Shown one piece after another: positions 1 through 64,000 of a DNA stretch of 64,000 nucleotides (its first letter is position 1; each line of letters starts with the position of its first letter). A program made the position numbers and the translations under genes. Source of the DNA: an uncultured Lentisphaerota bacterium (GTDB lineage: Bacteria > Verrucomicrobiota > Kiritimatiellia > CAIQIC01); NCBI GenBank assembly GCA_903912445.1, contig CAIWHP010000110.1, forward strand, positions 15,612 through 79,611, written 5' to 3'. The notes beneath the pieces were generated by a model. It worked only from the letters and a program-made list of their open reading frames with translations, had not been told where the DNA came from and ran no database searches.

Positions 1-1
1 T

Positions 2-769
2 CATCTCGGCTTCCGCGTGGTGCTGCCGGTCAATGCGGAAAGCCGGCCGGTCATCAAGCCGACGCCGGTACAGAACATCCGCGGGCAAGGCAATCAGCAA
101 GGTGGAGGCGGGAAGCGGCCGCGTCAGGGCGGCCGGTCGGAGGGCAATCAGCGCCCCGGCGGCGAGGCTCAACCATCAACCATGAACCATCAACCATCTC
201 GTGCTGGCTCGTTTGTCTTGAGCAGTCCGGCGGTGCAGGCCGATGGCGTGCTGCCGGTGGAATTCACGGGCGAGGGCGAAAGCAGCTCGCCGCCGCTGGC
301 CTGGAGCGGCGCACCCGCCGGCACGAAAAGCTACGCGCTGATCATGCACCATGTCGATCCCAAGGGCATGACCAAGTGGTATTGGACCCTGTATAACATC
401 CCAGCCGACGTCAAAAGTCTGCCGAAGAATGTGAAGGGCATCGGGACGACGGGGAGCAACAGCGTCAACCGAGATCTTGGCTATGCGCCGCCGCATTCGA
501 AGGGACCGGGCGCCAAGACCTATATCCTGACGCTCTATGCCCTCTCGACACCGCCGCAGGTCAACGCCGCGCCGGAGCAAGTCAACCGCGAGGTGTTGCT
601 CGCCGCGATCAAGGACAAGACCCTTGCCAGCGCGGAGTTGAGCGTGAACTATGCGCGGAGCGGCAACGCCTCCAATGCCGACGACGAGCGCCGCCCGGGA
701 CAAGAGCGCCCGCCGCGCGATTCCAACCGGCAAGGGAACAACCGTCCGCCCCCACCCCCAAATCAATAG
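2..769 (+). CDS. PEBP/YbhB-family (Raf kinase inhibitor-like) domain protein, 5' end outside window
   Basis: The frame is open to the window start (HLGFRVV precedes the GTG at 17). PEBP-like core: SFVLSSPAVQADGVLPVEFTGEG...YALIMHHVDP...WYWTLYNIP...GYAPPHSKGPGAKTYILTLYAL. Flanked by a Gly/Arg/Gln/Pro-rich linker and tail. Confidence 0.7.
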   Translation, partial: HLGFRVVLPVNAESRPVIKPTPVQNIRGQGNQQGGGGKRPRQGGRSEGNQRPGGEAQPSTMNHQPSRAGSFVLSSPAVQADGVLPVEFTGEGESSSPPLAWSGAPAGTKSYALIMHHVDPKGMTKWYWTLYNIPADVKSLPKNVKGIGTTGSNSVNRDLGYAPPHSKGPGAKTYILTLYALSTPPQVNAAPEQVNREVLLAAIKDKTLASAELSVNYARSGNASNADDERRPGQERPPRDSNRQGNNRPPPPPNQ

Positions 770-790
770 AATTGCAGACCAACACCAGCC

Positions 791-2539
791 ATGGAGAAAG
801 CTATGAAGACGAAAATACAAAGCGTTCGCAGATTCGCCACGAGTGCGTTGCTCACCGTGTTGGTGAGCGGCCTCACCCTGCTCGGTTCCGCACAGGAAAA
901 CCGCCCGCCGCGTCAAGGTGGCGGACAAGCCCAAGGGCGCAACCGCGATGGCGGCGGCGGGGGCGGGGGTGCGGCTGGCGAGCGGCATGAGATGCCGGAG
1001 AACAAGACGCCCACGTCGCCGAATCCGGGCCAGACGGTGGGCCTGTTCCTCAACACAGCCAAGGCGTGCCCCGGCTATACGCTGATGGCGCCGAAGCACA
1101 ACACGGTGACCTACCTGATGAACAACGCCGGGCAGGTCGTTCATTCCTGGACAAAGAGCAAATATGAACCAGGACAAACCGTTTATCTGCTGCCCAACGG
1201 CCATATGGTCCGCTCCTGTATGCTTCGGGTGCAGGGCGGCACCGGCGGCGGCGAAGGCGGACGTATCGAGGAGTATGATTGGGACGGCAACTTGGTCTGG
1301 GAGTTCGACCACGCCACGCGCGACTACCAGTTGCATCACGACATCAAGCCGCTGCCCAATGGAAACTTCCTCGCCCTGATGGTCGAGCGCAAATCCCGCG
1401 AGCAGGCGCTGGCGGCCGGCTTCGATGAGCGCATGATGCGCGACGATTATCTGGTGCCCGATGCCGTGGTTGAGATTCAGCCCATCAAGCCCAAGGGCGG
1501 CAAGATCGTCTGGGAGTGGCATGTCTGGGATCATCTGATCCAAGACTCCGACAAAGCTAAGCCCAACTACGGCGAGCCCGCGGAGCACCCGGAACGCATC
1601 TACGTCAACTGCAACGGTCGCGCGTCAGCCGCGTTCTGGAACCACATGAATTCGCTCGACTACAATGCAAAGCTCGACCAGATCGTCTTGAGCGTCCGCG
1701 GCTGCAACGAAATCTGGATCATTGACCACAGCACCACGACCCAGCAGGCGGCAGGCCGTACGGGCGGCAAGCAGGGGAAAGGCGGCGACCTCCTCTATCG
1801 CTGGGGTAATCCCGCCGCCTACAAGCGCGGCACGTTGCAGGACAAGCAACTGGTCCAGCAGCACGACGCCCTGTGGATTCCCGCTGGTTATCCCGGCGCC
1901 GGGCACATGACGATCTTCAACAACGGCTATGACCGCGGCTGGTCGAGTGTCGAGGAGATCGTCCTGCCGGTGGATGCCAGCGGCCGCTACCCGCTCCAGG
2001 CCGGCAAGACCTACGGCCCCGAGAAACCCTTCTGGCACTACGAGGCCAAGAACCGCACCGACTTCTTCTCCGCCGAAATATCGGGTGCGTGCCGGCTACC
2101 CAATGGCAACACCCTCATCTGCGGCGGCATCGTGGGCAACTTGTTCGAGGTCACGCCAGCCGGCGAGATGGTCTGGCAGTACGTCAACCCGATGGTCCGC
2201 GGCGGCATCTTGGCGCAGGGCGAGCTCCCCGGCAAAGATATGCGCGGCCATCTGTGGAATGCCGTCTTCCAGGTGAATCGCTACGCGCCCGATTATCCCG
2301 GACTCAAGGGCCGCGACCTCACCCCGAAGGGCGTGATCGAACTGCCTGCCGACCAGAAGGGCAAAACCGGCATGCATTTGATGACAGAAGCCCAACGCAC
2401 CGACAAGCCCGGCGGCGGCGGCGGTGAAGGCAATGCAGGGAAGCGCAGCGGAGGCAATCGCGGTGACCGTCCCCCGCGTGATGGCCGGCAAGGACAAGGC
2501 GGCGACCAGCGCCCGCCGCCCCCGCCGGATCAGCAATAG
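791..2539 (+). CDS. Secreted arylsulfotransferase-like (ASST family) beta-propeller protein
   Basis: N-terminal signal peptide (MKTKIQSVRRFATSALLTVLVSGLTLLGSA). ASST-like blocks: GYTLMAP...LLPNGHMV, HHDIKPLPNGN, HMNSLDYN...IVLSVRGCNEIWIIDH, LYRWGNP. Paralog of the next gene. Family assignment is from remembered consensus only. Confidence 0.6.
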   Translation: MEKAMKTKIQSVRRFATSALLTVLVSGLTLLGSAQENRPPRQGGGQAQGRNRDGGGGGGGAAGERHEMPENKTPTSPNPGQTVGLFLNTAKACPGYTLMAPKHNTVTYLMNNAGQVVHSWTKSKYEPGQTVYLLPNGHMVRSCMLRVQGGTGGGEGGRIEEYDWDGNLVWEFDHATRDYQLHHDIKPLPNGNFLALMVERKSREQALAAGFDERMMRDDYLVPDAVVEIQPIKPKGGKIVWEWHVWDHLIQDSDKAKPNYGEPAEHPERIYVNCNGRASAAFWNHMNSLDYNAKLDQIVLSVRGCNEIWIIDHSTTTQQAAGRTGGKQGKGGDLLYRWGNPAAYKRGTLQDKQLVQQHDALWIPAGYPGAGHMTIFNNGYDRGWSSVEEIVLPVDASGRYPLQAGKTYGPEKPFWHYEAKNRTDFFSAEISGACRLPNGNTLICGGIVGNLFEVTPAGEMVWQYVNPMVRGGILAQGELPGKDMRGHLWNAVFQVNRYAPDYPGLKGRDLTPKGVIELPADQKGKTGMHLMTEAQRTDKPGGGGGEGNAGKRSGGNRGDRPPRDGRQGQGGDQRPPPPPDQQ

Positions 2540-2583
2540 GATGGATCTAGTCACATGTTCGAATATTTCCATCTGACATGTAG

Positions 2584-2650
2584 GGGCGCAGTCTTGCTGC
2601 GCCCGCTCTGCGTGATCTGCAAAACAAACGGGTGCAGCAAGATTGCACCC
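2584..2650. repeat. Two REP-like GC-rich hairpins with a CAAG/CTTG loop core
   Basis: GGGCGCAG-tcttg-CTGCGCCC (2584-2604) and GGGTGCA-gcaagat-TGCACCC (2630-2650), downstream of the stop at 2539. Confidence 0.6.
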
Positions 2651-2655
2651 CTCAA

Positions 2656-2701
2656 TTCCAAGGATTGGAAAATGTTTCGTCCCTTTTCCCAGGCCTTGGA
2701 A
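2656..2701. repeat. Pair of TTCCAAGG..TTGGAA-type AT-rich palindromes
   Basis: ttccaaggattggaaaa (2656-2672) and ttttcccaggccttggaa (2684-2701). Centres are about 30 bp apart, and the pair ends 21 bp upstream of the ATG at 2722. Confidence 0.7.
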
Positions 2702-2721
2702 CAGCCCTGAAGGAGACCCCC

Positions 2722-4362
2722 ATGAAAAAGATACTGTTCACCTGTCTGCTGCTCGCCAGTGCGGCTTTTGCCTACGAGCGCTTGCAAGGCCCGACCGAAC
2801 TGCTCTTCTGCGACAAGGCAAAGGCACTGCCCGGCTATGTGCTGTTCGGCGTCGGCAGCCGGACGTTCCTGCTCGACCTCGATGGCAAGGTGGTGCACAC
2901 GTGGCCCATCGGAACCAATCCGCACCTGCTCGATAACGGGAACGTTCTCGATGCGGGCAAGGACGACCCCAGCGGCTTCTCCGGTTTCAAGGAAGTGGAC
3001 TGGGACGGCAAGCAGGTTTGGGAATATACCGAGAAGCGCGAGGGCTATGCTCCGCATCATGATTGGGTGCGCATCTTCAACAAAAAGCTGAACGCGCCGA
3101 CCACGCTCTACATCGCCAATAAGTCTATCACCGATGCGCAAGCGCTCGCCGCCGGGGCCGACCCGAAGAATGGGCCGTATGACAACGGCCAGATGGACGC
3201 GATCGTCGAGGTGGATATGCAGGGCAATGTGATTTGGGAATGGTGCTTCTTCGATCACGTGGTTCAGGATGTGGATGCCAGCAAAGCAAACTATGTGGGC
3301 CAAGGCAAAACGGTGGCGGATTATCCAGGCCGTATCAACATCAACATGCCCGGCCGGCCGCTGAAGCGCGATTGGCTGCACTGCAACTCGATGGACTACA
3401 ACCCGGAATCCGGCCACGTTGTGATCAACTCCGTGCAGGGCGAACTCTATGTGATTGATCACGACGGGACGTTTGTCGCCGGCGATGCCAAGGCCGGCAT
3501 CGCCAAGGCCGCGGGACCGGCGGGCGATTTCCTGTACCGCTTCGGCGACCCGGCCCGCTACCAGCAGGGCGATCCGCCGAAAGTGATGGAGAACTGGGAT
3601 TCGGCCACCTCCGGCCATAAGCAGATGGGCGGCGCACACGATGTGCACTGGATTCACGCGGGCCTCCCCGGCGCGGGCCACCTGATGATCTTCAACAACG
3701 GGCAATATCTCTACCAGCGCACGCCGCAGTCCTCGGCGCTCGAAATCAATCCGTTCCTCGACGAGAGCGGACGCGACACCGGCAAGTATGTGAATCCGCC
3801 CGACGCCGGCTACCGGCGCGAGATCTATGACCACGACACGCACAACCAGCCGCGGCAGATCTCCAAGCAGATCGTCTGGAGCTATCGCTCCGTGAACAGC
3901 CACGGCTTCTTCAGCCACATCGGCTCCAGCGCGCAGAGGTTACCGAACGGCGGCGTCTTCATCTGCTCCGATACCGAGGGGCATTTCTTCGAGATCACCG
4001 CGAAGGGCGAACTGGCGTGGGAATACATCAACCCCGTCACGCGCGACGGCGCGGTCAAGACGCTCGGCGATGCGCTGCCGATGGTGAACTCCGCCTTCCG
4101 CGCCTATCGCATCGCCGCCGAGCATCCCGCGCTCAAGGGCCGTGACCTGACGCCGAAGGGCACGATCACCGAGCGCGCCGAGCAGGGGGTCGACACCTAC
4201 AAGCGCCGCCCACCGGAAGACCGCACAAAAGGCAAAGAGGGCAACGACGACCGCCGCGGCAAAGGCGGTAAAGGTGGTAAAGGAGGAGGTAAAGGTGGCG
4301 GACAAGGAGGTCAACGCGGTGGCGGCGATCGAGAAGACCGCCCGCCGCGCGATGGAAAGTGA
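2722..4362 (+). CDS. Secreted arylsulfotransferase-like (ASST family) protein, tandem paralog
   Basis: The internal ATG at 2722 gives a clean signal peptide (MKKILFTCLLLASAAFA). Same conserved blocks as 791..2539 (GYVLFG, HHDW, HCNSMDYN...VVINSVQGELYVIDH, LYRFGDP). Gly/Lys/Arg-rich tail ends in DRPPRDGK. Confidence 0.6.
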   Translation: MKKILFTCLLLASAAFAYERLQGPTELLFCDKAKALPGYVLFGVGSRTFLLDLDGKVVHTWPIGTNPHLLDNGNVLDAGKDDPSGFSGFKEVDWDGKQVWEYTEKREGYAPHHDWVRIFNKKLNAPTTLYIANKSITDAQALAAGADPKNGPYDNGQMDAIVEVDMQGNVIWEWCFFDHVVQDVDASKANYVGQGKTVADYPGRININMPGRPLKRDWLHCNSMDYNPESGHVVINSVQGELYVIDHDGTFVAGDAKAGIAKAAGPAGDFLYRFGDPARYQQGDPPKVMENWDSATSGHKQMGGAHDVHWIHAGLPGAGHLMIFNNGQYLYQRTPQSSALEINPFLDESGRDTGKYVNPPDAGYRREIYDHDTHNQPRQISKQIVWSYRSVNSHGFFSHIGSSAQRLPNGGVFICSDTEGHFFEITAKGELAWEYINPVTRDGAVKTLGDALPMVNSAFRAYRIAAEHPALKGRDLTPKGTITERAEQGVDTYKRRPPEDRTKGKEGNDDRRGKGGKGGKGGGKGGGQGGQRGGGDREDRPPRDGK

Positions 4363-4378
4363 TAGAATAACCTCCGTA

Positions 4379-5779
4379 ATGACAACCACTCCCTCCCAGC
4401 AAACACGCGCACCGCTCCACCGCCGCGATTTCCTCAAGCTAGTCGGCGCCGGTGCGCTGCTGTTTCCAATGGTTGCCAGCCTGGGGCTGCCCGTCTCGCA
4501 AAGCTCGGCTGGAAAAAGCGCAGGCTCCGCTGTCCAAGGCTTGGAAAAAGTCGGTGTGCAGAAGCCGAACATCATCCTGATCCTCGCCGACGACGTTGGC
4601 CTTGGCAATCTGGGTTGCACGGGCGGGCCGTTCAAGACGCCCCACCTTGATGCGCTCGCCGCGGGCGGCCTGCGCTTTTCGACCTGCTACGCGATGCCGC
4701 AGTGTTCGCCGTCGCGCTGCGTGGTGCTGACGGGACGGTATCCCTTCCGCACCGGTCTGTTGGGCAACCATGGGTATGAATCCGTGGATCCGAAGCGCGA
4801 GGTGATGATCCCGGGCGTGATGAAGAAAGCCGGGTACGTCACCGCCAGCGTTGGCAAATGGCATGTGGGACCGCTGGGCCCCGGCGGGTGGGGCTTCGAC
4901 GAGCATTTTCTCTTCCCCGGCAGCGGCCTCTACTGGCGCGACAAGAAGCCGCAGTCGAAGTATTACCATGTCAACGGCCAGCAGCATGACCTGCCCGAGG
5001 GCCAGTATCTGCCCGATCTCATGCACGAGTTCCTTGCCGGCTTCCTCGCGAAACACAAGGAGCAGCCGTTCTTCATCTACTATCCGATGGCGCACATCCA
5101 CGGCACCATCGTCCGCACGCCCGAGAGCAAGCCCGGCGCGGACGAAAAACAACTGTATACCGACAACCTCGAATACATGGATAAGCTCGTCGGCAAGTTG
5201 ATGGCCGAACTCGACCGGCTTGGCCTGCGCGAAAAGACGCTCGTACTCTTCAGCGGCGATAACGGCACCTCGGGCGGTTACTCCAAGATGGCGACCGTCA
5301 ACGGCCGCCTCCTCAACGGTCACAAGCTCAAACTGCTCGAAGGCGGCAGCCGCGTCCCGCTGCTCTGCAACTGGCCCGGCGTCACGCCGGCGGGGAAAAC
5401 CCTCAACGACCTGGTGGACTTCAGCGACTTTCTCGCCACGTTCGCCGATCTTGGCGGCGCGCCGCTGCCGGCGGGAGTTAAATTCGATGGCCACAGCTTC
5501 GCGCCGCAACTGCGCGGCGAAAAGGGCACGCCGCGCGATTGGATTTTCGTCCAGCTCGGGGGCAAGTGGTATGTTCGCGACCAAGGCTTCAAGCTCAACG
5601 AGAGCGGCGAACTCTTCGACATGAGCGAGGCCCCCTTCGCTGAGAAGCCTGCCACCAACGCCGCCGCAAAAGCCAAACTCCAAGCCGTCCTCGCCCAACT
5701 GAATCCCGCCGCCAGCGCTCATGACAAGGCCGGCGACACGGGGCAGAAGCGCAAAGCATCAGCCGGCGACGAGGAATAG
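4379..5779 (+). CDS. Sulfatase (formylglycine-dependent) with twin-arginine signal
   Basis: Tat motif HRRDFLKLVGAG. PNIILILADDVG and the CSPSR (C-x-P-x-R) sulfatase signature in MPQCSPSRCVVLTGRYP. Confidence 0.9.
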   Translation: MTTTPSQQTRAPLHRRDFLKLVGAGALLFPMVASLGLPVSQSSAGKSAGSAVQGLEKVGVQKPNIILILADDVGLGNLGCTGGPFKTPHLDALAAGGLRFSTCYAMPQCSPSRCVVLTGRYPFRTGLLGNHGYESVDPKREVMIPGVMKKAGYVTASVGKWHVGPLGPGGWGFDEHFLFPGSGLYWRDKKPQSKYYHVNGQQHDLPEGQYLPDLMHEFLAGFLAKHKEQPFFIYYPMAHIHGTIVRTPESKPGADEKQLYTDNLEYMDKLVGKLMAELDRLGLREKTLVLFSGDNGTSGGYSKMATVNGRLLNGHKLKLLEGGSRVPLLCNWPGVTPAGKTLNDLVDFSDFLATFADLGGAPLPAGVKFDGHSFAPQLRGEKGTPRDWIFVQLGGKWYVRDQGFKLNESGELFDMSEAPFAEKPATNAAAKAKLQAVLAQLNPAASAHDKAGDTGQKRKASAGDEE

Positions 5780-5794
5780 GCGGAGGCTGAACTG

Positions 5795-6041
5795 CGCTTG
5801 CGGTGCGAGCGACCTACCTTGCACGTTGCGAGATCAAGCCTGTTGGTAGGGCGGCCACGCCGTGGCCGCCGGTCAGCATCCAACGCGTTGGAGCCCCATA
5901 GCGTCAGGTGTGGCGCAACGTCCGTCGTGAGATTCCAGCACGGCCTTGCTCGCCGACCCACTCTTCCTTACGTGCGCTGATTCCCCGGCGCTCGCGGCGC
6001 GAGCGCCCTACCTTGCACATGGTGGATTCAAGCCTGCTTGG
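5795..6041. repeat. REP-like repeat pair (hairpin plus CCTACCTTGCAC box)
   Basis: Unit gcgagcgMcctaccttgcac..g.ga.tcaagcctg.ttgg occurs at 5805-5846 and 5999-6041. Each unit is preceded by or overlaps a GC hairpin (5795-5811; perfect 9-bp stem at 5987-6007). Lies in a convergent intergenic region. Confidence 0.65.
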
Positions 6042-6115
6042 CAGTGTGAGCACACCTGCGGCGAGCATGTCGAACCGCCATGGCCGCCGCCAGACAACAA
6101 ACCCCCAGCCCACGC

Positions 6116-6134
6116 TTTCCACTGCTTGGAAAAC
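6116..6134. repeat. Single degenerate copy of the TTCCA...TTGGAA palindrome
   Basis: tttccactgcttggaaaac lies between convergent genes. Confidence 0.4.
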
Positions 6135-6220
6135 AGCCGCGGCGGCCTCCAGCCAAGCCCTGCAAGACAGGCGACCCTTGGCAGCTTCACTTAGAAACCG
6201 GATAGAGCGTAACGCCTGCG

Positions 6221-7069
6221 TTATTTCTTGAGCGCTTTGCCGACGGCCTCGCCGAGCGCTTCGCCGCGGAGACCTTTGCCGAGAATCTTGCCGTCGGGGC
6301 CGACGAGCACGGTGAAGGGGATGCCGTGAACGCCGTACTGCCCGGCGAGCTTGTTCTTCCAGCCCTGCCCGTCGAAGTACTGCGCCCACGTCAGGCCGTC
6401 GTGGCTCTTGATGAACGCATCGAGCTTCTCGCGGCTGGAATCCAGGCTGATGCCGATGATCTCAAAGCCCTGGCTGTGATATTTCTTGTAGGTCTCGATC
6501 ACGTTCGGCAATTCTTGCACGCACGGGCCGCACCACGTGGCCCAGAAATCCACGAGCACCACTTTGCCCTTGAAGGCGCCGACGGAAAGCGGCTGGCCCG
6601 CCAGGTCCTTCTCGTTGAAGTCCGGGAAAGGCAGGCCCGGTGTGAGGCTGGCTTGGATCTTTTCGGACGCCGCCTTCAGGGCCTGCTGCTTCGCGAAATT
6701 CTCCATGTACTGGGTGCCCTTGTAATCCGCCTGCATCTGCTGGAACAGTTTTCCCGCAGTCGCCTTGTCGCCAAGGACCTGATCGTAGAGCATCGCCTTC
6801 ATGTAAACCACATGCGCCATGGCGTCGGTTTTTTCGTTGGCGTGCTTGGCAATGAGCGCATCGAAGGCTTTGAAATGGTCCGCTAGATCGGCGGCGGTCA
6901 CCTTGCCCTGCCGCTCCTTGAGCTTGAGCCGGACGTCCTTCACGATGGCGGCCAGTTCGGTTTGCACCGCGCTGGGCGCCGGCCGGGCGCCATCCGTAGT
7001 TTGCGCCCGAAGAACGGCCGGCGCCAACAGGGCGACGGCGAGCAGACTGACGATCAACTTGCGTTGCAT
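6221..7069 (-). CDS. TlpA/ResA-like periplasmic thiol:disulfide oxidoreductase (thioredoxin fold)
   Basis: VVLVDFWATWCGPCVQELP (WCGPC active site). The internal start gives the signal peptide MQRKLIVSLLAVALLAPAVLRA. Confidence 0.85.
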   Translation of the reverse strand: MQRKLIVSLLAVALLAPAVLRAQTTDGARPAPSAVQTELAAIVKDVRLKLKERQGKVTAADLADHFKAFDALIAKHANEKTDAMAHVVYMKAMLYDQVLGDKATAGKLFQQMQADYKGTQYMENFAKQQALKAASEKIQASLTPGLPFPDFNEKDLAGQPLSVGAFKGKVVLVDFWATWCGPCVQELPNVIETYKKYHSQGFEIIGISLDSSREKLDAFIKSHDGLTWAQYFDGQGWKNKLAGQYGVHGIPFTVLVGPDGKILGKGLRGEALGEAVGKALKK

Positions 7070-7264
7070 GGTTGTACTCCGTGATGCCAATTTAGTTTCA
7101 CTCACGGGCCGCATCCTATGCGGTTGCACGGCCGGCGCAAAGCGTTTTGTTTTCTGCCTGCCGCCTCCTGTTCTCCAGTGTGGAAGATTAACAAATTGTC
7201 ATGAAATCAACCGTGCACCCACAGGCCGGCTGTTGTTTAATCCTCCCGCCGGAACGGAGCCATT

Positions 7265-8677
7265 ATGAAACGCTTGCTGCTGTTCGCCTTGTTCGTTGCC
7301 GCCATCGCGGGGCACGCCGCCACGCCGCAGCGCCCCAACTTCGTCTTCGTCCTCGGCGAGGGTCACGGCTGGAGCAGCACCGCGGTGCAGATGGATGACG
7401 CAACGCCAAATTCCAAGAGCACATTCGTTCGGACACCAAACCTTGAGAAGCTCGCGTTGGCCGGGATGCGCTTCGCCAACTTCTACGCGCCGTCGCCGCG
7501 CTGCACGCCGTCACGCGTCAGCCTGTTCACCGGCAAGAGCCCGGCGCAGCTCGGGATGACCTTCATCAACGAGGGCAAGAAGGACAGCGGCGCGAACCCG
7601 AATGGGCGTGTACTGACACCTTCGGCCTCGATGGAACTGGCGGCGAGCGAGACGACGATCGCGCAATTGCTCAAGCGCGCCGGCTATGCGACCGCGCACT
7701 TCGGCAAATGGCACTGCGGGCGGGCGAACCCGCGCGAGCACGGCTATGACGAGAACGACGGCGCGAACGGCAACGGCGGGCCGGACGATGCTGAGAACCC
7801 CCACCCAAAACAGCTGTTCCTCATGACCGAGCGCGGTATGGATTTCATGGCGCGACAGACCAAGGCCGGCAAACCCTTTTATCTCCAGCTCGATCACTAC
7901 GCCGCGCGCAACGGTGGCGACGCGCGCCCGGAAAGCATCGCGGCGGTGAAGAGCTGGGGCGGCCACCTGGACGAGCGCGACCTCGGCGCCGCCGCCGCGG
8001 ATTGGGATCTCGATGTCGCCTTCGGCATGGTGCTGAAGAAGCTCGACGAGCTTGGCATCGCGAACAACACGTTCGTCATCTTCACCACCGACCACGGCAC
8101 ACCCGGGAAAAATCCGCCGTTCGCTGGAGGCAAGGGCACGGTTTCCGAGGGCGGGCTGCGCGTCCCGTTCATCATCCGCGGGCCGGGCATCAAGCCGGGC
8201 GTCTGCTCACACGTGCGGATGGTCGGCGCGGACGTAGTGCCGACCATGGCCGAGTTGGCGCGCCTCACCGGGCCGCTGCCCCACGGCATCGAAGGCGGCA
8301 GCTTCGCGGGTGTGCTGGCGAACGCGGGCAGCGGCAGCGTGAAACGTCCGCGCGAAGAATTCGTCGTCCACTTCCCGCATTACGACAAGGACGAGAGCGG
8401 GCCGGCGTCGGCACTGTATCTCGGCGATCTCAAACTGATCCGCGTCTATGAAACCGGCGCGCTGCAGTTGTTCAACATCGCGAAGGACCCCGGCGAACGA
8501 CGCGACCTGGCCGCGGAGATGCCGGACAAAGTCAAAGAGCTGAACCAACGCCTGACGGACTACCTCGCCGCGGTGAAGGCCCAGATGCCGATATCCAACC
8601 CAAACTATGATCCCAGCAAGCCTCGCCCGGAGACGAAGCGCGAGGGCAAGGGACAAGGCAGGAAGAAAGTCCGATGA
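7265..8677 (+). CDS. Sulfatase (formylglycine-dependent)
   Basis: Signal peptide MKRLLLFALFVAAIAGHA. PNFVFVLGEGHG. CTPSR signature in PSPRCTPSRVSLFTGKSP. TTDHGTPG. Confidence 0.9.
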   Translation: MKRLLLFALFVAAIAGHAATPQRPNFVFVLGEGHGWSSTAVQMDDATPNSKSTFVRTPNLEKLALAGMRFANFYAPSPRCTPSRVSLFTGKSPAQLGMTFINEGKKDSGANPNGRVLTPSASMELAASETTIAQLLKRAGYATAHFGKWHCGRANPREHGYDENDGANGNGGPDDAENPHPKQLFLMTERGMDFMARQTKAGKPFYLQLDHYAARNGGDARPESIAAVKSWGGHLDERDLGAAAADWDLDVAFGMVLKKLDELGIANNTFVIFTTDHGTPGKNPPFAGGKGTVSEGGLRVPFIIRGPGIKPGVCSHVRMVGADVVPTMAELARLTGPLPHGIEGGSFAGVLANAGSGSVKRPREEFVVHFPHYDKDESGPASALYLGDLKLIRVYETGALQLFNIAKDPGERRDLAAEMPDKVKELNQRLTDYLAAVKAQMPISNPNYDPSKPRPETKREGKGQGRKKVR

Positions 8678-10083
8678 AAACGGCCTCCCAGTTAGTTCAA
8701 GCCACACTTGGGATGCTCCTGTGTATCTGCGTCGCGCTCGGCGCGCCGGAGGGCAAGCGCGGGCCTGGCAAAGGCGGCGGCAGCAAACAACCGGTACAAA
8801 ACTCGCCGTGCAACGATGTGCCGGCGCATCCGTTCGATCTCATCCTCGGCCGGCCGACGCGCGACTCCGTCACCGTGAGCGTGCTCGCCTACCAGGACAC
8901 CGAAGGCTGCATTGCGTACGGCACGCAGCCCGGCAACTACACCCAGCAAACGCCGCGGTGCCTCTTCAGGGAAGACGAGCCGGCAGAGATCGTGCTCGGC
9001 GCGCTCCGGCCCGACACGCAGTACTTTTTCCAGTTCCGCGGACGCGGCACGAACAGCGCGGAGAACACCTTCCACACCCAACGGCTGCCGGGCAGCGCGT
9101 TCACCTTCACCATCACCGCCGACCCGCATCTCGACGAGCACACGAGCCCCGCGACCTACCAGCAAACGCTCGCCAACGCGCGCGCCGATAAGCCGGACTT
9201 CCACCTCGACCTCGGCGATACGTTCATGACCGAGAAACAAGCCAACCGCGAGGCCGCGTTCAAGCAATACCTCGCGCAGCGCTATTACTTCGGCCAGCTC
9301 TGCAACTCCGCGCCGCTCTTCCTCGTGCTCGGCAATCACGACGGTGAAAATCCGCGCGGACGCGGCGACGACACCGACAGCCTTGCCGTCTGGTCGTGCC
9401 TGACGCGCAAGAAATTCTTCCCGAATCCCGTCCCCGACAAATTTTTTACCGGCAACGCGGCCAAGCACCCCGAGGCCGGCTTGTTGCAGGACTATTACGC
9501 GTGGGAATGGGGCGCTGCGCAGTTCATCGTGCTCGACCCGTTCTGGTACACGCAACGGACGCGCGGCCAGCGCGACAACTGGAAGCGCTCGCTGGGAAGC
9601 GAGCAATATCAATGGCTCAAGCGCACGCTTGAGGGCAGCCGCGCGAAGTTCAAGTTCGTCTTCATCCATCACCTCGTCGGTGGCGTTGATGAGCAAGCCC
9701 GCGGCGGCAGCGAAGCCGCGCCCTTCTTCGAGTGGGGCGGGAAAAATCTCGATGACACCGATGGCTTCAAGGAACACCGCGCCGGCTGGCCGTTGCCCAT
9801 CCACCAGCTGCTCGTACGCAACCATGTCAGCATCGTCTTCCACGGCCATGATCATCTCTACGCCAGGCAGGAGCTCGACGGCATCATTTATCAGGAGTGC
9901 CCCCAGCCCGGCGACCCCAAGGGCGTCACCCGCAGTGCCGCAGAGTACGGATACAAGAGCGGCATCCTGCTCGGCAGCTCCGGTCATCTGCGCGTCACCG
10001 TCACTCCGCAGCAGGCCACCGTCACCTATGTCCATGCCGACGGCGCCCCCGCCCACCGCTACACCCTTCCGGCCAGCCCATGA
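8674..10083 (+). CDS. Calcineurin-like metallophosphoesterase (purple acid phosphatase-like)
   Basis: ITADPHLD, LGDTFM, VLGNHDGE, FIHHLVGG and VFHGHDHLY motifs. ATGA start/stop overlap with the sulfatase. Confidence 0.8.
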   Translation: MKTASQLVQATLGMLLCICVALGAPEGKRGPGKGGGSKQPVQNSPCNDVPAHPFDLILGRPTRDSVTVSVLAYQDTEGCIAYGTQPGNYTQQTPRCLFREDEPAEIVLGALRPDTQYFFQFRGRGTNSAENTFHTQRLPGSAFTFTITADPHLDEHTSPATYQQTLANARADKPDFHLDLGDTFMTEKQANREAAFKQYLAQRYYFGQLCNSAPLFLVLGNHDGENPRGRGDDTDSLAVWSCLTRKKFFPNPVPDKFFTGNAAKHPEAGLLQDYYAWEWGAAQFIVLDPFWYTQRTRGQRDNWKRSLGSEQYQWLKRTLEGSRAKFKFVFIHHLVGGVDEQARGGSEAAPFFEWGGKNLDDTDGFKEHRAGWPLPIHQLLVRNHVSIVFHGHDHLYARQELDGIIYQECPQPGDPKGVTRSAAEYGYKSGILLGSSGHLRVTVTPQQATVTYVHADGAPAHRYTLPASP

Positions 10084-10178
10084 ACGGGTGCCCCACAACC
10101 GCCGGCTTTTACCATCCCTTTACAATTTTGCCCGCCTTGGCACATGCAATCTTTACGCAGAGCAGTTATGCTGCGGCC

Positions 10179-11468
10179 ATGAAAACGAACCTGCTCCTCG
10201 GGGCGCTGTGCGCCGGCGCAGCCTGCGTCGGCGGTGCGGCAGAACCAGCCCGCCCATTCACCGTCGTCGGCACCGGCCAGCCGAAGTGCTACGACAACGC
10301 CCGCGAGATCGCCCCGCCCCAGCCGGGCCAGCCGTTCTACGGGCAGGACGCGCAGCACCCCGGCCCGCAGCCGGCCTACAAGGACAACGGCGACGGGACC
10401 ATCAGCGACCTGAACACCGGCCTGACCTGGGTCAAGGCGCGCGGCACGAAGGTGACGTGGGACGCCGCCGTCGCCGGCGCAAAATCCTGCAAGGTCGGCG
10501 GCTTCGGCGACTGGCGGATGCCGACGATCAAGGAACTCTATTCGCTGATCAACTTCACCGGCGCCTACAATTTCCAAACGGGACCTACCGGCTCCAGACC
10601 CTATCTCGACACGAAATATTTTGAGTTCGTGTTCGGCGATGAGTCCAAGGGTGTGCGCGGTATCGACTGCCAGGACTGGACCGCAACGGAATACATCAGC
10701 ACGACGATGCACAACAACCCGACCGTGTTCGGCGTCAACTTTGCCGACGGCCGCATCAAGGGGTACCCGAAAAACGTGCAGCGCCCCGGCCCGCAGGGCG
10801 CGAGCCGCGTCGCGCACACGCTGTTAGTCCGCTATGTCCGCGGCAACCCGGCCTACGGCAAAAACGATTTCCATGACAACGGCAACGAGACGCTCACCGA
10901 CCGGGCGACCGGCCTGATGTGGCAGCAGCACGACAGCGGCAAAGGCCTCAACTGGGAGCAGGCGCTCGCCTACGCCGCCGGCCTCAATCTCGCCGGCCAC
11001 AGCGACTGGCGCCTGCCGAACGCGAAGGAACTCCAGAGCATCGCCGACTATTCACGCATCCCGGCCAGCGCGCCGCTCTTCCAGATCACCAAGCTCAGCG
11101 ACGGCGAATACCCCTTCTTCTGGAGCAGCACCACACACCTCGACGGGCCGCCTGACCGGCAGGGCGGCGCGGCGATCTACGTCGCGTTCGGCCGCGCGCT
11201 CGGCTGGATGCAACCGCGGGGCGGCGGCGGCGGGACGGCGGGTGAAGGACCTGGCCTGGGCGGGTCACGGGCCGGAGGACCGGGTCGAGGCCGACCCACC
11301 TCCGGCGGGTCCGGCAACGTCCAACTGCTCGACGTCCACGGCGCCGGCGCGCAGCGCAGCGATCCGAAGGTCGGTGACCCGCAGGATTATCCCCACGGCC
11401 GCGGCCCGCAGGGCGACGTCATCCGCATCTTCAACTTCGTCCGCTGCGTCCGCACCGCCGCGCCGTGA
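10179..11468 (+). CDS. DUF1566 (Lcl C-terminal domain-like) secreted protein
   Basis: The internal ATG gives the signal peptide MKTNLLLGALCAGAACVGG. Two DUF1566-like units: GLTWVKA...GFGDWRMPTIKELYSL and GLMWQQ...GHSDWRLPNAKELQSI. Confidence 0.6.
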   Translation: MKTNLLLGALCAGAACVGGAAEPARPFTVVGTGQPKCYDNAREIAPPQPGQPFYGQDAQHPGPQPAYKDNGDGTISDLNTGLTWVKARGTKVTWDAAVAGAKSCKVGGFGDWRMPTIKELYSLINFTGAYNFQTGPTGSRPYLDTKYFEFVFGDESKGVRGIDCQDWTATEYISTTMHNNPTVFGVNFADGRIKGYPKNVQRPGPQGASRVAHTLLVRYVRGNPAYGKNDFHDNGNETLTDRATGLMWQQHDSGKGLNWEQALAYAAGLNLAGHSDWRLPNAKELQSIADYSRIPASAPLFQITKLSDGEYPFFWSSTTHLDGPPDRQGGAAIYVAFGRALGWMQPRGGGGGTAGEGPGLGGSRAGGPGRGRPTSGGSGNVQLLDVHGAGAQRSDPKVGDPQDYPHGRGPQGDVIRIFNFVRCVRTAAP

Positions 11469-11492
11469 AACGCCCAACCGGCTGCGGCCTGC

Positions 11493-11543
11493 TTTTCCAA
11501 GGCTTGGAAAAATCCGTGCTTTCGGTTTCCAAGGCTTGGAAAA
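11493..11543. repeat. Pair of perfect TTTCCAAGGCTTGGAAA palindromes
   Basis: ttttccaaggcttggaaaaa (11493-11512) and tttccaaggcttggaaaa (11526-11543). Centres are 32 bp apart, and the pair ends 41 bp upstream of the ATG at 11584. Confidence 0.8.
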
Positions 11544-11583
11544 CCTGTTACAACGCATACCGCTTACGCACCGACAAATTGAG

Positions 11584-14500
11584 ATGAAAACCAAACCGCT
11601 GCGACTCGTCATGTGGTTCCCCCTCGCCGCCCTGTTGTTGGCGCCACCCGCACCGTTGCACGCTGCAGTTGCGCAACCCGCCACAGGCGCAACGCCCTAT
11701 CAGGGCTGGCAGCACTCGGGTTCGGTTTTCGTTCTCACCACACCGGAGGGCGCCCAGCTGCCGACCTCGGCAGCGGAGACCGATTTCCCGTTGCTGGTCC
11801 GGCTGCATAGGGATTTCTTCGACTTCAAACAGGCCCAAGCACAGGGCGACGACATCCGGTTTTCCACCAGCACCGGCGTGGCGCTGCCTTACCAGATCGA
11901 GGCCTGGGATGCGGCGCAGGGCGTGGCCAGCATCTGGGTGCGCGTCCCGACGATCAAGGGGAATGCTCGTCAGGAACTCAAGTTGTATTGGGGCAAGGCC
12001 GCTGCAGTCAGCGCATCCAGCGGGCCGTCGGTCTTCAATGCGGCAAACGGTTACGTGAGCGTCTGGCATATGAACGAGCAGGTGAAGGATGAAGTCGGCA
12101 CGCTCGACTCGAAGGACGTGGGCACAACGGCGACGGCGGGCATGGTCGGACCGGCGCGGCACTTGGCGGGTCGGCAGGGCGTTTTTGGCGGGGACAAGAT
12201 TCCCAACTATCCGGCAGGCTCGAGTTCGCACACCACGGAAGCATGGTTCCGGGCAGAGAAGCCGAACGTGACTGTTCTCGCCTGGGGCAACGAGCAGGCG
12301 CAGGGCAAGGTCGTGATGCATTATCGGAGCCCGCCTCACGTGTCCATGGATTGCTACTTTTCCGGGGCGAACGTCAAAAGCAGCAGCCCGCTCTCCGTGT
12401 CCGAATGGGTTCACGCGGTGCACACTTACCGGCAGGGGGAAACGCGGATTTACATCAACGGTGTCCTCGACGGCACCAATTCCGGCGGGACATCGCTCGC
12501 GATCAAAAGCCCGGCCAAGCTGTGGATCGGCGGCTGGTACAACCGCTACGACTTCGACGGCGACATCGATGAGGTGCGGATTTCCAGCGTCGCGCGCTCG
12601 GCCGACTGGGTGAAACTGGAATATGAAAACCAAAAACCGCTGCAAACCCTGACGGGCCCGGTGGTGCAGCCGGGGACTGCGTTTTCTGTCGCGCCGGCAC
12701 AGGCCACCGTGTTGGAGGGCCAGAGCGTGACGTTTGCCGCCGAGGCCGGGGGCGCGCAGAAGGTCTATTGGATACTCAAGCGCGACGGGCGGGAAAAACT
12801 TATCGCCGTGGATCGGTTCCGCTTCACGTTCGACGCGGGACGGGTGACCGGCGATCAGCCGGCGACGCTGCATTTCAAGGCGGTCTTTGCGAATGAAGTG
12901 AAGACGCGGGTCATCCCCATCCTCATCAAAGAAAACATCCCAGAACCGGTCTTCACCTTGAAGGCACCGGCATCATGGGACGGACGCGCAATGATCGAGG
13001 TGGTGCCGCAGGTCGCCAATACGGAGGCCATGCGGGCGAAAAACGCCGGTGAACTGAACTGCTCGTGGAACGTGGCGGATATCGCAGTGATCAAGCAGGC
13101 CGTGCCGGGGAAGCTCATCCTCCAACGTGCGCAGAACAGCGGGACGATGACGGTGACGGCGACGCTGTACAACGGCGGTCAGCCAGCCACGCAATCCGTC
13201 ACGATCAAGGTCAAAGAGCCGAAGCAGGACGCGTGGGTCACACGCACACCGGCCCAGGATGAGAAGCCGGAGGAAGGCCAGTTCTACGCCCGCAACGACA
13301 AGAACGAGGGCACGCTGTTCTATAACGGGACGCTGAACGAAGCCGCGGAATCGGTCTTCCTCAAAGTCTATGCCGACGGCAAGCTCTGCAAGAACGAAAG
13401 CCGCAAGCTGGCAGCCGACAAGGCCTATGCCTTCACGGTGAAACTCAAGCCAGGGCTGATCAAATATTCCGTGGAGTTCGGCGCCAAGACCGGCGGGCGC
13501 GAGGCGGTGCTGCACACCGTGACCAACCTCGTGTGCGGCGATGCCTATCTGATCAACGGACAATCCAACGCGTTGGCGACCGATACCCGCGAGGAAGCAC
13601 CGCCGTACAACAGCGATTGGATTCGCAGTTTCGGCAGCACGGCGAGTCATCCGCAAGGCGCGCGGTTGAAACTGTGGGGCCATGCGGTCTGGAAAAATCG
13701 CGACGGCGAGAAACTGCAGCTCGGCTACTGGGGCATGGAACTCGCCAAGCGGTTGGTGGAAAGCCAAAAGATTCCGATCTGCATCATCAACGGTGCGGTC
13801 GGCGGCACGCGCATTGATCAACACCAGCGGAATCCGTCCGACCCCGAGGACGTGACGACAATTTACGGCCGCCTGCTCTGGCGCGTGGAGCAAGCCAAAC
13901 TCACCGACGGCATCCGCGGCATCCTCTGGCACCAAGGCGAGAACGACCAAGGCGCCGACGGCCCCACCGGCGGTTACGGTTGGGAGACCTACCGGCGATA
14001 CTTCGTCGAAATGTCAGCCGCTTGGAAACAGGACTACCCGAATCTCCAGCACTACTACGTCTTCCAGATCTGGCCGAAAGCCTGTTCGATGGGCGTGAAT
14101 GGCTCCGACAACATGCTGCGCGAAGTGCAGCGCACTTTGCCAGCGCTCTATTCCCGCATGAGCGTCATGTCCACACTCGGCATCGAACCGCCCGGCGGCT
14201 GCCATTATCCGCTGACCGGCTGGGCGGAATTCGCGCGCTTGATTCAACCCCTGATCGAGCGCGACAACTACGCCAAGGTGTTCACCCTTTCCATCACGCC
14301 GCCCGATCTCAAGCGGGTCTATTACGCCAGCGCAAAGCAGAACGAGATCGTGCTGGAGTTCGACCAGCCGGTGAAAGGCGACGCTACCTTGGCGGGTGAA
14401 TTCTATCTCGATGGCGAGAAAAACAAGGTCGCCTCGTGCGTCGTCTCCGGGAATGTGGTTTTGCTCAAGCTGACGGCCCCCTCGACCGCGCAAAAGCTCA

Positions 14501-14610
14501 CCTACCTCGACAGCAAGTCGTGGAGCCAGACCCGTCTGCTCCGTGGCGAAAACGGCATCGCCGCACTCACCTTCTGCGGGGTCCCCATTCTGCCCAAGCC
14601 AGCGCTTTGA
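11584..14610 (+). CDS. Secreted DUF2341 / LamG (concanavalin-like) / sialate O-acetylesterase (SASA)-domain protein
   Basis: The internal ATG gives the signal peptide MKTKPLRLVMWFPLAALLLAPPAPLHA. DUF2341-like DFPLLVRL...DIRF...PYQIEAWD. LamG-like WVHAVHTY...IYINGVLDG...FDGDIDEVRIS. SASA-like CGDAYLINGQSNA...INGAVGGTRI...ILWHQGENDQG. Confidence 0.7.
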   Translation: MKTKPLRLVMWFPLAALLLAPPAPLHAAVAQPATGATPYQGWQHSGSVFVLTTPEGAQLPTSAAETDFPLLVRLHRDFFDFKQAQAQGDDIRFSTSTGVALPYQIEAWDAAQGVASIWVRVPTIKGNARQELKLYWGKAAAVSASSGPSVFNAANGYVSVWHMNEQVKDEVGTLDSKDVGTTATAGMVGPARHLAGRQGVFGGDKIPNYPAGSSSHTTEAWFRAEKPNVTVLAWGNEQAQGKVVMHYRSPPHVSMDCYFSGANVKSSSPLSVSEWVHAVHTYRQGETRIYINGVLDGTNSGGTSLAIKSPAKLWIGGWYNRYDFDGDIDEVRISSVARSADWVKLEYENQKPLQTLTGPVVQPGTAFSVAPAQATVLEGQSVTFAAEAGGAQKVYWILKRDGREKLIAVDRFRFTFDAGRVTGDQPATLHFKAVFANEVKTRVIPILIKENIPEPVFTLKAPASWDGRAMIEVVPQVANTEAMRAKNAGELNCSWNVADIAVIKQAVPGKLILQRAQNSGTMTVTATLYNGGQPATQSVTIKVKEPKQDAWVTRTPAQDEKPEEGQFYARNDKNEGTLFYNGTLNEAAESVFLKVYADGKLCKNESRKLAADKAYAFTVKLKPGLIKYSVEFGAKTGGREAVLHTVTNLVCGDAYLINGQSNALATDTREEAPPYNSDWIRSFGSTASHPQGARLKLWGHAVWKNRDGEKLQLGYWGMELAKRLVESQKIPICIINGAVGGTRIDQHQRNPSDPEDVTTIYGRLLWRVEQAKLTDGIRGILWHQGENDQGADGPTGGYGWETYRRYFVEMSAAWKQDYPNLQHYYVFQIWPKACSMGVNGSDNMLREVQRTLPALYSRMSVMSTLGIEPPGGCHYPLTGWAEFARLIQPLIERDNYAKVFTLSITPPDLKRVYYASAKQNEIVLEFDQPVKGDATLAGEFYLDGEKNKVASCVVSGNVVLLKLTAPSTAQKLTYLDSKSWSQTRLLRGENGIAALTFCGVPILPKPAL

Positions 14611-14663
14611 CAAGCAGGCCTGGACAGTTGTACAAACACCCACCCATCAACACAGGACCCTCC

Positions 14664-15386
14664 ATGCAGACAACCACATTGCGCCGCGCGGCGCTCCTGG
14701 CGGCCCTCGCGCTGCTGGCCGGCCTCCAACTCTTCGCGGCGAAGCCGCCGGCGACGCCACCTGACCTCACCAAGGACGGCGCGGTGGATCGCAAGCTGAC
14801 CTATAACCTCGGCTCCACGGGCATGCGCGGCTGGATCTTCACCAAGGCCGCGAATTTCTTCGAGAGCCAGCAGGGGCGGACCACGACGGCGAGCCGGCAG
14901 ATTCTCATCACCCACGTGGGCGCGGGCTCGCCTGCCGAGGGCGTGATGAAAGTGGACGATGTGATCCTCGGCGCCGGCGGCAAATTGTTCAGCGACGACG
15001 CACGCAAGTCACTCGCCCTCGCGATCACGGAGGCGGAGAAGGCGTCCAATCAAGGCCTACTGAAGCTCACGCGCTGGCGCTCTGGGAAAACCGACGAAGT
15101 GCAGCTCAAGCTGCGCATCATGGGCAGCTACAGCGCGACCGCGCCCTATGACTGTCCGAAGTCGAAGCTGATTCTCGCCGAGGCGTGCAAGGCGCTGGAG
15201 CGCGAACCGCTGAAGGAAGATTTGTGGGGCGCAATCAACGGCCTCGCGCTGATGGCGTCGGGCAAACCGGAGTACCTGCCGCGCGTGCAGGAGTTTGCGC
15301 GGAAGCTCGCGCCGACGACGCTAAAGCTGGAACTCAAGCATGGCATGGTCGTCTGGCAATGGGGTTACATCAATCTGTTCCTCTGA
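14664..15386 (+). CDS. Signal peptide + PDZ-like N-terminal fragment of a secreted protein; ends at an in-frame TGA
   Basis: MQTTTLRRAALLAALALLAGLQLFA. PDZ-like ILITHVGAGSPAEGVMKVDDVILGAGG. The stop at 15384-15386 is in frame with the next ORF. Confidence 0.5.
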   Translation: MQTTTLRRAALLAALALLAGLQLFAAKPPATPPDLTKDGAVDRKLTYNLGSTGMRGWIFTKAANFFESQQGRTTTASRQILITHVGAGSPAEGVMKVDDVILGAGGKLFSDDARKSLALAITEAEKASNQGLLKLTRWRSGKTDEVQLKLRIMGSYSATAPYDCPKSKLILAEACKALEREPLKEDLWGAINGLALMASGKPEYLPRVQEFARKLAPTTLKLELKHGMVVWQWGYINLFL

Positions 15387-15416
15387 GAGTATTATCTGCT
15401 CACCGGCGACAAGGCG

Positions 15417-17144
15417 GTGCTGCACGCGATCCACGAGTACACCATCCATCTGGCCAAGGGCCAGAGCATGTATGGCACGTTCGGGCACGGCCTTGCCGAG
15501 CTGACGCCCGAAGGTAAGCTGCACGGCTCGATCCCGCCCTACGGCCCGGTAAACGCCGCCGGCTTGATCGGTAACATTGCGATCATCATGGGGAAGAAGT
15601 GCGGTGCCGCCGACCCGGAGGTGGACGCCGCCATTGACCGCGCTTCGAAGTTCTTCGGCTACTATGTGGACAAGGGGGCGATTCCCTACGGCGAGCACCT
15701 GCCTTGGCCGAACCACGAGAACAACGGCAAGAATTCCATGACAGCCGTGCTGTTCGCGCTCCAGCCCAACCAGATCAGGCCGGCGCAGTTCTTCGCCAAG
15801 ATGGTGACGGCGTCCTACGCGAATCGCGAATACGGGCACACCGGCCAAGGCTTCAGTTATCTCTGGAGCGCGCTCGGCGCCAACGTGGGCGGGCCGGCGG
15901 CGGCCGCGGCGTTCGTGAAGGAGGCCGCGTGGCATCTCGATCTCGTGCGGCGCTGCGATGGCTCGTTCACCTATGACGGCGGCGAGCAATATGGTCCCGG
16001 CAAGACCGACGACAACACTTACTACGGTAAAAGCGGCTACTACGGCTTGAGCCCGAACGCCTGCTACGTCCTGACCTATGCGCTGCCGCTGAAGAAACTG
16101 CTGATCACCGGACGCGAGTCGAAACCAACGAACTGGCTGAGCAAGAAAGATGTGACAGAAGCTATCGCCTCCGGACGCTTCGATGTGGACTGCAAGACCA
16201 AGAGCGCGCCGGAACTCGTTGCGGCGCTCGGCGACTGGTCGCCGGTGGTGCGCAGCTGGGCGGCGGCGGCACTGGCCGCACGGCCCGAGGCGCAGAACAT
16301 GGTGCCCGCGCTGATCAAGCTGGCGGAAGGCCCCGACGCGCACGTGCGCCAGGGCGCGTGCGAGACGCTCGGCAACATCAAGCATGCGGCGGCGCTGCCG
16401 GTGCTCGTGCGCCTGCTCGTGCACGACGACCGCTGGCTGCGCGTCAAGGCGGCGGAAGCGCTCAAGAACATGGGCGACACCGCCAAGCCTGTCATCCCCG
16501 ACATGCTCAAGGCCGTCGTCAAAACCGCCGAGCCGCTCCAGCCGATCGTCTGGGCCGACCCGATCCAGCTCACGCACGGCGAGCTGGCCGCGGCGCTGTT
16601 CAAAGGTTTGCTGCGCAACTCCACCAAGGATATTGATCCGAACCTGCTCTATCCGGCGGTCCGCGCGATCTCGCGCAATGCCGACGGCATGGCGCGCGCG
16701 ACGCTGCGCGATCTGTTCGCCAACAAGCTGACCGAGGCCGATGTGCAGGCGCTCGCGCCGGACATCCTCGCCGCCGTCAAGACGCGCTGCCCCGCCGACA
16801 CGATGTTCGGCAACGAGATCCGCATGGGCGGCTTCAAGGCGCTGACGAAATATCATTTCAAGGAAGGTGTCGAGGTTGGCGTTCACTTCGCGAAGACGCA
16901 GGGCGGCCACGGCAGCGAGAACCGCACCGGGGAGATCATGAAGGAGATCGCCGCCTACGGCACAGCCGCCCGCGCCGTGGTGCCGCAGTTGCGCGAACTG
17001 ATCGCGGAGCTGAACGCGCAGTGCAAGCGCGGCGAATTCCCCGCCGGCGAACTCAACCAACGCCGCGTCACCGCCGTCGAAAACGCCATCAAGTCCATCG
17101 AGTCCGCCACCACGCAACCCCAGCTACGCACCATAGGACGGTGA
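15417..17144 (+). CDS. C-terminal continuation of the previous ORF (HEAT/PBS-lyase-like repeats)
   Basis: Same frame as 14664..15386; the ten codons between the TGA and the GTG (EYYLLTGDKA) are open. HEAT-like repeats: VRSWAAAALA...HVRQGACETLGNI...LRVKAAEALKNMG. Confidence 0.5.
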   Translation: MLHAIHEYTIHLAKGQSMYGTFGHGLAELTPEGKLHGSIPPYGPVNAAGLIGNIAIIMGKKCGAADPEVDAAIDRASKFFGYYVDKGAIPYGEHLPWPNHENNGKNSMTAVLFALQPNQIRPAQFFAKMVTASYANREYGHTGQGFSYLWSALGANVGGPAAAAAFVKEAAWHLDLVRRCDGSFTYDGGEQYGPGKTDDNTYYGKSGYYGLSPNACYVLTYALPLKKLLITGRESKPTNWLSKKDVTEAIASGRFDVDCKTKSAPELVAALGDWSPVVRSWAAAALAARPEAQNMVPALIKLAEGPDAHVRQGACETLGNIKHAAALPVLVRLLVHDDRWLRVKAAEALKNMGDTAKPVIPDMLKAVVKTAEPLQPIVWADPIQLTHGELAAALFKGLLRNSTKDIDPNLLYPAVRAISRNADGMARATLRDLFANKLTEADVQALAPDILAAVKTRCPADTMFGNEIRMGGFKALTKYHFKEGVEVGVHFAKTQGGHGSENRTGEIMKEIAAYGTAARAVVPQLRELIAELNAQCKRGEFPAGELNQRRVTAVENAIKSIESATTQPQLRTIGR

Positions 17145-17147
17145 TTC

Positions 17148-19151
17148 ATGAAAATGCTCGGCAACCTCGCAGCGGCCCTGCTGTTGTTCGGAAACGTCGC
17201 GCACGCGAAGGACGGCTTCCCGCAAGCGGGCGGCATCCCGCAGAACGTCACCGAACTTTGGGCGGGTTTCCCTGCATTCGACAAGGCCACCCCGCTGAAC
17301 GTCGAGGTGCTCAAGGCGTGGGAGCAGGATGGCGTGGTCTGCCGGCTCATCCGCTATCAGGTCGGTGTGTTCAAGGGCGCCTCGTCCAAAGTCGCCGCGT
17401 TCTACGCCTTTCCCAAGGGCGCAGAGAAACTGCCGGCGCTCTTGCAGCTGCACGGCGGCGGGCAGTCGGCCTCGCTCGACTGCGTGGTGGCCGACGCCAA
17501 GAACGGCTATGCGAGCCTCTCGCTCAACTGGGGCGGCAACCAATTGAACCTGGGCCGCTCGCAGGAAACCTACAGCGGGCCGCAGACCGACTGGGGCCAG
17601 CTTGATGCAACGCATCCGCCGCAGCGCAACAGCAAGAATCATTTCGCCGGTCCGCTCACGCCGGACGAGTTCACGCTCGACAGCGTCGAGTCGCCGCGCA
17701 ACAGCAACTGGTTCCTCGTGCTGACCGCGGCGCGGCGCGCGCTCACGTTTCTGGAGCAGCAGCCCGAAGTGGATGGCGCGCGCATCGGCGTCAGCGGCCA
17801 TTCCATGGGCGGCAAGCTGACCACCGATCTCGCGGGGATCGACCCGCGCGTGAAGGCCGCGGTGCCCTCGTGCGGCGGCGCGGGCGACATCCTGGAGAGC
17901 CAGACCGACCTGCCCGGCTGCGCCAAGAAAAACATCCCCGCCATGGAACTGGCCTGCGTCTCCGACAACGCCTACATCCCGCGCATCGCCTGCCCCGTAC
18001 TCTGGCTCTCGCCCGTCAACGACTTCCACGCGCACATTGACCACATGGCGTGGAACTGGCGCAACGTGCCCGACGACCGCGTGCGCTTCAGCATGGCCCC
18101 GCACCTGAACCACCGCCATACCGGCGAGCACGGCATCACGAAATTGCTCTGGTTCGAGCAGCACCTGAAGGGCGCGTTCACTTTCCCTCAGACGCCGCGC
18201 TTCGCGCTGAACCTCAAAACCGCCGATGGCGTCCCCACCCTCACCGTCACGCCGGACGAGTCGCGCCCGGTCAGGTGCGTGGACATCTATTACTCGGTTG
18301 ATCCGCACGAACTGACCCGCTTCTGGCGCGACGCGCCGGCGGTGAAGAGCGGCAACGCATGGCAGGCCAGCTGCCCGATCATGAGCCTCGAGCAGCCGCT
18401 GTTCGCCTACGCCAACGTCGTCTATGACACGCCGGCGCAATACCGCAACGTCGCACGCTCGCCCGGACAGGAGAACTCCGATCTGTTTGCCATCAGCTCG
18501 CGCGTCCTCTCGGCCGCGCCGGCGCAGTTGCGGGCGGCGGGCGTGAAGGCCACCGACAAGCCGGACCGGATGATTGACGACGGCGCGCGCGGCTGGCGCG
18601 ACTGGTATCGCCTGAACTGGGGCCATCCGCCGCTCTGGCACGCCTTCACGCGCAAACTGAAAGACGAAAAGTGGCGCGGCCCCGGCGGCGCAAAACTGGT
18701 GTTCGAGATCAAGTGTACGAAGGACAACACGCTCGTGGTCACCTTCAACTGCAACGCTTGGGGCGCCTGCCAGCCGGGCAAGCCCGCCGTTGATTACACG
18801 GTCGTGAAGCAACTGAAAGGCTCCGCCGACTGGCAGGCGATCACGGTGAGCCTCGGCGAACTGGCCGCCAACGATCCGAAGATCACTGCGCCGCTCGCCA
18901 ACTGGCAGACCGTCACCGAGTTCAGCATCAGCCCCAGCGGCGAAATGGTCCGCGACGGACAGAAGGTGAAAGTGAACGGCAAGGCCTGGGATGGCCCGCG
19001 CGAAATCCGCAACCTGCGCTGGGAGGGCGGCGCCTACCCGGCGCAGGCCAGCGCGGCGGCGGCGCTGAGCCGGGCGGAGCACGAGAAAGCCTTCAACGAC
19101 GCCATCAATAAATCCATCGAGCAGGAAAAGCAGGATGCCAAAAGCAAGTAA
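17148..19151 (+). CDS. Secreted alpha/beta hydrolase (acetyl-esterase/dienelactone hydrolase-like)
   Basis: Signal peptide MKMLGNLAAALLLFGNVAHA. Nucleophile elbow GVSGHSMGG. LLQLHGGGQ. Confidence 0.7.
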   Translation: MKMLGNLAAALLLFGNVAHAKDGFPQAGGIPQNVTELWAGFPAFDKATPLNVEVLKAWEQDGVVCRLIRYQVGVFKGASSKVAAFYAFPKGAEKLPALLQLHGGGQSASLDCVVADAKNGYASLSLNWGGNQLNLGRSQETYSGPQTDWGQLDATHPPQRNSKNHFAGPLTPDEFTLDSVESPRNSNWFLVLTAARRALTFLEQQPEVDGARIGVSGHSMGGKLTTDLAGIDPRVKAAVPSCGGAGDILESQTDLPGCAKKNIPAMELACVSDNAYIPRIACPVLWLSPVNDFHAHIDHMAWNWRNVPDDRVRFSMAPHLNHRHTGEHGITKLLWFEQHLKGAFTFPQTPRFALNLKTADGVPTLTVTPDESRPVRCVDIYYSVDPHELTRFWRDAPAVKSGNAWQASCPIMSLEQPLFAYANVVYDTPAQYRNVARSPGQENSDLFAISSRVLSAAPAQLRAAGVKATDKPDRMIDDGARGWRDWYRLNWGHPPLWHAFTRKLKDEKWRGPGGAKLVFEIKCTKDNTLVVTFNCNAWGACQPGKPAVDYTVVKQLKGSADWQAITVSLGELAANDPKITAPLANWQTVTEFSISPSGEMVRDGQKVKVNGKAWDGPREIRNLRWEGGAYPAQASAAAALSRAEHEKAFNDAINKSIEQEKQDAKSK

Positions 19152-19175
19152 GCTGAGCGGCTGCCCCGCCTGCCC

Positions 19176-19257
19176 TTTTCCAAGGGTTGGAACCCCCAGC
19201 CCATGATTTTTCCAAGCCTTGAAAAAAACAAGATCCGCCGTTTCCAAGCCTTGGAAA
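19176..19257. repeat. Triplet of TTCCAAG..TTGGAA palindromes at 32-bp phasing
   Basis: ttttccaagggttggaa (19176-19192), tttttccaagccttgaaaaaaa (19207-19228) and tttccaagccttggaaa (19241-19257). Copies 2 and 3 overlap the first 18 codons of the ORF starting at 19203. Confidence 0.75.
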
Positions 19258-22178
19258 CGCTCGGCAGCCTCATCGCGTTCGCAGCGGTTTCCGCGTGCGG
19301 CGGCACGGCGGAACTGAAGACCGAACGTTTCCAACTGCATTTCGGCGTTGATGGGCGGCCGGCTTCCGTGTGCACACTTCCGGGCGGAGAAGAATTGCTG
19401 GATATGAACTCGCGCCGCGCGGGCTTCTATCTCGAAGACGCCGCCCGCAAACGAACGGCCTTGAGCGCCGTGACGTTCGGCGCCGATGGACGGCTGACAG
19501 CGCGCACGGCTGACGGCAAGCAGGCTGTGACCTTCGGCGTACACACGGCCGAACGCCACCTCGCGCTGCGCATCGAAAAGCTGGCCGGCATCCCGGCGCA
19601 ACCCGGCACGTCGCTGCATTTCGAGATGAACGGGAGCGGGCGGATGCGCGCGACGGAGCTCGATTACATGACCCGCGTGCAGAACGAGTCGTATGGCGTG
19701 CGGGTGCACTGGGAGGAGCTCTGGCATCGGTCTCCGGGGGAACCGCCCGGCGGCGTCGCGCTCTTCGTGCGGCAGGATGAAGCCGATGAGGACGAGACGC
19801 TGCTGCGCATCTGGGTTGAGGAAAAACTGGCACACCCGAAGGTGCAAGGCGCATGGACGCTCGACCGGGCGCGCGCCTGGCTCGCCGACTGGCAGAAGCT
19901 GTTCGCGGACCGCAGCCAGATGATCGTGGAAGGCGCGGACCTCGCCGAACTGCGCGCCGCGCTGCCATGGGCCGAGCAGGCGCGCATCAAGGAAATCTAT
20001 CTGTTCACGCAGACGTGGCGAACGGATAACTTCTGGCCCGGCAGCCACGGCCACGTCCACGTCAACCGGAAGGTCTTCCCCAATGGCGAGGACGATCTGC
20101 GCGCCTTCTCCGAGTTGGTGCGCGCCAAAGGCATGCGCCTGAACCTCCACTACGTCAGCGGCGGCATCGGCCGTGACGACACGACGTATGTCGGCTCCAA
20201 GCCCGACCGCCGGCTCGCGGGCTGGGTGCGCGGCAGGCTGGCCAAGCCTGCGGGCGCAACCGACACGGAGCTGGCGTTCGCGCCGCCAGGAGGAGCGAGT
20301 TATCCACCTGCCCTGCCCCACTTTTTCGAGCACAACCACGTCCGCATCGAGGACGAAATCGTGCGCGTTGGTTCCTTTGAGTGCGCTTCGGACGGCTCGT
20401 GGCGGTTGAAGAACTGTCGCCGTGGCCAGTTCCTGACGACGGCTGCTGCGCACGCGGCCGGCGCAGAGGCGCAGGGCCTCGTCGTCGCCTACGGCCAGAA
20501 TTACGTCCCCGACAACGACTCGACGCTGCTCGACGAAATGGCGGGGAACTTCGCGGGCTTCATCAACCGCTGCGGCATCGCGCACACCGAATATGACGGC
20601 GCGGAAATCCACTGCTATGACGGGAACTGGGGCTACCGGAAGTTCGCAACCAAGGTTTATGAGAATGTCGATCATCCGGTGACCGCGCACGACAGCAGCG
20701 GCAGCGCGCCGCGGTGCAACTTCGAATATCGCTTCAACAGCACGAAGCATATCCTGCGCGGCACGTGCCTCTTCACGCACGGCAACTGGAGCGCGCCGGT
20801 GGAACTCGCCTCGCCCTCGCGCGTCGCCAGCACGCTGCTGGACGCGAACTTCGTTTTGAGCCAGGGCCACCTCGGCGGCGCGCTGGGATTGTGCAAGCCG
20901 GAACCGATGTTCGCCGTCTCCGACAAGACGTTAAAGACGCATGGCCTATCCGACCGCCTGAGCGAAACGCTGCTGAACTGGAAAGCCATCAGCGCGCTGC
21001 TGACCGACGAGCAACAGGCGAAGCTGGCCGCGAGTTTCGGCAAGCCCACCGGTCACATGCCGGAGCACAGTCGCCATGTGGTCTCCCGTTTCGTCCAGAC
21101 CGCACGCCAGACCGCCACCGGTTATGAGCTCGTCCCCGTCTGCGTGCTGACCCGCAAAAGCGGCGACATCCTATGGCAACAGGGACAGGAGCATGGCGCC
21201 ATCTCGCCGCGGCAGTATGTGAAGCCGGGCGAGGAGCTCACGCTGGAGAATCCCTTTGCGGCGCAGCCGGCGAAGTTCATTGTCCGTGTGCTGTGGGCCT
21301 TCGATCCGCGGGGGCGCGCCGAACCGCTGAAGAGCGCGGGCAACAAGGCCGTGCCGCAGGCACGCGCGTCCGACCTGTTCACCGCGGGGAACGCTGGCCA
21401 AGGTCGAGGCCCAAGCAACACCACGGTAAATCTGACCCTGCAACCAAGCCTCGCCGCGCTCCGCATGGCTGCCGATGCGCCGCTGAAAAACAGCGTTACC
21501 GCAGACGGTCGCGCGCTGTGCATCCACGCAGAGAACGCGGGCTCGTCAGGAACGTGGGCGGACCTGAAGCGCCTGCCGGAATGGAGCGCGCCGATGGACC
21601 TGACGGGGCGACGCGGCCTCGGCCTGCGCGTGACGGGCGACGGCAGCGGCGCGCTGCTGGTCTTCATGTTCGCGGGCCGTGACTATGTGGTGCCGATAGA
21701 TTTTGTGGGCACCCGCGACATCGAAATCCCCAACGGCGAAGTGGCGTGGGCGGCCGGCTGCTGGGGCTGGCGACCGGCAACCAAGCACGCGGACTACGCG
21801 CACCAGCGCTGGTGCCGCCTGGGCCTGGCTTATCTACCTCCCAAGACAAAAGCAGCGGTGCGCGTGGAAGGCCTCACGGCACTCGCGGAAACTCCGACGG
21901 AACTCAAAGATCCCATCATTCGTACCGGCACCGGTGCGCTGACGGTGAAGGGCGCCGTCGCCAGCGGGGAGTACCTGCAGTACGAAGGCGGCGCGACGGC
22001 GACGGTGTTCGACGAGAACTGGAATCGGCTTCGCAAGCTGCCGGTGGAGAAAAAGGCTTACGTGATGCCGTCCGGCTGGGCGCCGGTTTCCATCAGCGCC
22101 GCGGATTCACCGACGCCGCCATGGCTCGAAGTCCAGTTCATGACGGAAGGCGAAGCGTTGCTCGTGCCGGCGAAGTGA
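19203..22178 (+). CDS. Large hypothetical protein, possible lipoprotein; function unknown
   Basis: Long ORF with high-GC third positions. Lipobox-like AAVSAC after a basic N-region. Start is uncertain because the palindrome repeats lie in the first codons. No family recognised with confidence. Confidence 0.5.
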   Translation: MIFPSLEKNKIRRFQALETLGSLIAFAAVSACGGTAELKTERFQLHFGVDGRPASVCTLPGGEELLDMNSRRAGFYLEDAARKRTALSAVTFGADGRLTARTADGKQAVTFGVHTAERHLALRIEKLAGIPAQPGTSLHFEMNGSGRMRATELDYMTRVQNESYGVRVHWEELWHRSPGEPPGGVALFVRQDEADEDETLLRIWVEEKLAHPKVQGAWTLDRARAWLADWQKLFADRSQMIVEGADLAELRAALPWAEQARIKEIYLFTQTWRTDNFWPGSHGHVHVNRKVFPNGEDDLRAFSELVRAKGMRLNLHYVSGGIGRDDTTYVGSKPDRRLAGWVRGRLAKPAGATDTELAFAPPGGASYPPALPHFFEHNHVRIEDEIVRVGSFECASDGSWRLKNCRRGQFLTTAAAHAAGAEAQGLVVAYGQNYVPDNDSTLLDEMAGNFAGFINRCGIAHTEYDGAEIHCYDGNWGYRKFATKVYENVDHPVTAHDSSGSAPRCNFEYRFNSTKHILRGTCLFTHGNWSAPVELASPSRVASTLLDANFVLSQGHLGGALGLCKPEPMFAVSDKTLKTHGLSDRLSETLLNWKAISALLTDEQQAKLAASFGKPTGHMPEHSRHVVSRFVQTARQTATGYELVPVCVLTRKSGDILWQQGQEHGAISPRQYVKPGEELTLENPFAAQPAKFIVRVLWAFDPRGRAEPLKSAGNKAVPQARASDLFTAGNAGQGRGPSNTTVNLTLQPSLAALRMAADAPLKNSVTADGRALCIHAENAGSSGTWADLKRLPEWSAPMDLTGRRGLGLRVTGDGSGALLVFMFAGRDYVVPIDFVGTRDIEIPNGEVAWAAGCWGWRPATKHADYAHQRWCRLGLAYLPPKTKAAVRVEGLTALAETPTELKDPIIRTGTGALTVKGAVASGEYLQYEGGATATVFDENWNRLRKLPVEKKAYVMPSGWAPVSISAADSPTPPWLEVQFMTEGEALLVPAK

Positions 22179-22323
22179 TGCTGGTTCAACGAGGCCCACA
22201 CTGCCGCTTCGCCGACCACAAAGAGCAGGTCATCGCCCTCCTCCAGCGCGTCTGCACCATCGGCGTCGAGACGATGCAGAGCGTGCATGCCATGCCGTAA
22301 TGCGCGAGGCATGAGCTTCCCAG

Positions 22324-22532
22324 CCGTGGAGTGCGCAAGCGCGCTTGCGCCTTGTTAGGCGGAGCTTGCTCCGCCGCAGGTGAACATGCCGATTGAACCT
22401 TGGAGTGGCGCAGCAAGCTGCCACGTCGAAGGCGCAAGCAGCCGAGCCAAAGGCGAGACGGGCGGAGCCAACCTTGCGTACTCCACGGCGGAGCCTCGCG
22501 GCACGTGCAGCAACGGCGCTCACAGAGCGCCG
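22324..22532. repeat. Array of REP-like hairpins enclosed by a 16-bp inverted repeat
   Basis: ccgtggagtgcgcaag (22324-22339) versus cttgcgtactccacgg (22473-22488), 15/16 complementary. Internal palindromes: gcgcaagcgcgcttgcgc (22333-22350), ggcggag-cttg-ctccgcc (22358-22375), cggcgct-cacag-agcgccg (22514-22532). Confidence 0.6.
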
Positions 22533-22606
22533 CTACAGGAGCCGGGCTGCAGTGTTTGTGTGGTTGGGGTGCGTCGGATCGGAGACCCGGCACACCCGCC
22601 TGCCCC

Positions 22607-22653
22607 AGAAAATAAAACCGCCGGATTTTCCAAGGCCTGGAAAAATCCGGCGG
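22607..22653 (-). terminator. Rho-independent terminator of the outer-membrane protein gene, built on a copy of the palindrome
   Basis: About 15-bp stem with one bulge, ccgccggattttcca / tggaaaaatccggcgg. On the minus strand it is followed by TTTTATTTTCT. Lies 22 nt after the stop at 22675. Confidence 0.7.
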
Positions 22654-22674
22654 CAGGTCGGTCGGCGCGACAGC

Positions 22675-23244
22675 TCAGAAGTAGTAGCGCAGGCCGAGCT
22701 CGATGCGGGCGCCGGTCTTGCTCGTGGCACCGTCCCTGCGCTCGTAGAGGTCGCTGGTCGCGGCCGAGAGCAAGAGGGCGGTGGTGATGGCAAACTGGTC
22801 GGTGACGAAGAACTTCAGGCCGCCATAGACGTCGAGGTTGAGCGCGTTCTTGATGTCGCTGTCCTCCTGCGCCACGATCAGGCCGGTGTCCGGGCTGATG
22901 ATCATCGTGGTGTTCACGACCTTGGCGTGCTGGAAGGTGATCGTGGAGCCGACGAAAGGCACGACGACGGGCAGGTCGAGCTCGAAGTTATATTCCGCCT
23001 TCGGGCCGAAGCCGAACGTGGTGACGGCATCGTTGTGCTGCACATTGATGACGCCACCGACCTCGAAATAATCCATGATGAAGTAGCCGTAGCCGACGCG
23101 GAGCTGCTCGCTGACGCCCGCGGCGCTCTCGAAGTTGATGCCGCCGGCAAGGTCGAGCGACTGGGTGTCGGCGCCCAATTTCACGGCCTGGCTCTGGGTG
23201 GCCAAGCCCAAGACTGCGGCCAGCATGACAAACGATTTCTTCAT
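22675..23244 (-). CDS. Small outer-membrane beta-barrel protein (OmpW/porin-like)
   Basis: The internal ATG gives the signal peptide MKKSFVMLAAVLGLATQSQA. Alternating beta-strand pattern. C-terminal ...RIELGLRYYF with a terminal Phe. Confidence 0.6.
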   Translation of the reverse strand: MKKSFVMLAAVLGLATQSQAVKLGADTQSLDLAGGINFESAAGVSEQLRVGYGYFIMDYFEVGGVINVQHNDAVTTFGFGPKAEYNFELDLPVVVPFVGSTITFQHAKVVNTTMIISPDTGLIVAQEDSDIKNALNLDVYGGLKFFVTDQFAITTALLLSAATSDLYERRDGATSKTGARIELGLRYYF

Positions 23245-23333
23245 TTTTGGTTCTCCTGATGTAGCGGTGCTACGGCGATGTATCTCCCAAATTTCCGCGA
23301 GCAACGCAATGCAAATTTCAGCACCCGGCCGGG

Positions 23334-25025
23334 TCAGTCGTTATAGATGCGCTGCAGAATCCGGGCATCGGGTTGCAAGGCGGTGGGCAAGCCGGCGATG
23401 TCCGCGAGCGCATCCACGATCACGGCGACGCGCCGGCTGCTTTGGAGCGCAAGCTGGAGCATCCCGCGCTGCAGGTCGGGCACCTTCCCGAGGTGACCCC
23501 CGCTGAGCGTCTCGACAGCGCCGCTGATGACGGCCAAGGGCTGGCGCAGCTCCTGCACAACCTCGGCCAGCGTGGCGATGATCTCCCTGCGCGTGAACGC
23601 CTGCTTTTGGGCCACCTGCGCATCGGATGCAGCGGGCAGCGGGAGCATCGCCTTGATCTTCCCGCGCAGGGTGCCCAGCTTCTGCTCCACCCCGGCCATG
23701 GCCACATCCATGCCCGTGCCGATCTGGGACACGAGCGCCTCGACCTGCGTTTGCAGGGGCGCGGCGCTGGGCGGCGGCGTGGCCGGATTCAACAGTTCGG
23801 TCAGGCGGAGCAGCAGCAGGGTCAACGGCGGCGCGTCGCCGGCGGCGCCGCCGGCCTTGCCTCCCGCGGAGGCGCTTTTCTGCAACAGGGCGCCCCAGGC
23901 GCTGTCCGTCACTCCGCTGGCGGTCAGCTGCTGCTGCACTTTCCCCAGCGCGTCGGTGCGTTCCGGGTGGCCCTGCTGGGCCTTCAGGAAGCGGACGAGG
24001 CGTTTTTCGCTGATGGCGCTCTGTTGTCGCTTCTTCACATAATCATCGACGAGGCCCTCCCTGCGCAGGTCGCCGAGCATTTCGCCGACCGCCTCCTCGA
24101 TCGCCGGCGCGGCCGCGGCCGCGGCCTCCGCTCCGGCCACGTTCCGCAGTTTTTCGATGACTTCCTTTTCCAGCATGATCAGCGTCTGCTGGACGGCCTT
24201 CTTGCCCTGCTTGGTCTTTGCCGCAGGCGTCGCGGCCAGATGGCCATGGAGACGGCGCAGGCAACCGACAACGAGGTTGCCGAGCTGCTCGCCCCCCGCG
24301 ACCTGGGCCGTTTCGGGCCGGATATCCGCCGAACGAAGCAACAGTTCCGCCAGCCGGGAGGGTTGCGACGCCAGCGCGGCCGCCTCCGGTGAAACCGTCA
24401 GCGCCCCTCCGGCGTAGCTTTGTAGATACGCGATGATTTCGGAGCCGATCGCGGCCACCTTGGAAGGCTTTTTCGCCGGCGCCGGCAGTGCTTCGTTGGC
24501 CAGAGCTTGCTTGCGCACGACCACGTCGTCATCTGAAACCGCCTGATAGCTCAGGCGCTTCAAGTGCAGATGGGTGAAACCGTCTTGGGCGGGAGGTTGG
24601 GCGAGGGCCTTTGCGGATGCAACCGCATCGGGGGCTGTGCCAAGAATCATCATCAAGCGCTGGAACTCGTCGCGGCTGATGCCTTGGGTCAGTTCGAGGG
24701 AACTGAGCCCGAGGGCGTTCCAACGGCGCAGCAGGGTGCGCAACAGGGCGGTATTCGGCTCGACGACCTGAGCGTCGCAGAGGAGATTCTTGTGATCGGC
24801 GCCCAGCGTCACGCTGGGTTGCCGGGCCGTCATCTGGCTGAGGGCGGCAAACCCATCGTCCAAAGCCTGTTGGGTGGCTTTGTGCTGCGCGCCAAAGATG
24901 CTCAAGCTGTTGAGCACCTGGCCCAGGCGGCGCAGCAAATCCACCGCCTCTTTCCGCCCCGCTGGCGCGGACGAGTCCTCAGTGACCGCCGGCCGCAATA
25001 TGGGCTGCTCTTCGGGCATAAACAA
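23334..25025 (-). CDS. Hypothetical cytoplasmic protein with a C-terminal HisKA-like helix lacking the phospho-acceptor His
   Basis: Long ORF with Ala/Leu/Gln-rich helical sequence. The C-terminal LAEVVQELRQPLAVISGAVETL resembles the H-box (S-H-E-L-R-T-P-L) with Q in place of H. No ATPase domain. Confidence 0.5.
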   Translation of the reverse strand: MFMPEEQPILRPAVTEDSSAPAGRKEAVDLLRRLGQVLNSLSIFGAQHKATQQALDDGFAALSQMTARQPSVTLGADHKNLLCDAQVVEPNTALLRTLLRRWNALGLSSLELTQGISRDEFQRLMMILGTAPDAVASAKALAQPPAQDGFTHLHLKRLSYQAVSDDDVVVRKQALANEALPAPAKKPSKVAAIGSEIIAYLQSYAGGALTVSPEAAALASQPSRLAELLLRSADIRPETAQVAGGEQLGNLVVGCLRRLHGHLAATPAAKTKQGKKAVQQTLIMLEKEVIEKLRNVAGAEAAAAAAPAIEEAVGEMLGDLRREGLVDDYVKKRQQSAISEKRLVRFLKAQQGHPERTDALGKVQQQLTASGVTDSAWGALLQKSASAGGKAGGAAGDAPPLTLLLLRLTELLNPATPPPSAAPLQTQVEALVSQIGTGMDVAMAGVEQKLGTLRGKIKAMLPLPAASDAQVAQKQAFTRREIIATLAEVVQELRQPLAVISGAVETLSGGHLGKVPDLQRGMLQLALQSSRRVAVIVDALADIAGLPTALQPDARILQRIYND

Positions 25026-25044
25026 CCTGCACCCTACCCGCCTG

Positions 25045-26388
25045 CTAAGATGCCAGCTTTGCCGGTTTTTTCAACCAGACCAGCGCCTCAACGTGAAAGG
25101 AATGCGGAAACATATCCACCGGCTGCAGCCGTGTGACGCCGTAGCCGGCGGCGAGGAAGAGCGGCAGATCGCGCGCCAAGGTCGCCGGGTTGCACGAAAC
25201 GTAGAAGATGTGCGGGGCGCCGGCGGCGACAATTTTCTCGGTCGCCTTCGGATGCAGACCGGTGCGCGGCGGATCGATGACGATCAGGTCCGGCGCGTTG
25301 GCGAACACGGCCTCCGGGGCCTTCTCCACATCGGCGGCCAGCCACTCGATCTCCGGCAGGCTGTTGCGCTGCTGATTGCGCCGCGCAGCCTCGACGGAAG
25401 CGGGATGGGTCTCGACGGCGATGACGCGCCGGCCGGCGCGTGCCAGATGGAAGGCGATCGGCCCGGTGCCGGCATAGAGGTCGAGCGCGACGCGCGGCTG
25501 GACCTCGTCGGCCCACTGCGCCAGCAGCGCGAACATCTGCTCAGCCTGCAGCGTGTTGGTCTGGAAGAAGGTGGTCGGGCCGACCTCGAACGTCAGTCCG
25601 TTGAGCTGCTCCTCGATGGTGCCGGGGCCGCTCAGGAGCTCGACGCGCTCCAGCCGCGCAGAGTTGTGCAGCGTCGGGCTGATGCCCAGCAGCACGGTCG
25701 TCGCGAGGTCGCCGAGCACGGCGGGCAGCTCCGCGAAGGCCGGATGCGCCGTCGTCGCGGTCAGCATCACCATGCGCTGGCCGGTGCGCTTGCCCTCGCG
25801 CACGGTCACATCGCGCACCAGCCCCACCTTGCGCCGCTCATCGAACGGCGTCAGGTTCCGCGCCCGGCAGAACTCCACCAGGCGCCGGACCAGCTCCTGC
25901 GCCTGCGGCGACTGCAGACGGCATTCGGCGGCGGTGACGACCGCGTGGAAATCGCCGCGCCGGTGCATGCCGAGGACCGGCGCGTCCACCGGCCCGCCGA
26001 AGGAATAGACCATTTTGTTGCGGAAGAAATAGGGGTCGGCCATGCCGAGCACGTCGCCGATCTGGGCGGTGACCTCCGGCCAGGCGTGCAGCGCCTCCAG
26101 CAGGAAGCCGCGCTTCTGGGCAAGCTGCGTCGGGTAGTCCATGTTGAGCAGGCTGCAGCCGCCGCACGCGCCGAAGACGCCGCAGCCGGGCGCGCAGCGG
26201 TGCGGCGAGGCTTCCAATACTTCCAGCACGCGCGCAAAGGCGTAGTTGCGCTTGCGCCCCGTCAGCGCCACCCGGACGCGCTCGCCCGGCAGGGCGCCAT
26301 CCACAAAGATGACGTACCGCTCGTGGCGGGCCAGCGCCCGGCCTTCGAACACCGTCTTCTCGATCGTCACTTCCAGTTCGTTGTTCAT
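25045..26388 (-). CDS. 23S rRNA (uracil-C5)-methyltransferase, RlmD/RumA family
   Basis: TRAM-like N-terminus (FEGRALARHERYVIFVDGALPGERVRV). Fe-S Cys cluster CAPGCGVFGACGGCSL. SAM fold LDLYAGTGPIAFHLA. IDPPRTGL. YVSCNPATLARD. VDMFPHSFHVE. Confidence 0.85.
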   Translation of the reverse strand: MNNELEVTIEKTVFEGRALARHERYVIFVDGALPGERVRVALTGRKRNYAFARVLEVLEASPHRCAPGCGVFGACGGCSLLNMDYPTQLAQKRGFLLEALHAWPEVTAQIGDVLGMADPYFFRNKMVYSFGGPVDAPVLGMHRRGDFHAVVTAAECRLQSPQAQELVRRLVEFCRARNLTPFDERRKVGLVRDVTVREGKRTGQRMVMLTATTAHPAFAELPAVLGDLATTVLLGISPTLHNSARLERVELLSGPGTIEEQLNGLTFEVGPTTFFQTNTLQAEQMFALLAQWADEVQPRVALDLYAGTGPIAFHLARAGRRVIAVETHPASVEAARRNQQRNSLPEIEWLAADVEKAPEAVFANAPDLIVIDPPRTGLHPKATEKIVAAGAPHIFYVSCNPATLARDLPLFLAAGYGVTRLQPVDMFPHSFHVEALVWLKKPAKLAS

Positions 26389-26449
26389 GATTTTCAGTTT
26401 CGCGCAGAGAATACTTGCCCCGACGGCCAAAAGCGAACAAAGTCCGCGT

Positions 26450-27181
26450 ATGAAACCACCGCCGCAGCTCGATGTGCTCTTTGAGGACGAGGTCCTCCTC
26501 GCCCTGAACAAGCCCGCGGGCCTGCTTAGCGCGCCCGATCCCAGGGAAAAAGATAGCGACAGCCTGTTACAGCGGATGCAGGCCCGGAACTATGCCGACT
26601 TCCACCAGATCCACCACCTCGACAGGGACACCAGCGGCATCGTGCTCTGCGCCAAGCAGCCCGACGCGTGGAAGCGGCTGTTCGGCTGGTTCGCCAGCCC
26701 CAAGATTGTCCGGCGCTACCTCTGCCTGACACGCGGGATTCCCGCGGAGACGGCGTTCACGCTGGAGCTCCCGCTCGCGCCCAACCCCCAGCGGCACGGC
26801 CGCATGATGGTGGCCAAGCACGGCCGCACCGCGCGCGCGGTGTTCCAGATCCTGGAGATCTTCCGGAATTACGCCTTGGTCGAGGCCCGCCCCGAAACCG
26901 GCCGCCACCACCAGATCCGCGTCCTGCTCGCCTCCAAGGGCACCCCGCTGGTCGCCGACCCCTTCTATGGCGACGGCAAGCCGCTGCTGCTCTCGACGCT
27001 CAAGCGCAACTTCAAGATGCCGAGCGAAGGCGAGCGGCCGCTGATCGCCCGCGCCGCGCTGCACGCCGCCTCGCTCGAATTCCCGCACCCCGTGACCGGG
27101 GAGCCGATGAAAATCGAGGCGCCCCTCTCCAAGGACTTCGCCATCTCGCTCAAGCACCTCCGCAAATACGTCGGCCGCTGA
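26450..27181 (+). CDS. RluA-family pseudouridine synthase
   Basis: LLALNKPAGLLS, HHLDRDTSGIVLCAK, GRHHQIRVLLA, PLVADPFYG. Divergent from the methyltransferase gene. Confidence 0.85.
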   Translation: MKPPPQLDVLFEDEVLLALNKPAGLLSAPDPREKDSDSLLQRMQARNYADFHQIHHLDRDTSGIVLCAKQPDAWKRLFGWFASPKIVRRYLCLTRGIPAETAFTLELPLAPNPQRHGRMMVAKHGRTARAVFQILEIFRNYALVEARPETGRHHQIRVLLASKGTPLVADPFYGDGKPLLLSTLKRNFKMPSEGERPLIARAALHAASLEFPHPVTGEPMKIEAPLSKDFAISLKHLRKYVGR

Positions 27182-27481
27182 AGTCAGAGAGCAGAGGTCA
27201 GTAGTCAGCGGTCAGAGGTCAGCCGGCGGAAGAACTCCGCAGCCTCGAACAAACACGCACCTGTTGGAATGTTTCCGCCCCACGGACGCGCGCGCTGCCC
27301 AGAAAAGGATTCGCGTGCCTGGCGGCCTTTGCGCAAACTTTCTCCGCCGCCTGCGCAGGCTCAATGGCCCGCATGGACTTCATGGACAGCCGGTCCGTCC
27401 AGCTTATCCATTTTGTCCCTCTGCCTGCTGGCCTTGCTCAACCCGCTGCTGAGGTCACTACGCGGCTTCGCTGTTCCGTTG

Positions 27482-27561
27482 TTCCAAACCCTTGGAAAAA
27501 ACGAGCTTTCCTTTTCCAAGGTCTGGAAAAGAGGTCAGCTTGGTTTGGCGGCGGCGAAGCC
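27482..27561. repeat. Left copy of an ~80-bp direct repeat (palindrome pair plus orphan copy of the channel-gene 3' end)
   Basis: Aligns with 30847-30925 at about 70 of 79 positions by manual alignment. Ends with gtcagcttggtttggcggcggcgaagcc, which reads GFAAAKPS* on the minus strand. Confidence 0.75.
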
Positions 27562-27585
27562 CTCGGCATCGTCGGCGCCGCGCAG

Positions 27586-27876
27586 GTGAGCCCCGATCTG
27601 AGCGCCATCCAGCCGCAGTTCGATGTCTCGGTGAGCGGCACCCAGGTGAACGTTAACTGGGGCTGGCAGGGCCAGGGCCAGTTCCTCGACATGTGCGAGC
27701 TGCAAGTGGACCGCGGCCAGGGCTTCGTCCTGCTCGCCTTCGACACCACGCCCGGCTACAACGACACCACGCCCTTCCCCACCGCGCCCGCCAAGTGGAC
27801 CTACCGCGCCATCTTCCACGTCGGCGACGGCCGCGTCGGCCAGTGGAGCAACCCCGTCAGCGTCATGGTGGGTTGA
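27586..27876 (+). CDS. Small FN3/Ig-like hypothetical protein (start uncertain)
   Basis: High-GC ORF ending ...KWTYRAIFHVGDGRVGQWSNPVSVMVG. A GTG at 27586 is the first plausible start after the repeat; the ATG at 27364 would read through the repeat. Confidence 0.35.
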   Translation: MSPDLSAIQPQFDVSVSGTQVNVNWGWQGQGQFLDMCELQVDRGQGFVLLAFDTTPGYNDTTPFPTAPAKWTYRAIFHVGDGRVGQWSNPVSVMVG

Positions 27877-27895
27877 GAAGATAGGCCGTGCAATG

Positions 27896-27927
27896 CTGCG
27901 CCGCATAGTGTGTACTATGCGGCGCAG
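27896..27927 (+). terminator. Perfect 14-bp stem / 4-nt loop hairpin at the GC-content break
   Basis: ctgcgccgcatagt-gtgt-actatgcggcgcag. No U-tract follows, so terminator function is uncertain. Confidence 0.35.
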
Positions 27928-27967
27928 TAACTAAAGGATGTCGCTTAACAATAAAAGGGAACACGCA

Positions 27968-28414
27968 ATGCCAAAAACCGTAATTTTCGTCGGATCATCA
28001 CAAGAAGCGAAAACTCAGACGAAGGCTCTGACCACCGCACTGACTTCACCAACAATAGAATTCCTCCCTTGGTGGGAATGCTTTACGGCGGGACATCTTC
28101 TGCTTGATGACCTAGAGGCGGTAAGAACGAAGGCAACAGCAGCAATGTTCATTCTCACGCCTGATATCCCCGCGACCATGCGAGGGGTTTCCGTGGCACT
28201 ACCGAATCAAAACGTATTGTTTGAGGTTGGTTATTTTTTCAATGCGTTTGATCGAGCGCGAATTGCACTCGTTAAATATGGTGCGACAACAATTCCAAAA
28301 GATCTCGATGGATACACTCACATAAAAGGCAGCGATTATTTCAAACCGAGAGTTTCGACGGTAGTGGGAAAAAAGACGCGAGAAGCGTTCGACAAATGGA
28401 TTGTAAGTCTATAA
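27968..28414 (+). CDS. Stand-alone TIR-like nucleotide-binding domain protein (Cap12 / Pycsar-effector TIR-like type)
   Basis: KTVIFVGSSQEA...AAMFILTPDIPA...LPNQNVLFEVGYFFNAFDRARIALVKYG..IPKDLDGYTHI matches the remembered consensus (VFIVHG..., LLTPDD..., RQNVIFELGYFIG.LGR.RV..L, IPSD..G). The ATG at 27968 has AAGGGA 8 nt upstream; an alternative ATG lies at 27938. Low-GC codon usage. Confidence 0.6.
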   Translation: MPKTVIFVGSSQEAKTQTKALTTALTSPTIEFLPWWECFTAGHLLLDDLEAVRTKATAAMFILTPDIPATMRGVSVALPNQNVLFEVGYFFNAFDRARIALVKYGATTIPKDLDGYTHIKGSDYFKPRVSTVVGKKTREAFDKWIVSL

Positions 28415-28516
28415 CGAATCGACTGGCGCAATGGCCCGACCATGCATCAAGCTGGCGGGCCATTTTTCTGCAATCAGATCTTCGAACTGGCGGAACCATG
28501 CGGCAGGTTTGCAAGG

Positions 28517-29215
28517 TCACTTCTTTTTATAATCAGCAACAATGCCCAATTCCTGGACACGTTGAGAAGCGAGCAGTTCGAGGCGGCGCGCCTGTGTGAG
28601 CAAGGTGCGTCGTAGGCCGCGCGAAACATGCCGTTCACTTATCACTCGTGCAAGGCTGGCAATAGTTGTCGCGCGTCGCGCAAGGCGTACATCGGGATGT
28701 TTGCGCTGGTGGTAAATGGCCTTTGGAATAATGTTTTGTTTATAAGACTGTGGCAGCTGAATTTCACTTTTCGGCAACATTTCTTTCTCGTTTAGCACCG
28801 CGCCCAACGTCGACTCCCTTAGGACCTTCTGAAAAGCTGTGTATTCTGCACTGTCCAACACTGCTTTCTTTTCGCTCTTGCCCAGCCCACGGACGAGCTC
28901 ATCAAGGGGCCAAACCTCGATGAATGCTACCTCAAACGGATCAAGGACGTTCATAGCCACGGCATCGGTGCGCTGATTTGTCAGATGACGGCTAATCCGC
29001 CCACTTAATTTTTCCTTTGTTTGCCCAACATAGATGGGCTCGCCATCGTAGTCATAGAAAGCGTACACGCCATGCTGGTAACTTCCGATGCGGTTGCCCA
29101 GCGCGTCCTTAGTTGAAAAAAACTTTCGTATCTCGCCACGGATTGCTGCGATATCTTCCGGTAACCCCACGACTTTAGATTGCGCGAACAGTTCTTTTTT
29201 CTTCGGTGTCGTCAT
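28517..29215 (-). CDS. GIY-YIG family nuclease, putative type II restriction endonuclease (Eco29kI-like class)
   Basis: GVYAFYDYDGEPIYVGQT...GRISRHL...FIEVW (GIY-YIG core with Arg and Glu). Its start lies 41 nt inside the 3' end of the methyltransferase gene. Low GC. Confidence 0.7.
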   Translation of the reverse strand: MTTPKKKELFAQSKVVGLPEDIAAIRGEIRKFFSTKDALGNRIGSYQHGVYAFYDYDGEPIYVGQTKEKLSGRISRHLTNQRTDAVAMNVLDPFEVAFIEVWPLDELVRGLGKSEKKAVLDSAEYTAFQKVLRESTLGAVLNEKEMLPKSEIQLPQSYKQNIIPKAIYHQRKHPDVRLARRATTIASLARVISERHVSRGLRRTLLTQARRLELLASQRVQELGIVADYKKK

Positions 29216-30329
29216 TCGTGTATAGCTCCTTCCAAACTGGGGTCAGATAATTTTCCGCAATCCAGCGTATTACAGGAACGCAGACCGCATCTCCAAAACC
29301 AAACAGAGCCTGGTTGATCGGGACAGTGATGCGAAAATCATCGGCACCCATCAGTCTCGCACACTCCCGGGGAGTGAGAAGCCGTACTGCATAGCGGCCT
29401 TTTCCGGCCGCAAAAAGTATCTGCCGCCCGCTCCCGCCACGTGGTGTTCGCAGACATCCGGCAATGCCATCGGTCCTTAACTCTGCCATGGAGCGAGAAT
29501 ATCGAACCCGGCGAAATACTGTGCCATATGTAATTTTTTTCCCGGAAATCATTTTGTCTGCGATTTTGCGGTGGCGCTCGCTCATTTGATTTAAAAGATA
29601 CTCTGCGCGCTCTTTGCTCCACCAAAACTCTGAACTCGAAGGAAGATCTTCGAGAATGCTACGCAGGTTAATATCTTTCTTCGCAATGCCCGGCAAATTG
29701 CGAATGGACCAGCGAATAAAGGGGTTTGAGAAAATAAAATCAGCTAGCGCAGGCGGGCGACACTGGCTCCCATAAAATGCTGAAGTTTCGCCGATTTTAT
29801 TGGCCTCAGTCTTTTCCTGTTTTCCAATCAGAAAGAGACGCTGCCGACTCTGCGGCACAAACAGACCGGCATTAATAATGAAGGCATCCACCGCGTATCC
29901 AAGATCATTAAGAGCCAAACACGCATCCCGGAAGTCTTGGCCCCCATGAGAGCTCAAAAAGCCTGTAACATTTTCGAGCATGATGAGAGGCGGTTTCTTT
30001 GACCGCATTGACTTCATCGCCTTGATAAAACCCCAAAACGCACCAGAATTTTCGCCCACAAGTCCGCGCCGAGCACCAGCAAGTGATAGGTCATTGCAGG
30101 GAAACGATGCGGTCGCGAGAGCAACAGTTGGAATATCGCTAGATGTGAGCGCGTGTACGTCGCCCAAATGAAAATGAGCAGATTCGGAGCCGAAGTGCCC
30201 TTCGTACATCTTCATTTTCGACTCTTCGATGTCATTCGCCCAGACAACATTCCATCCGGCTTGCTCCAATCCCATTCGCATTAGGCCGATGCCTGCGAAA
30301 AACTCAGCCACTGTTCGCTCATTATTCAT
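29175..30329 (-). CDS. dcm: DNA (cytosine-5)-methyltransferase
   Basis: Motif I EFFAGIGL, motif IV SFPCNDLSLAG, motif VI ENV, motif VIII QSRQRLFLIG, LTPRECARLMG, motif X GDAVCVPV. Confidence 0.95.
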   Translation of the reverse strand: MNNERTVAEFFAGIGLMRMGLEQAGWNVVWANDIEESKMKMYEGHFGSESAHFHLGDVHALTSSDIPTVALATASFPCNDLSLAGARRGLVGENSGAFWGFIKAMKSMRSKKPPLIMLENVTGFLSSHGGQDFRDACLALNDLGYAVDAFIINAGLFVPQSRQRLFLIGKQEKTEANKIGETSAFYGSQCRPPALADFIFSNPFIRWSIRNLPGIAKKDINLRSILEDLPSSSEFWWSKERAEYLLNQMSERHRKIADKMISGKKITYGTVFRRVRYSRSMAELRTDGIAGCLRTPRGGSGRQILFAAGKGRYAVRLLTPRECARLMGADDFRITVPINQALFGFGDAVCVPVIRWIAENYLTPVWKELYTNDDTEEKRTVRAI

Positions 30330-30729
30330 GACTTTTCAGCGCTTTCTCAATGCGAGCAACCATCGAATTTTTGCGAACCGCATCTTCCCAAATCCTGATG
30401 ACATTCCAACCCTTTTCTCTAAGCATGCGTGAGACCAATTTGTCCCGAGCCACATTACGCGCGATCTTTCGCACCCAATAACGGCGGTTGGTGTGTGGCA
30501 TGCGACACTTTCGCGGATGGCCATGCCAGAAGATGCCATCGACAAAAATGGCCAGCCGTGCGGCAGGAAAAACGAAATCTGGTTTCCCGAAGAGCGGGTA
30601 GTTTCTGCGCCAGCCTGTCAGCCTTCTTTCACGGAAGACCCGCATCAGCCGCTGCTCCGTCGAGGCGTTTCCTTGCGATTTGATCCGCGCCATGATCCTC
30701 GACCGCTCTTTTGGGCTGCAAGTGTCCAT
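30322..30729 (-). CDS. vsr: Very short patch repair (T:G mismatch) endonuclease
   Basis: RSRIMARIKSQGNASTEQRL...GWRRNYPLFGKPDFVFPAARLAIFVDGIFWHGHP. 8-nt overlap with dcm. Confidence 0.9.
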   Translation of the reverse strand: MDTCSPKERSRIMARIKSQGNASTEQRLMRVFRERRLTGWRRNYPLFGKPDFVFPAARLAIFVDGIFWHGHPRKCRMPHTNRRYWVRKIARNVARDKLVSRMLREKGWNVIRIWEDAVRKNSMVARIEKALKSHE

Positions 30730-30846
30730 GAGGATATTTTAAGTCTTTTGGACCTTTTGACCAGCGGGGAAGCAGTGTCTCCTGCTTCATTCTTCACGAC
30801 AAGAATTGCAAGGAAAGGCTCACCGTGTGCTGTCGCCCGCGTGGAT

Positions 30847-30925
30847 TTCCAAGCCCTGGAAAAAACGGCCTTTTCTTTTCCAAGGTCTGGAAAACCCGTC
30901 AGCTTGATTTGGCGGCGGCGAAGCC
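30847..30925. repeat. Right copy of the ~80-bp direct repeat (overlaps the true 3' end of the channel gene)
   Basis: See 27482-27561. Contains GFAAAKSS* and the stop of the gene 30899..32494. Confidence 0.75.
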
Positions 30926-32494
30926 GAGGAGGCGCTTGAAGCGCTGGAGCAGGGTGTCGTGCTTGAGGGCGTTGGCCGAGGCGCCGTTCATGGCCTTGAG
31001 GCGGTCGTAGTTCTGCGCGTTCTGGGCGGCGCGGTCGGCGACGAGGCAGGCGAGCTTCTCCGGGATCTCCGGGCGCAGGCCGAGCAGGCGGGTGAAGGCT
31101 TCCGGCGAGATCTCCAGCAGTTCGGCCTCTTCCGGCACGGTCAGCGTCGCGGCGCGCGGCAGGCCGGTGACGAGGCTCAGCTCGCCGCAGAGCGCGCCGG
31201 TGGGCAGGTCGAACTCGGTCGGCGGCGTCGCGTCCTGGAACTCCACGCGTCCGTGGAGGCGGCCGCGGACGATCACGTAGCAGCTTTCGCCGGCGTCGCC
31301 CTGCCGGAAGACCGTTTCGCCGGCGGTGTAGCGGACGAAGCGCAGCAGGGGCGCGAGCTGCGTCAGGTCGCCCTCGGCCAGCAGCGGCTGGCCGGCGGCA
31401 TCCACAAACAGGTGGGCGACGAACGTGCTGCGCTGCAGTTCGCGGACGCGGCGCGCGGCTTCCGCGGGCGGCGTGGGCTGATGCTGCTGCCCGTTGACGA
31501 CGTGCATGAAATCGCACAGCAGCTTGTCGCTCATCGGGAACGGGATCTCGATGCCGTGGCGCTTGAACTGGTACCAGATGTGGCGGTTGACCTCGCCGCT
31601 GATGGGCGCACGGTTCTGATAGGCGTCGACCCAGATGCGCAGCTCATAGCCGATGCCGAAATCCTTGTAGGCGCACGGGAAGGCCCTGGGCGGAGGGTCG
31701 CGCAGGACGGCCGGCACGGCGGACGCCGCCGCGAGCAGGGCGGCGCTGACGTCGGCGGGCGCGGAGTCATAGCTGGCGTCCACAAAGAGCGAGTGGCGGC
31801 GGACGCTGTCCGGCCAGCTCATGTTGTGGATCGCGGCGGCGGCGATCATGCTGTTGGGCACGATGAGCGTGTGGCCGGCGGTGCTGCGCAGGTGCGTCTC
31901 GCGCCAGTTGGTCTGGAGGATCTCGCCCTCGGCTTCGCCCAGGCTGATCCATTCGCCGGGCCGCAGCGAGCGAGTGATGTGGATGGACATGCCGGCGAGC
32001 AGGTTGCCGAGCACGCCCTGCAGCGCGAAGCCGATGATCGCGGTGACCAGCGCGGTCGAGGTGAGCAACGGGGAGATGTTCACGCCCAAGTAGCGCAGGA
32101 CAACGAGCACGGCGGCGCCGAGCAGCAGGCCGCGGACGAGGTTGCGCAGCAGGCCCGGCAGCGGGAACGCGCGGCCGCGCAGCCGGAAGATCGCCGCGAG
32201 CAGCCCCTCGCAGAACGCGAGCACGGTGACGACCGCCCAGACGGCGAGCCAGATCTTGAGCAGCTGGTCGTTGCCGAGCGCGGAGAGCTGCGGGAGCTTG
32301 TCGGCGATCAAGCGGAGCACGCCGGCGAGCGCGAGCACGACCAGCGGCGTGGCCAGCGGCTCGAGCAGCGCGCCCAGCGGCGAGGCCATTTTCGCCGCGC
32401 GGCGGCGCAGGGGCAGGCCGACGAGCCAGCCGACGACGAGGAGGCCGGCGAGCGCGCCGATCTCGATGATGTGTTCGGTGATGCCCTTATCCAT
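30899..32494 (-). CDS. MscS-family mechanosensitive channel fused to a cyclic-nucleotide-binding domain
   Basis: TM helices, then the MscS beta domain (GNLLAGMSIHITRSLRPGEWISLG...GEILQTNWRETHLRS...LIVPNS). C-terminal cNMP-binding domain (GETVFRQGDAGESCYVIVRGRL...GELSLVTGLPRAATLTV). Internal ATG at 32494 (MDKGITEHIIEIG). Confidence 0.85.
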   Translation of the reverse strand: MDKGITEHIIEIGALAGLLVVGWLVGLPLRRRAAKMASPLGALLEPLATPLVVLALAGVLRLIADKLPQLSALGNDQLLKIWLAVWAVVTVLAFCEGLLAAIFRLRGRAFPLPGLLRNLVRGLLLGAAVLVVLRYLGVNISPLLTSTALVTAIIGFALQGVLGNLLAGMSIHITRSLRPGEWISLGEAEGEILQTNWRETHLRSTAGHTLIVPNSMIAAAAIHNMSWPDSVRRHSLFVDASYDSAPADVSAALLAAASAVPAVLRDPPPRAFPCAYKDFGIGYELRIWVDAYQNRAPISGEVNRHIWYQFKRHGIEIPFPMSDKLLCDFMHVVNGQQHQPTPPAEAARRVRELQRSTFVAHLFVDAAGQPLLAEGDLTQLAPLLRFVRYTAGETVFRQGDAGESCYVIVRGRLHGRVEFQDATPPTEFDLPTGALCGELSLVTGLPRAATLTVPEEAELLEISPEAFTRLLGLRPEIPEKLACLVADRAAQNAQNYDRLKAMNGASANALKHDTLLQRFKRLLGFAAAKSS

Positions 32495-33335
32495 TGAGTG
32501 TGACCTCCATGCCTGCCTGCGCCAGCGCCGCCCCGGACCACAGCCGCCGCGCGGCCCGCGCCACCTCGTCGAGCTGCGCATCGGGGCTCTGCGGCGCGTG
32601 GTGGGTGACCAGCAGCTCGCGCACGCCGGCCTGTTGCGCCACCTCGACATCGTCTTCCCACGCCGAGTGGCCCCAGCCTTTGAACTTGGCAATATTCGCG
32701 CGGCAAAACTGGCCATCCATTACGAGCAACTGTGCGGGCCGCGGCTGCGAGCAAAGCGCAAGGAAGTCGCGCTTCTCGGCCTCGGTGGAGCCGCGCCACT
32801 CCAGGTCCGTCGCGAAGACCACCGCCGCGCCGGTCGCCGGCTCGTCCACGCGATAGGCGTGGCAGCCTTCCGGGTGCTGCACCGCGCACCAGCGGATTTC
32901 CAGACCGTGGTGGCGGCGCACGGCGCCGGCGGCCGCGGGCAGCGTGGTGAGCTTCAGCCGCGCATGCAACTGGTCGAGCTGGATGGGCCAGAACGGCTTC
33001 GCGAGGATGCTACGCACGACCTCGCGCGGCTCGAAGGCCGCGCGGCGCGGCGCGGCGATCTCGACCGTCCAGGCTTTGTTGTAGAGCAAGGCAAACGACG
33101 GCAGGCCCATGATGTGGTCGAGGTGATAGTGCGTCATCAGGAGCAGCACCTCGGCCCCGGCCGCGCCCGCGGCCAGCCGCCCGCCGAGCGCGCGCAGGCC
33201 GGTGCCGGCATCGATGACGAGTTGCTCGCCGCCGCGGCCCTCGATCAGCACGGAAGTCGTCTCCCCGCCGTATTTCAGGAAGTCCGCCTGCGCGACCGGG
33301 CTCGTCCCGCGCACCCCGCCAAAGATGAATTTCAT
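32487..33335 (-). CDS. MBL-fold metallo-hydrolase (possible cyclic-nucleotide phosphodiesterase)
   Basis: LLLMTHYHLDHIMGL (HxHxDH). Overlaps the channel gene by 8 nt and lies 1 nt after the cyclase gene. Confidence 0.8.
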   Translation of the reverse strand: MKFIFGGVRGTSPVAQADFLKYGGETTSVLIEGRGGEQLVIDAGTGLRALGGRLAAGAAGAEVLLLMTHYHLDHIMGLPSFALLYNKAWTVEIAAPRRAAFEPREVVRSILAKPFWPIQLDQLHARLKLTTLPAAAGAVRRHHGLEIRWCAVQHPEGCHAYRVDEPATGAAVVFATDLEWRGSTEAEKRDFLALCSQPRPAQLLVMDGQFCRANIAKFKGWGHSAWEDDVEVAQQAGVRELLVTHHAPQSPDAQLDEVARAARRLWSGAALAQAGMEVTLNG

Positions 33336-33336
33336 C

Positions 33337-35454
33337 TCATTTCTCCGTCAAACTCCAAACGCCGTCCCAGGCGGCGGGCGGCGCGGCCTGCAACGCGCGG
33401 CACTGGGCGGCGTAGGCCCGGGAGGCCGGATCGTCCGGCAGCCGCTCGAACGCGGCCAGCGCCGCGGCGAAGTCGCCTGTGTAAAACTGCGCCAGCGCCT
33501 GCTCGAAGGCGGCGAAGTGCGCGGGGCGCGCCTCGCCGGCCAGACCGGCGAGCTCATAGACGCGCACCGGCGCCTTGCGCCCGACAACGCGCAGCCGGCC
33601 CAGCTCGCGGCCGATGAAGCTCCCGCCGCCCTGCTGCCAGGTGGTCTCGGAGACCATCAGGTAGGTGCCGAACGCCTTGTTCGCACCCTCGAGCCGCGAG
33701 GCGAGGTTCGCCGCGTCGCCGAGGATCGTGTAGTTGAAGCGCTCGCGCGAGCCCATGTTGCCGACGATGACCGCGCCGGTGTTGAGGCCGATGCGCGCCT
33801 TGACCACCGCGCCGGTGCGCTGCTCGAACTCCGGGCGCAGCTCCGCCAGCCGGCGCTGGCAGCGCAGCGCGGCGCGGCAGGCGCGCGCGGCGTGGTCGTC
33901 CTGCCCGAGCGGCGCATTCCAGAACGCGACGATCGCGTCGCCGATGTATTTGTCGAGGTAGCCGCCCTCCGCCTGGATGCACGCGCCCATCTCCGAGAGG
34001 TAGGCGTTGAGCAAGGCGGTCAGCGTCGGCGGATCGAGCCGCTCGGAGAAGCCGGAAAATTTCTCGATGTCGGAGAAGAAAATCGACAGTTCCCGCTTCT
34101 CGCCGCCGAGCTGGAGCTTGCCGGGGTCGGCGATGATCTGCTCGATGACCTCCGGGCCGAGGTAGTATTTGAACGCCGACTTGATGAACGCCTTCTGCCG
34201 GCCTTCCGTGGCGTAGTTGACGACGACCGCGCCGATGAGGGTCAGCGCCACGGCGACCACGCCCGGAGCGACCGGCCACCACCAGCCCGCCAGGTAGCCG
34301 GCGAACCCGAGCCCGATGGCGAGCGCGAGGAACACCACGAACCCCAGCACGGTCTGCCACGAGTTGCGGCTGAAACGCCCCGCGAAGCCGGCACCCAGCG
34401 CGAGCAGCAGGGTGGCGAGGACCGTGGCGACATCCGGCAATTCCCGCAGGAATGTCCGCGACAACAGGTTGTCGAGCGCCGTCGCGTGGACCAAGACGCC
34501 GGGATAGACCTTGCTCATGGGCGTCGGCCGCAGGTCGAGCAAGCCCGGCGCGCTGAAGCCGAAGAGGGCGTAGCAGTCCTTGAGCGCGGCCGGTTCGATG
34601 GTCGGTTTTTTGCCTTCGCGCAGCAACAACTCGGAACGGATGATCTCCCGGACGTTGAAGGTCTGATGCGTGCCCGGCGTGCCGACAAAGCGCAGGATGG
34701 CGCGGCCGCGCTTATCGATCGGGAAACGCTGACCGTCGATGGTCAGCCAGCCCGGCGCAAGGGCGAGCCGGGCCTGCGGTTGGCCGGCCAGATAGGCGGC
34801 CAGGCCGAGCGAGGGCACGACATGGCCCGCGAACTCGCGCACAAGTGTCGCATGCCGATAAACACCGTCGAAAGAGGGCACGCCGTTGACATCGGCCAGC
34901 AGGGTCGCGTTGGTGGCGACGGCGGCGATGGGAAAGCTGGCGCGCGGCGCGCTTTTCAAGGCCTTGGAAAAACGGAGGGCATCCTGGTCCACGGTTTGAA
35001 AAGCCGGCAGCTTGAGCGGTACGGCAGCAGGCCAGTTGGTATACTCACCCTGCTCCTCGCCAAGGAAGGCGGCGCCGACAAAGGGCGCGCCGCGCCGGAT
35101 GGCGTCGCCCAGCGCCTGGTCATCGTTCACGCCCCAGCCGCTCGGCTCCGTAAAGAGCACATCGAACGCGACCGCCTTCGCGCCGGCGCGCTTGCAGAAG
35201 TCGAGCACGACACCATACGCCTCGCGCGGCCAAGGCCAGGTCCAGCTGTTCTCGTTCTTGCCCCAGTCCAAGCTGGGTTGATCGAGCAGGATCACCTTGA
35301 TCTGCCCGGTGGCAGGCGAGGGTTTGGCGAGGGCTCGGACGCGTGCCAGCCAGGCGGAATTTTCCAGCCAGTGCAACTGGCCACCCAACGACAGCGCCAG
35401 CGCGACAAGCGCGCCGCCGAGGCCGAGCAACACAGCATGGAGGAGCTTTTTCAA
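33337..35454 (-). CDS. CHASE2-sensor class III adenylate/guanylate cyclase
   Basis: N-terminal signal/TM plus an extracytoplasmic CHASE2-like region and 3-4 TM helices. Cyclase core: LSIFFSDIEKFSGFSE...YLDKYIGDAIVAFWNAP...RIGLNTGAVIVGNMGS..RFNYTILGDAANLASRLEG. Confidence 0.9.
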   Translation of the reverse strand: MKKLLHAVLLGLGGALVALALSLGGQLHWLENSAWLARVRALAKPSPATGQIKVILLDQPSLDWGKNENSWTWPWPREAYGVVLDFCKRAGAKAVAFDVLFTEPSGWGVNDDQALGDAIRRGAPFVGAAFLGEEQGEYTNWPAAVPLKLPAFQTVDQDALRFSKALKSAPRASFPIAAVATNATLLADVNGVPSFDGVYRHATLVREFAGHVVPSLGLAAYLAGQPQARLALAPGWLTIDGQRFPIDKRGRAILRFVGTPGTHQTFNVREIIRSELLLREGKKPTIEPAALKDCYALFGFSAPGLLDLRPTPMSKVYPGVLVHATALDNLLSRTFLRELPDVATVLATLLLALGAGFAGRFSRNSWQTVLGFVVFLALAIGLGFAGYLAGWWWPVAPGVVAVALTLIGAVVVNYATEGRQKAFIKSAFKYYLGPEVIEQIIADPGKLQLGGEKRELSIFFSDIEKFSGFSERLDPPTLTALLNAYLSEMGACIQAEGGYLDKYIGDAIVAFWNAPLGQDDHAARACRAALRCQRRLAELRPEFEQRTGAVVKARIGLNTGAVIVGNMGSRERFNYTILGDAANLASRLEGANKAFGTYLMVSETTWQQGGGSFIGRELGRLRVVGRKAPVRVYELAGLAGEARPAHFAAFEQALAQFYTGDFAAALAAFERLPDDPASRAYAAQCRALQAAPPAAWDGVWSLTEK

Positions 35455-35642
35455 GGCAGGGTTAAGGGAGCATGATTAAGAGTTGAGGGAGGATGGTTGA
35501 GGGCCCAAGACGGCAAAGGATAAGCGATGAAAAAGAACAACACGTTACGCGCTTGTGAGCTTGCAGGCATTCCTCTTCCCTCAACCATCCACCCTCCACC
35601 TGTCTTTGTTCACCAGCCACCATCCACCATTAACCCTGTTCT

Positions 35643-36563
35643 TCAGGCCCCTGCCAGCGCCCGGGTGAAGCGCGCCTGGCGCACGGCCGGCTCCGCGAGC
35701 GGCGCGGGCGTGCCGATGGCGCTGCCGGCCTCCTGGATGCGCTTCTCCGGGTCGGGATGCGTCTTGCCGAAGCCGGCGCTGCCCGGCGGCATGTGTTGCT
35801 TCATCTGGCCGAGCATGTCGAGCAGGCCGGCGGGATTGTAGCCCACGCGCTTCATGATCTTAACGGCGGAGGCATCGGCCTGATATTCGAGCGAGCTGGC
35901 ATAGCCCTTGTTGACCAGCGAGCTGGTGACATCGCTGATGCTGCCCTCGAACGCCTTGGTGACATCGGAGAGGTTCTGGCCGCCGAGGTTCTTGCCCGCC
36001 TCGAGCGCGAGGATCGTCAGCGCGCCGGTCAGGCGGCTGCCCTTGATGGCCTTGAGGCCGTGCTGCTGCTCGACGTGGCCGACCTCGTGGGCCAGCACGG
36101 CGGCGAGCGCGTCCTCGTTCCGGCAGCAGCGGAGCAGGCCGCGCGAAACCATCACGAACCCGCCGGGCGCGCTGAACGCATTGATCTCAGGGGTGTCCAT
36201 GATGATGAAGTGGTAGCCTCCGAACGTCTCCGGCTTGTCGGAGGCGAGCGCCAGCGTCTGGCCCAGCACATTGACGTAGTGCGTGGCGGCCTCGTTGTCG
36301 TAGGGCTTGTAGCTCGTCAGGATTGTCGCGGCCACGGAACGCCCGATGTAGTACTCCTGCTCCGGCGTGATGTCTTTGAACGTCTTCTCCACCGCCTCCG
36401 CACTGCGGTTGAGGGAATCCGCCTGGTCCTTGCTGATCGTCCCCGTCGCCTGCAGCACCCCGGTCGTAACCTTCGTGATCGTCGTGCAGCCCGCCAGCAC
36501 GATCACAAATGAAAGCAACGCCGTGAAAGCCTGCCACTGGAAATTGGTAGCCGGTGACTTCAC
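35643..36563 (-). CDS. M48-family Zn metallopeptidase lipoprotein
   Basis: Lipobox VLAGC. HEVGHVEQQH (HExxH). Ends with a short TPR-less tail. Confidence 0.85.
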   Translation of the reverse strand: MKSPATNFQWQAFTALLSFVIVLAGCTTITKVTTGVLQATGTISKDQADSLNRSAEAVEKTFKDITPEQEYYIGRSVAATILTSYKPYDNEAATHYVNVLGQTLALASDKPETFGGYHFIIMDTPEINAFSAPGGFVMVSRGLLRCCRNEDALAAVLAHEVGHVEQQHGLKAIKGSRLTGALTILALEAGKNLGGQNLSDVTKAFEGSISDVTSSLVNKGYASSLEYQADASAVKIMKRVGYNPAGLLDMLGQMKQHMPPGSAGFGKTHPDPEKRIQEAGSAIGTPAPLAEPAVRQARFTRALAGA

Positions 36564-37039
36564 TTGGCACCTCCCGGCGCCGGCTTGACGTGGCCATCGT
36601 CGAGGAACTTCTGCATCTCCTGCGGTGCGATCTTGAGCTTCGCCATCCGATCCACCACGGCGAAGTTCACGGTCGGATTCTGCTTCTTGAACTCCTTCTC
36701 GACATCGGAATTGAACCCCTTGCCCGCCAGCGCCAGCTCGTCGCTGGAGGCGCCGCTGGCACCACCGGCGCCGGCGGTCAGGACGATTTTCTTCTTCGTC
36801 AGCGAGGCCGCGCTCATCCAGCCCTTCTGGCCTGCCGCGGTCTGCACCTGCATCCAGCCGTTCTGGACCGGCTGCGCCTCGACCGCAGCGCCATACGGCA
36901 GCTTGGCCACGACGGCGCCCAGAAACGACGGCGTCGCGCGCACCTGCCCGTCCTGCACCTGCACACTCATCCGCTCGGCCAGCGCCACGCCCGCGAGCGC
37001 GCAGACGCCGAGCACCGAACCCAGGATCAGTCTTCTCAT
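36560..37039 (-). CDS. Secreted bacterial SH3-domain protein
   Basis: Only the last 160 codons of the 786-aa ORF are credible: signal peptide MRRLILGSVLGVCALAGVALA, then an SH3-like segment VRATPSFLGAVVAKLPYGAAVEAQPVQNGWMQVQTAAGQKGWM. 4-nt overlap with the M48 gene. Confidence 0.6.
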   Translation of the reverse strand: MRRLILGSVLGVCALAGVALAERMSVQVQDGQVRATPSFLGAVVAKLPYGAAVEAQPVQNGWMQVQTAAGQKGWMSAASLTKKKIVLTAGAGGASGASSDELALAGKGFNSDVEKEFKKQNPTVNFAVVDRMAKLKIAPQEMQKFLDDGHVKPAPGGAK

Positions 37040-37168
37040 GGTTGCTCCCCTTAGTTGGCTGGCGGTAAGTATCACCGCACAGGCCGGAAAATCAATCCTT
37101 CTTGCGCGCCTGTAACCTTTCGCCGCACGACGGTGTATGATCAGTGCCGCCCCTGACGGACGGCCACC

Positions 37169-38611
37169 ATGAAAACTGTATTTCGGGCTTGGATGGGATT
37201 GCTGCTGACGGCCAGCCTGGCCGGCGCAGCCGACGTGCCGTGGGCGGATGCCGAGGCGCGGCTGCGCGTCGTGCTGCAGCTCGCCCGCGAGAAGAACGAC
37301 CGGTCGCTGGTGGAGCGGGTGGCCGCCGCCCAGCGCGAGGTGCGGCGGCGGACGGCCGCAGCCGAGGAAACGGTGCGGGCGCTGGAGCGCGCGGTCGGCG
37401 TCGATCCCGGCGGCTGGAGCATGCACGGGCTGAAGATTTTCCGGCCGACGCCGGAGCTCCAAGCCCGGCGCGACACCCTTAACCGCGCGCTGGCCGCAGC
37501 GATGACCAACGATGCCGGCGCGGTGCAGGCGGCCTGTGCCGGGTTGCGCGCGGCGCTCGGCGAGCAGGCCGGCCTGCCCGATGCGCGGCGCGCGGGCGAG
37601 CGGGCCCTGCCCCACCCCCTCAGCCAGGCCGACGCGGTGCAGCTCTTCCTGGGCGCGCTGGCGTCCGAACCGAAAGGCGTGCGCGAGATCTGCGCGGGAC
37701 GCACGGTCGGCCACAACATGCTGCGCTTCTATGCCGACATCCTCCAGGGCGCCTGCGAAGCGCGGCCCGCCGTGCAAGCCGTCCACCCGGAGCAACTGCC
37801 GGAGCTGGACCGGCTGATCGCCGGGGCGTGCGGCATCCTGCTGCGCCATCAGCAGCCGGACGGTCTGTTTCCTTTCCCCGACCTGCGCGGCCAGAACCTC
37901 CGCTTCGGCGAGATGATCGCCCACCAGGTGGCCAGCCGCCCGGACGCCGTCAAGGATGGCTGGCTGGTACTGGCGGATCCCGACGGCGGCACCCAGTTCG
38001 ACACCGGCGTCTGCGGCAGCGCGCTGCTGGCGGCCGGCGCGGCCTTCCGGCGCGCGGACTGGACGGCGGCCGGGCTGCGCGCCGCCGACTGGGCCCTCGC
38101 CCAGCGCTGTGTGCCCAATTTCAACTACAATGCTTTTTCGGTCGGCCTGCTGGCGCACGCGTTCCAGGCCACCGGCGACACGCGCTACCTGGCGGGCGCC
38201 ATCCACAAAGCCGAAGTCGGGGTCCTGCCGGGCCAGGCGCCGAACGGCCGCTGGCTCGACCCGCACAACGCGCGCACGGTCTATCACCTCATCATCCTGC
38301 GCGCCCTGCACGACCTCTGGGCCGCGCTGCCGGCGGAGCGGGAGACCGAACGGGCCGCCATCGCACTTGCCGCAGGCAAGGCCGCCGGCGCGCTGCTGGA
38401 CGAGTTCGCAACGGCAGGCGTCACCACCAGCGCGCTGCGCGAGCTGCAGCGGCAGGCCGCCTTGCATCCGCGAGCCGACACCCGCCTGCCCGCGCTGCTC
38501 GAGCTCAACCGCGCCGTGATCCAGCAGAAATGCCGGCGCGACGGGCGCTTCAAGCTTGGCGTGGCGCTCACGGAACTGGCGGCGCTGACCGCCCCGCCCG
38601 CCGCGCGCTGA
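37169..38611 (+). CDS. Secreted hypothetical protein, alpha/alpha-toroid-like repeats
   Basis: Signal peptide MKTVFRAWMGLLLTASLAGA. Helical repeat sequence. No confident family. Confidence 0.5.
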   Translation: MKTVFRAWMGLLLTASLAGAADVPWADAEARLRVVLQLAREKNDRSLVERVAAAQREVRRRTAAAEETVRALERAVGVDPGGWSMHGLKIFRPTPELQARRDTLNRALAAAMTNDAGAVQAACAGLRAALGEQAGLPDARRAGERALPHPLSQADAVQLFLGALASEPKGVREICAGRTVGHNMLRFYADILQGACEARPAVQAVHPEQLPELDRLIAGACGILLRHQQPDGLFPFPDLRGQNLRFGEMIAHQVASRPDAVKDGWLVLADPDGGTQFDTGVCGSALLAAGAAFRRADWTAAGLRAADWALAQRCVPNFNYNAFSVGLLAHAFQATGDTRYLAGAIHKAEVGVLPGQAPNGRWLDPHNARTVYHLIILRALHDLWAALPAERETERAAIALAAGKAAGALLDEFATAGVTTSALRELQRQAALHPRADTRLPALLELNRAVIQQKCRRDGRFKLGVALTELAALTAPPAAR

Positions 38612-38864
38612 AGCCGCTTTGCATAAACCGCGCCCGGCGTCCGGCGCCCGCCCAGCGCGCCAAGGGCGGTTCCACCTCCAACTTTTTTCCGCAAATTCAA
38701 AAAACAACGTTGCTTTTTTTCGAGGTCCGGAAAATAAGTAGCGGTACCGGGTGCGGCAACCTGTCCGGGTGCACGGGTCCGCTTCTGCCGCGGAGCGGCG
38801 AATAAATCTGCGTGCGAGAAAAAATAAAGTTTCGAATGCAACGTTCTCACAAGCGAGGTAAGCC

Positions 38865-40715
38865 GTGTTGAATAAAATGATGACAGCTGCGGTGGTCGGA
38901 ACAGCGCTGGCGAGTCTCACCGCCGGCGCCGGTTGGTTTGGCCTGGGGGCGCCGCGTTACCTCTCGCCAACCCTCGTGGTCCCTTCCGGCGAAAAGAATG
39001 CCGTCTTCGTCACGGAGTTCGGCGCCAGCCGGATCGTCGAAACGGATATCGTCGCCGGCAAAGAGCGGCGCGTCATCAAGACCGCCTTGCCGCCGACCGG
39101 CCTGGCGTGCGATGCCCAGCACCAGCTCCTCTTCGTGACCACCGATGGGCCGGACGGCCAGGTGCTCGCCTTCGAGCTCGCCTCCGGCCGCCAGGCCTTC
39201 GCGCTCGCCGCCGGCCATACGCCGATGGCGCCCGTGCCCACCGCCGACGGCAAGACGCTGTTCGTCTGCTATCGCTTCAACAACGTGGTCGCCGTCTTCG
39301 ATCTCGCCGCCCGGAAGGAAAGCGCCCGGATCGCCGTGCCGCACGAGCCGGTCGCCGCCGCGCTGACGCCGGACGGCCGCCTGCTGGCGGTGGCCAACCA
39401 TCTGCCGGCCGCGCCGGCGAGCGGCGACTATGTGGCGGCGCAGGTCACCCTGATCGACCCGGCCACCAGGACCGTCGTCGCCAATGTCACGCTCCCCAAC
39501 GGCTCGACCAGCCTGCGCGGGCTCTGCATCTCGCCCGACGGGCGCTTTGCCTACGTCACCCACACGCTGGGCCGCTATCAATTGCCGACGACGCAGCTGG
39601 AGCGCGGCTGGATGAACACCGCCGGCCTGTCCATCATTGACCTGGCCGCCCGCAAGCTGCTGACGACGGTGCTGCTCGACGACGTGGACCTGGGCGCCGC
39701 AAACCCGTGGGGCATCGCGGTCACCGCCGACGGCCGCTGGCTCGCGGTAGCGCACTCCGGCACACACGAGGTCAGCGTGATCGACCGCGCCGGCATGCAT
39801 ACCAAGCTCGACGCGATCGCGGCGGGCAAGAAGGTCTCCAACGTCTCCAACACCTTGGAGGATGTGCCGAACGACCTCAGCTTCCTCGTGGACCTGCGGC
39901 GGCGGATCAAGCTCGCCGGCAACGGCCCGCGCGGGCTGGCGATCCTCGGCAACGACGCCGTGACGGCCCAATATTTCTCCGACGACCTCGCGGTGGTGGC
40001 GCTCGACCCGGCGGTGCCCCACCCCGCCCGCAGCGTGACCCTCGGCCCGCGCGCCGCGCTCTCCACGGAGCGCAAAGGCGAAAAGTATTTCCATGATGCG
40101 CACTTCTGCTTCCAGCAATGGCAGAGCTGTGCGAGCTGCCATCCCGACAGCCGCGCCGACGGACTCAACTGGGACCTGCTGAACGACGGCATCGGCAACC
40201 CGAAGAACACCAAGAACATGCTGCTGACCCACACGACGCCGCCCTCGATGAGTCTCGGGGTCCGCGAGGGGGCCGAGGCCGCGGTGCGCGCCGGCCTCAA
40301 GTTCATCCAGTTCGCCGTGCGGCCGGAAGAGGACTCACAGGCGATGGACGAATACCTCAAATCCATGACACCGGTGCCCAGCCCGTTCCTCGTCAACGGC
40401 AAGCTCAGCCCGGCGGCGAAGCGCGGCGAAAAGGTCTTCAAGCAGGCGGGTTGCAGCACCTGCCACCCCGCGCCGCTGTTCACCAATTTGCAGGAGTATG
40501 ACCTCGGCCTCGCCAAGGGCATGGACGCGGGCAAGCCGTACGATACGCCGACACTCATCGAGTGCTGGCGCACCGCACCCTATCTCTACGACGGCCGCGC
40601 TTATACGATGAAGGAAGTGCTGACCACTTGTAATCCCAACGACAAACATGGCGTCACATCCAAGCTGGCGCCCGCAGAGTTGGACGACCTCATCGCCTAC
40701 ATACTTTCCCTATGA
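38865..40715 (+). CDS. Beta-propeller (YVTN/lactonase-like repeats) fused to a di-haem cytochrome c peroxidase-like domain
   Basis: Repeated LF(V/A)..... propeller strands. Two CxxCH haem motifs (CASCHPD, CSTCHPA). Confidence 0.7.
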   Translation: MLNKMMTAAVVGTALASLTAGAGWFGLGAPRYLSPTLVVPSGEKNAVFVTEFGASRIVETDIVAGKERRVIKTALPPTGLACDAQHQLLFVTTDGPDGQVLAFELASGRQAFALAAGHTPMAPVPTADGKTLFVCYRFNNVVAVFDLAARKESARIAVPHEPVAAALTPDGRLLAVANHLPAAPASGDYVAAQVTLIDPATRTVVANVTLPNGSTSLRGLCISPDGRFAYVTHTLGRYQLPTTQLERGWMNTAGLSIIDLAARKLLTTVLLDDVDLGAANPWGIAVTADGRWLAVAHSGTHEVSVIDRAGMHTKLDAIAAGKKVSNVSNTLEDVPNDLSFLVDLRRRIKLAGNGPRGLAILGNDAVTAQYFSDDLAVVALDPAVPHPARSVTLGPRAALSTERKGEKYFHDAHFCFQQWQSCASCHPDSRADGLNWDLLNDGIGNPKNTKNMLLTHTTPPSMSLGVREGAEAAVRAGLKFIQFAVRPEEDSQAMDEYLKSMTPVPSPFLVNGKLSPAAKRGEKVFKQAGCSTCHPAPLFTNLQEYDLGLAKGMDAGKPYDTPTLIECWRTAPYLYDGRAYTMKEVLTTCNPNDKHGVTSKLAPAELDDLIAYILSL

Positions 40716-41851
40716 AAATCACCCGACAACACTCTGCAACCGGCGACGTTGTGACGCTCGAGCGCGGCGCGCTGCGCGAACGCTACATCACCGGGCGCCA
40801 CAGCGGCGCCAACGCGCTCGCCATCTTCAACGACTTCCCGCCGGCCTCCGGCAACATCGCCATGCAGCTCGTCTTCGGCGGCTGCGGGTTCCACGACGCC
40901 GCGCGCGCCAAGATGGCCGGCGCGGGCTGGCCGCTGCTCTGGGTCCAGGGCGACGTCTGTTCCGGCTCGCACGTGGCGGGCCTGCAGGCCTTCGTGCTCG
41001 ATGGCATCCCCGTCCAGCGCATCCACCTGGAAAACGGCGTGGTCGGCACCATGTGGTCCGATGACGATGCCGACTACTGCCTGCTCGCCGGGATCCTGCC
41101 CCTCGATGTGAAGGCCGACCGCTACCAGCAGACGCGCGAGTGCTTCGAGCGCATCGAGGCGGGCGTGAAAAAGGCCGGGATGGATTTCAGCCACGTTGTC
41201 CGGACGTGGTTCTTCCTCGACCACCTGCTGGACTGGTACGACGTGTTCAACAAGGCCCGCACCACCTTCTTCAACGAACGCGGGGTGTTCGAGCACCTGG
41301 TCCCCGCCAGCACCGGCATCGGCGCGGGCAACCCGGCCGGCGCCGCCCTCTCCTGCGGTGCCCTCGCGATCCGGCCGAAGCAGGGCCAGGTCAGCATTGA
41401 GGAAGTCTGCTCGCCCCTGCAGTGCCCGGCCACCGCCTACCGCAGCTCCTTCGCCCGCGCCGTCGAGATCGGCTATCCCGACCGCCGCCAGCTGATCATC
41501 TCCGGCACCGCCAGCATCGCGCCCGAAGGCGAGACCCTGTACGAAGGCGATGTGGTCAAGCAGATCCACCTGACCTTGGACGTGATCGAGGCGATCCTCA
41601 AATCGCGCGGCATGGACTGGCCGGACACCGTCCGCGCCGTCGGCTACTTCCACGACATCACCGAACTGCCCCAGTTCAACGAGTGCCTGCGCGCCCGCGG
41701 CATCGCCCAGTTCCCCATGGCCCCGGCGCACGCCACGGTCTGCCGGCACGACCTGCTCTTCGAGATGGAGCTCGACGCCATCGTGCCCGCAGATAAGCAA
41801 ACTTCCTGTCGGCCCTGTTCTTGCGGGGCAAAGCAACCGTTGGCCGTGTAA
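40712..41851 (+). CDS. RidA/YjgF-fold protein, FkbO/Hyg5 chorismatase-like
   Basis: VVRTWFFLDHLLDWYDVFNKARTTFF and the C-terminal RidA-like LIISGTASIAPEGETLYEGDVVKQIHLTLDVIEAIL. ATGA overlap with the upstream gene. Confidence 0.45.
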   Translation: MKITRQHSATGDVVTLERGALRERYITGRHSGANALAIFNDFPPASGNIAMQLVFGGCGFHDAARAKMAGAGWPLLWVQGDVCSGSHVAGLQAFVLDGIPVQRIHLENGVVGTMWSDDDADYCLLAGILPLDVKADRYQQTRECFERIEAGVKKAGMDFSHVVRTWFFLDHLLDWYDVFNKARTTFFNERGVFEHLVPASTGIGAGNPAGAALSCGALAIRPKQGQVSIEEVCSPLQCPATAYRSSFARAVEIGYPDRRQLIISGTASIAPEGETLYEGDVVKQIHLTLDVIEAILKSRGMDWPDTVRAVGYFHDITELPQFNECLRARGIAQFPMAPAHATVCRHDLLFEMELDAIVPADKQTSCRPCSCGAKQPLAV

Positions 41852-42019
41852 CAGCAGCTCTGTCGTTTATGCGCGGGCAGGGTTGCTATCCGGACCACAT
41901 CCGTCTGCCACGGTGCAGCCGGGCTCGTTGATCCCGGCCGAACCCCACCCGCTGGCGCCGGGACCGGCGCCCCGGCCACAGCGAAGCGAGCCATACAACG
42001 GGAAACTGGCGCGTTGACA

Positions 42020-42070
42020 TTTTCCAAGGATTGGAAAAAAGTGCCTGCGGCTTTTCCAACCCTTGGGAAA
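42020..42070. repeat. Pair of TTCCAA...TTGGAA palindromes
   Basis: ttttccaaggattggaaaaaa (42020-42040) and ttttccaacccttgggaaa (42052-42070). Centres are about 32 bp apart, and the pair ends 17 bp upstream of the ATG at 42087. Confidence 0.75.
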
Positions 42071-42086
42071 CCCTTTGGAGCAATAC

Positions 42087-43010
42087 ATGACGATGCGAGG
42101 ACTGTGGCTGCTGGCGGCGCTGGCCGCGACGTGGGTGCGCGCGGAAACCAACGACGTGCTCCAGCTCTGGCCCGGCATCGCACCCGGTGCAGAGAAATGG
42201 GCGCAGCAGCAGTTCGCCGACGAAAGCCTCGTCCGCCCCACCCTGACGCTGTTCCTGCCGCCGAAAGAAAAAGCCAACGGGGCGGCGGTTTTGATTCTGC
42301 CCGGCGGCGGCTATGCGAACTGCATGTTCACCTACGAGGGCTACGACATCGCCCGCTGGTTCAACGAGCGCGGCATCGCCGGCTTCGTGCTGCGCTATCG
42401 CCGCCCGGTCATGGGCCAGAAGCGCCTCTATGACCACACCATCCCCGCGCTCGATGCCCGCCGCGCGCTGCGCCTGATCCGCCACCGCGCCGCCGAGTGG
42501 GGCGTCCAGCCGCAGCAGGTCGGCGTCATCGGCTTCTCCGCCGGAGGGCATCTGGCCGGCACGCTCGACGTGCATTTCGACGCCGCCCCCCGGGCCGCCA
42601 ACGCCGACCCGGTCGAAGCGGAAAACGCGCGCCCGGACTTCGCCGTGCTCGTCTATGCGGTGCTCAACATGAACGACGAGGCGATCATGCACGCGGGCTC
42701 GAAGAAAAACCTGCTGGGCGAGGCCGCCGCCGACCCGCAGCTCTCCGCCTATTATTCCTGCGAGCAGCAGGTGACGAGCAACACGCCGCCGACCTTCCTC
42801 GTCACCGCCGCCGACGACCCGACGGTCAAGGCGGAGAACAGCATCCGCATGTACCAGGCGCTGAAGAAGAACCATGTGCCGGCGGAGCTGCACATCTTTG
42901 AAAAAGGCGGGCACGGCTTCGGGATGAGGAATCCCGGCAAGACCGTGACGCAACAGTGGCCGGGCCAGCTCGAAGCCTGGCTGCGCGACCACAGCTTCAT
43001 GGCCAAGTGA
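42087..43010 (+). CDS. Secreted alpha/beta-hydrolase esterase
   Basis: Signal peptide MTMRGLWLLAALAATWVRA. LILPGGGY oxyanion region. GFSAGGHLA nucleophile elbow. Confidence 0.7.
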   Translation: MTMRGLWLLAALAATWVRAETNDVLQLWPGIAPGAEKWAQQQFADESLVRPTLTLFLPPKEKANGAAVLILPGGGYANCMFTYEGYDIARWFNERGIAGFVLRYRRPVMGQKRLYDHTIPALDARRALRLIRHRAAEWGVQPQQVGVIGFSAGGHLAGTLDVHFDAAPRAANADPVEAENARPDFAVLVYAVLNMNDEAIMHAGSKKNLLGEAAADPQLSAYYSCEQQVTSNTPPTFLVTAADDPTVKAENSIRMYQALKKNHVPAELHIFEKGGHGFGMRNPGKTVTQQWPGQLEAWLRDHSFMAK

Positions 43011-43040
43011 TCCCAACCTGAAAAGAGACAAGGAACGAAT

Positions 43041-44459
43041 ATGAATACCAAACAAAAGCTGTTGTGCGGCCTGCTGCCCGCCGCCCTGTTCGCGGCGCCG
43101 GCCGCGGACCTGCCCACGCCCGCCGGCTTCGAGTTCAGCTCCGGCGTGCCTGCGCTGGACCAGGCCTATCAGAAGGCGCGGCAGACCATCGCCGGCGACG
43201 TCAAGGATGGCGACTTCCTCGCGGGCGAGAACTGGGCGCAGGTCTGGACGCGCGACACCTCCTACTCGGTGGACATGGCGTGCGCCCTCCTCCACCCCGA
43301 TGTCTCCAAGAAGACACTGCTCGGCCTGCGCGAGGAGGTCACGGGCGTCGGCGAATGCTGGTATCAGGACAAGTGCGGCCACTTCGCCGGCTGGCCGAAC
43401 CTGACCGACGCCATCGTCGGCGCGACGGGCGCGTGGTCGCTCTATCTCGTCACCGGCGACCGCGAGCTGCTGCGGCCGGTCTATGCGCGGACGGTCAACA
43501 GCCTCAAGCGCGCCGAGCGCGATGCGTTCTTCAAGGAGGTCGGCCTGTTCGGCGGCTGCTCCACCTTCATGGAATCCAACAGCGGCTATCCGAAGGCCTA
43601 CGCGATGAAGGGGCCGATGATCGCCAAGACCAAGGCCCTGAGCACGAACCTGCTCTACTACCGCGGCTACCTCGTCGCCGCACGCCTCGCGCAACTGCTC
43701 GGCGAGGACGCCGCGCCGTGGCAGGCCAAGGCCGACGCGCTCAAGGCCGCGATCAACCAGCGGCTCTGGCTGCCGAAGCAGGGCTACTACGCCTACTACC
43801 TTGATGCCGCAGGCCAGCTGGAGGAGCGCATGGAAGGCTGCGGCGAAGCGTTCGCGATCCTCTACGGCGTGGCCGACGCGGAAAAGGCGCAGAGCATCCT
43901 GAAGAAAACCCCAACCGCGCCGTGCGGCTTCCCGTGTCTCTGGCCGCAGTTCCCGGAATGGATCAACATCAAGGAGAAGAAACACACGGCGGAGTACTAT
44001 CACAACGGCATGATCTGGCCTTTCGTGCAGGGCTACTGGGCGTGGGCCGCCAGCCAGATGAAGGATGTCGCGGTCTTCGGCCGCGAGCTGGAGGCGCTGG
44101 TCAAGCTCTCGCAGAAAGCGACCACGTTCATGGAATTCTATTTCCCGGAGAACGGCGAGCCCGGCGGCTCGCCGCGCCAGCTCTGGAGCGCCTCGGGCTT
44201 CCTCTCGATGATCTACCACGGCCTGTTCGGGATGGACTTTGTCGAGAAGGGGATCAACTTCGCGCCCGTCGTGCCCGCACACCTCGACAAGCTCACGCTC
44301 GCCAATGTCAAGTATCGCGGCAGCGTCCTCGCCATCGAAGTCACCGGCCACGGCACCCAACTCGCCAGCTTTGAACTCGACGGCAAGGCCGCCCAGGCGT
44401 TTTTCCCCGCCGACCTGACCGGCCCGCACCAGATCAAAATCCGGATGGCCGCGCCCTGA
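43041..44459 (+). CDS. Glycoside hydrolase, (alpha/alpha)6-barrel, GDE_C/amylo-alpha-1,6-glucosidase-like
   Basis: Signal peptide. NWAQVWTRDTSYS and YYHNGMIWPFVQGYWAWAA blocks, typical of this fold. Confidence 0.55.
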   Translation: MNTKQKLLCGLLPAALFAAPAADLPTPAGFEFSSGVPALDQAYQKARQTIAGDVKDGDFLAGENWAQVWTRDTSYSVDMACALLHPDVSKKTLLGLREEVTGVGECWYQDKCGHFAGWPNLTDAIVGATGAWSLYLVTGDRELLRPVYARTVNSLKRAERDAFFKEVGLFGGCSTFMESNSGYPKAYAMKGPMIAKTKALSTNLLYYRGYLVAARLAQLLGEDAAPWQAKADALKAAINQRLWLPKQGYYAYYLDAAGQLEERMEGCGEAFAILYGVADAEKAQSILKKTPTAPCGFPCLWPQFPEWINIKEKKHTAEYYHNGMIWPFVQGYWAWAASQMKDVAVFGRELEALVKLSQKATTFMEFYFPENGEPGGSPRQLWSASGFLSMIYHGLFGMDFVEKGINFAPVVPAHLDKLTLANVKYRGSVLAIEVTGHGTQLASFELDGKAAQAFFPADLTGPHQIKIRMAAP

Positions 44460-44586
44460 GCGCGCTGCGACCCGCGCCGGTAAAAGAAATTGCACCGCAC
44501 AAAAGCGACCTTTTAACGGCCCGCCTAAAATGGTTGATTTTTCCGTTGCGTTTCCGCGGCGCGGGAGTAAAGTGCCCCTGCTCCGT

Positions 44587-44661
44587 GCGGGAGTAATTCA
44601 GTGGTAGAATGTCAGCTTCCCAAGCTGAACGTCGTGGGTTCGACTCCCATCTCCCGCTCCA
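44587..44661 (+). tRNA. tRNA-Gly (anticodon CCC), CCA encoded
   Basis: Acceptor stem GCGGGAG/CTCCCGC. D-arm AGTGGTAGA. Anticodon stem TCAGC/GCTGA with loop TTCCCAA. T-arm GGGTTCGACTCCC. 3' TCCA. Confidence 0.95.
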
Positions 44662-45313
44662 CTTTTCATTGCACAAGATTGCATTTCACCCTTTGTTTTC
44701 AATGGTTTTCGTGCGCCTAGGCATTCGACCCCCAAACCAGGCAATGGTGTGCAATGTGTGGCCCCTCTCAGGCACGTCGCGAGAGAAGCGGTGACTGGGC
44801 GAGCAGGTCCGGGGAAACCTTCCAGGGCGGGATGCGTGCGAGGCCGGGGTAAGCCTCGATGGGGTCGGCATGCGGCGCCCGGGCGAATATTGGCCAGGCC
44901 GCCGGAGCGCGCGAATTAATTTTTACTCACGATAGAGTACGTACCGGGGCGGGCCACAGCGCCCGGTACGCCGCCTGGGTGCTCCGGCGGCACCGCTATC
45001 GAGCAGCACGCGATCTTCTACAAACGCCCGATGCCTTTCAAGGGAGGCCCACCGCTCAAGCTGTCATTAATTATGCCGCAACGCGCCCATGATGACGTCC
45101 ACTGTAGACAACTTGACAATGGCGTGCACCTCGCGAAAATGCTCCCATGTTTTCTTGTAACGGACCGGTGGCCGGCGAGCGCCACAGTTCCATTGGATAT
45201 GCTGCTTCACATCCAGTTACTGCACTGATCTGTGAGCCTGGCCAGTGGGGCCCTTCAGGCCACCACCGGCTGCGGCTGGCAGCAACAGGGACCCCGCGCG
45301 GGGGCGCTTGAAC

Positions 45314-46006
45314 ATGTCGGATGGATGGAGGACGCGGCTGAGCGCGGCTTGGGCAGCCAAGCCGCGCCAGTTGGTTTGGTACGGTGTCGCTTTTCTAGGA
45401 ATGACGGTGCTGACCGCCTTGGACACTTGGGCCGGTATCGATCGTTGGTGCAGAGCGTTGGCCGATACGCTCTCCTTTTATGCGGTCGATGTGCTCGGCT
45501 CCGTGCTGTCCTATTTGGGCAATATGGAAGTCACCGGCCTCATCGCCCTGCTACTGGCGGTGCGGTGGGGCCGCCAGTACGGATGGCGCGGGGGCTTAGC
45601 GCCCCTGCTGCTGTTTGCCGGAGTAGCCGTCGAGATCGTCCTGAAATACACCCTGTGCCATCCACCCCCGCCACACCTTGTTTTTCAAACACGGTGGCAG
45701 TTGCCTTTCGCCTGGAACCTGTCCCACGCCTTGCCGGAGAGCGCCTGGCTGCCGTATGCCTTCCCGAGTGGCCATCTGCTGCGCACTACGTTCCTGGTCA
45801 GCCTCAGCGTGGACCAGTTTGGACAGCGGTACCGGCTGGCGGGAGCAGGGCTGATCATCATCATGGCCTGCACCCGCGTATATATGAACGAGCATTGGCT
45901 CAGTGATGTCATCGGCGGTTATCTGCTCGGACTCACCACGGCTGCCGCGGCGATCGCGATCCGCAGGGGGCCTGCGGTACACGCCGCGGAGGGCGCAGCA
46001 AACTGA
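45314..46006 (+). CDS. PAP2-superfamily membrane phosphatase
   Basis: Multiple TM helices. FPSGH and MNEHWLSDVIGG (PSGH ... SRxxxxxHxxxD-type motif). Confidence 0.7.
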   Translation: MSDGWRTRLSAAWAAKPRQLVWYGVAFLGMTVLTALDTWAGIDRWCRALADTLSFYAVDVLGSVLSYLGNMEVTGLIALLLAVRWGRQYGWRGGLAPLLLFAGVAVEIVLKYTLCHPPPPHLVFQTRWQLPFAWNLSHALPESAWLPYAFPSGHLLRTTFLVSLSVDQFGQRYRLAGAGLIIIMACTRVYMNEHWLSDVIGGYLLGLTTAAAAIAIRRGPAVHAAEGAAN

Positions 46007-46309
46007 GTCCCGCGACAGCAGAGCCTGCGGACCTGGACCTGTTCCGCCCAAACGCAACACCCGTTGGGCGCGCCCTGCACGCGGATGCTCCGCAAGAGCC
46101 GGAACGCCTCCGCCCAGGCCGCGGCCAGAAAAGCCCATCCCGCGCCGGGCTGACCTGCCGGCCCGCACCTACTTGTTTGCGAGTATTTTTCCCTCTGGTG
46201 AAAACACCCCACCACCACCACCCTTGCGCTCCTCGATAGGAGCGCCCCACCGGGACAGAGCAAAGCTGTTTAGGAGGGCAAGCGCTTCGCTCGTAAACGG
46301 AACCTGGCG

Positions 46310-46984
46310 ATGCTGAGGATGAAACGAACGGTGATGGCAACCTTATCGGTGACAGCCCTGCTTGCTGCAGGAGCACTGCTGTTGGCCTGGACCGCCGTGC
46401 GGGCCGACTATGCGATGCACGCCGACATGCTTCAGCGGACCCGTCGGGCGGCACAGCGGGTGGATCTGCAGCTTCTCCAGGTGTTCCTGAGCACGCCTAC
46501 GGACTTGGCTTCGCCAGCCTGCCAGCTGCTCAAGCAACAGCTCGCCACGCTCCGTGCCAGCATTCCACATTGCCGCTCCGGCCAACTCGTGGGCCGCCAG
46601 GCCAATGGCGCGCTGATTTCCATCGGTGAAACGCGTCCGGCCGACCTCGCTGCCGGGGCTCAGACCGGCAGGCCTATCGACAAAAGCCTGCGTCGTGTGC
46701 TTGTCACCGGGGAGGCGGAGACCGCAGGGCCCCTCACCGATTCGAGCGGCAGCTTCGTCAGCGGCGCGGTACTGCTTTCCACCAAGGGCGCCGGCAACGT
46801 CACCGCCGTGTTGTGCATGGAACTGGAAACCCAGGCCCAAAACTGGAAGGGAGCCTGCCGGGCGAGCCTGCCGGCGGGGGTAAGCCTTGTGCTGCTGCTC
46901 GCCACGCTCTGCGCCCTGCTGATTGCCCGGCGGGAGACAGAACCGCTCCGGCCAGTGTTGTGGCGGCACAACCGCCCCTGGTGA
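46310..46984 (+). CDS. Two-TM periplasmic sensor-like module without any output domain (probable gene remnant)
   Basis: TM1 ATLSVTALLAAGALLLAW, about 150 aa extracytoplasmic, TM2 VSLVLLLATLCALLIA, then a stop about 20 codons later. Confidence 0.35.
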   Translation: MLRMKRTVMATLSVTALLAAGALLLAWTAVRADYAMHADMLQRTRRAAQRVDLQLLQVFLSTPTDLASPACQLLKQQLATLRASIPHCRSGQLVGRQANGALISIGETRPADLAAGAQTGRPIDKSLRRVLVTGEAETAGPLTDSSGSFVSGAVLLSTKGAGNVTAVLCMELETQAQNWKGACRASLPAGVSLVLLLATLCALLIARRETEPLRPVLWRHNRPW

Positions 46985-47183
46985 GCGAATGGTGCCCTTC
47001 GCGCATAGCGGTTCTTCGGAGCAGTGTCGTCCTTCCCAACTGAAAACGAACAGGAACCGAGGTGGCTTCCGGCGGAATGATAAGACTACAGGCAGCGGCC
47101 CTGCCCGCGCGAGGAGATGAACGTTTCTTTCGCCGTGGCACGGGCAGCCTGCCCGAGAAGAGCACCATCGCTGGCAACCCAGG

Positions 47184-47846
47184 CTAGAGCGGCTCAGCGA
47201 CGCTATGCGCAGTTGCGCAACTCCAAGGTGGTGCCGACGGCGCCAAGCAAGCGATGCGTGAGCCGTCAGCACGGCGCACAGGCAGCGTGTCGCCACAAAC
47301 TCGCGCAGGGATCCGCTGCTGTGCCCATTGCACGTAGTGAGCGCGCTGGGCCGCACCCGGCAATTCCTGCTCAAGCTTTTCGAAAGCCACCGCGAGGGCC
47401 GTCTGGTCGAAGCTGTCCACGAGGCTGAAAGCCGTTCGGATGAAGCGATCTTCCTTCAGCATATGCTCTTGCGTCAGCGCGATGTAGTCCGAGAGATAGC
47501 CGGCCACACGCGTGCTGGCGCCCGGCTGATCAGCCGCATTCAGCCAACATGACGCTTCCATCATTCCGGTCAAGAGGGCGAGACGGCCATGTTCAGCCAA
47601 CAAGCCCCTCATGGGCGCAGTGATGGAGGCGCACCCCTTGCGCTGCAGACAACGGAACAACTCGAATTCCCTAGGCAGATGATAACGGCTGACGAACTGT
47701 CCGCAGAACCCGATGAGTTCGGGACTGACCGGCTGGACGGCCGCACCCGGTTGCGCCATGCTCGGGATACACGAATGCGCCACCGTGAGCACTTTCGCGA
47801 CCAGGCGATGTTCACTTTCCAATATTTCGAAGATGTCAAAGGCCAT
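47184..47846 (-). CDS. Hemerythrin/HHE-like cation-binding domain protein (tentative)
   Basis: FEILESEHRLVAKVL, LLAEHGRL, LTQEHMLKEDRF: spaced His/Glu helices. Confidence 0.4.
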   Translation of the reverse strand: MAFDIFEILESEHRLVAKVLTVAHSCIPSMAQPGAAVQPVSPELIGFCGQFVSRYHLPREFELFRCLQRKGCASITAPMRGLLAEHGRLALLTGMMEASCWLNAADQPGASTRVAGYLSDYIALTQEHMLKEDRFIRTAFSLVDSFDQTALAVAFEKLEQELPGAAQRAHYVQWAQQRIPARVCGDTLPVRRADGSRIACLAPSAPPWSCATAHSVAEPL

Positions 47847-48046
47847 AAGTTCCGCTCAATCACCGCTGTATTCCGCTGCTGCGATATCAGAGCCTGCACC
47901 GGCCACAGATCAACGCAACAGAATGCCCACCCGTGTGCCCTCCACGAACTAATAAGGGCAGCATCAAGGCTTAGCCCGATCAGTTCAAAACATTTTATTA
48001 CTCACAATCCAGTACAGCGGTCGGAACGATGGGTGCCAACCAGCGA

Positions 48047-48426
48047 TCAGTTCAGCGTGCCTGCGACCGAGAGCGGGGGAGCCCAGACTCCATGCCGCGC
48101 AAGACCGCGCGCCCACTCCACTGACAGGCGTGCTCCGGTCCAAAAAAAAGAGGCGCTCCCCCTCATGGGAGAGCGCCTCGCAGCCCCGCCTACGCAGCAG
48201 GCTGGCTGGACGTTCCTGGAAACCAGCTTGTTCATTTCGAACATGCTGACCATTTTCCGTTGAAGACAACCAGCAGAGCTTCACCCGCAGTGATCCGGAT
48301 CTTCGCCTTCAGATCCTGCAGCTTGTTCTTCTTGATATAGCCCAGAGCTTGGAGTGAGTTCCGTGCGGGCAACGGCGTCGCGCCGACCACCTCAGCGAGC
48401 TTCTCGTTGGGTTGGCCCAGCCTCAT
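48047..48426 (-). pseudogene. SWIB/MDM2-domain protein gene disrupted by frameshift(s)
   Basis: ORF1 reads ...KLAEVVGATPLP...YIKKNKLQD...VVFNGK. The rest of the domain (VSMFEMNKLVSRNV) is in another frame, offset by one base at an A4 run. ORF2 then reads through a terminator hairpin. Confidence 0.55.
48142..48179 (-). terminator. Rho-independent terminator downstream of the SWIB gene
   Basis: 12-bp GC stem with one bulge, gaggcgctcccc / gggagagcgcctc, followed on the minus strand by T8. Confidence 0.75.
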
Positions 48427-48646
48427 GAAGGCTGGTTTGGGCGCGCGTTTAGGGCTGCCCCAAAGCCCGGAAGCGGTCGGAGGTAAAAAGCTGGCTAGCG
48501 CGACCCGCGCAATTTATACTGCTAAACAGCAAGTTGACCAGCGACAGCCCATGCTGCAGTGGCCCCGTCAGGCCGGTGCAGGCTGGTGGCGGACCGAGGT
48601 CTTTAGCGGAGTCCCTAGCTGAAATGTGCGGATAAAGGTCGAAAAA

Positions 48647-49177
48647 ATGATCGCTCAAGTGGATGGGCGTTACATGAACTGGAACGTATTACATGTCCGG
48701 CCGCGATGTGAGAAGAAAATGGCGGAATACTGCACGCTGCACCAGATTCCGACCTATCTGCCCATGAGGCAGGAGACGAAGGTCTACCAGCGGCGGAAGG
48801 TGATCGTCAGCAAACCGTTGTTCCCCGGCTATGTTTTCGCCGATTTCCCCCCGACCGAGCGGTTGCTCGTCCAGGAGAGCCGCAAACTCGTGCGCCGCAT
48901 CGAAGTACCGGATCAGGTCAGTTTTGCAAACGAGCTTGAGCAAGTGCGCAAGGCGCTGCTGGTGGATGCCACCCTCGGGGCTACGCCCGAGCTTGTGACG
49001 GGCCAGCCGGTGCGCATCATTTCGGGGCCGTTCCAAGGGTTGGAAGGCGTTGTGTCGTCCGTGCAGGGCATGACTCGGGTGGTACTCAACGTGGACATGA
49101 TCGGCCAGAGCGTGCGGTTGGAGGCCGAGCCCCATATGCTGGAGCCGCGCGAACCGCCCGCGCCCCGCCCAAACTGA
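48647..49177 (+). CDS. NusG paralog (RfaH/UpxY/LoaP-like specialised antiterminator)
   Basis: NGN: WNVLHVRPRCEKKMAEY...IPTYLPM......RRKVIVSKPLFPGYVFA. KOW: GQPVRIISGPFQGLEGVV. Alternative starts at 48626 (GTG) and 48674 (ATG). Confidence 0.75.
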   Translation: MIAQVDGRYMNWNVLHVRPRCEKKMAEYCTLHQIPTYLPMRQETKVYQRRKVIVSKPLFPGYVFADFPPTERLLVQESRKLVRRIEVPDQVSFANELEQVRKALLVDATLGATPELVTGQPVRIISGPFQGLEGVVSSVQGMTRVVLNVDMIGQSVRLEAEPHMLEPREPPAPRPN

Positions 49178-49263
49178 GGCCCGGCAGCGTCCAAGGAACT
49201 CCGGCGCTCGTGTGGTGAGTTTTTCGCGCCAGGCAGGGTCAGCAGACCTGTCCGTTCTTTTCG

Positions 49264-49659
49264 CTACACCTGTGCGGCCCGCTCACCGTGCGGCGGCTCG
49301 TAGGTCTTCAACCCCGCCAGCAAGTCTGGAATTTTGCCGATGTCCCGGGCTTTATTGAGAAAAGCGTGGGCACCGGTCGCGCGGGCGCGACGCTCGTACT
49401 GCGCGTGGGGATAGTTGGTCAGCACCACCACCACTGTGGGACTCCGCTCCTGGTGCATCACCTTGAGCACATCCAAGCCATTCCCGTCAGGCAGTTGCAG
49501 ATCCAAGAGCAACACATCGGGCTTGAATTTCCTCAGGGCCAGAAACCCCGCCGCCACGGATTCCGCCTGGCCGACGACTTCAACGCCGGCGATGGCCTCC
49601 AGCAAGGTCACCAAGCGGATGCGGATGAGTGCCGAATCATCAATAATAAGAACTTTCAT
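49264..49659 (-). CDS. Stand-alone response-regulator receiver (CheY-like)
   Basis: MKVLIIDDSALIR...PDVLLLDLQLPDGNG...VVVLTNYPH...GAHAFLNK. No output domain. ATGA overlap with the kinase gene. Confidence 0.9.
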   Translation of the reverse strand: MKVLIIDDSALIRIRLVTLLEAIAGVEVVGQAESVAAGFLALRKFKPDVLLLDLQLPDGNGLDVLKVMHQERSPTVVVVLTNYPHAQYERRARATGAHAFLNKARDIGKIPDLLAGLKTYEPPHGERAAQV

Positions 49660-50948
49660 TCACCCCCCAAGGGGGACGAATCCGAGCCCGTGATGCTCAC
49701 CGGTCCGGAAGGCGACGAACTGGTGCCGGAGGCGGTGGTGGGGCCCTCAAAGCCGGGGGAGTTTTCCCCGTGCACAGAGGTCACCACCCGCTGGACCAAG
49801 GGCATACGCACTTGCACGGCAGTGCCGTGGCCGGGTTTACTCTGGATGTTTACAGTCCCTTGGAAACCGATGGCGCGCTCGCGCATGCTGAGCAACCCGA
49901 GCGCTTCGGACACCGGGCAGGCTTCCGGCGTGAAGCCCCGGCCATTGTCCTGCACATCCATCTCCAGTTCCCCATCGGTGATCACCAGCTTGATCATCAC
50001 CTGCGTGGCCTGGGCGTGCCGGACGACGTTGGTCAACGCCTCCTGCAAGATCCGGAACAGGGCTAATGCGTCGTCCCGCTCCAGCACCAGGTCTTCAGCG
50101 GGTATCGACAGGGCACACTTCAAACCGGTGCGTCGCTCGCAATCCTCCACCTGCCACTCGATGGCCGCCAGCAGACCCAGATCGTCCAGCATGCCCGGCC
50201 GCAGCGAGGCGCAGATCGCCTGCGTCATCTCGGTCAGCTGTTCGACCAACGGCATCATGGCAACAATTTTATCCCGCATCTCCGCCCCCAAACCGGGTTG
50301 GACCGGCTGCAACTTGCGGTCCAGCCAACTCAGATCGATCTGCAGGGCGGTCAGTTTCTGCCCGAATTCATCGTGCAACTCGCGGGCGAGGGCTTTGCGC
50401 TCCTCTTCGCGTACGACCTGCAGATGGGCCGCCAAGGCGTGCAAGTTTACCGCGGCCTGATTCAACTCCGCCGTCCGCACCCTGACCCGACGCTCCAGAT
50501 CTTCCTGGGTGCGTTCGCGTTCCTTTATTAGCAAGATGCGTTCCATATCCCGCGCCTTGGCCGCGGCCGCCCGACTGATGGTCTCCAGGACCGCCTGCGG
50601 TTCGAAGGGCTTCACCAGATAGTCGAAGATGCGCAGGCTGATCGACTGCCGTGCCGAAGCGAAGTTGGGCTCGCCCGTCATCAGGATCACCCGCACATCG
50701 GGCCGCCAGTCATGGATATGCCGCGCCACATCCAACCCGTTGCCGGTCCCCAGCAGGATATCGAGCAGTGCCACATCCAGCGGATACCGCTCCACGCAGC
50801 GTATCGCCTCATCGGTATCGGCCGCTTCGATCACCTCATGTCCGGCGTCTTTGAGCAGAGCGCCGAGGATGGTCCGAATACTCTTTTCGTCATCCAGCAA
50901 CAAGATTACAGCCATAAGATCACCATAGCCAGTAACGTGGCTGACCAC
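49656..50948 (-). CDS. Hybrid sensor kinase: N-terminal receiver + HisKA_3 (NarX/DegS-type) + HATPase_c
   Basis: REC: AVILLLDDEKSIR...LDVALLDILLGTGNG...VILMTG...DYLVKPF. H-box: LARELHDEFGQKLTAL. ATPase: LQEALTNVVRHAQA, DNGRGF, GLLSMRERA, GHGTAV. Start may be the ATG at 50915. Confidence 0.9.
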   Translation of the reverse strand: MVSHVTGYGDLMAVILLLDDEKSIRTILGALLKDAGHEVIEAADTDEAIRCVERYPLDVALLDILLGTGNGLDVARHIHDWRPDVRVILMTGEPNFASARQSISLRIFDYLVKPFEPQAVLETISRAAAAKARDMERILLIKERERTQEDLERRVRVRTAELNQAAVNLHALAAHLQVVREEERKALARELHDEFGQKLTALQIDLSWLDRKLQPVQPGLGAEMRDKIVAMMPLVEQLTEMTQAICASLRPGMLDDLGLLAAIEWQVEDCERRTGLKCALSIPAEDLVLERDDALALFRILQEALTNVVRHAQATQVMIKLVITDGELEMDVQDNGRGFTPEACPVSEALGLLSMRERAIGFQGTVNIQSKPGHGTAVQVRMPLVQRVVTSVHGENSPGFEGPTTASGTSSSPSGPVSITGSDSSPLGGE

Positions 50949-51055
50949 CCCGTCCCAAGGAGTGTACCCCTTTCCCGTGTAATTGATATATGTTCATTTC
51001 GGCACGCCCACGGTCACAGGGAGACCTTGCGCCGGAGTTCCACAGCAGCACAAGC

Positions 51056-53269
51056 TCACGAGGCCACCTGCGTCACCGTCCCGTGTCCCCCCGCCATCAA
51101 CGCCCGCAACAGGTCGGAGATCTTGGCGAAATCCCTGGCCTTGTTGAGAAACGCATACGCGCCCGCGGCTTGGGCCCGCTTTTCATACTGGGGGTGCGGG
51201 TAGCTGGTGAAGACGATGACGGCCGTCGGGAGATGCTCGCTTTGGATCAGGCGGAGGACATTCAGTCCATTGCCGTCCGGGAGCCGCAGGTCCAACGTCA
51301 TCGCGTCGGGCTTGAGCTGCCGCAGGGCGCTGATCGCTTGCTCCGCCGTTTCCGCCTGGCCGACAATTTCGATGCCCTCCAGTTGCTGCAGTTGGGTCAC
51401 CAGGCGTTCGCGGATCAAGGCCGAATCATCCACGATCAGCACCCGCGCGCCTTTCTTGCCCGGCTGCCGCCGCTGGTTCACCAACAGGGTCGGTTCGTTG
51501 AACAGCGCCGGATCAGCGCCGGTACCGTCCGGGGGCTGTCTCCCCGCCAGCTGTGCTTGCAGGCTGTCGATCTTGGCCCACAGTTCGGCCTGGTTGCCGG
51601 CGCGGGTCATGGTCCCGAGTTCCGACAACCAAGCGGCCACTATATCGTGCGGGATCGGATGTTGCTGCGCCACCGACAGTCCGGCCTTGCGCTCGGTCAT
51701 GGGCGCCTGCTGCACATCGTACTCCCCCGCCCCGCCCCACAGATCGGCGGGCACATTCGGCGCCGTCACAACCCGGGCCAGTGTCTGGGCGCACAGCGCC
51801 ATCAACCGGGTGCGCTCCTCGTCCGGGAGGCTGTGGATGGAAAAAAGTATGACCCCGATGTCGTGTTGCTTGACCAGGGCCGGGATGTGGTCGCACTTCC
51901 CGAGCACCTTCACGCCGGCGATGCGCGTATTCGTTTTATTGAGATCATCATCAACAAAACCCGCGACGCGGAACGCCTTGCTGACCCGGCCGCTCCGCAG
52001 CCATAAGGCCATGACCTGACCGCACTCGCCGGCGCCCACGATCAGCACCCGTTCCTGCCCCAGACATGCCACGTCACGCCCCCTGATCCAGCGGCGGGCC
52101 AGGGTCTGGACGAGCCGGTTGCGATAGCGCACCGCCACAAAGCCGCCAAAGGCGATGGCTGCCGCCGTGAAGATCAACGGCGGCGGCAGCAACGGCTGCG
52201 GACCAAACCAGAAACCATTGGCCATCACCGCCGTCGCGGTCGTCACCAACAGGGCCGGGATCAGATCGAGCGCTTCCGTAAAACTGGCCCGCGACCAGGC
52301 CGTTGAATTCACCCCGATCATGACGCCCATCACGCTGTTCAACAAGGCCGCCCCGACGGCAATCCACACGGCGTGCCACAATCCCACATTTAGGACCACA
52401 AACGAGCGCCAGACCAGGCCCGTCACCGCCATGGAGAGCAGCATGACGACCGTATCGATCATGAACCAACTGGCGAAGCGCCGCATGAACAATTCAAAGG
52501 GCCCCAGGAAGAGGTTTTCTTCGCCCGGATTGGCCCGCAGACGGATCGGGAGGACCAGCAGGGTCCAGAAGAGCGTGTCCACGTCCATCAGCAGCGAGTG
52601 ATGCCGCACGTAGAGCTGGTCCAGCCGCAACTTGCTGGGCATGATCGAACCCATGTACAAGTCCATCAGCTTGCCCGACGTGAACAGTTTCTCTTCATCC
52701 CGGAAGAGCACGGAAGCCGGGCTGGTGATACCGGGGCGTACCGACAGGATCTCTTGCCGGACTTCCGGCGGCATGGCCTCGGCCAATTGCGCATCCTCGG
52801 GGCGCGGTCCCACAAAGCTCATGTCGCCGATCAACACATTCCACAACTGGGGCAGCTCGTTGAGTTTGGTGTCGCGCAGGCGGCGTCCAAGCGGCGTCAT
52901 GCGCTGGTCGTCATGCGCGGTGACGCGCGGCCCCGCATAACTTTCCGGACTTTCATACATGGTCCGGAACTTCAGGATGCCGAACACCTTCCCGCCCTTG
53001 CCCATGCGCGGCCCCCGGTAGAACACCGGACCGGGTGAATCCCGCTTGATCCGGATGGCGATGAGCAGGAAAAACGGCGCCAGCAGGACGAGCAACACCA
53101 CCGCGAGACAGACATCCAGCCCCCGCTTGACCGGGGTACCAATCCACGCATAGGGCCGCGGGCCTACCCGGGCCGCCGGGGCATCATGCTCCGATACCCG
53201 CATTTCCTGGTTCGTGAAAACCTTCAGGATGCGTGACCGCTGCTTGTGACTGGCAAATATGGTCGACAT
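51056..53269 (-). CDS. Polyprenyl-phosphate sugar-phosphate transferase (Bac_transf/PglC-like) + polytopic TM/Rossmann-like module + C-terminal receiver domain
   Basis: PGT core: KRGLDVCLAVVLLVLLAPFFLLIAIRIKRDSPGPVFYRGPRMGKGGKVFGILKFRTM...DDQRMTPLGRRLRDTKLNELPQLWNVLIGDMSFVGPRP. Then about 5 TM helices and VLIVGAGECGQ. C-terminus: VLIVDDSALIR...DAMTLDLRLPDGNG...FTSYPH...GAYAFLNK. The ATG at 53269 was chosen because the longer ORF overlaps the upstream gene. Confidence 0.85.
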   Translation of the reverse strand: MSTIFASHKQRSRILKVFTNQEMRVSEHDAPAARVGPRPYAWIGTPVKRGLDVCLAVVLLVLLAPFFLLIAIRIKRDSPGPVFYRGPRMGKGGKVFGILKFRTMYESPESYAGPRVTAHDDQRMTPLGRRLRDTKLNELPQLWNVLIGDMSFVGPRPEDAQLAEAMPPEVRQEILSVRPGITSPASVLFRDEEKLFTSGKLMDLYMGSIMPSKLRLDQLYVRHHSLLMDVDTLFWTLLVLPIRLRANPGEENLFLGPFELFMRRFASWFMIDTVVMLLSMAVTGLVWRSFVVLNVGLWHAVWIAVGAALLNSVMGVMIGVNSTAWSRASFTEALDLIPALLVTTATAVMANGFWFGPQPLLPPPLIFTAAAIAFGGFVAVRYRNRLVQTLARRWIRGRDVACLGQERVLIVGAGECGQVMALWLRSGRVSKAFRVAGFVDDDLNKTNTRIAGVKVLGKCDHIPALVKQHDIGVILFSIHSLPDEERTRLMALCAQTLARVVTAPNVPADLWGGAGEYDVQQAPMTERKAGLSVAQQHPIPHDIVAAWLSELGTMTRAGNQAELWAKIDSLQAQLAGRQPPDGTGADPALFNEPTLLVNQRRQPGKKGARVLIVDDSALIRERLVTQLQQLEGIEIVGQAETAEQAISALRQLKPDAMTLDLRLPDGNGLNVLRLIQSEHLPTAVIVFTSYPHPQYEKRAQAAGAYAFLNKARDFAKISDLLRALMAGGHGTVTQVAS

Positions 53270-53291
53270 GCTTAGCTCTCCCGTGCACGGT

Positions 53292-54467
53292 TCACGTGGA
53301 CGGCCCTTCTGCTTTCTGACCAGCTCCGCACGCCTCCAAGGCCCGACCCAGCACACGGCAGACCCGCTGGACTTCGTCCGGCGACATCGACGGGAAAAAC
53401 GGCAGGGTGAGTTCGCGGGTGGCGATATCTTCGGTCTGTTCCAAGGATACCCGCTCAGCGGCCGGAACGGCGCTGAACTGATGAGCGGGCGGATAATGGA
53501 TGCTGGACTGGATGCCTTCGTCCCGGAGCGCCTCCATGATGGCCTGGCGCCGCACGCCCCGCGGGAGGATGACCGGCATGATATGAAAGCCCACCCCCTC
53601 CACACCCCGGGCGGAGGCATCCGCGAAGGGCACCTGGAGCGGCAACCCCTGCAGACCGTCCACGTACTGCCGCCGCACCGCGCCACGGCGCGCCAGAAAC
53701 CCGTCCAGCTTGCCGAGTTGCGCCAGGGCCAGGCTGGCCCGGATCTCGTCGATCCTGAAATTCCAGCCCGTTTCGACGCAGTCATAGGACCAAGCGTGCC
53801 CTTCGTGCCGGTCGAGCGTCATGGCCGTCATCCCGTGGGAACGCAGCAGGCGCAGCTTGCGGGCGATGCTTGCATGATTGGTGACCACCAGCCCGCCCTC
53901 GCCGCAGGTCATGTTCTTGTTGGAGAAGAAACTGAAACAGCCGCAGGCGCCGAACGTGCCCAGCACCCGGCCCTCAAGCTGCGAAAAGAGCGCGTGTGCA
54001 CAGTCCTCAATGACAGCCACATGGTGCTTCGTGGCCAAGGCCATCAAGGCGCACATGTCCACCGGGAAGCCAGCATAGTGGACGGCCACAATCGCCTTGG
54101 TGCGCGGTGATATTTTCCGCTCCACATCCCGGACGTCCAAGGTCAGATCATGCGCGCCCACGATGTCACAGAACACGACCTTGGCCCCGCAGTAACGCGC
54201 CGCGTTGGCCGAGGCCACGAAGGTCAGGGCTGGCACGATCACTTCATCGCCCGGCCCCACCCCGTTGGCGAGCAGGGCCAGATGCAGCGCCGCCGTGCAG
54301 TTGGTCACGGCGATGGCCTCGCCCGCGCCGGTGCGCCGGCGGAAAGTATCCTCGAGTTCCGCGGTGATGGGCCCCATCGTCAGCCACTGCTGGCGCAACG
54401 GCCGCTGCACGGCCTCAAGTTCGTCCGGACCGAACTCGGGCTTGAAGAGTGGAATGGTCCAGTTCAT
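53292..54467 (-). CDS. DegT/DnrJ/EryC1/StrS-family sugar aminotransferase
   Basis: AIAVTNCTAALHLAL, VIVPALTFVASANA, AVHYAGFPVDM, FSFFSNKNMTCGEGG (PLP Lys). Confidence 0.9.
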   Translation of the reverse strand: MNWTIPLFKPEFGPDELEAVQRPLRQQWLTMGPITAELEDTFRRRTGAGEAIAVTNCTAALHLALLANGVGPGDEVIVPALTFVASANAARYCGAKVVFCDIVGAHDLTLDVRDVERKISPRTKAIVAVHYAGFPVDMCALMALATKHHVAVIEDCAHALFSQLEGRVLGTFGACGCFSFFSNKNMTCGEGGLVVTNHASIARKLRLLRSHGMTAMTLDRHEGHAWSYDCVETGWNFRIDEIRASLALAQLGKLDGFLARRGAVRRQYVDGLQGLPLQVPFADASARGVEGVGFHIMPVILPRGVRRQAIMEALRDEGIQSSIHYPPAHQFSAVPAAERVSLEQTEDIATRELTLPFFPSMSPDEVQRVCRVLGRALEACGAGQKAEGPST

Positions 54468-55241
54468 CTAGGCGAATCTCATGGGGTTGTTCTGGACGAT
54501 CGTCTGCGCCTTGGCATAGTCATCCGGGCGGCCGATATCCAGCCAGAAGCCGTCATGGCAATACGTCCCGACCTTCTCCCCGGAGTGGAGCAGCGTCTGC
54601 ACCAAATCGGGGAAATCGAGGTGTTGTCCGGGTGCAATGTGCTGGAGCACGCGGGCCTCGTACACATAGATCCCCATGCTGACGGTATAGGCGTGCACCG
54701 GTTTCTCGCGATAAGCCGTGACCGTGCCCTCGCCATCGGTGTCGATGATGCCAAGGTCGATCCGCTCCTCGCGTTTATAGGTCCCGATGGTCAAGGCGGC
54801 GCCGGAACGCTTGTGGGCGGCGAGCAGCAGGACCAGATCCACATCCGTGAGCAGGTCGCCATTCATCGCCAGGAATGTACCGGTCAAGCCCGGTACGCAG
54901 GCGAGGGAGCCGGCGGTGCCCGTCGGCGCCACCTCCTCAATGAAGTCGATTTTCAATCTCCGGTTCAATTCGGCATGCTGGCCGATGTAGGCCCGGATCA
55001 AGCTGGACAGGTGGCCCAACGCCAAGGTCACCCGGCAGCAGCCGGCATTGGCCAGCTGCGAAAGCAGGATATCCAGGATCGGCCGGTCGCCCAGCGGCAT
55101 CAGCGGCTTGGGAAAACAGACCGTGAACGGTTGCAACCTGACGCCCCGGCCCCCGGCCAGGATCACCGCCGGTATCAGGGACATGTCGCACGCGATGGAG
55201 GCGCGCGCTACTGGCGGAGTTGTTGTCAGCTGCATGATCAT
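54468..55241 (-). CDS. Sugar-1-phosphate nucleotidyltransferase
   Basis: AVILAGGRGVRLQPFTVCFPKPLMPLGDRPILD. Start may be the internal ATG at 55184. Confidence 0.85.
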   Translation of the reverse strand: MIMQLTTTPPVARASIACDMSLIPAVILAGGRGVRLQPFTVCFPKPLMPLGDRPILDILLSQLANAGCCRVTLALGHLSSLIRAYIGQHAELNRRLKIDFIEEVAPTGTAGSLACVPGLTGTFLAMNGDLLTDVDLVLLLAAHKRSGAALTIGTYKREERIDLGIIDTDGEGTVTAYREKPVHAYTVSMGIYVYEARVLQHIAPGQHLDFPDLVQTLLHSGEKVGTYCHDGFWLDIGRPDDYAKAQTIVQNNPMRFA

Positions 55242-55265
55242 GATGTTAAAAGTGCTGCGTGTTTC

Positions 55266-56261
55266 CTACACCGCATAGCGCGCTGCGTCGTAAAGTTCGG
55301 GGTGCTTCGCGATAAATTCCGCGGTCGCCCGGATACCATCTTCGAGCGCCGTCAAGGGTTCCCAGCCCAAGAGCCGCTGCGCCTTGGCGGGGTCGGCCTG
55401 CAAATGGACGACCTCGCTGTTCGCGGGCCGCACCCGGGCCGGATCTTCGCGGATCACCGCTTCCCGGCCCGTAACCTTCAGGCAGAGTTGCGCCAGTTCG
55501 CCGACACTCACGGCGCTGTTGGTGCCCAGATGGATGACTTGGCCTTCGATCCCTGGGGTTTCCAGCGCGAGGCGGAACCCGCGCGCCGTATCCTTCACAA
55601 ACACGAGATCCCGCTTCGGCGCCAGGCTCCCCAGGTGCAATTCCTGCGCACCCACGAGCAGTTGCGCCAAGATGGCCGGCAGCACAGCGCGCGCCGACTG
55701 GCGCGGACCGTAGGTGTTGAATGGACGCAGGGTGACCAGCGGAAGCCCGAAGGCTCTGAAATAACTTTCCCCGAGCTTGTCGCCGCCGATCTTGGAGGCG
55801 CTATAGGGCGACTGCGCGGACAGCGGATGCTCCTCGTCAATCGGCACCCGTTGGGCGCTGCCGTAGACTTCGCTGGTGGAGGTAATGACCACGCGCGCCG
55901 TGTCATTGGCCCGCGCCGCTTCCAAGATGTTGAGCACCCCCACGACGTTGGTCTCGATGTAAGACTGGGGGGCCGCGTAGGAGTAAGGGATGCCGATCAG
56001 GGCGGCGAGATGGAGGACCGCATCGCACCCTTGGACGAGCGACCGCATGAACACGCCGTCCCGGACGTCGCCGAAGACGATTTCCAGGCCGGCCTTGAGC
56101 CGGTCATCCAGCCACGCAAGGTGGCCCGTGCGCGACCCGCCGTTGTAGTGCACCAAGGCTCGCACCTCATAGCCCGCGGCCAGCAGCTCCTCGACCACAT
56201 GGCTGCCGATGAAGCCGCCGGCTCCAGTGACGAGGACCTTGTTCGTGACTTCAGGTTTCAT
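55266..56261 (-). CDS. NAD-dependent sugar epimerase/dehydratase (extended SDR)
   Basis: VLVTGAGGFIGSHVVEELL (GxxGxxG). YSASK catalytic motif. Confidence 0.9.
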   Translation of the reverse strand: MKPEVTNKVLVTGAGGFIGSHVVEELLAAGYEVRALVHYNGGSRTGHLAWLDDRLKAGLEIVFGDVRDGVFMRSLVQGCDAVLHLAALIGIPYSYAAPQSYIETNVVGVLNILEAARANDTARVVITSTSEVYGSAQRVPIDEEHPLSAQSPYSASKIGGDKLGESYFRAFGLPLVTLRPFNTYGPRQSARAVLPAILAQLLVGAQELHLGSLAPKRDLVFVKDTARGFRLALETPGIEGQVIHLGTNSAVSVGELAQLCLKVTGREAVIREDPARVRPANSEVVHLQADPAKAQRLLGWEPLTALEDGIRATAEFIAKHPELYDAARYAV

Positions 56262-56389
56262 AGTTCGACGGCCATTCGCGCCTTTCCTGCCACGGCCTGC
56301 ACCCTTACTGAACTACCACGGAGGCAGTTTAGGTCGCAGCGGGGAGGATGGACAGCGGGCCGTTTGTGATACGCGTGTAACGGTTCGAA

Positions 56390-57337
56390 CTACACGACCA
56401 AGAGGCTGGCCCGTTGCAGGGCGAGGGCTTCCGGCCACGACTGCTCCGCCAAGGGCTTGCGGCCTTCCAGCCAGAGCCGGACCAGCCCCTCGGCCTTGGC
56501 TAGCGCCGGGCGATCCGGGAAGTGCTCGTGGAGGCGCAGGAGGATGCGATGACTCGTCGCATTGAAGAGCGGTGCGACCCACGAATGGAAAGCGACACGC
56601 TGCCGCACCGGACGGGCGATATAGCCCATGCGGAACTTATATTCATCGACGCTCCCCGGTGCGTCGAGCGAGTGCAGGCCATAGAAGACCTCGGTGATCA
56701 ACGGGCGCGACAGGGCCGCCTGCGTCACAACGAACGACAGTGCGTTGTTGACGCCAAGCCGCATGCAAGCCGTGCGGCTTTGCTGATAGAGTATGCAGAA
56801 ATATTCGTCACAGGTGACGGCGATCAGGGAGCCGCACAGCAGTCCACTCGCGGCGTCGCGCGCGCCCCAACACTCCACGCCCGGCAGGCCTTCCGTGCTC
56901 AGGCAAAGTTGTTCCCACCAAGGTCTGCTCTCCGCGCGGATGCGTCCTTGCCGCTCCAGCGTTTCAGCTCGAACCGCCCAGCCCTCGGCCGCGAGATGCG
57001 CTGGTGTGATCGGCTCGACCCGAAAAGCACTGAGCCCTTTGCGCACGTCGTAGCGCGCCTTGCCGGACAGTTGTTCCAGGCTATAGGTTTTGTTGGCACA
57101 CACGACATGGTAACTGATCGCTCCCTCGCACGCTTCCGTAGATACTGAGAAGCGCACGCCGATCGCACGAAGCTCCCGAAGCACTGCGTGAAGTTCCCGC
57201 GGATCGAGGGCGAGCATGCGGTGGTAGGGAAAGGCTTGAAAAATGCGCGGGGCCAATTCCACCCAATAGCTGCCTGCGACTTGTTGCACACGCCGCCCTT
57301 GGCGCTGCAGCCACTCCGCCATGACCTCTGCATTCAT
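56390..57337 (-). CDS. FemAB/GNAT-like acyl- or aminoacyl-transferase (tentative)
   Basis: SGKARYDVRKGLSAFRVE and later NNALSFVV...EYKFRMGY resemble FemAB-type/BioF2-like acetyltransferases. Weak call. Confidence 0.35.
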   Translation of the reverse strand: MNAEVMAEWLQRQGRRVQQVAGSYWVELAPRIFQAFPYHRMLALDPRELHAVLRELRAIGVRFSVSTEACEGAISYHVVCANKTYSLEQLSGKARYDVRKGLSAFRVEPITPAHLAAEGWAVRAETLERQGRIRAESRPWWEQLCLSTEGLPGVECWGARDAASGLLCGSLIAVTCDEYFCILYQQSRTACMRLGVNNALSFVVTQAALSRPLITEVFYGLHSLDAPGSVDEYKFRMGYIARPVRQRVAFHSWVAPLFNATSHRILLRLHEHFPDRPALAKAEGLVRLWLEGRKPLAEQSWPEALALQRASLLVV

Positions 57338-57388
57338 CTTGATCTCTCTTCTTCGCAGTCCGTGCCGTACGCCACCCTCATCCGACGA

Positions 57389-58552
57389 TCACGGCCTCAA
57401 AGACGCCCGCACCCGTCCGCAGATCAGCCGCGCCTCTTCCAACGACAAACCGTGATACGTGGGCAGCCCCAGCAGGTGCCGCGAGGCATGGTCTGCGTGG
57501 GGAGTTGTGGGGACGCCATAACTCTCCCCGCAGGAATAGCGATACGTCCAACTTAGATCCACGCCCTGTCGCAGGAGAAAGCGGTAGCAGGCTTCCTTGC
57601 GTTCCACAAAAACCGGGAACTGCAGCCAGGCCGGCTCGGCGTCCGCCGGGACGGCGCACAGGCCAAGGCCAGCGCAGCCGGCCAGTTCCGCAGAGTAAAG
57701 CCGAGCCAATTCACGACGCGACGTCATGCTCTCAGAAAGGTCTACCAACTGCCTGGCGGCCAGCGCGGCAACAAAACCAGAACAGCTTGAAAACACAGGC
57801 GTCGGCAGGCCCGGCGCGGGGACGTTCTTCTGGTGCAGGGCAAACCTGTGCAACATGGAACCTAGTCTGCGGAGGACCGCATAGCTGCCCCGGTGCAGGG
57901 CCACCTGCCAGGCGCACGCTCTGGCGAAGTCCACCAGATTGCCCAAGGGGTTTACGTGGTGTACACGAAGGGCGGCGACCCGCTCAGCCAAGGTGTCATC
58001 ATGCAACACCAATACACCGCAGCGGCCGGCCGGCGTCACCTTGGTGAGGCCGAAGCTGAACACCGCCGCGTCGCCGAACGTGCCAACAGGTTGCCGAGCA
58101 TAGCGGGCTCCCAGAGCGGCCGCCGCGTCCTCCAGGATGAGGAGACCCTTGCTGCGGCAAAGCTCCAGGATCGGTCGGATATCGGACGGGATGCCGAATT
58201 GGTGCGTCAACAGGACAACGCGCGTATCCGGCGTAAGACTCGCCTCCAACGTTTCGCGGGACATATTCACGGAGCCGGAGCCAATGTCAACGAGCACAGG
58301 GTTCCAGCCGGCGCGGGTCACAGCTTCAGGAACGGCGATGCAGGTATAGGCGGGCACGGCCACGTCACCCCCGCCGCCCACCGCACGCAGGAAGCACTCG
58401 AGGGCACTTCGTCCGGAGGGGAAGAGGAACGCATGCCGCGAACCAAGCAGGGAAAGGATGCTTTGGCGCAGGCGCGATGGACCATGGCGGACGCCGCAGG
58501 CGGCCTCCATGATTCCTGAAAAGCCAGGGACCTTGCCGTACTTGGCGATCAT
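57389..58552 (-). CDS. DegT-like PLP-dependent aminotransferase
   Basis: HAFLFPSGRSALECFLRAVG, VAVPAYTCIAVPEAV, AVFSFGLTKVTPAG. Confidence 0.75.
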   Translation of the reverse strand: MIAKYGKVPGFSGIMEAACGVRHGPSRLRQSILSLLGSRHAFLFPSGRSALECFLRAVGGGGDVAVPAYTCIAVPEAVTRAGWNPVLVDIGSGSVNMSRETLEASLTPDTRVVLLTHQFGIPSDIRPILELCRSKGLLILEDAAAALGARYARQPVGTFGDAAVFSFGLTKVTPAGRCGVLVLHDDTLAERVAALRVHHVNPLGNLVDFARACAWQVALHRGSYAVLRRLGSMLHRFALHQKNVPAPGLPTPVFSSCSGFVAALAARQLVDLSESMTSRRELARLYSAELAGCAGLGLCAVPADAEPAWLQFPVFVERKEACYRFLLRQGVDLSWTYRYSCGESYGVPTTPHADHASRHLLGLPTYHGLSLEEARLICGRVRASLRP

Positions 58553-59820
58553 GCCCTACCCTTTTCGCATCCGATCGACTCAACATAGGCGGTCATCTCG
58601 CCATACACCTTGTCGGCCACAAACCGCTCCTCGAAGAGTTGCCGGGAGCGTAACCCCATGGCCGTCCGTTGATCCGGGTGGTCGGCCAGGTCGCACAGGA
58701 TGGAGGCCAGGCGGTCATCGTCGCCGCACTCGTAACTGGTGCCGGTGCGACGGGCCGCGAGCAATTCGCAGAGCACGCCGCGCGACGGGCTGGAGATGAC
58801 GGGCAAGCCGGCGCTGAAGTATTCGATGGCCTTGTTATTGATCGAGGCCAGAAAGTCGAAGCGATCCGGCAAAGGATCCAGGCCGGCCATCGAACGGCGC
58901 ATGAGCACGTACATTTGAGCAGCGTCCACCCAGCCCGTCCAGAGCACCTGATCGAGGTCGCGTGTCTGCGCGCGGTACTCCGCGAGCCGGTCACCGGTCC
59001 CGCACATCACAAACCGTATCGGCCGGCCCATGTCCCGGAGCCGCCGGGCGGCCCGAATCACGGTCGTCAGGTCGAGTTGGTGCCCGATGCCACCCAGAAA
59101 ACATACGGTCCGACTAGCTTCGGCGGCTGTGACGGCACGCGTATCCCAGAAGGCTTCAGCCTCACGCAACGCCTGTTCCGAGGGCGGGCCATCAGCGTAG
59201 CCGAAAGGGAAGCTTCGATCCCGCAGTGTCTTCACCCGCCCGCCGCGCCGGAGCGCCCACTCGACGAAGGCCTCGGTCATGCCTGTGGTCGCGCTTGCGT
59301 GGGCACAAGTCCAGCGCGCCATCCAGAACCATGGGCTCAACACGACGCGCAGCAGCGGCCGCAGATACGCCGGCACGTGGTCCATGAAGATGTCCGGCCA
59401 CATGTCCTTGACGTCCAAGATCACGGGCACATGGCGAGCCAAGCCATACCTTACCGCCGCGAAACTCAATTCGACGCTGGGGAAGCCGCTCAGGATGATG
59501 TCCGGTTGTTCCAGCCGCGCGCTGTGGTGCCTGAACCTGAACGCCACCAGGACGTAGTCCAGCAAGCGTTTCAAGGAGAGATTGCGGGCGTAGCCACACC
59601 CGCGCAGGGGCTGGATCAGCAGACCCGGGCTCACCACGAGCGGTTCCTCGGTCTCGACCACATAGCGCTTCTGGTAGTGGTCGAACGCCGAAGCCCACCA
59701 GGTCACCTCGTGCCCCGCCGCCGCCAGCCGCCGGGCCAGGATGCCGATCCGCCGCAACCGGCAAGCACGGTTGTCGCCCACCGGCAGAGATTCGCCCACC
59801 TCTAACAGCCATACTTTCAT
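58549..59820 (-). CDS. Glycosyltransferase, GT-B fold (GT4-like)
   Basis: Start MKVWLLEVGE with an ATGA overlap to the upstream gene. C-terminal INNKAIEYFSAGLPVISS is equivalent to the E(x7)E region. Confidence 0.75.
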   Translation of the reverse strand: MKVWLLEVGESLPVGDNRACRLRRIGILARRLAAAGHEVTWWASAFDHYQKRYVVETEEPLVVSPGLLIQPLRGCGYARNLSLKRLLDYVLVAFRFRHHSARLEQPDIILSGFPSVELSFAAVRYGLARHVPVILDVKDMWPDIFMDHVPAYLRPLLRVVLSPWFWMARWTCAHASATTGMTEAFVEWALRRGGRVKTLRDRSFPFGYADGPPSEQALREAEAFWDTRAVTAAEASRTVCFLGGIGHQLDLTTVIRAARRLRDMGRPIRFVMCGTGDRLAEYRAQTRDLDQVLWTGWVDAAQMYVLMRRSMAGLDPLPDRFDFLASINNKAIEYFSAGLPVISSPSRGVLCELLAARRTGTSYECGDDDRLASILCDLADHPDQRTAMGLRSRQLFEERFVADKVYGEMTAYVESIGCEKGRA

Positions 59821-60986
59821 GGGAGTACCCCTGACAGGTCGGCGCCTAACTCGGCACACATGCCGACCGTCCGTTCGAACCAAGTCCACCCGTCCCTTTG
59901 CTCAATCAGGGTCTCGGGGTGGAAGAGCAGCGATACGCACCCGCCCACTTCACGGGTTTGCTGCAGAACCGAGTGCAATTCCGCCAGTCGCGCAGCGGGC
60001 TCGCCGTCGCACAGGACGGTGTCCATGAACACGAGCGGCACCAACCGGAGGCTGGAGGTTCGGTGGTTCAAAAGATCGTAGGCCCGGTGCACATGGGCAC
60101 AACCGGTGCGAAACCCGACACGGGTACGGAAGCCCATGCTGAAATCATATTCGAGGCCCGCCGCCTCCATTTGGGCGGGGAGCCGTTCGGGGTCGAAGCG
60201 CAGGTAGTGGTTCCGGTGCGCACGAAGGGCGCAACCCAGAACCTGCTCGACCCGCTGCTTCTCTTCCGCATACGTGTTCCGCTCGCGCGCGTAGAAACTG
60301 CCATGCAGACCTATCGACATCCCCGCCTGCTGGACAAGCCGGACGATCTCCCGCGATGCGCGCCACCGGATATCCGTGCGGGTCGCGTACCGGCCCCTCC
60401 CGTACGGTCCCGCCATCATGAAATAGCACGCCCCCACGCCGTGTGCTTGCTCGTACTCCAACAGACGTTCCACATTCCGCACCAGTGCACGAGGCGAGCA
60501 GGTATCACGCAGCCCGAGGCAGGCCGAACGCCGCAGTCCGCCGGCTTTCAAGAACGAGTTCAGCAGGGCGGTCGGCTCGAACCCGGTCGTCCGGTCCACG
60601 TCGTGAGTCATAATCACCCGGAACCCGCCTGGGGCACCTGCCTTCCCCGCACGTTGAACGAGCGCCTGCGCGCGACGGTCAATCCACGGGACAGAAATAT
60701 CCCAAGCAAGCGCCCTCTCATCAAATCGTCCCAAGGCCTCTTTCCAGCCGGTCTGAAGTTCCCGTACAAGGCTGGCACTGTCGAAGATTGCGTCCAGTTC
60801 CGCTTGTGAAACCAGCGAATGCGCGCCAGTGGAAAGTCCCCCGGCCGGGAAACTGGAAGGCACCGGCCCCTGCCCAGCCGCCCCGAGCACTGCCACGCGG
60901 TCCAGGAGGAGGTCGGCCGCGTGGGAGCGGCGGGCGGAAAGCTGTTCGTTTTCAGTCATGTGCGATCTACTGGTGTTGCGCTCCAA
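59817..60986 (-). CDS. Polysaccharide deacetylase-like (CE4-like) protein (tentative)
   Basis: VIMTHDVDRTTG and later LHGSFY / HRNHYLRF metal-site-like motifs. Confidence 0.45.
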   Translation of the reverse strand: MERNTSRSHMTENEQLSARRSHAADLLLDRVAVLGAAGQGPVPSSFPAGGLSTGAHSLVSQAELDAIFDSASLVRELQTGWKEALGRFDERALAWDISVPWIDRRAQALVQRAGKAGAPGGFRVIMTHDVDRTTGFEPTALLNSFLKAGGLRRSACLGLRDTCSPRALVRNVERLLEYEQAHGVGACYFMMAGPYGRGRYATRTDIRWRASREIVRLVQQAGMSIGLHGSFYARERNTYAEEKQRVEQVLGCALRAHRNHYLRFDPERLPAQMEAAGLEYDFSMGFRTRVGFRTGCAHVHRAYDLLNHRTSSLRLVPLVFMDTVLCDGEPAARLAELHSVLQQTREVGGCVSLLFHPETLIEQRDGWTWFERTVGMCAELGADLSGVLP

Positions 60987-60989
60987 AAC

Positions 60990-62123
60990 TCAGGTGCGGA
61001 CTGTTTTCAGCGCGCGTAACAACCGGTCCCGCTGAGCTTCGCGGGAAAACAGGGGCTTGCCTGTAGCGTGCGCCTCCAGCCCGCGCACGGTGCGCGGGTT
61101 GATGCGGCCATCCGCGATAGCCTCGAAGAGTTCCTCGACGCGATCACTTTCGTAGAAGCAGCACTGGTCCACCAGCGAGGCGTCCACCCGGAAATCGCGC
61201 GATGAAGCGCACGCCTTCCCAAAGCCCTTGATGAGCGTTGAGGCCCCGGTGATCTTATACCGGTTGTAGACCGCGCAGTCGCGCACGGTGGCATCGATGA
61301 GGAACAGAACGATATCAACCTTGTGGAGTACACGGAAGAGCTCCTCAAAAGTCACATACGCATCGTAATATTGCACGACCGGATCGAGGTGATGATCCCG
61401 GATGAAGCTCCGGTAGTCCTCGGGCAGTTCGCCGACCAGGTGCAAAACGAAACCGGGAGGCCGGTCACCAGGCGACCATGCTGCAAGACTATTGAGCAAA
61501 CCCGCATAATTACGACGGTGTCCGCCGGCGGACCCAAAGACGGCCAGGTGCAAGGCGGGGTCGGCTGCCGGCTGCGCGGGAAGGTCCGTCGCCCTGGCGG
61601 ACTCGAACGCGCTGAACGAAATTGGCAATACATACTCTAGCGAACGGTATTCGGGATGATGTCCGGTCACGTAGCCGTGCACTTCCTCCGAGATGACCAG
61701 GTTCAGATCAAACGCGTCATAGATCAGCCGCATGCCGGGCTTGAGGAAGTACTGAAAGTTGTGGATGAGCTGCGCCTTCGGAACCCCTCTGAAGAAAGCC
61801 GCAATGAGCAACAGGTCGGGCAGTTCATAGGTCGAGTTGAAAATAACTAATTCGGGCCTGATGCCCTCCACAAGACGCCGGATCTGGCGGTACTTGCCTG
61901 GCATGCACAGCAAGCGCCTCCACCGGGGAGCCCGCTGGTTCCAGTCAAGCGGTATCGCGGTGTACAGGTGCCGGGTGCGCCGCAGCAAATCCACGTCCAA
62001 CAGGGACTGAGGGGCGATCACGTGGACCTCGTAGTCCTCGTGCAACAGGTCGATCAGAGGCAACAGCACTTCCTCATGGCTGTGACAGGGCTCCACCAGA
62101 CAGATAGCGGGTCTCCTGTTCAT
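60990..62123 (-). CDS. Hypothetical protein of the polysaccharide locus (possible GT-B-like transferase)
   Basis: Coding-quality ORF. ATGA overlap with the FkbM gene when started at 62123. No confident motif. Confidence 0.3.
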   Translation of the reverse strand: MNRRPAICLVEPCHSHEEVLLPLIDLLHEDYEVHVIAPQSLLDVDLLRRTRHLYTAIPLDWNQRAPRWRRLLCMPGKYRQIRRLVEGIRPELVIFNSTYELPDLLLIAAFFRGVPKAQLIHNFQYFLKPGMRLIYDAFDLNLVISEEVHGYVTGHHPEYRSLEYVLPISFSAFESARATDLPAQPAADPALHLAVFGSAGGHRRNYAGLLNSLAAWSPGDRPPGFVLHLVGELPEDYRSFIRDHHLDPVVQYYDAYVTFEELFRVLHKVDIVLFLIDATVRDCAVYNRYKITGASTLIKGFGKACASSRDFRVDASLVDQCCFYESDRVEELFEAIADGRINPRTVRGLEAHATGKPLFSREAQRDRLLRALKTVRT

Positions 62124-62971
62124 GAAAGGGCACACTCGCGATCGCCCGCCGCTGGCCTCGCTTTTTCCACAGGCACAGGTGCGGGGCGTGTCAAACCACG
62201 CTTATTCAGGAAGGCCAAGTGCTCTTCCATCAGAAAGAAATAGTCCGACGCCTGTTCCCTAGCCACGCGCGGGCGCACCTGATGCTCCTCCCAGACGTAC
62301 GCGCAGTAGCCCGTTTCCGTCAATATTTTGAACAGTTCGGCGGCCGCAGCAAGAGGATTGTCAGGGTCACCATTCACCTCGATCAAGAGCGCAGGCCGGT
62401 CACGACGCAGTGAGACCAGCGCGCCTTGAATACACGGCCACTCGTGCCCTTCGACATCGATCTTGATGAAACTAACCCGCTGCGTCTGACCTGCCAGGAG
62501 CGAGTCGATGCGGCGCGTTGCGACCCACACCTTCCGCCCCCCCCCCGTGCCGCCCAGGCAAGGACGATAATAATTTTCCACCCCGGACTCGTACGTGGGA
62601 ATCGACAGTTCCGCGCGACCATCACGGTCGGATAATGCGCACCGCACGATCGATACATTGTCGAGGTGAAGGGCCCGTCTTACATATTCAAGGATCGCGA
62701 TATTCCGAGGCAACGGCTCGACGGAGAGGACCTTTCCCGCCGGCCCGACCAGACCGCTGAGGAACTTGGCGTACATGCCGATGTTGCCACCGACATCCAG
62801 GACGCAATCGCCAGGCGCGACCAAATGCGCGATGATCGAGAAGTAGTCCTCGCTCGCCTCGGTCACGGCGGTCACGCAAGCCAAATAGTGGTGCCGGGTC
62901 ATCAGAACCTGGAGCGGCTCGGGCAGCACTTTGATGATAAAACGCTTGAGGCTGTTTGGTATAGTAGTCAC
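62120..62971 (-). CDS. FkbM-family SAM-dependent methyltransferase
   Basis: CVLDVGGNIGMYAKFLS, VSFIKIDVEGHEW. Confidence 0.7.
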   Translation of the reverse strand: MTTIPNSLKRFIIKVLPEPLQVLMTRHHYLACVTAVTEASEDYFSIIAHLVAPGDCVLDVGGNIGMYAKFLSGLVGPAGKVLSVEPLPRNIAILEYVRRALHLDNVSIVRCALSDRDGRAELSIPTYESGVENYYRPCLGGTGGGRKVWVATRRIDSLLAGQTQRVSFIKIDVEGHEWPCIQGALVSLRRDRPALLIEVNGDPDNPLAAAAELFKILTETGYCAYVWEEHQVRPRVAREQASDYFFLMEEHLAFLNKRGLTRPAPVPVEKARPAAGDRECALS

Positions 62972-63058
62972 AAGTGGCTAATGTTGGCTGACGTTTGATG
63001 CAACAGAACTTCTCCCGGTCAATTGCGCTTACTCCTGCCCTCGCCAGGCGGATGTGGA

Positions 63059-64000
63059 CTAGTTGCCCTGACGCCTTCGGATTCGTTCGGACATGAATTC
63101 GAGGATACGGCGCGCCCGCCGGTCGGCGTCGAAATTAACGGACCACTGCAAGGCCGCATGCGCCATCCGTTCCCGAAGAACCAAATTATCGCGCAGGCAG
63201 ATCACGGCTTGACGGATGGCTCCCATATCAAGCGGGTCCGTACGGATAGAAACATCCGGGTTCAAGATCTCGTCGTTGAACGCCCCGGTCGAACTGATGA
63301 CGGGGAGCCCGCAGGCCAAGGCTTCGATGATCGCATTACAACACCCTTCGTCCATCGTCGGCAGCACAAAGGCATCACACCCCGAAAGGATCTCCGGCAC
63401 CTGTGCGTGTGCCAACGCGCGGCAGAAGACCACATTCCCTCCGCGGGGAACAGGCACACCCGCGCCCACAAAGACACCACCCACCCCCGGCAAGCCGTCG
63501 AGGGCCTGGCAAATCCGCTCCTGCCCCTTGCGGTGCTCGAAACTACCCACGCAGGCAACCAGAAACCGGTCGTTCGGCAACCCCCACTTATGGCGCATCT
63601 GTGCGCGGTCCTTGGGAAAGAAGACCCGCCGGTTCACGGCATTGGGGAACACGCCCACCTGGTCGCCACCGAACCCGAAATCCCGCGCCAGCAGAGCCGC
63701 CACATGGGCCGAGTTCGCAATGAAGCCCGTAGCGGGGGCCAATGCGCAGCGGGCCCGCTCCACGCCAACATACTCGGCCGTGTCCAGAGTACGATTCCCT
63801 GATATTTCGCCTGCCGCAGGGAATGCGGGCAGGCCGAACTCCTGACCCAAGCGGACAACGCAGGCCCCGGAGGGATACAGGAAATGCCCGTAGAGCACCT
63901 CCACCCTTCTCAACTTGCGTGCCAGCACGGACCGCACCGCCCGCCGGTGCAATAAACAGGTCAGGTCAAACGTATTCCAGATTCCAATTCGTTTGGAAGA
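63059..64000 (-). CDS. Glycosyltransferase family 4 (GT-B), 5' end outside window
   Basis: The frame stays open from 63952 to the window edge. FVLPTMDEGCCNAIIEALACGLPVISS. VFPNAVN. Confidence 0.8.
   Translation of the reverse strand, partial: SSKRIGIWNTFDLTCLLHRRAVRSVLARKLRRVEVLYGHFLYPSGACVVRLGQEFGLPAFPAAGEISGNRTLDTAEYVGVERARCALAPATGFIANSAHVAALLARDFGFGGDQVGVFPNAVNRRVFFPKDRAQMRHKWGLPNDRFLVACVGSFEHRKGQERICQALDGLPGVGGVFVGAGVPVPRGGNVVFCRALAHAQVPEILSGCDAFVLPTMDEGCCNAIIEALACGLPVISSTGAFNDEILNPDVSIRTDPLDMGAIRQAVICLRDNLVLRERMAHAALQWSVNFDADRRARRILEFMSERIRRRQGN

Follow-up and report, generated by a model that had tools for sequence, protein, structure and literature searches.

A NarL-type receiver fused to a PglC-like phosphoglycosyl transferase-fold protein with an Asn-Glu site: likely phospho-control of glycan initiation in the PVC group

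We describe a gene whose product carries, from the N- to the C-terminus, a PglC-like domain resembling phosphoglycosyl transferases (PGTs), four transmembrane (TM) helices, a CoA_binding_3 DUF, a helical hairpin, a linker and a NarL-type receiver. Given a genuine fusion with an intact receiver and a HisKA_3 kinase encoded downstream, the most economical reading is post-translational control of initiation; direct phospho-control of glycan initiation is likely. With moderate confidence, we favor an overall interpretation that combines an inner-membrane protein of the four-module type, a history of domain fusion, and phospho-gated initiation of glycan synthesis. It should be noted that the architecture combining a PGT with a receiver, and the control of a PGT by a receiver in trans, are already known; what is new is the receiver-fused variant with an Asn-Glu site in the position of the catalytic dyad. 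The features discussed below are located in a 64-kb stretch of DNA that was analyzed as a whole (the window):

51056-53269, minus strand: whole gene, 737 aa; ATG at 53269, stop at 51056.
53039-53137, minus strand: re-entrant membrane helix, aa 45-77 (KRGLDVCLAVVLLVLLAPFFLLIAIRIKRD), with a break at Pro65; the strongest hydrophobic segment, AF2 helix 41-77 with pLDDT >90.
52553-53128, minus strand: PglC-like domain of the monotopic PGT fold (Bac_transf), aa 48-239; from Pfam, PDB matches to WbaP and PglC, and Foldseek.
52856-52861, minus strand: Asn137-Glu138 (AAC GAG) in the position of the Asp-Glu dyad; from alignment to PglC and WbaP, with the codons read directly.
52076-52504, minus strand: four TM helices, aa 256-398; AF2 helices 256-288, 297-318, 336-354 and 363-398, in agreement with hydropathy.
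51737-52060, minus strand: Rossmann-like nucleotide-binding DUF (CoA_binding_3, PF13727), aa 404-511, with GAGECG at 412-417; from Pfam and 3NKL.
51548-51649, minus strand: helical hairpin, aa 541-574; AF2 helices 541-557 and 560-574, pLDDT about 88.
51080-51448, minus strand: NarL-type receiver, aa 608-730, with the predicted phospho-acceptor D660 at 51290-51292; from Pfam (E 2e-21) and alignment to CheY.
49656-50948, minus strand: soluble hybrid kinase REC-HisKA_3-HATPase_c, H-box ELHDEFGQ, the presumed phosphodonor; from Pfam, and an NCBIfam core of the NarQ/UhpB/LiaS type.
49264-49659, minus strand: 131-aa response regulator made up of a single receiver domain, paralogous to the fused one; from Pfam; its start overlaps the kinase stop codon.
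53292-56261, minus strand: conserved sugar-precursor genes (Pfam, NCBIfam), which are the next three.
53292-54467, minus strand: DegT aminotransferase, PseC/LegC-like (NCBIfam).
54468-55241, minus strand: sugar-1-phosphate nucleotidyltransferase.
55266-56261, minus strand: LegB-like NDP-hexose 4,6-dehydratase (TIGR04180, 403 bits).

The position of the gene and the peptides quoted in an earlier note, made from the sequence alone, were all recovered in the translation of the minus strand. Using Pfam, we detected three domains in the 737-aa protein: Bac_transf (aa 48-239, E 4e-53), CoA_binding_3 (aa 373-496, E 5e-7) and Response_reg (aa 610-720, E 2e-21). A longer ORF of 909 aa, starting at 53785, was rejected as spurious: its upstream part runs over the DegT gene in a different frame, and the homologs begin at the equivalent of 53269. 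We considered whether a frameshift or a mis-assembly had joined separate PGT and receiver genes, an objection that the earlier note itself had raised. The reading frame is open across all 737 codons, and the complete three-domain chain recurs in eight protein clusters (P0001-P0008; 59-93% identity) from independent assemblies in four independent data sources (ENA, NCBI, JGI and Logan). The gene is also colinear and syntenic in the loci L001 and L005/L006. Two PVC-group MAGs show the same gene order, the last genes encoding a soluble REC-HisKA_3-HATPase kinase and a single-domain REC, and the order of the locus is retained at 89% as well as at 59% identity. No evidence in favor of an artificial fusion was found; the open frame, the independent clusters and the colinear loci rule it out, and we assign it practically no probability. 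A scan for promoters and terminators at 48400-54600 gave no signal beyond the shuffled expectation.

The assignment of the N-terminal domain to the monotopic PGT superfamily is based on three observations: (i) the Bac_transf profile (PF02397) matches with 179.9 bits, compared to a curated cut-off of 27; (ii) the AF2 model retrieves PglC (8G1N/8E37) in Foldseek with TM-scores of 0.74-0.77 and E 4e-11, and WbaP is among its fold matches as well; (iii) the re-entrant helix contains a helix-breaking Pro, such that the break A64-P65 aligns with Ser23-Pro24 of PglC, and P65 is invariant in our alignment A1. The equivalents of Lys59 and Arg88 of PglC (K100 and R132), D120-D121 of the DDxR motif and P155-R156-P157 of the PRP motif are all present. 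Except for D120, which is absent from the list of invariant positions, these residues are conserved throughout A1 (K100, D121, R132, E138 and G154-P-R-P157). Within the same domain, D159 is a clade-specific residue.

The earlier note described this domain as a complete catalytic core, which needs to be corrected at one decisive position. Asn137 (AAC, 52859-52861) aligns with Asp93, the nucleophile of PglC, and the Asp-Glu dyad is accordingly Asn-Glu. The same N-E pair is found in 120 of the 120 best homologs, and N137 and E138 are invariant in A1. In the alignment to PglC and WbaP, the canonical F-x-Q-x-R motif reads YRGPR; thus, the Gln is changed, too. In monotopic PGTs, the Asp is the covalent nucleophile and forms a phosphoglycosyl-enzyme intermediate (PMC10541605, PMC10859629), and the Asp-Glu dyad is said to occur in all superfamily members (PMC10519829, PMC10541605), a claim that the conservation of Asn-Glu challenges. 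Because Asn137 replaces the covalent nucleophile, the domain is expected to be inactive under the known mechanism, and the protein, taken as a working priming transferase by the earlier note, is better called a candidate. Our literature search for pseudoenzymes and Asn variants among monotopic PGTs returned neither.

These replacements raise the alternative that the Asn-Glu domain is a dead pseudoenzyme or a gatekeeper, i.e., a signal-controlled scaffold, a binder of Und-P or NDP-sugar, or a regulator of another initiating enzyme. The clade-wide invariance of the Asn, the change of the Gln and the reported universality of the Asp nucleophile are all consistent with this alternative, and the recurrent fusions to REC, degenerate GGDEF and PilZ domains would suit a regulatory protein. 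Conversely, K100, D121, R132, E138 and R156 are invariant and under strong purifying selection, and the Asn itself is fixed, whereas a dead site would usually be expected to drift. In a neighbor-joining tree, the D-E member P0231 sits within the N-E clade, which suggests that the Asp-Glu and Asn-Glu states may be functionally interchangeable. Furthermore, in the complete-looking Wzy/Wzz clusters of two receiver-less relatives (L008 and L009), theirs is the only PGT-like gene within 10 kb, and the window gave a similar picture: when the PGT domain was compared by phmmer to the ORFs of all six frames in the 64 kb, the target alone was returned, and Pfam analysis of 46 window ORFs, which covers the 10-22 kb region in part, revealed zero Glycos_transf_4 and zero further Bac_transf domains. 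The polysaccharide cluster continues past the window end at 64000, and a second, canonical PGT further upstream, beyond that end, is possible. Taken together, a dead domain is rather unlikely in our opinion, and we retain a candidate transferase as the preferred reading.

The earlier note counted about five TM helices after the catalytic domain; the AF2 model has four, in addition to the re-entrant helix 45-77. In two other loci, L003 and L004, PglF-like proteins carry a homolog of this 4TM region near their N-terminus (E 2e-11). The VLIVGAGECGQ motif, previously read as a Rossmann-like module, indeed belongs to a CoA_binding_3 DUF, as seen from the Pfam match (E 5e-7) and from the fold of 3NKL, the N-terminal domain of a WbpM-like enzyme (sequence E 7e-9; TM-score 0.76, rmsd 2.2). 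A PDB sequence search with the DUF yielded no WbaP DUF at E<=10. In the secondary structure of the AF2 monomer, the DUF is followed by disordered residues 511-540 and then by the helical hairpin, and no beta-hairpin is found after the DUF. Relatives without a receiver conserve this hairpin at their C-terminal end (the A1 consensus tail; P0011, P0024, P0043 and P0058); P0005 and P0008 lack it.

The domain order, PGT (48-239), 4TM (256-398) and DUF (404-511), is not that of the large monotopic PGTs of the WbaP type; with CoA_binding_3 and Response_reg located C-terminal to Bac_transf, the protein falls into the bifunctional class. It had been regarded as an unusual, permuted version of the WbaP order. 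However, the PGT-4TM-DUF layout is widespread (1536 representatives at E<=1e-30), and these proteins grade into PGT-4TM-DUF-Polysacc_synt_2 proteins of 800-930 aa, i.e., PglC-PglF fusions. The order is best read as a PglC-PglF-type fusion minus the dehydratase, because the relatives of 800-930 aa retain the dehydratase domain. Such a fusion would have shed this domain, with a soluble LegB-like dehydratase encoded next door instead, and a receiver would then have been captured in a PVC-group lineage.

A circular permutation of a large WbaP-type PGT could produce the same order. The match to TIGR03025 (EPS_sugtrans) is split into two stretches, large-PGT representatives, in which 4TM-DUF precedes the PGT domain, also match the module, if weakly (20-27 bits), and the WbaP-type and PglF-type modules are known structural homologs (PMC10942596). 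Against this stand the match of the DUF to the WbpM/PglF-type 3NKL, with no WbaP DUF retrieved, and the similarity to the PglF-like proteins of L003 and L004; moreover, the 4TM-DUF of the 800-930 aa relatives with Polysacc_synt_2 mostly outscores that of the large PGTs (24.6-84 bits for the eight listed). We consider a permutation improbable and prefer fusion followed by loss of the dehydratase.

The C-terminal receiver was described in the earlier note as canonical, with an acceptor Asp, and a missing pocket was named there as a possible objection. The objection fails, since the full pocket is present: D614, D615, D660, T688 and K710 align with D12, D13, D57, T87 and K109 of CheY, and the aromatic residue is F707. 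The top PDB matches, by sequence and by fold, are of the NarL family (spr1814, DesR, VraR and LiaR). AF2 models this domain with low confidence (pLDDT 40-70). The fused receiver is 55% identical to the neighboring single-domain response regulator, compared to about 25% for the kinase's own REC, and up to 79% identical to stand-alone response regulators of about 130 aa found elsewhere; by sequence, it originates from a family of response regulators that consist of a receiver domain alone. It should be noted that the homolog search with the receiver only returned such stand-alone receivers (about 130 aa) alone and is thus uninformative on the number of fused architectures. The contexts of three of them (L010, L011 and L013) are other signaling loci or contig ends, which are uninformative for a linkage to glycans.

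The adjacent kinase mentioned in the earlier note is present, in a HisKA_3-type gene directly downstream of the fusion, and hydropathy analysis gives no TM segment in its product. The position of this gene is conserved in at least six loci (L001, L005/L006, L002, L003, L004 and L012). Kinases of the HisKA_3 type pair with NarL-type receivers, and the product of 49656-50948 is presumed to be the cognate partner of the fused receiver. No sensor kinase lies beside the cassette in this window, where receivers are the only sensory domains of the cassette; one is present in L002, L004 and L012, and the input of related loci would come from a sensor kinase with a PAS or dCache domain. Output domains, DNA-binding or otherwise, are absent from the cassette.

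The proposed mechanism can be represented as a chain of conditional steps. The soluble REC-HisKA_3 kinase would be switched through phosphorylation of its own receiver by an upstream kinase and would then phosphorylate D660. The phosphorylated receiver would act on the 4TM-DUF module, altering its oligomeric or allosteric state, and so gate the first lipid-linked step in the synthesis of a glycan whose initial sugar is a bacillosamine-type 4-amino-4,6-dideoxyhexose. The paralogous single-domain receiver may act as a competing phosphate sink or as a second output. The domains, the intact pocket, the synteny, the Asn in place of Asp and the family relationships are direct observations, whereas the identity of the partner in phosphotransfer, the way in which regulation runs, the nature of the sugar and catalysis by Asn-Glu are inferred.

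As to the direction, information might also flow the opposite way: the membrane module would sense the load of UMP, NDP-sugar or Und-P through its DUF or active site, set the phosphorylation of its own receiver and thereby drain or feed a phosphorelay. Such a sensor would be in line with the WbaP DUF, which binds uridine nucleotides and mediates feedback (PMC10942596), with a cassette whose sensory domains are receivers only, and with the paralogous free receiver in the same kinase neighborhood. On the other hand, the cassette offers no output for such a sensor, the PAS or dCache sensor kinases provide the input at related loci, and in the experimental precedent it is the receiver that acts on the enzyme (PMC12802240). 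We attach a low probability to this reverse flow and retain control of the enzyme by the receiver as the preferred direction.

Relatives of the protein provide additional information on the regulated element. In the PVC-group MAGs L003, L004 and L012, the same kinase cassette recurs, and a receiver of this subfamily (63-71% identity) is fused to a PglF-like dehydratase; thus, the receiver accompanies whichever enzyme bears the 4TM-DUF module, which points to this shared module as the likely regulated element. Its role has been called puzzling (PMC10942596). In scaffold relatives, the receiver is replaced at the same ends by a degenerate GGDEF or a PilZ domain, and the extra domains among relatives comprise Polysacc_synt_2, GGDEF, PilZ and GT2. 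The same dehydratase, nucleotidyltransferase and aminotransferase genes flank the relatives in L005, L008 and L009; the only neighbors of the L007 relative are a UDP-sugar dehydrogenase and an SDR.

A broader generalization is offered tentatively, as a possibility. The clade may be a large unrecognized branch of the monotopic PGT fold that lacks the covalent aspartyl-phosphosugar mechanism, in which Asn-Glu would have arisen at least twice, always with a C-terminal PglF-type 4TM-DUF. Its members would either prime non-covalently, possibly with a non-UDP donor from the linked nucleotidyltransferase, or be signal-gated pseudoenzymes, and the captures of receiver, degenerate GGDEF and PilZ domains would imply that two-component and c-di-GMP signaling directly target initiation in several phyla.

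Undecaprenyl phosphate and nucleotide sugars are limiting resources shared among glycan pathways. To our knowledge, action of a receiver on a PGT has been demonstrated experimentally in a single case, in 2025 and in myxobacteria, and no PGT-receiver fusion has been characterized so far. In that case, from Myxococcus xanthus, the phosphorylated single-domain receiver EpsW~P directly activates the PGT EpsZ, probably via DUF-mediated dimerization (PMC12802240). The earlier note could name no characterized example; this one acts in trans. The locus described here is a natural cis-fusion (Rosetta-stone) version from the PVC group, with an adjoining kinase, and provides independent genomic support for receiver-to-PGT control as a general principle. 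One enzyme, one kinase and one free receiver also form a self-contained set for reconstitution in vitro.

By analogy with the EpsZ-EpsW pair, the receiver would need to be phosphorylated and would then control, post-translationally, the monotopic PGT that initiates a Wzx/Wzy-type pathway (PMC12802240). EpsZ has a 4TM bundle and a DUF without the beta-hairpin of WbaP, and the protein studied here has the 4TM-DUF and no beta-hairpin in the model. The differences are substantial: EpsW stands alone and obtains its input from a kinase of the chemosensory Dif system, whereas here the receiver is in cis and the kinase is a soluble REC-HisKA_3 protein; and EpsZ has the order 4TM-DUF-PGT with an Asp-Glu dyad, compared to PGT-4TM-DUF with Asn-Glu. 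The Bac_transf + Response_reg architecture as such is not new: fusions of this kind were noted in the 2021 sequence-similarity-network survey of O'Toole et al., as cited in PMC12802240, and, as far as that citation conveys, the same class of bifunctional monotopic PGTs, a catalytic core plus a receiver, is known there as a database architecture only. With WbaP of S. enterica (PDB 8T53; PMC10942596), the protein shares the PGT fold with the re-entrant helix, the four-helix bundle and the CoA_binding_3 DUF. The WbaP DUF dimerizes, binds uridine nucleotides and is a dimerization and nucleotide-sensing regulatory domain (PMC10942596). Here, compared to WbaP, the module order is reversed, a helical hairpin replaces the beta-hairpin (in the model), Asn replaces the catalytic Asp, and a receiver is added.

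With the PglC/PglF system of Campylobacter, the similarity is twofold: the N-terminal domain is PglC-like (TM-scores of 0.74-0.77) and the 4TM-DUF is PglF/WbpM-like. The flanking genes would lead to a 4-amino-4,6-dideoxyhexose, as PglF and PglE do, and the linked nucleotidyltransferase gene hints at a non-UDP donor. Compared to PglC-PglF fusions, the dehydratase domain is missing, its function being supplied by the soluble LegB-like enzyme, the dyad is Asn-Glu, and the receiver is an addition. CheB and PleD/WspR are enzyme-fused response regulators, and BcsA-PilZ and PelD belong to c-di-GMP-gated polysaccharide synthases. In all of these systems, as in the protein described here, a signaling domain is fused to or docked on the enzyme that it controls; however, they act on soluble enzymes or processive synthases, and not on the priming of a lipid carrier.

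The coordinates given in the earlier note, 51056-53269, hold a single gene, which lies on the minus strand, and every peptide quoted there was found in its 737-aa product (the fusion protein). The features of this protein, and of the two genes downstream, are:

51056-53269, minus strand: fusion gene, single gene of 737 aa (ATG at 53269, stop at 51056)
aa 48-239: Bac_transf, the phosphoglycosyl transferase (PGT) domain (Pfam E 4e-53)
aa 373-496: CoA_binding_3, a Rossmann domain, here DUF (Pfam E 5e-7)
aa 610-720: Response_reg, the receiver (Pfam E 2e-21)
49656-50948: REC-HisKA_3-HATPase_c kinase downstream of the fusion gene, soluble, H-box intact, HisKA_3 type
49264-49659: stand-alone receiver two genes downstream of the fusion gene, 55% identical to the fused receiver

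A 909-aa ORF starting at 53785 was rejected as spurious: it overlaps the upstream DegT gene (53292-54467) out of frame, and homologs start at the equivalent of 53269.

An AlphaFold2 model built from an alignment of 59 sequences (mean pLDDT 73) places a confidently modelled PGT domain with a re-entrant helix (41-77) before four transmembrane helices (256-288, 297-318, 336-354, 363-398; 4TM), one fewer than the approximately five claimed previously. The Rossmann domain (404-511) is followed by a disordered stretch and a helical hairpin (541-574), with no beta-hairpin seen after the DUF in this model; a disordered linker then precedes the receiver (608-736), which is modelled at low confidence. 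In Foldseek searches against the PDB, the N-terminal domain resembled PglC (TM 0.74-0.77) and WbaP, and the C-terminus resembled NarL-family receivers. The match for the Rossmann domain was 3NKL (TM 0.76, rmsd 2.2), the N-terminal part of a WbpM-like enzyme.

The PGT-receiver fusion is real, and a frameshift or assembly artefact can be dismissed: all three domains occur in one chain in eight protein clusters (59-93% identity; ENA, NCBI, JGI and Logan assemblies), and the gene is colinear, with its neighbourhood kept, in a Lentisphaerae MAG (L001, 89% identity) and a Verrucomicrobia MAG (L005/L006, 59% identity). The common gene order is LegB-like 4,6-dehydratase, sugar-1-phosphate nucleotidyltransferase, DegT aminotransferase, fusion protein, REC-HisKA_3-HATPase_c kinase and single-domain receiver. 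The fused form is a single 50%-identity cluster restricted to PVC-group MAGs. It should be noted that, within the glycan cluster, an ORF of 315 aa (56390-57337, minus strand) has coding-like GC3 and no Pfam or NCBIfam match; an ORF of equal length lies at the same position in L001 (5933-6880). An UpxY/RfaH-family transcription antiterminator gene (48626-49177, plus strand) is convergent with the polysaccharide/two-component operon, meeting it at the 3' end, and, unlike usual UpxY genes, is not at the operon head.

The domain order, thought earlier to be a permutation of WbaP, proved to be common: PGT-4TM-DUF has 1536 representatives at E<=1e-30, with hundreds of proteins of ~560 aa in Chloroflexota and other phyla, and many relatives of 800-930 aa run on into a Polysacc_synt_2 dehydratase, i.e., are PglC-PglF-type fusions. 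In sequence searches, the DUF matched the WbpM/PglF-type domain 3NKL (E 7e-9), whereas the same search gave no match to a WbaP DUF at E<=10; PglF-like proteins of loci L003/L004 matched at E 2e-11, and large PGTs only weakly. That the N-terminal modules of PglF and WbaP are structurally related has already been published (PMC10942596). Most simply, the protein goes back to a PglC-PglF fusion from which the dehydratase domain was lost, not to a WbaP permutation.

The catalytic core, which the earlier note took to be complete, is not: Asn137 (codon AAC) lies opposite the nucleophile Asp93 of PglC, with Glu138 next to it (alignments to PglC 8E37 and WbaP). An Asp-Glu (D-E) dyad has been described for all monotopic PGTs (monoPGTs; PMC10519829), the Asp carboxylate forming the covalent phosphoglycosyl intermediate (PMC10541605, PMC10859629). 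Asn-Glu (N-E) was found in 120/120 best homologs; among 150 representatives (50% clustering), there were 67 N-E, 52 D-E and one N-D. In a neighbour-joining tree built on the PGT domain, N-E proteins fall into a large clade, which includes the fusion protein and one nested D-E member, and a small group apart from it. All full-length N-E proteins of the representative sample carry a C-terminal 4TM-DUF.

The main alternative to an active N-E enzyme is that this domain is a pseudoenzyme and the fusion protein a signal-gated scaffold, as would be expected if the carboxylate is required, which it is in the established monoPGT mechanism. However, the Asn is fixed, without drift, and the rest of the active site is under strong selection: K100 (the Lys59 equivalent), D121, R132, E138 and the G-P-R-P motif are invariant in the 59-sequence alignment (D120, the first Asp of the DDxR motif, is present and is not among the listed invariant residues). 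Activity is also favoured by N-E proteins being the sole PGT-like genes within 10 kb in two Wzy/Wzz clusters (L008, L009), and the fusion protein the sole one in the window. As a separate observation, Asp159 (codon 52793-52795), right behind the PRP motif in GPRPED, is invariant in the 59-sequence clade alignment; among the wider set of representatives, PRP is followed by E-D in 56/67 N-E versus 21/52 D-E proteins.

Genes of the N-E clade nearly always have the same three neighbours, encoding a soluble LegB-like dehydratase, a nucleotidyltransferase and a DegT aminotransferase, which suggests that the first sugar is a 4-amino-4,6-dideoxyhexose, possibly carried on a non-UDP nucleotide.

The receiver is canonical and CheY-like, in agreement with the earlier note: D614/D615, the predicted phospho-acceptor D660, T688 and K710 complete the pocket in alignment with CheY, and the aromatic F707 is present. 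Its closest solved structures are NarL-type (spr1814, DesR, VraR, LiaR); in two-component systems, HisKA_3 kinases pair with NarL-type receivers. With the N-terminal receiver of the kinase itself, the fused receiver shares only ~25% identity. Matches in a receiver-only database search were nearly all stand-alone receivers of ~130 aa (up to 79% identity); given this and the similarity to the free neighbour, the fused domain descends from a single-domain response-regulator family. A 563-aa ORF (23334-25025, minus strand), not adjoining this cassette and possibly encoding a truncated or atypical kinase, has HisKA near its C-terminus and no HATPase_c match at E<=1e-4.

Three other PVC-group MAG loci (L003, L004, L012) were compared for receiver fusions to PglF-like membrane dehydratases (4TM, CoA_binding_3, Polysacc_synt_2):

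L003:5727-8573: dehydratase with two C-terminal receivers
L004:8048-10852: dehydratase with two C-terminal receivers
L012:3999-6461: dehydratase with one C-terminal receiver, plus a separate 79-aa receiver ORF

The last receiver in L003 and L004 is 63-71% identical to that of the fusion protein. In all three loci, gene 1 is a small PGT (canonical D-E in L003 and L004), gene 2 the receiver-bearing dehydratase, gene 3 the same REC-HisKA_3 kinase as beside the fusion protein, and gene 5 a PAS or dCache sensor kinase; gene 4 is a single-domain receiver in L004 and L012, and in L003 this receiver is fused to the next kinase. Receiver and kinase thus go with whichever enzyme bears the 4TM-DUF module. 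Other PGT-4TM-DUF relatives carry a C-terminal GGDEF domain, degenerate in lacking the GG[DE]EF motif (P0207, P0208, P0211, P0212, P0231, P0239; P0212 also has an N-terminal GT2), or an N-terminal PilZ (P0218), which suggests c-di-GMP-type control. With receiver, GGDEF and PilZ fusions alike, the PGT-4TM-DUF (N-E) scaffold has repeatedly served as a docking point for signalling domains.

Elsewhere in the window, a low-GC island (28000-30400; GC 0.50 versus ~0.63) holds overlapping minus-strand genes for a GIY-YIG nuclease-domain protein and a C-5 cytosine DNA methylase (28517-29215, 29175-30329), and was probably acquired horizontally, as a restriction-modification or Vsr-like module. An MscS-type channel with a C-terminal cyclic-nucleotide-binding domain adjoins a CHASE2-adenylate/guanylate cyclase (30899-32716 and 33337-35454, minus strand); the two might work together as cyclase and effector. 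On the plus strand, 791-4362 and 7265-8677 hold a sulfatase and two arylsulfotransferase (ASST)-like genes in tandem, which would fit the PVC-group (Lentisphaerota-like) origin that L001, as the closest genome match, points to.

Beyond the domains, residues, synteny and family relations established here, we propose that an upstream sensor kinase, none of which adjoins in the window, would activate the adjacent kinase through the latter's own receiver, and that this kinase would phosphorylate D660. The phosphorylated receiver could then act on the 4TM-DUF module, shifting its dimeric or allosteric state, and so gate the first lipid-linked step, while the free paralogous receiver might serve as a competitor for phosphoryl groups or a second output. 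A literature search found no characterised fused PGT-receiver example, and no paper describing the Asn-Glu clade, the PglF-receiver fusions or the shared kinase cassette; according to PMC12802240, a 2021 survey had already recorded a monoPGT + receiver architecture class. One receiver-PGT pair that acts in trans has been characterised: EpsW~P activates EpsZ, probably via a stabilised DUF-mediated dimer, an effect described for PGTs in which the DUF has no WbaP-type beta-hairpin (PMC12802240). The WbaP DUF is itself a dimerising and nucleotide-sensing regulatory domain (PMC10942596). In EpsZ/EpsW the receiver acts in trans, whereas in the fusion protein it is part of the same chain; and where WbaP has a beta-hairpin with its DUF, the fusion protein model has a helical hairpin after it.
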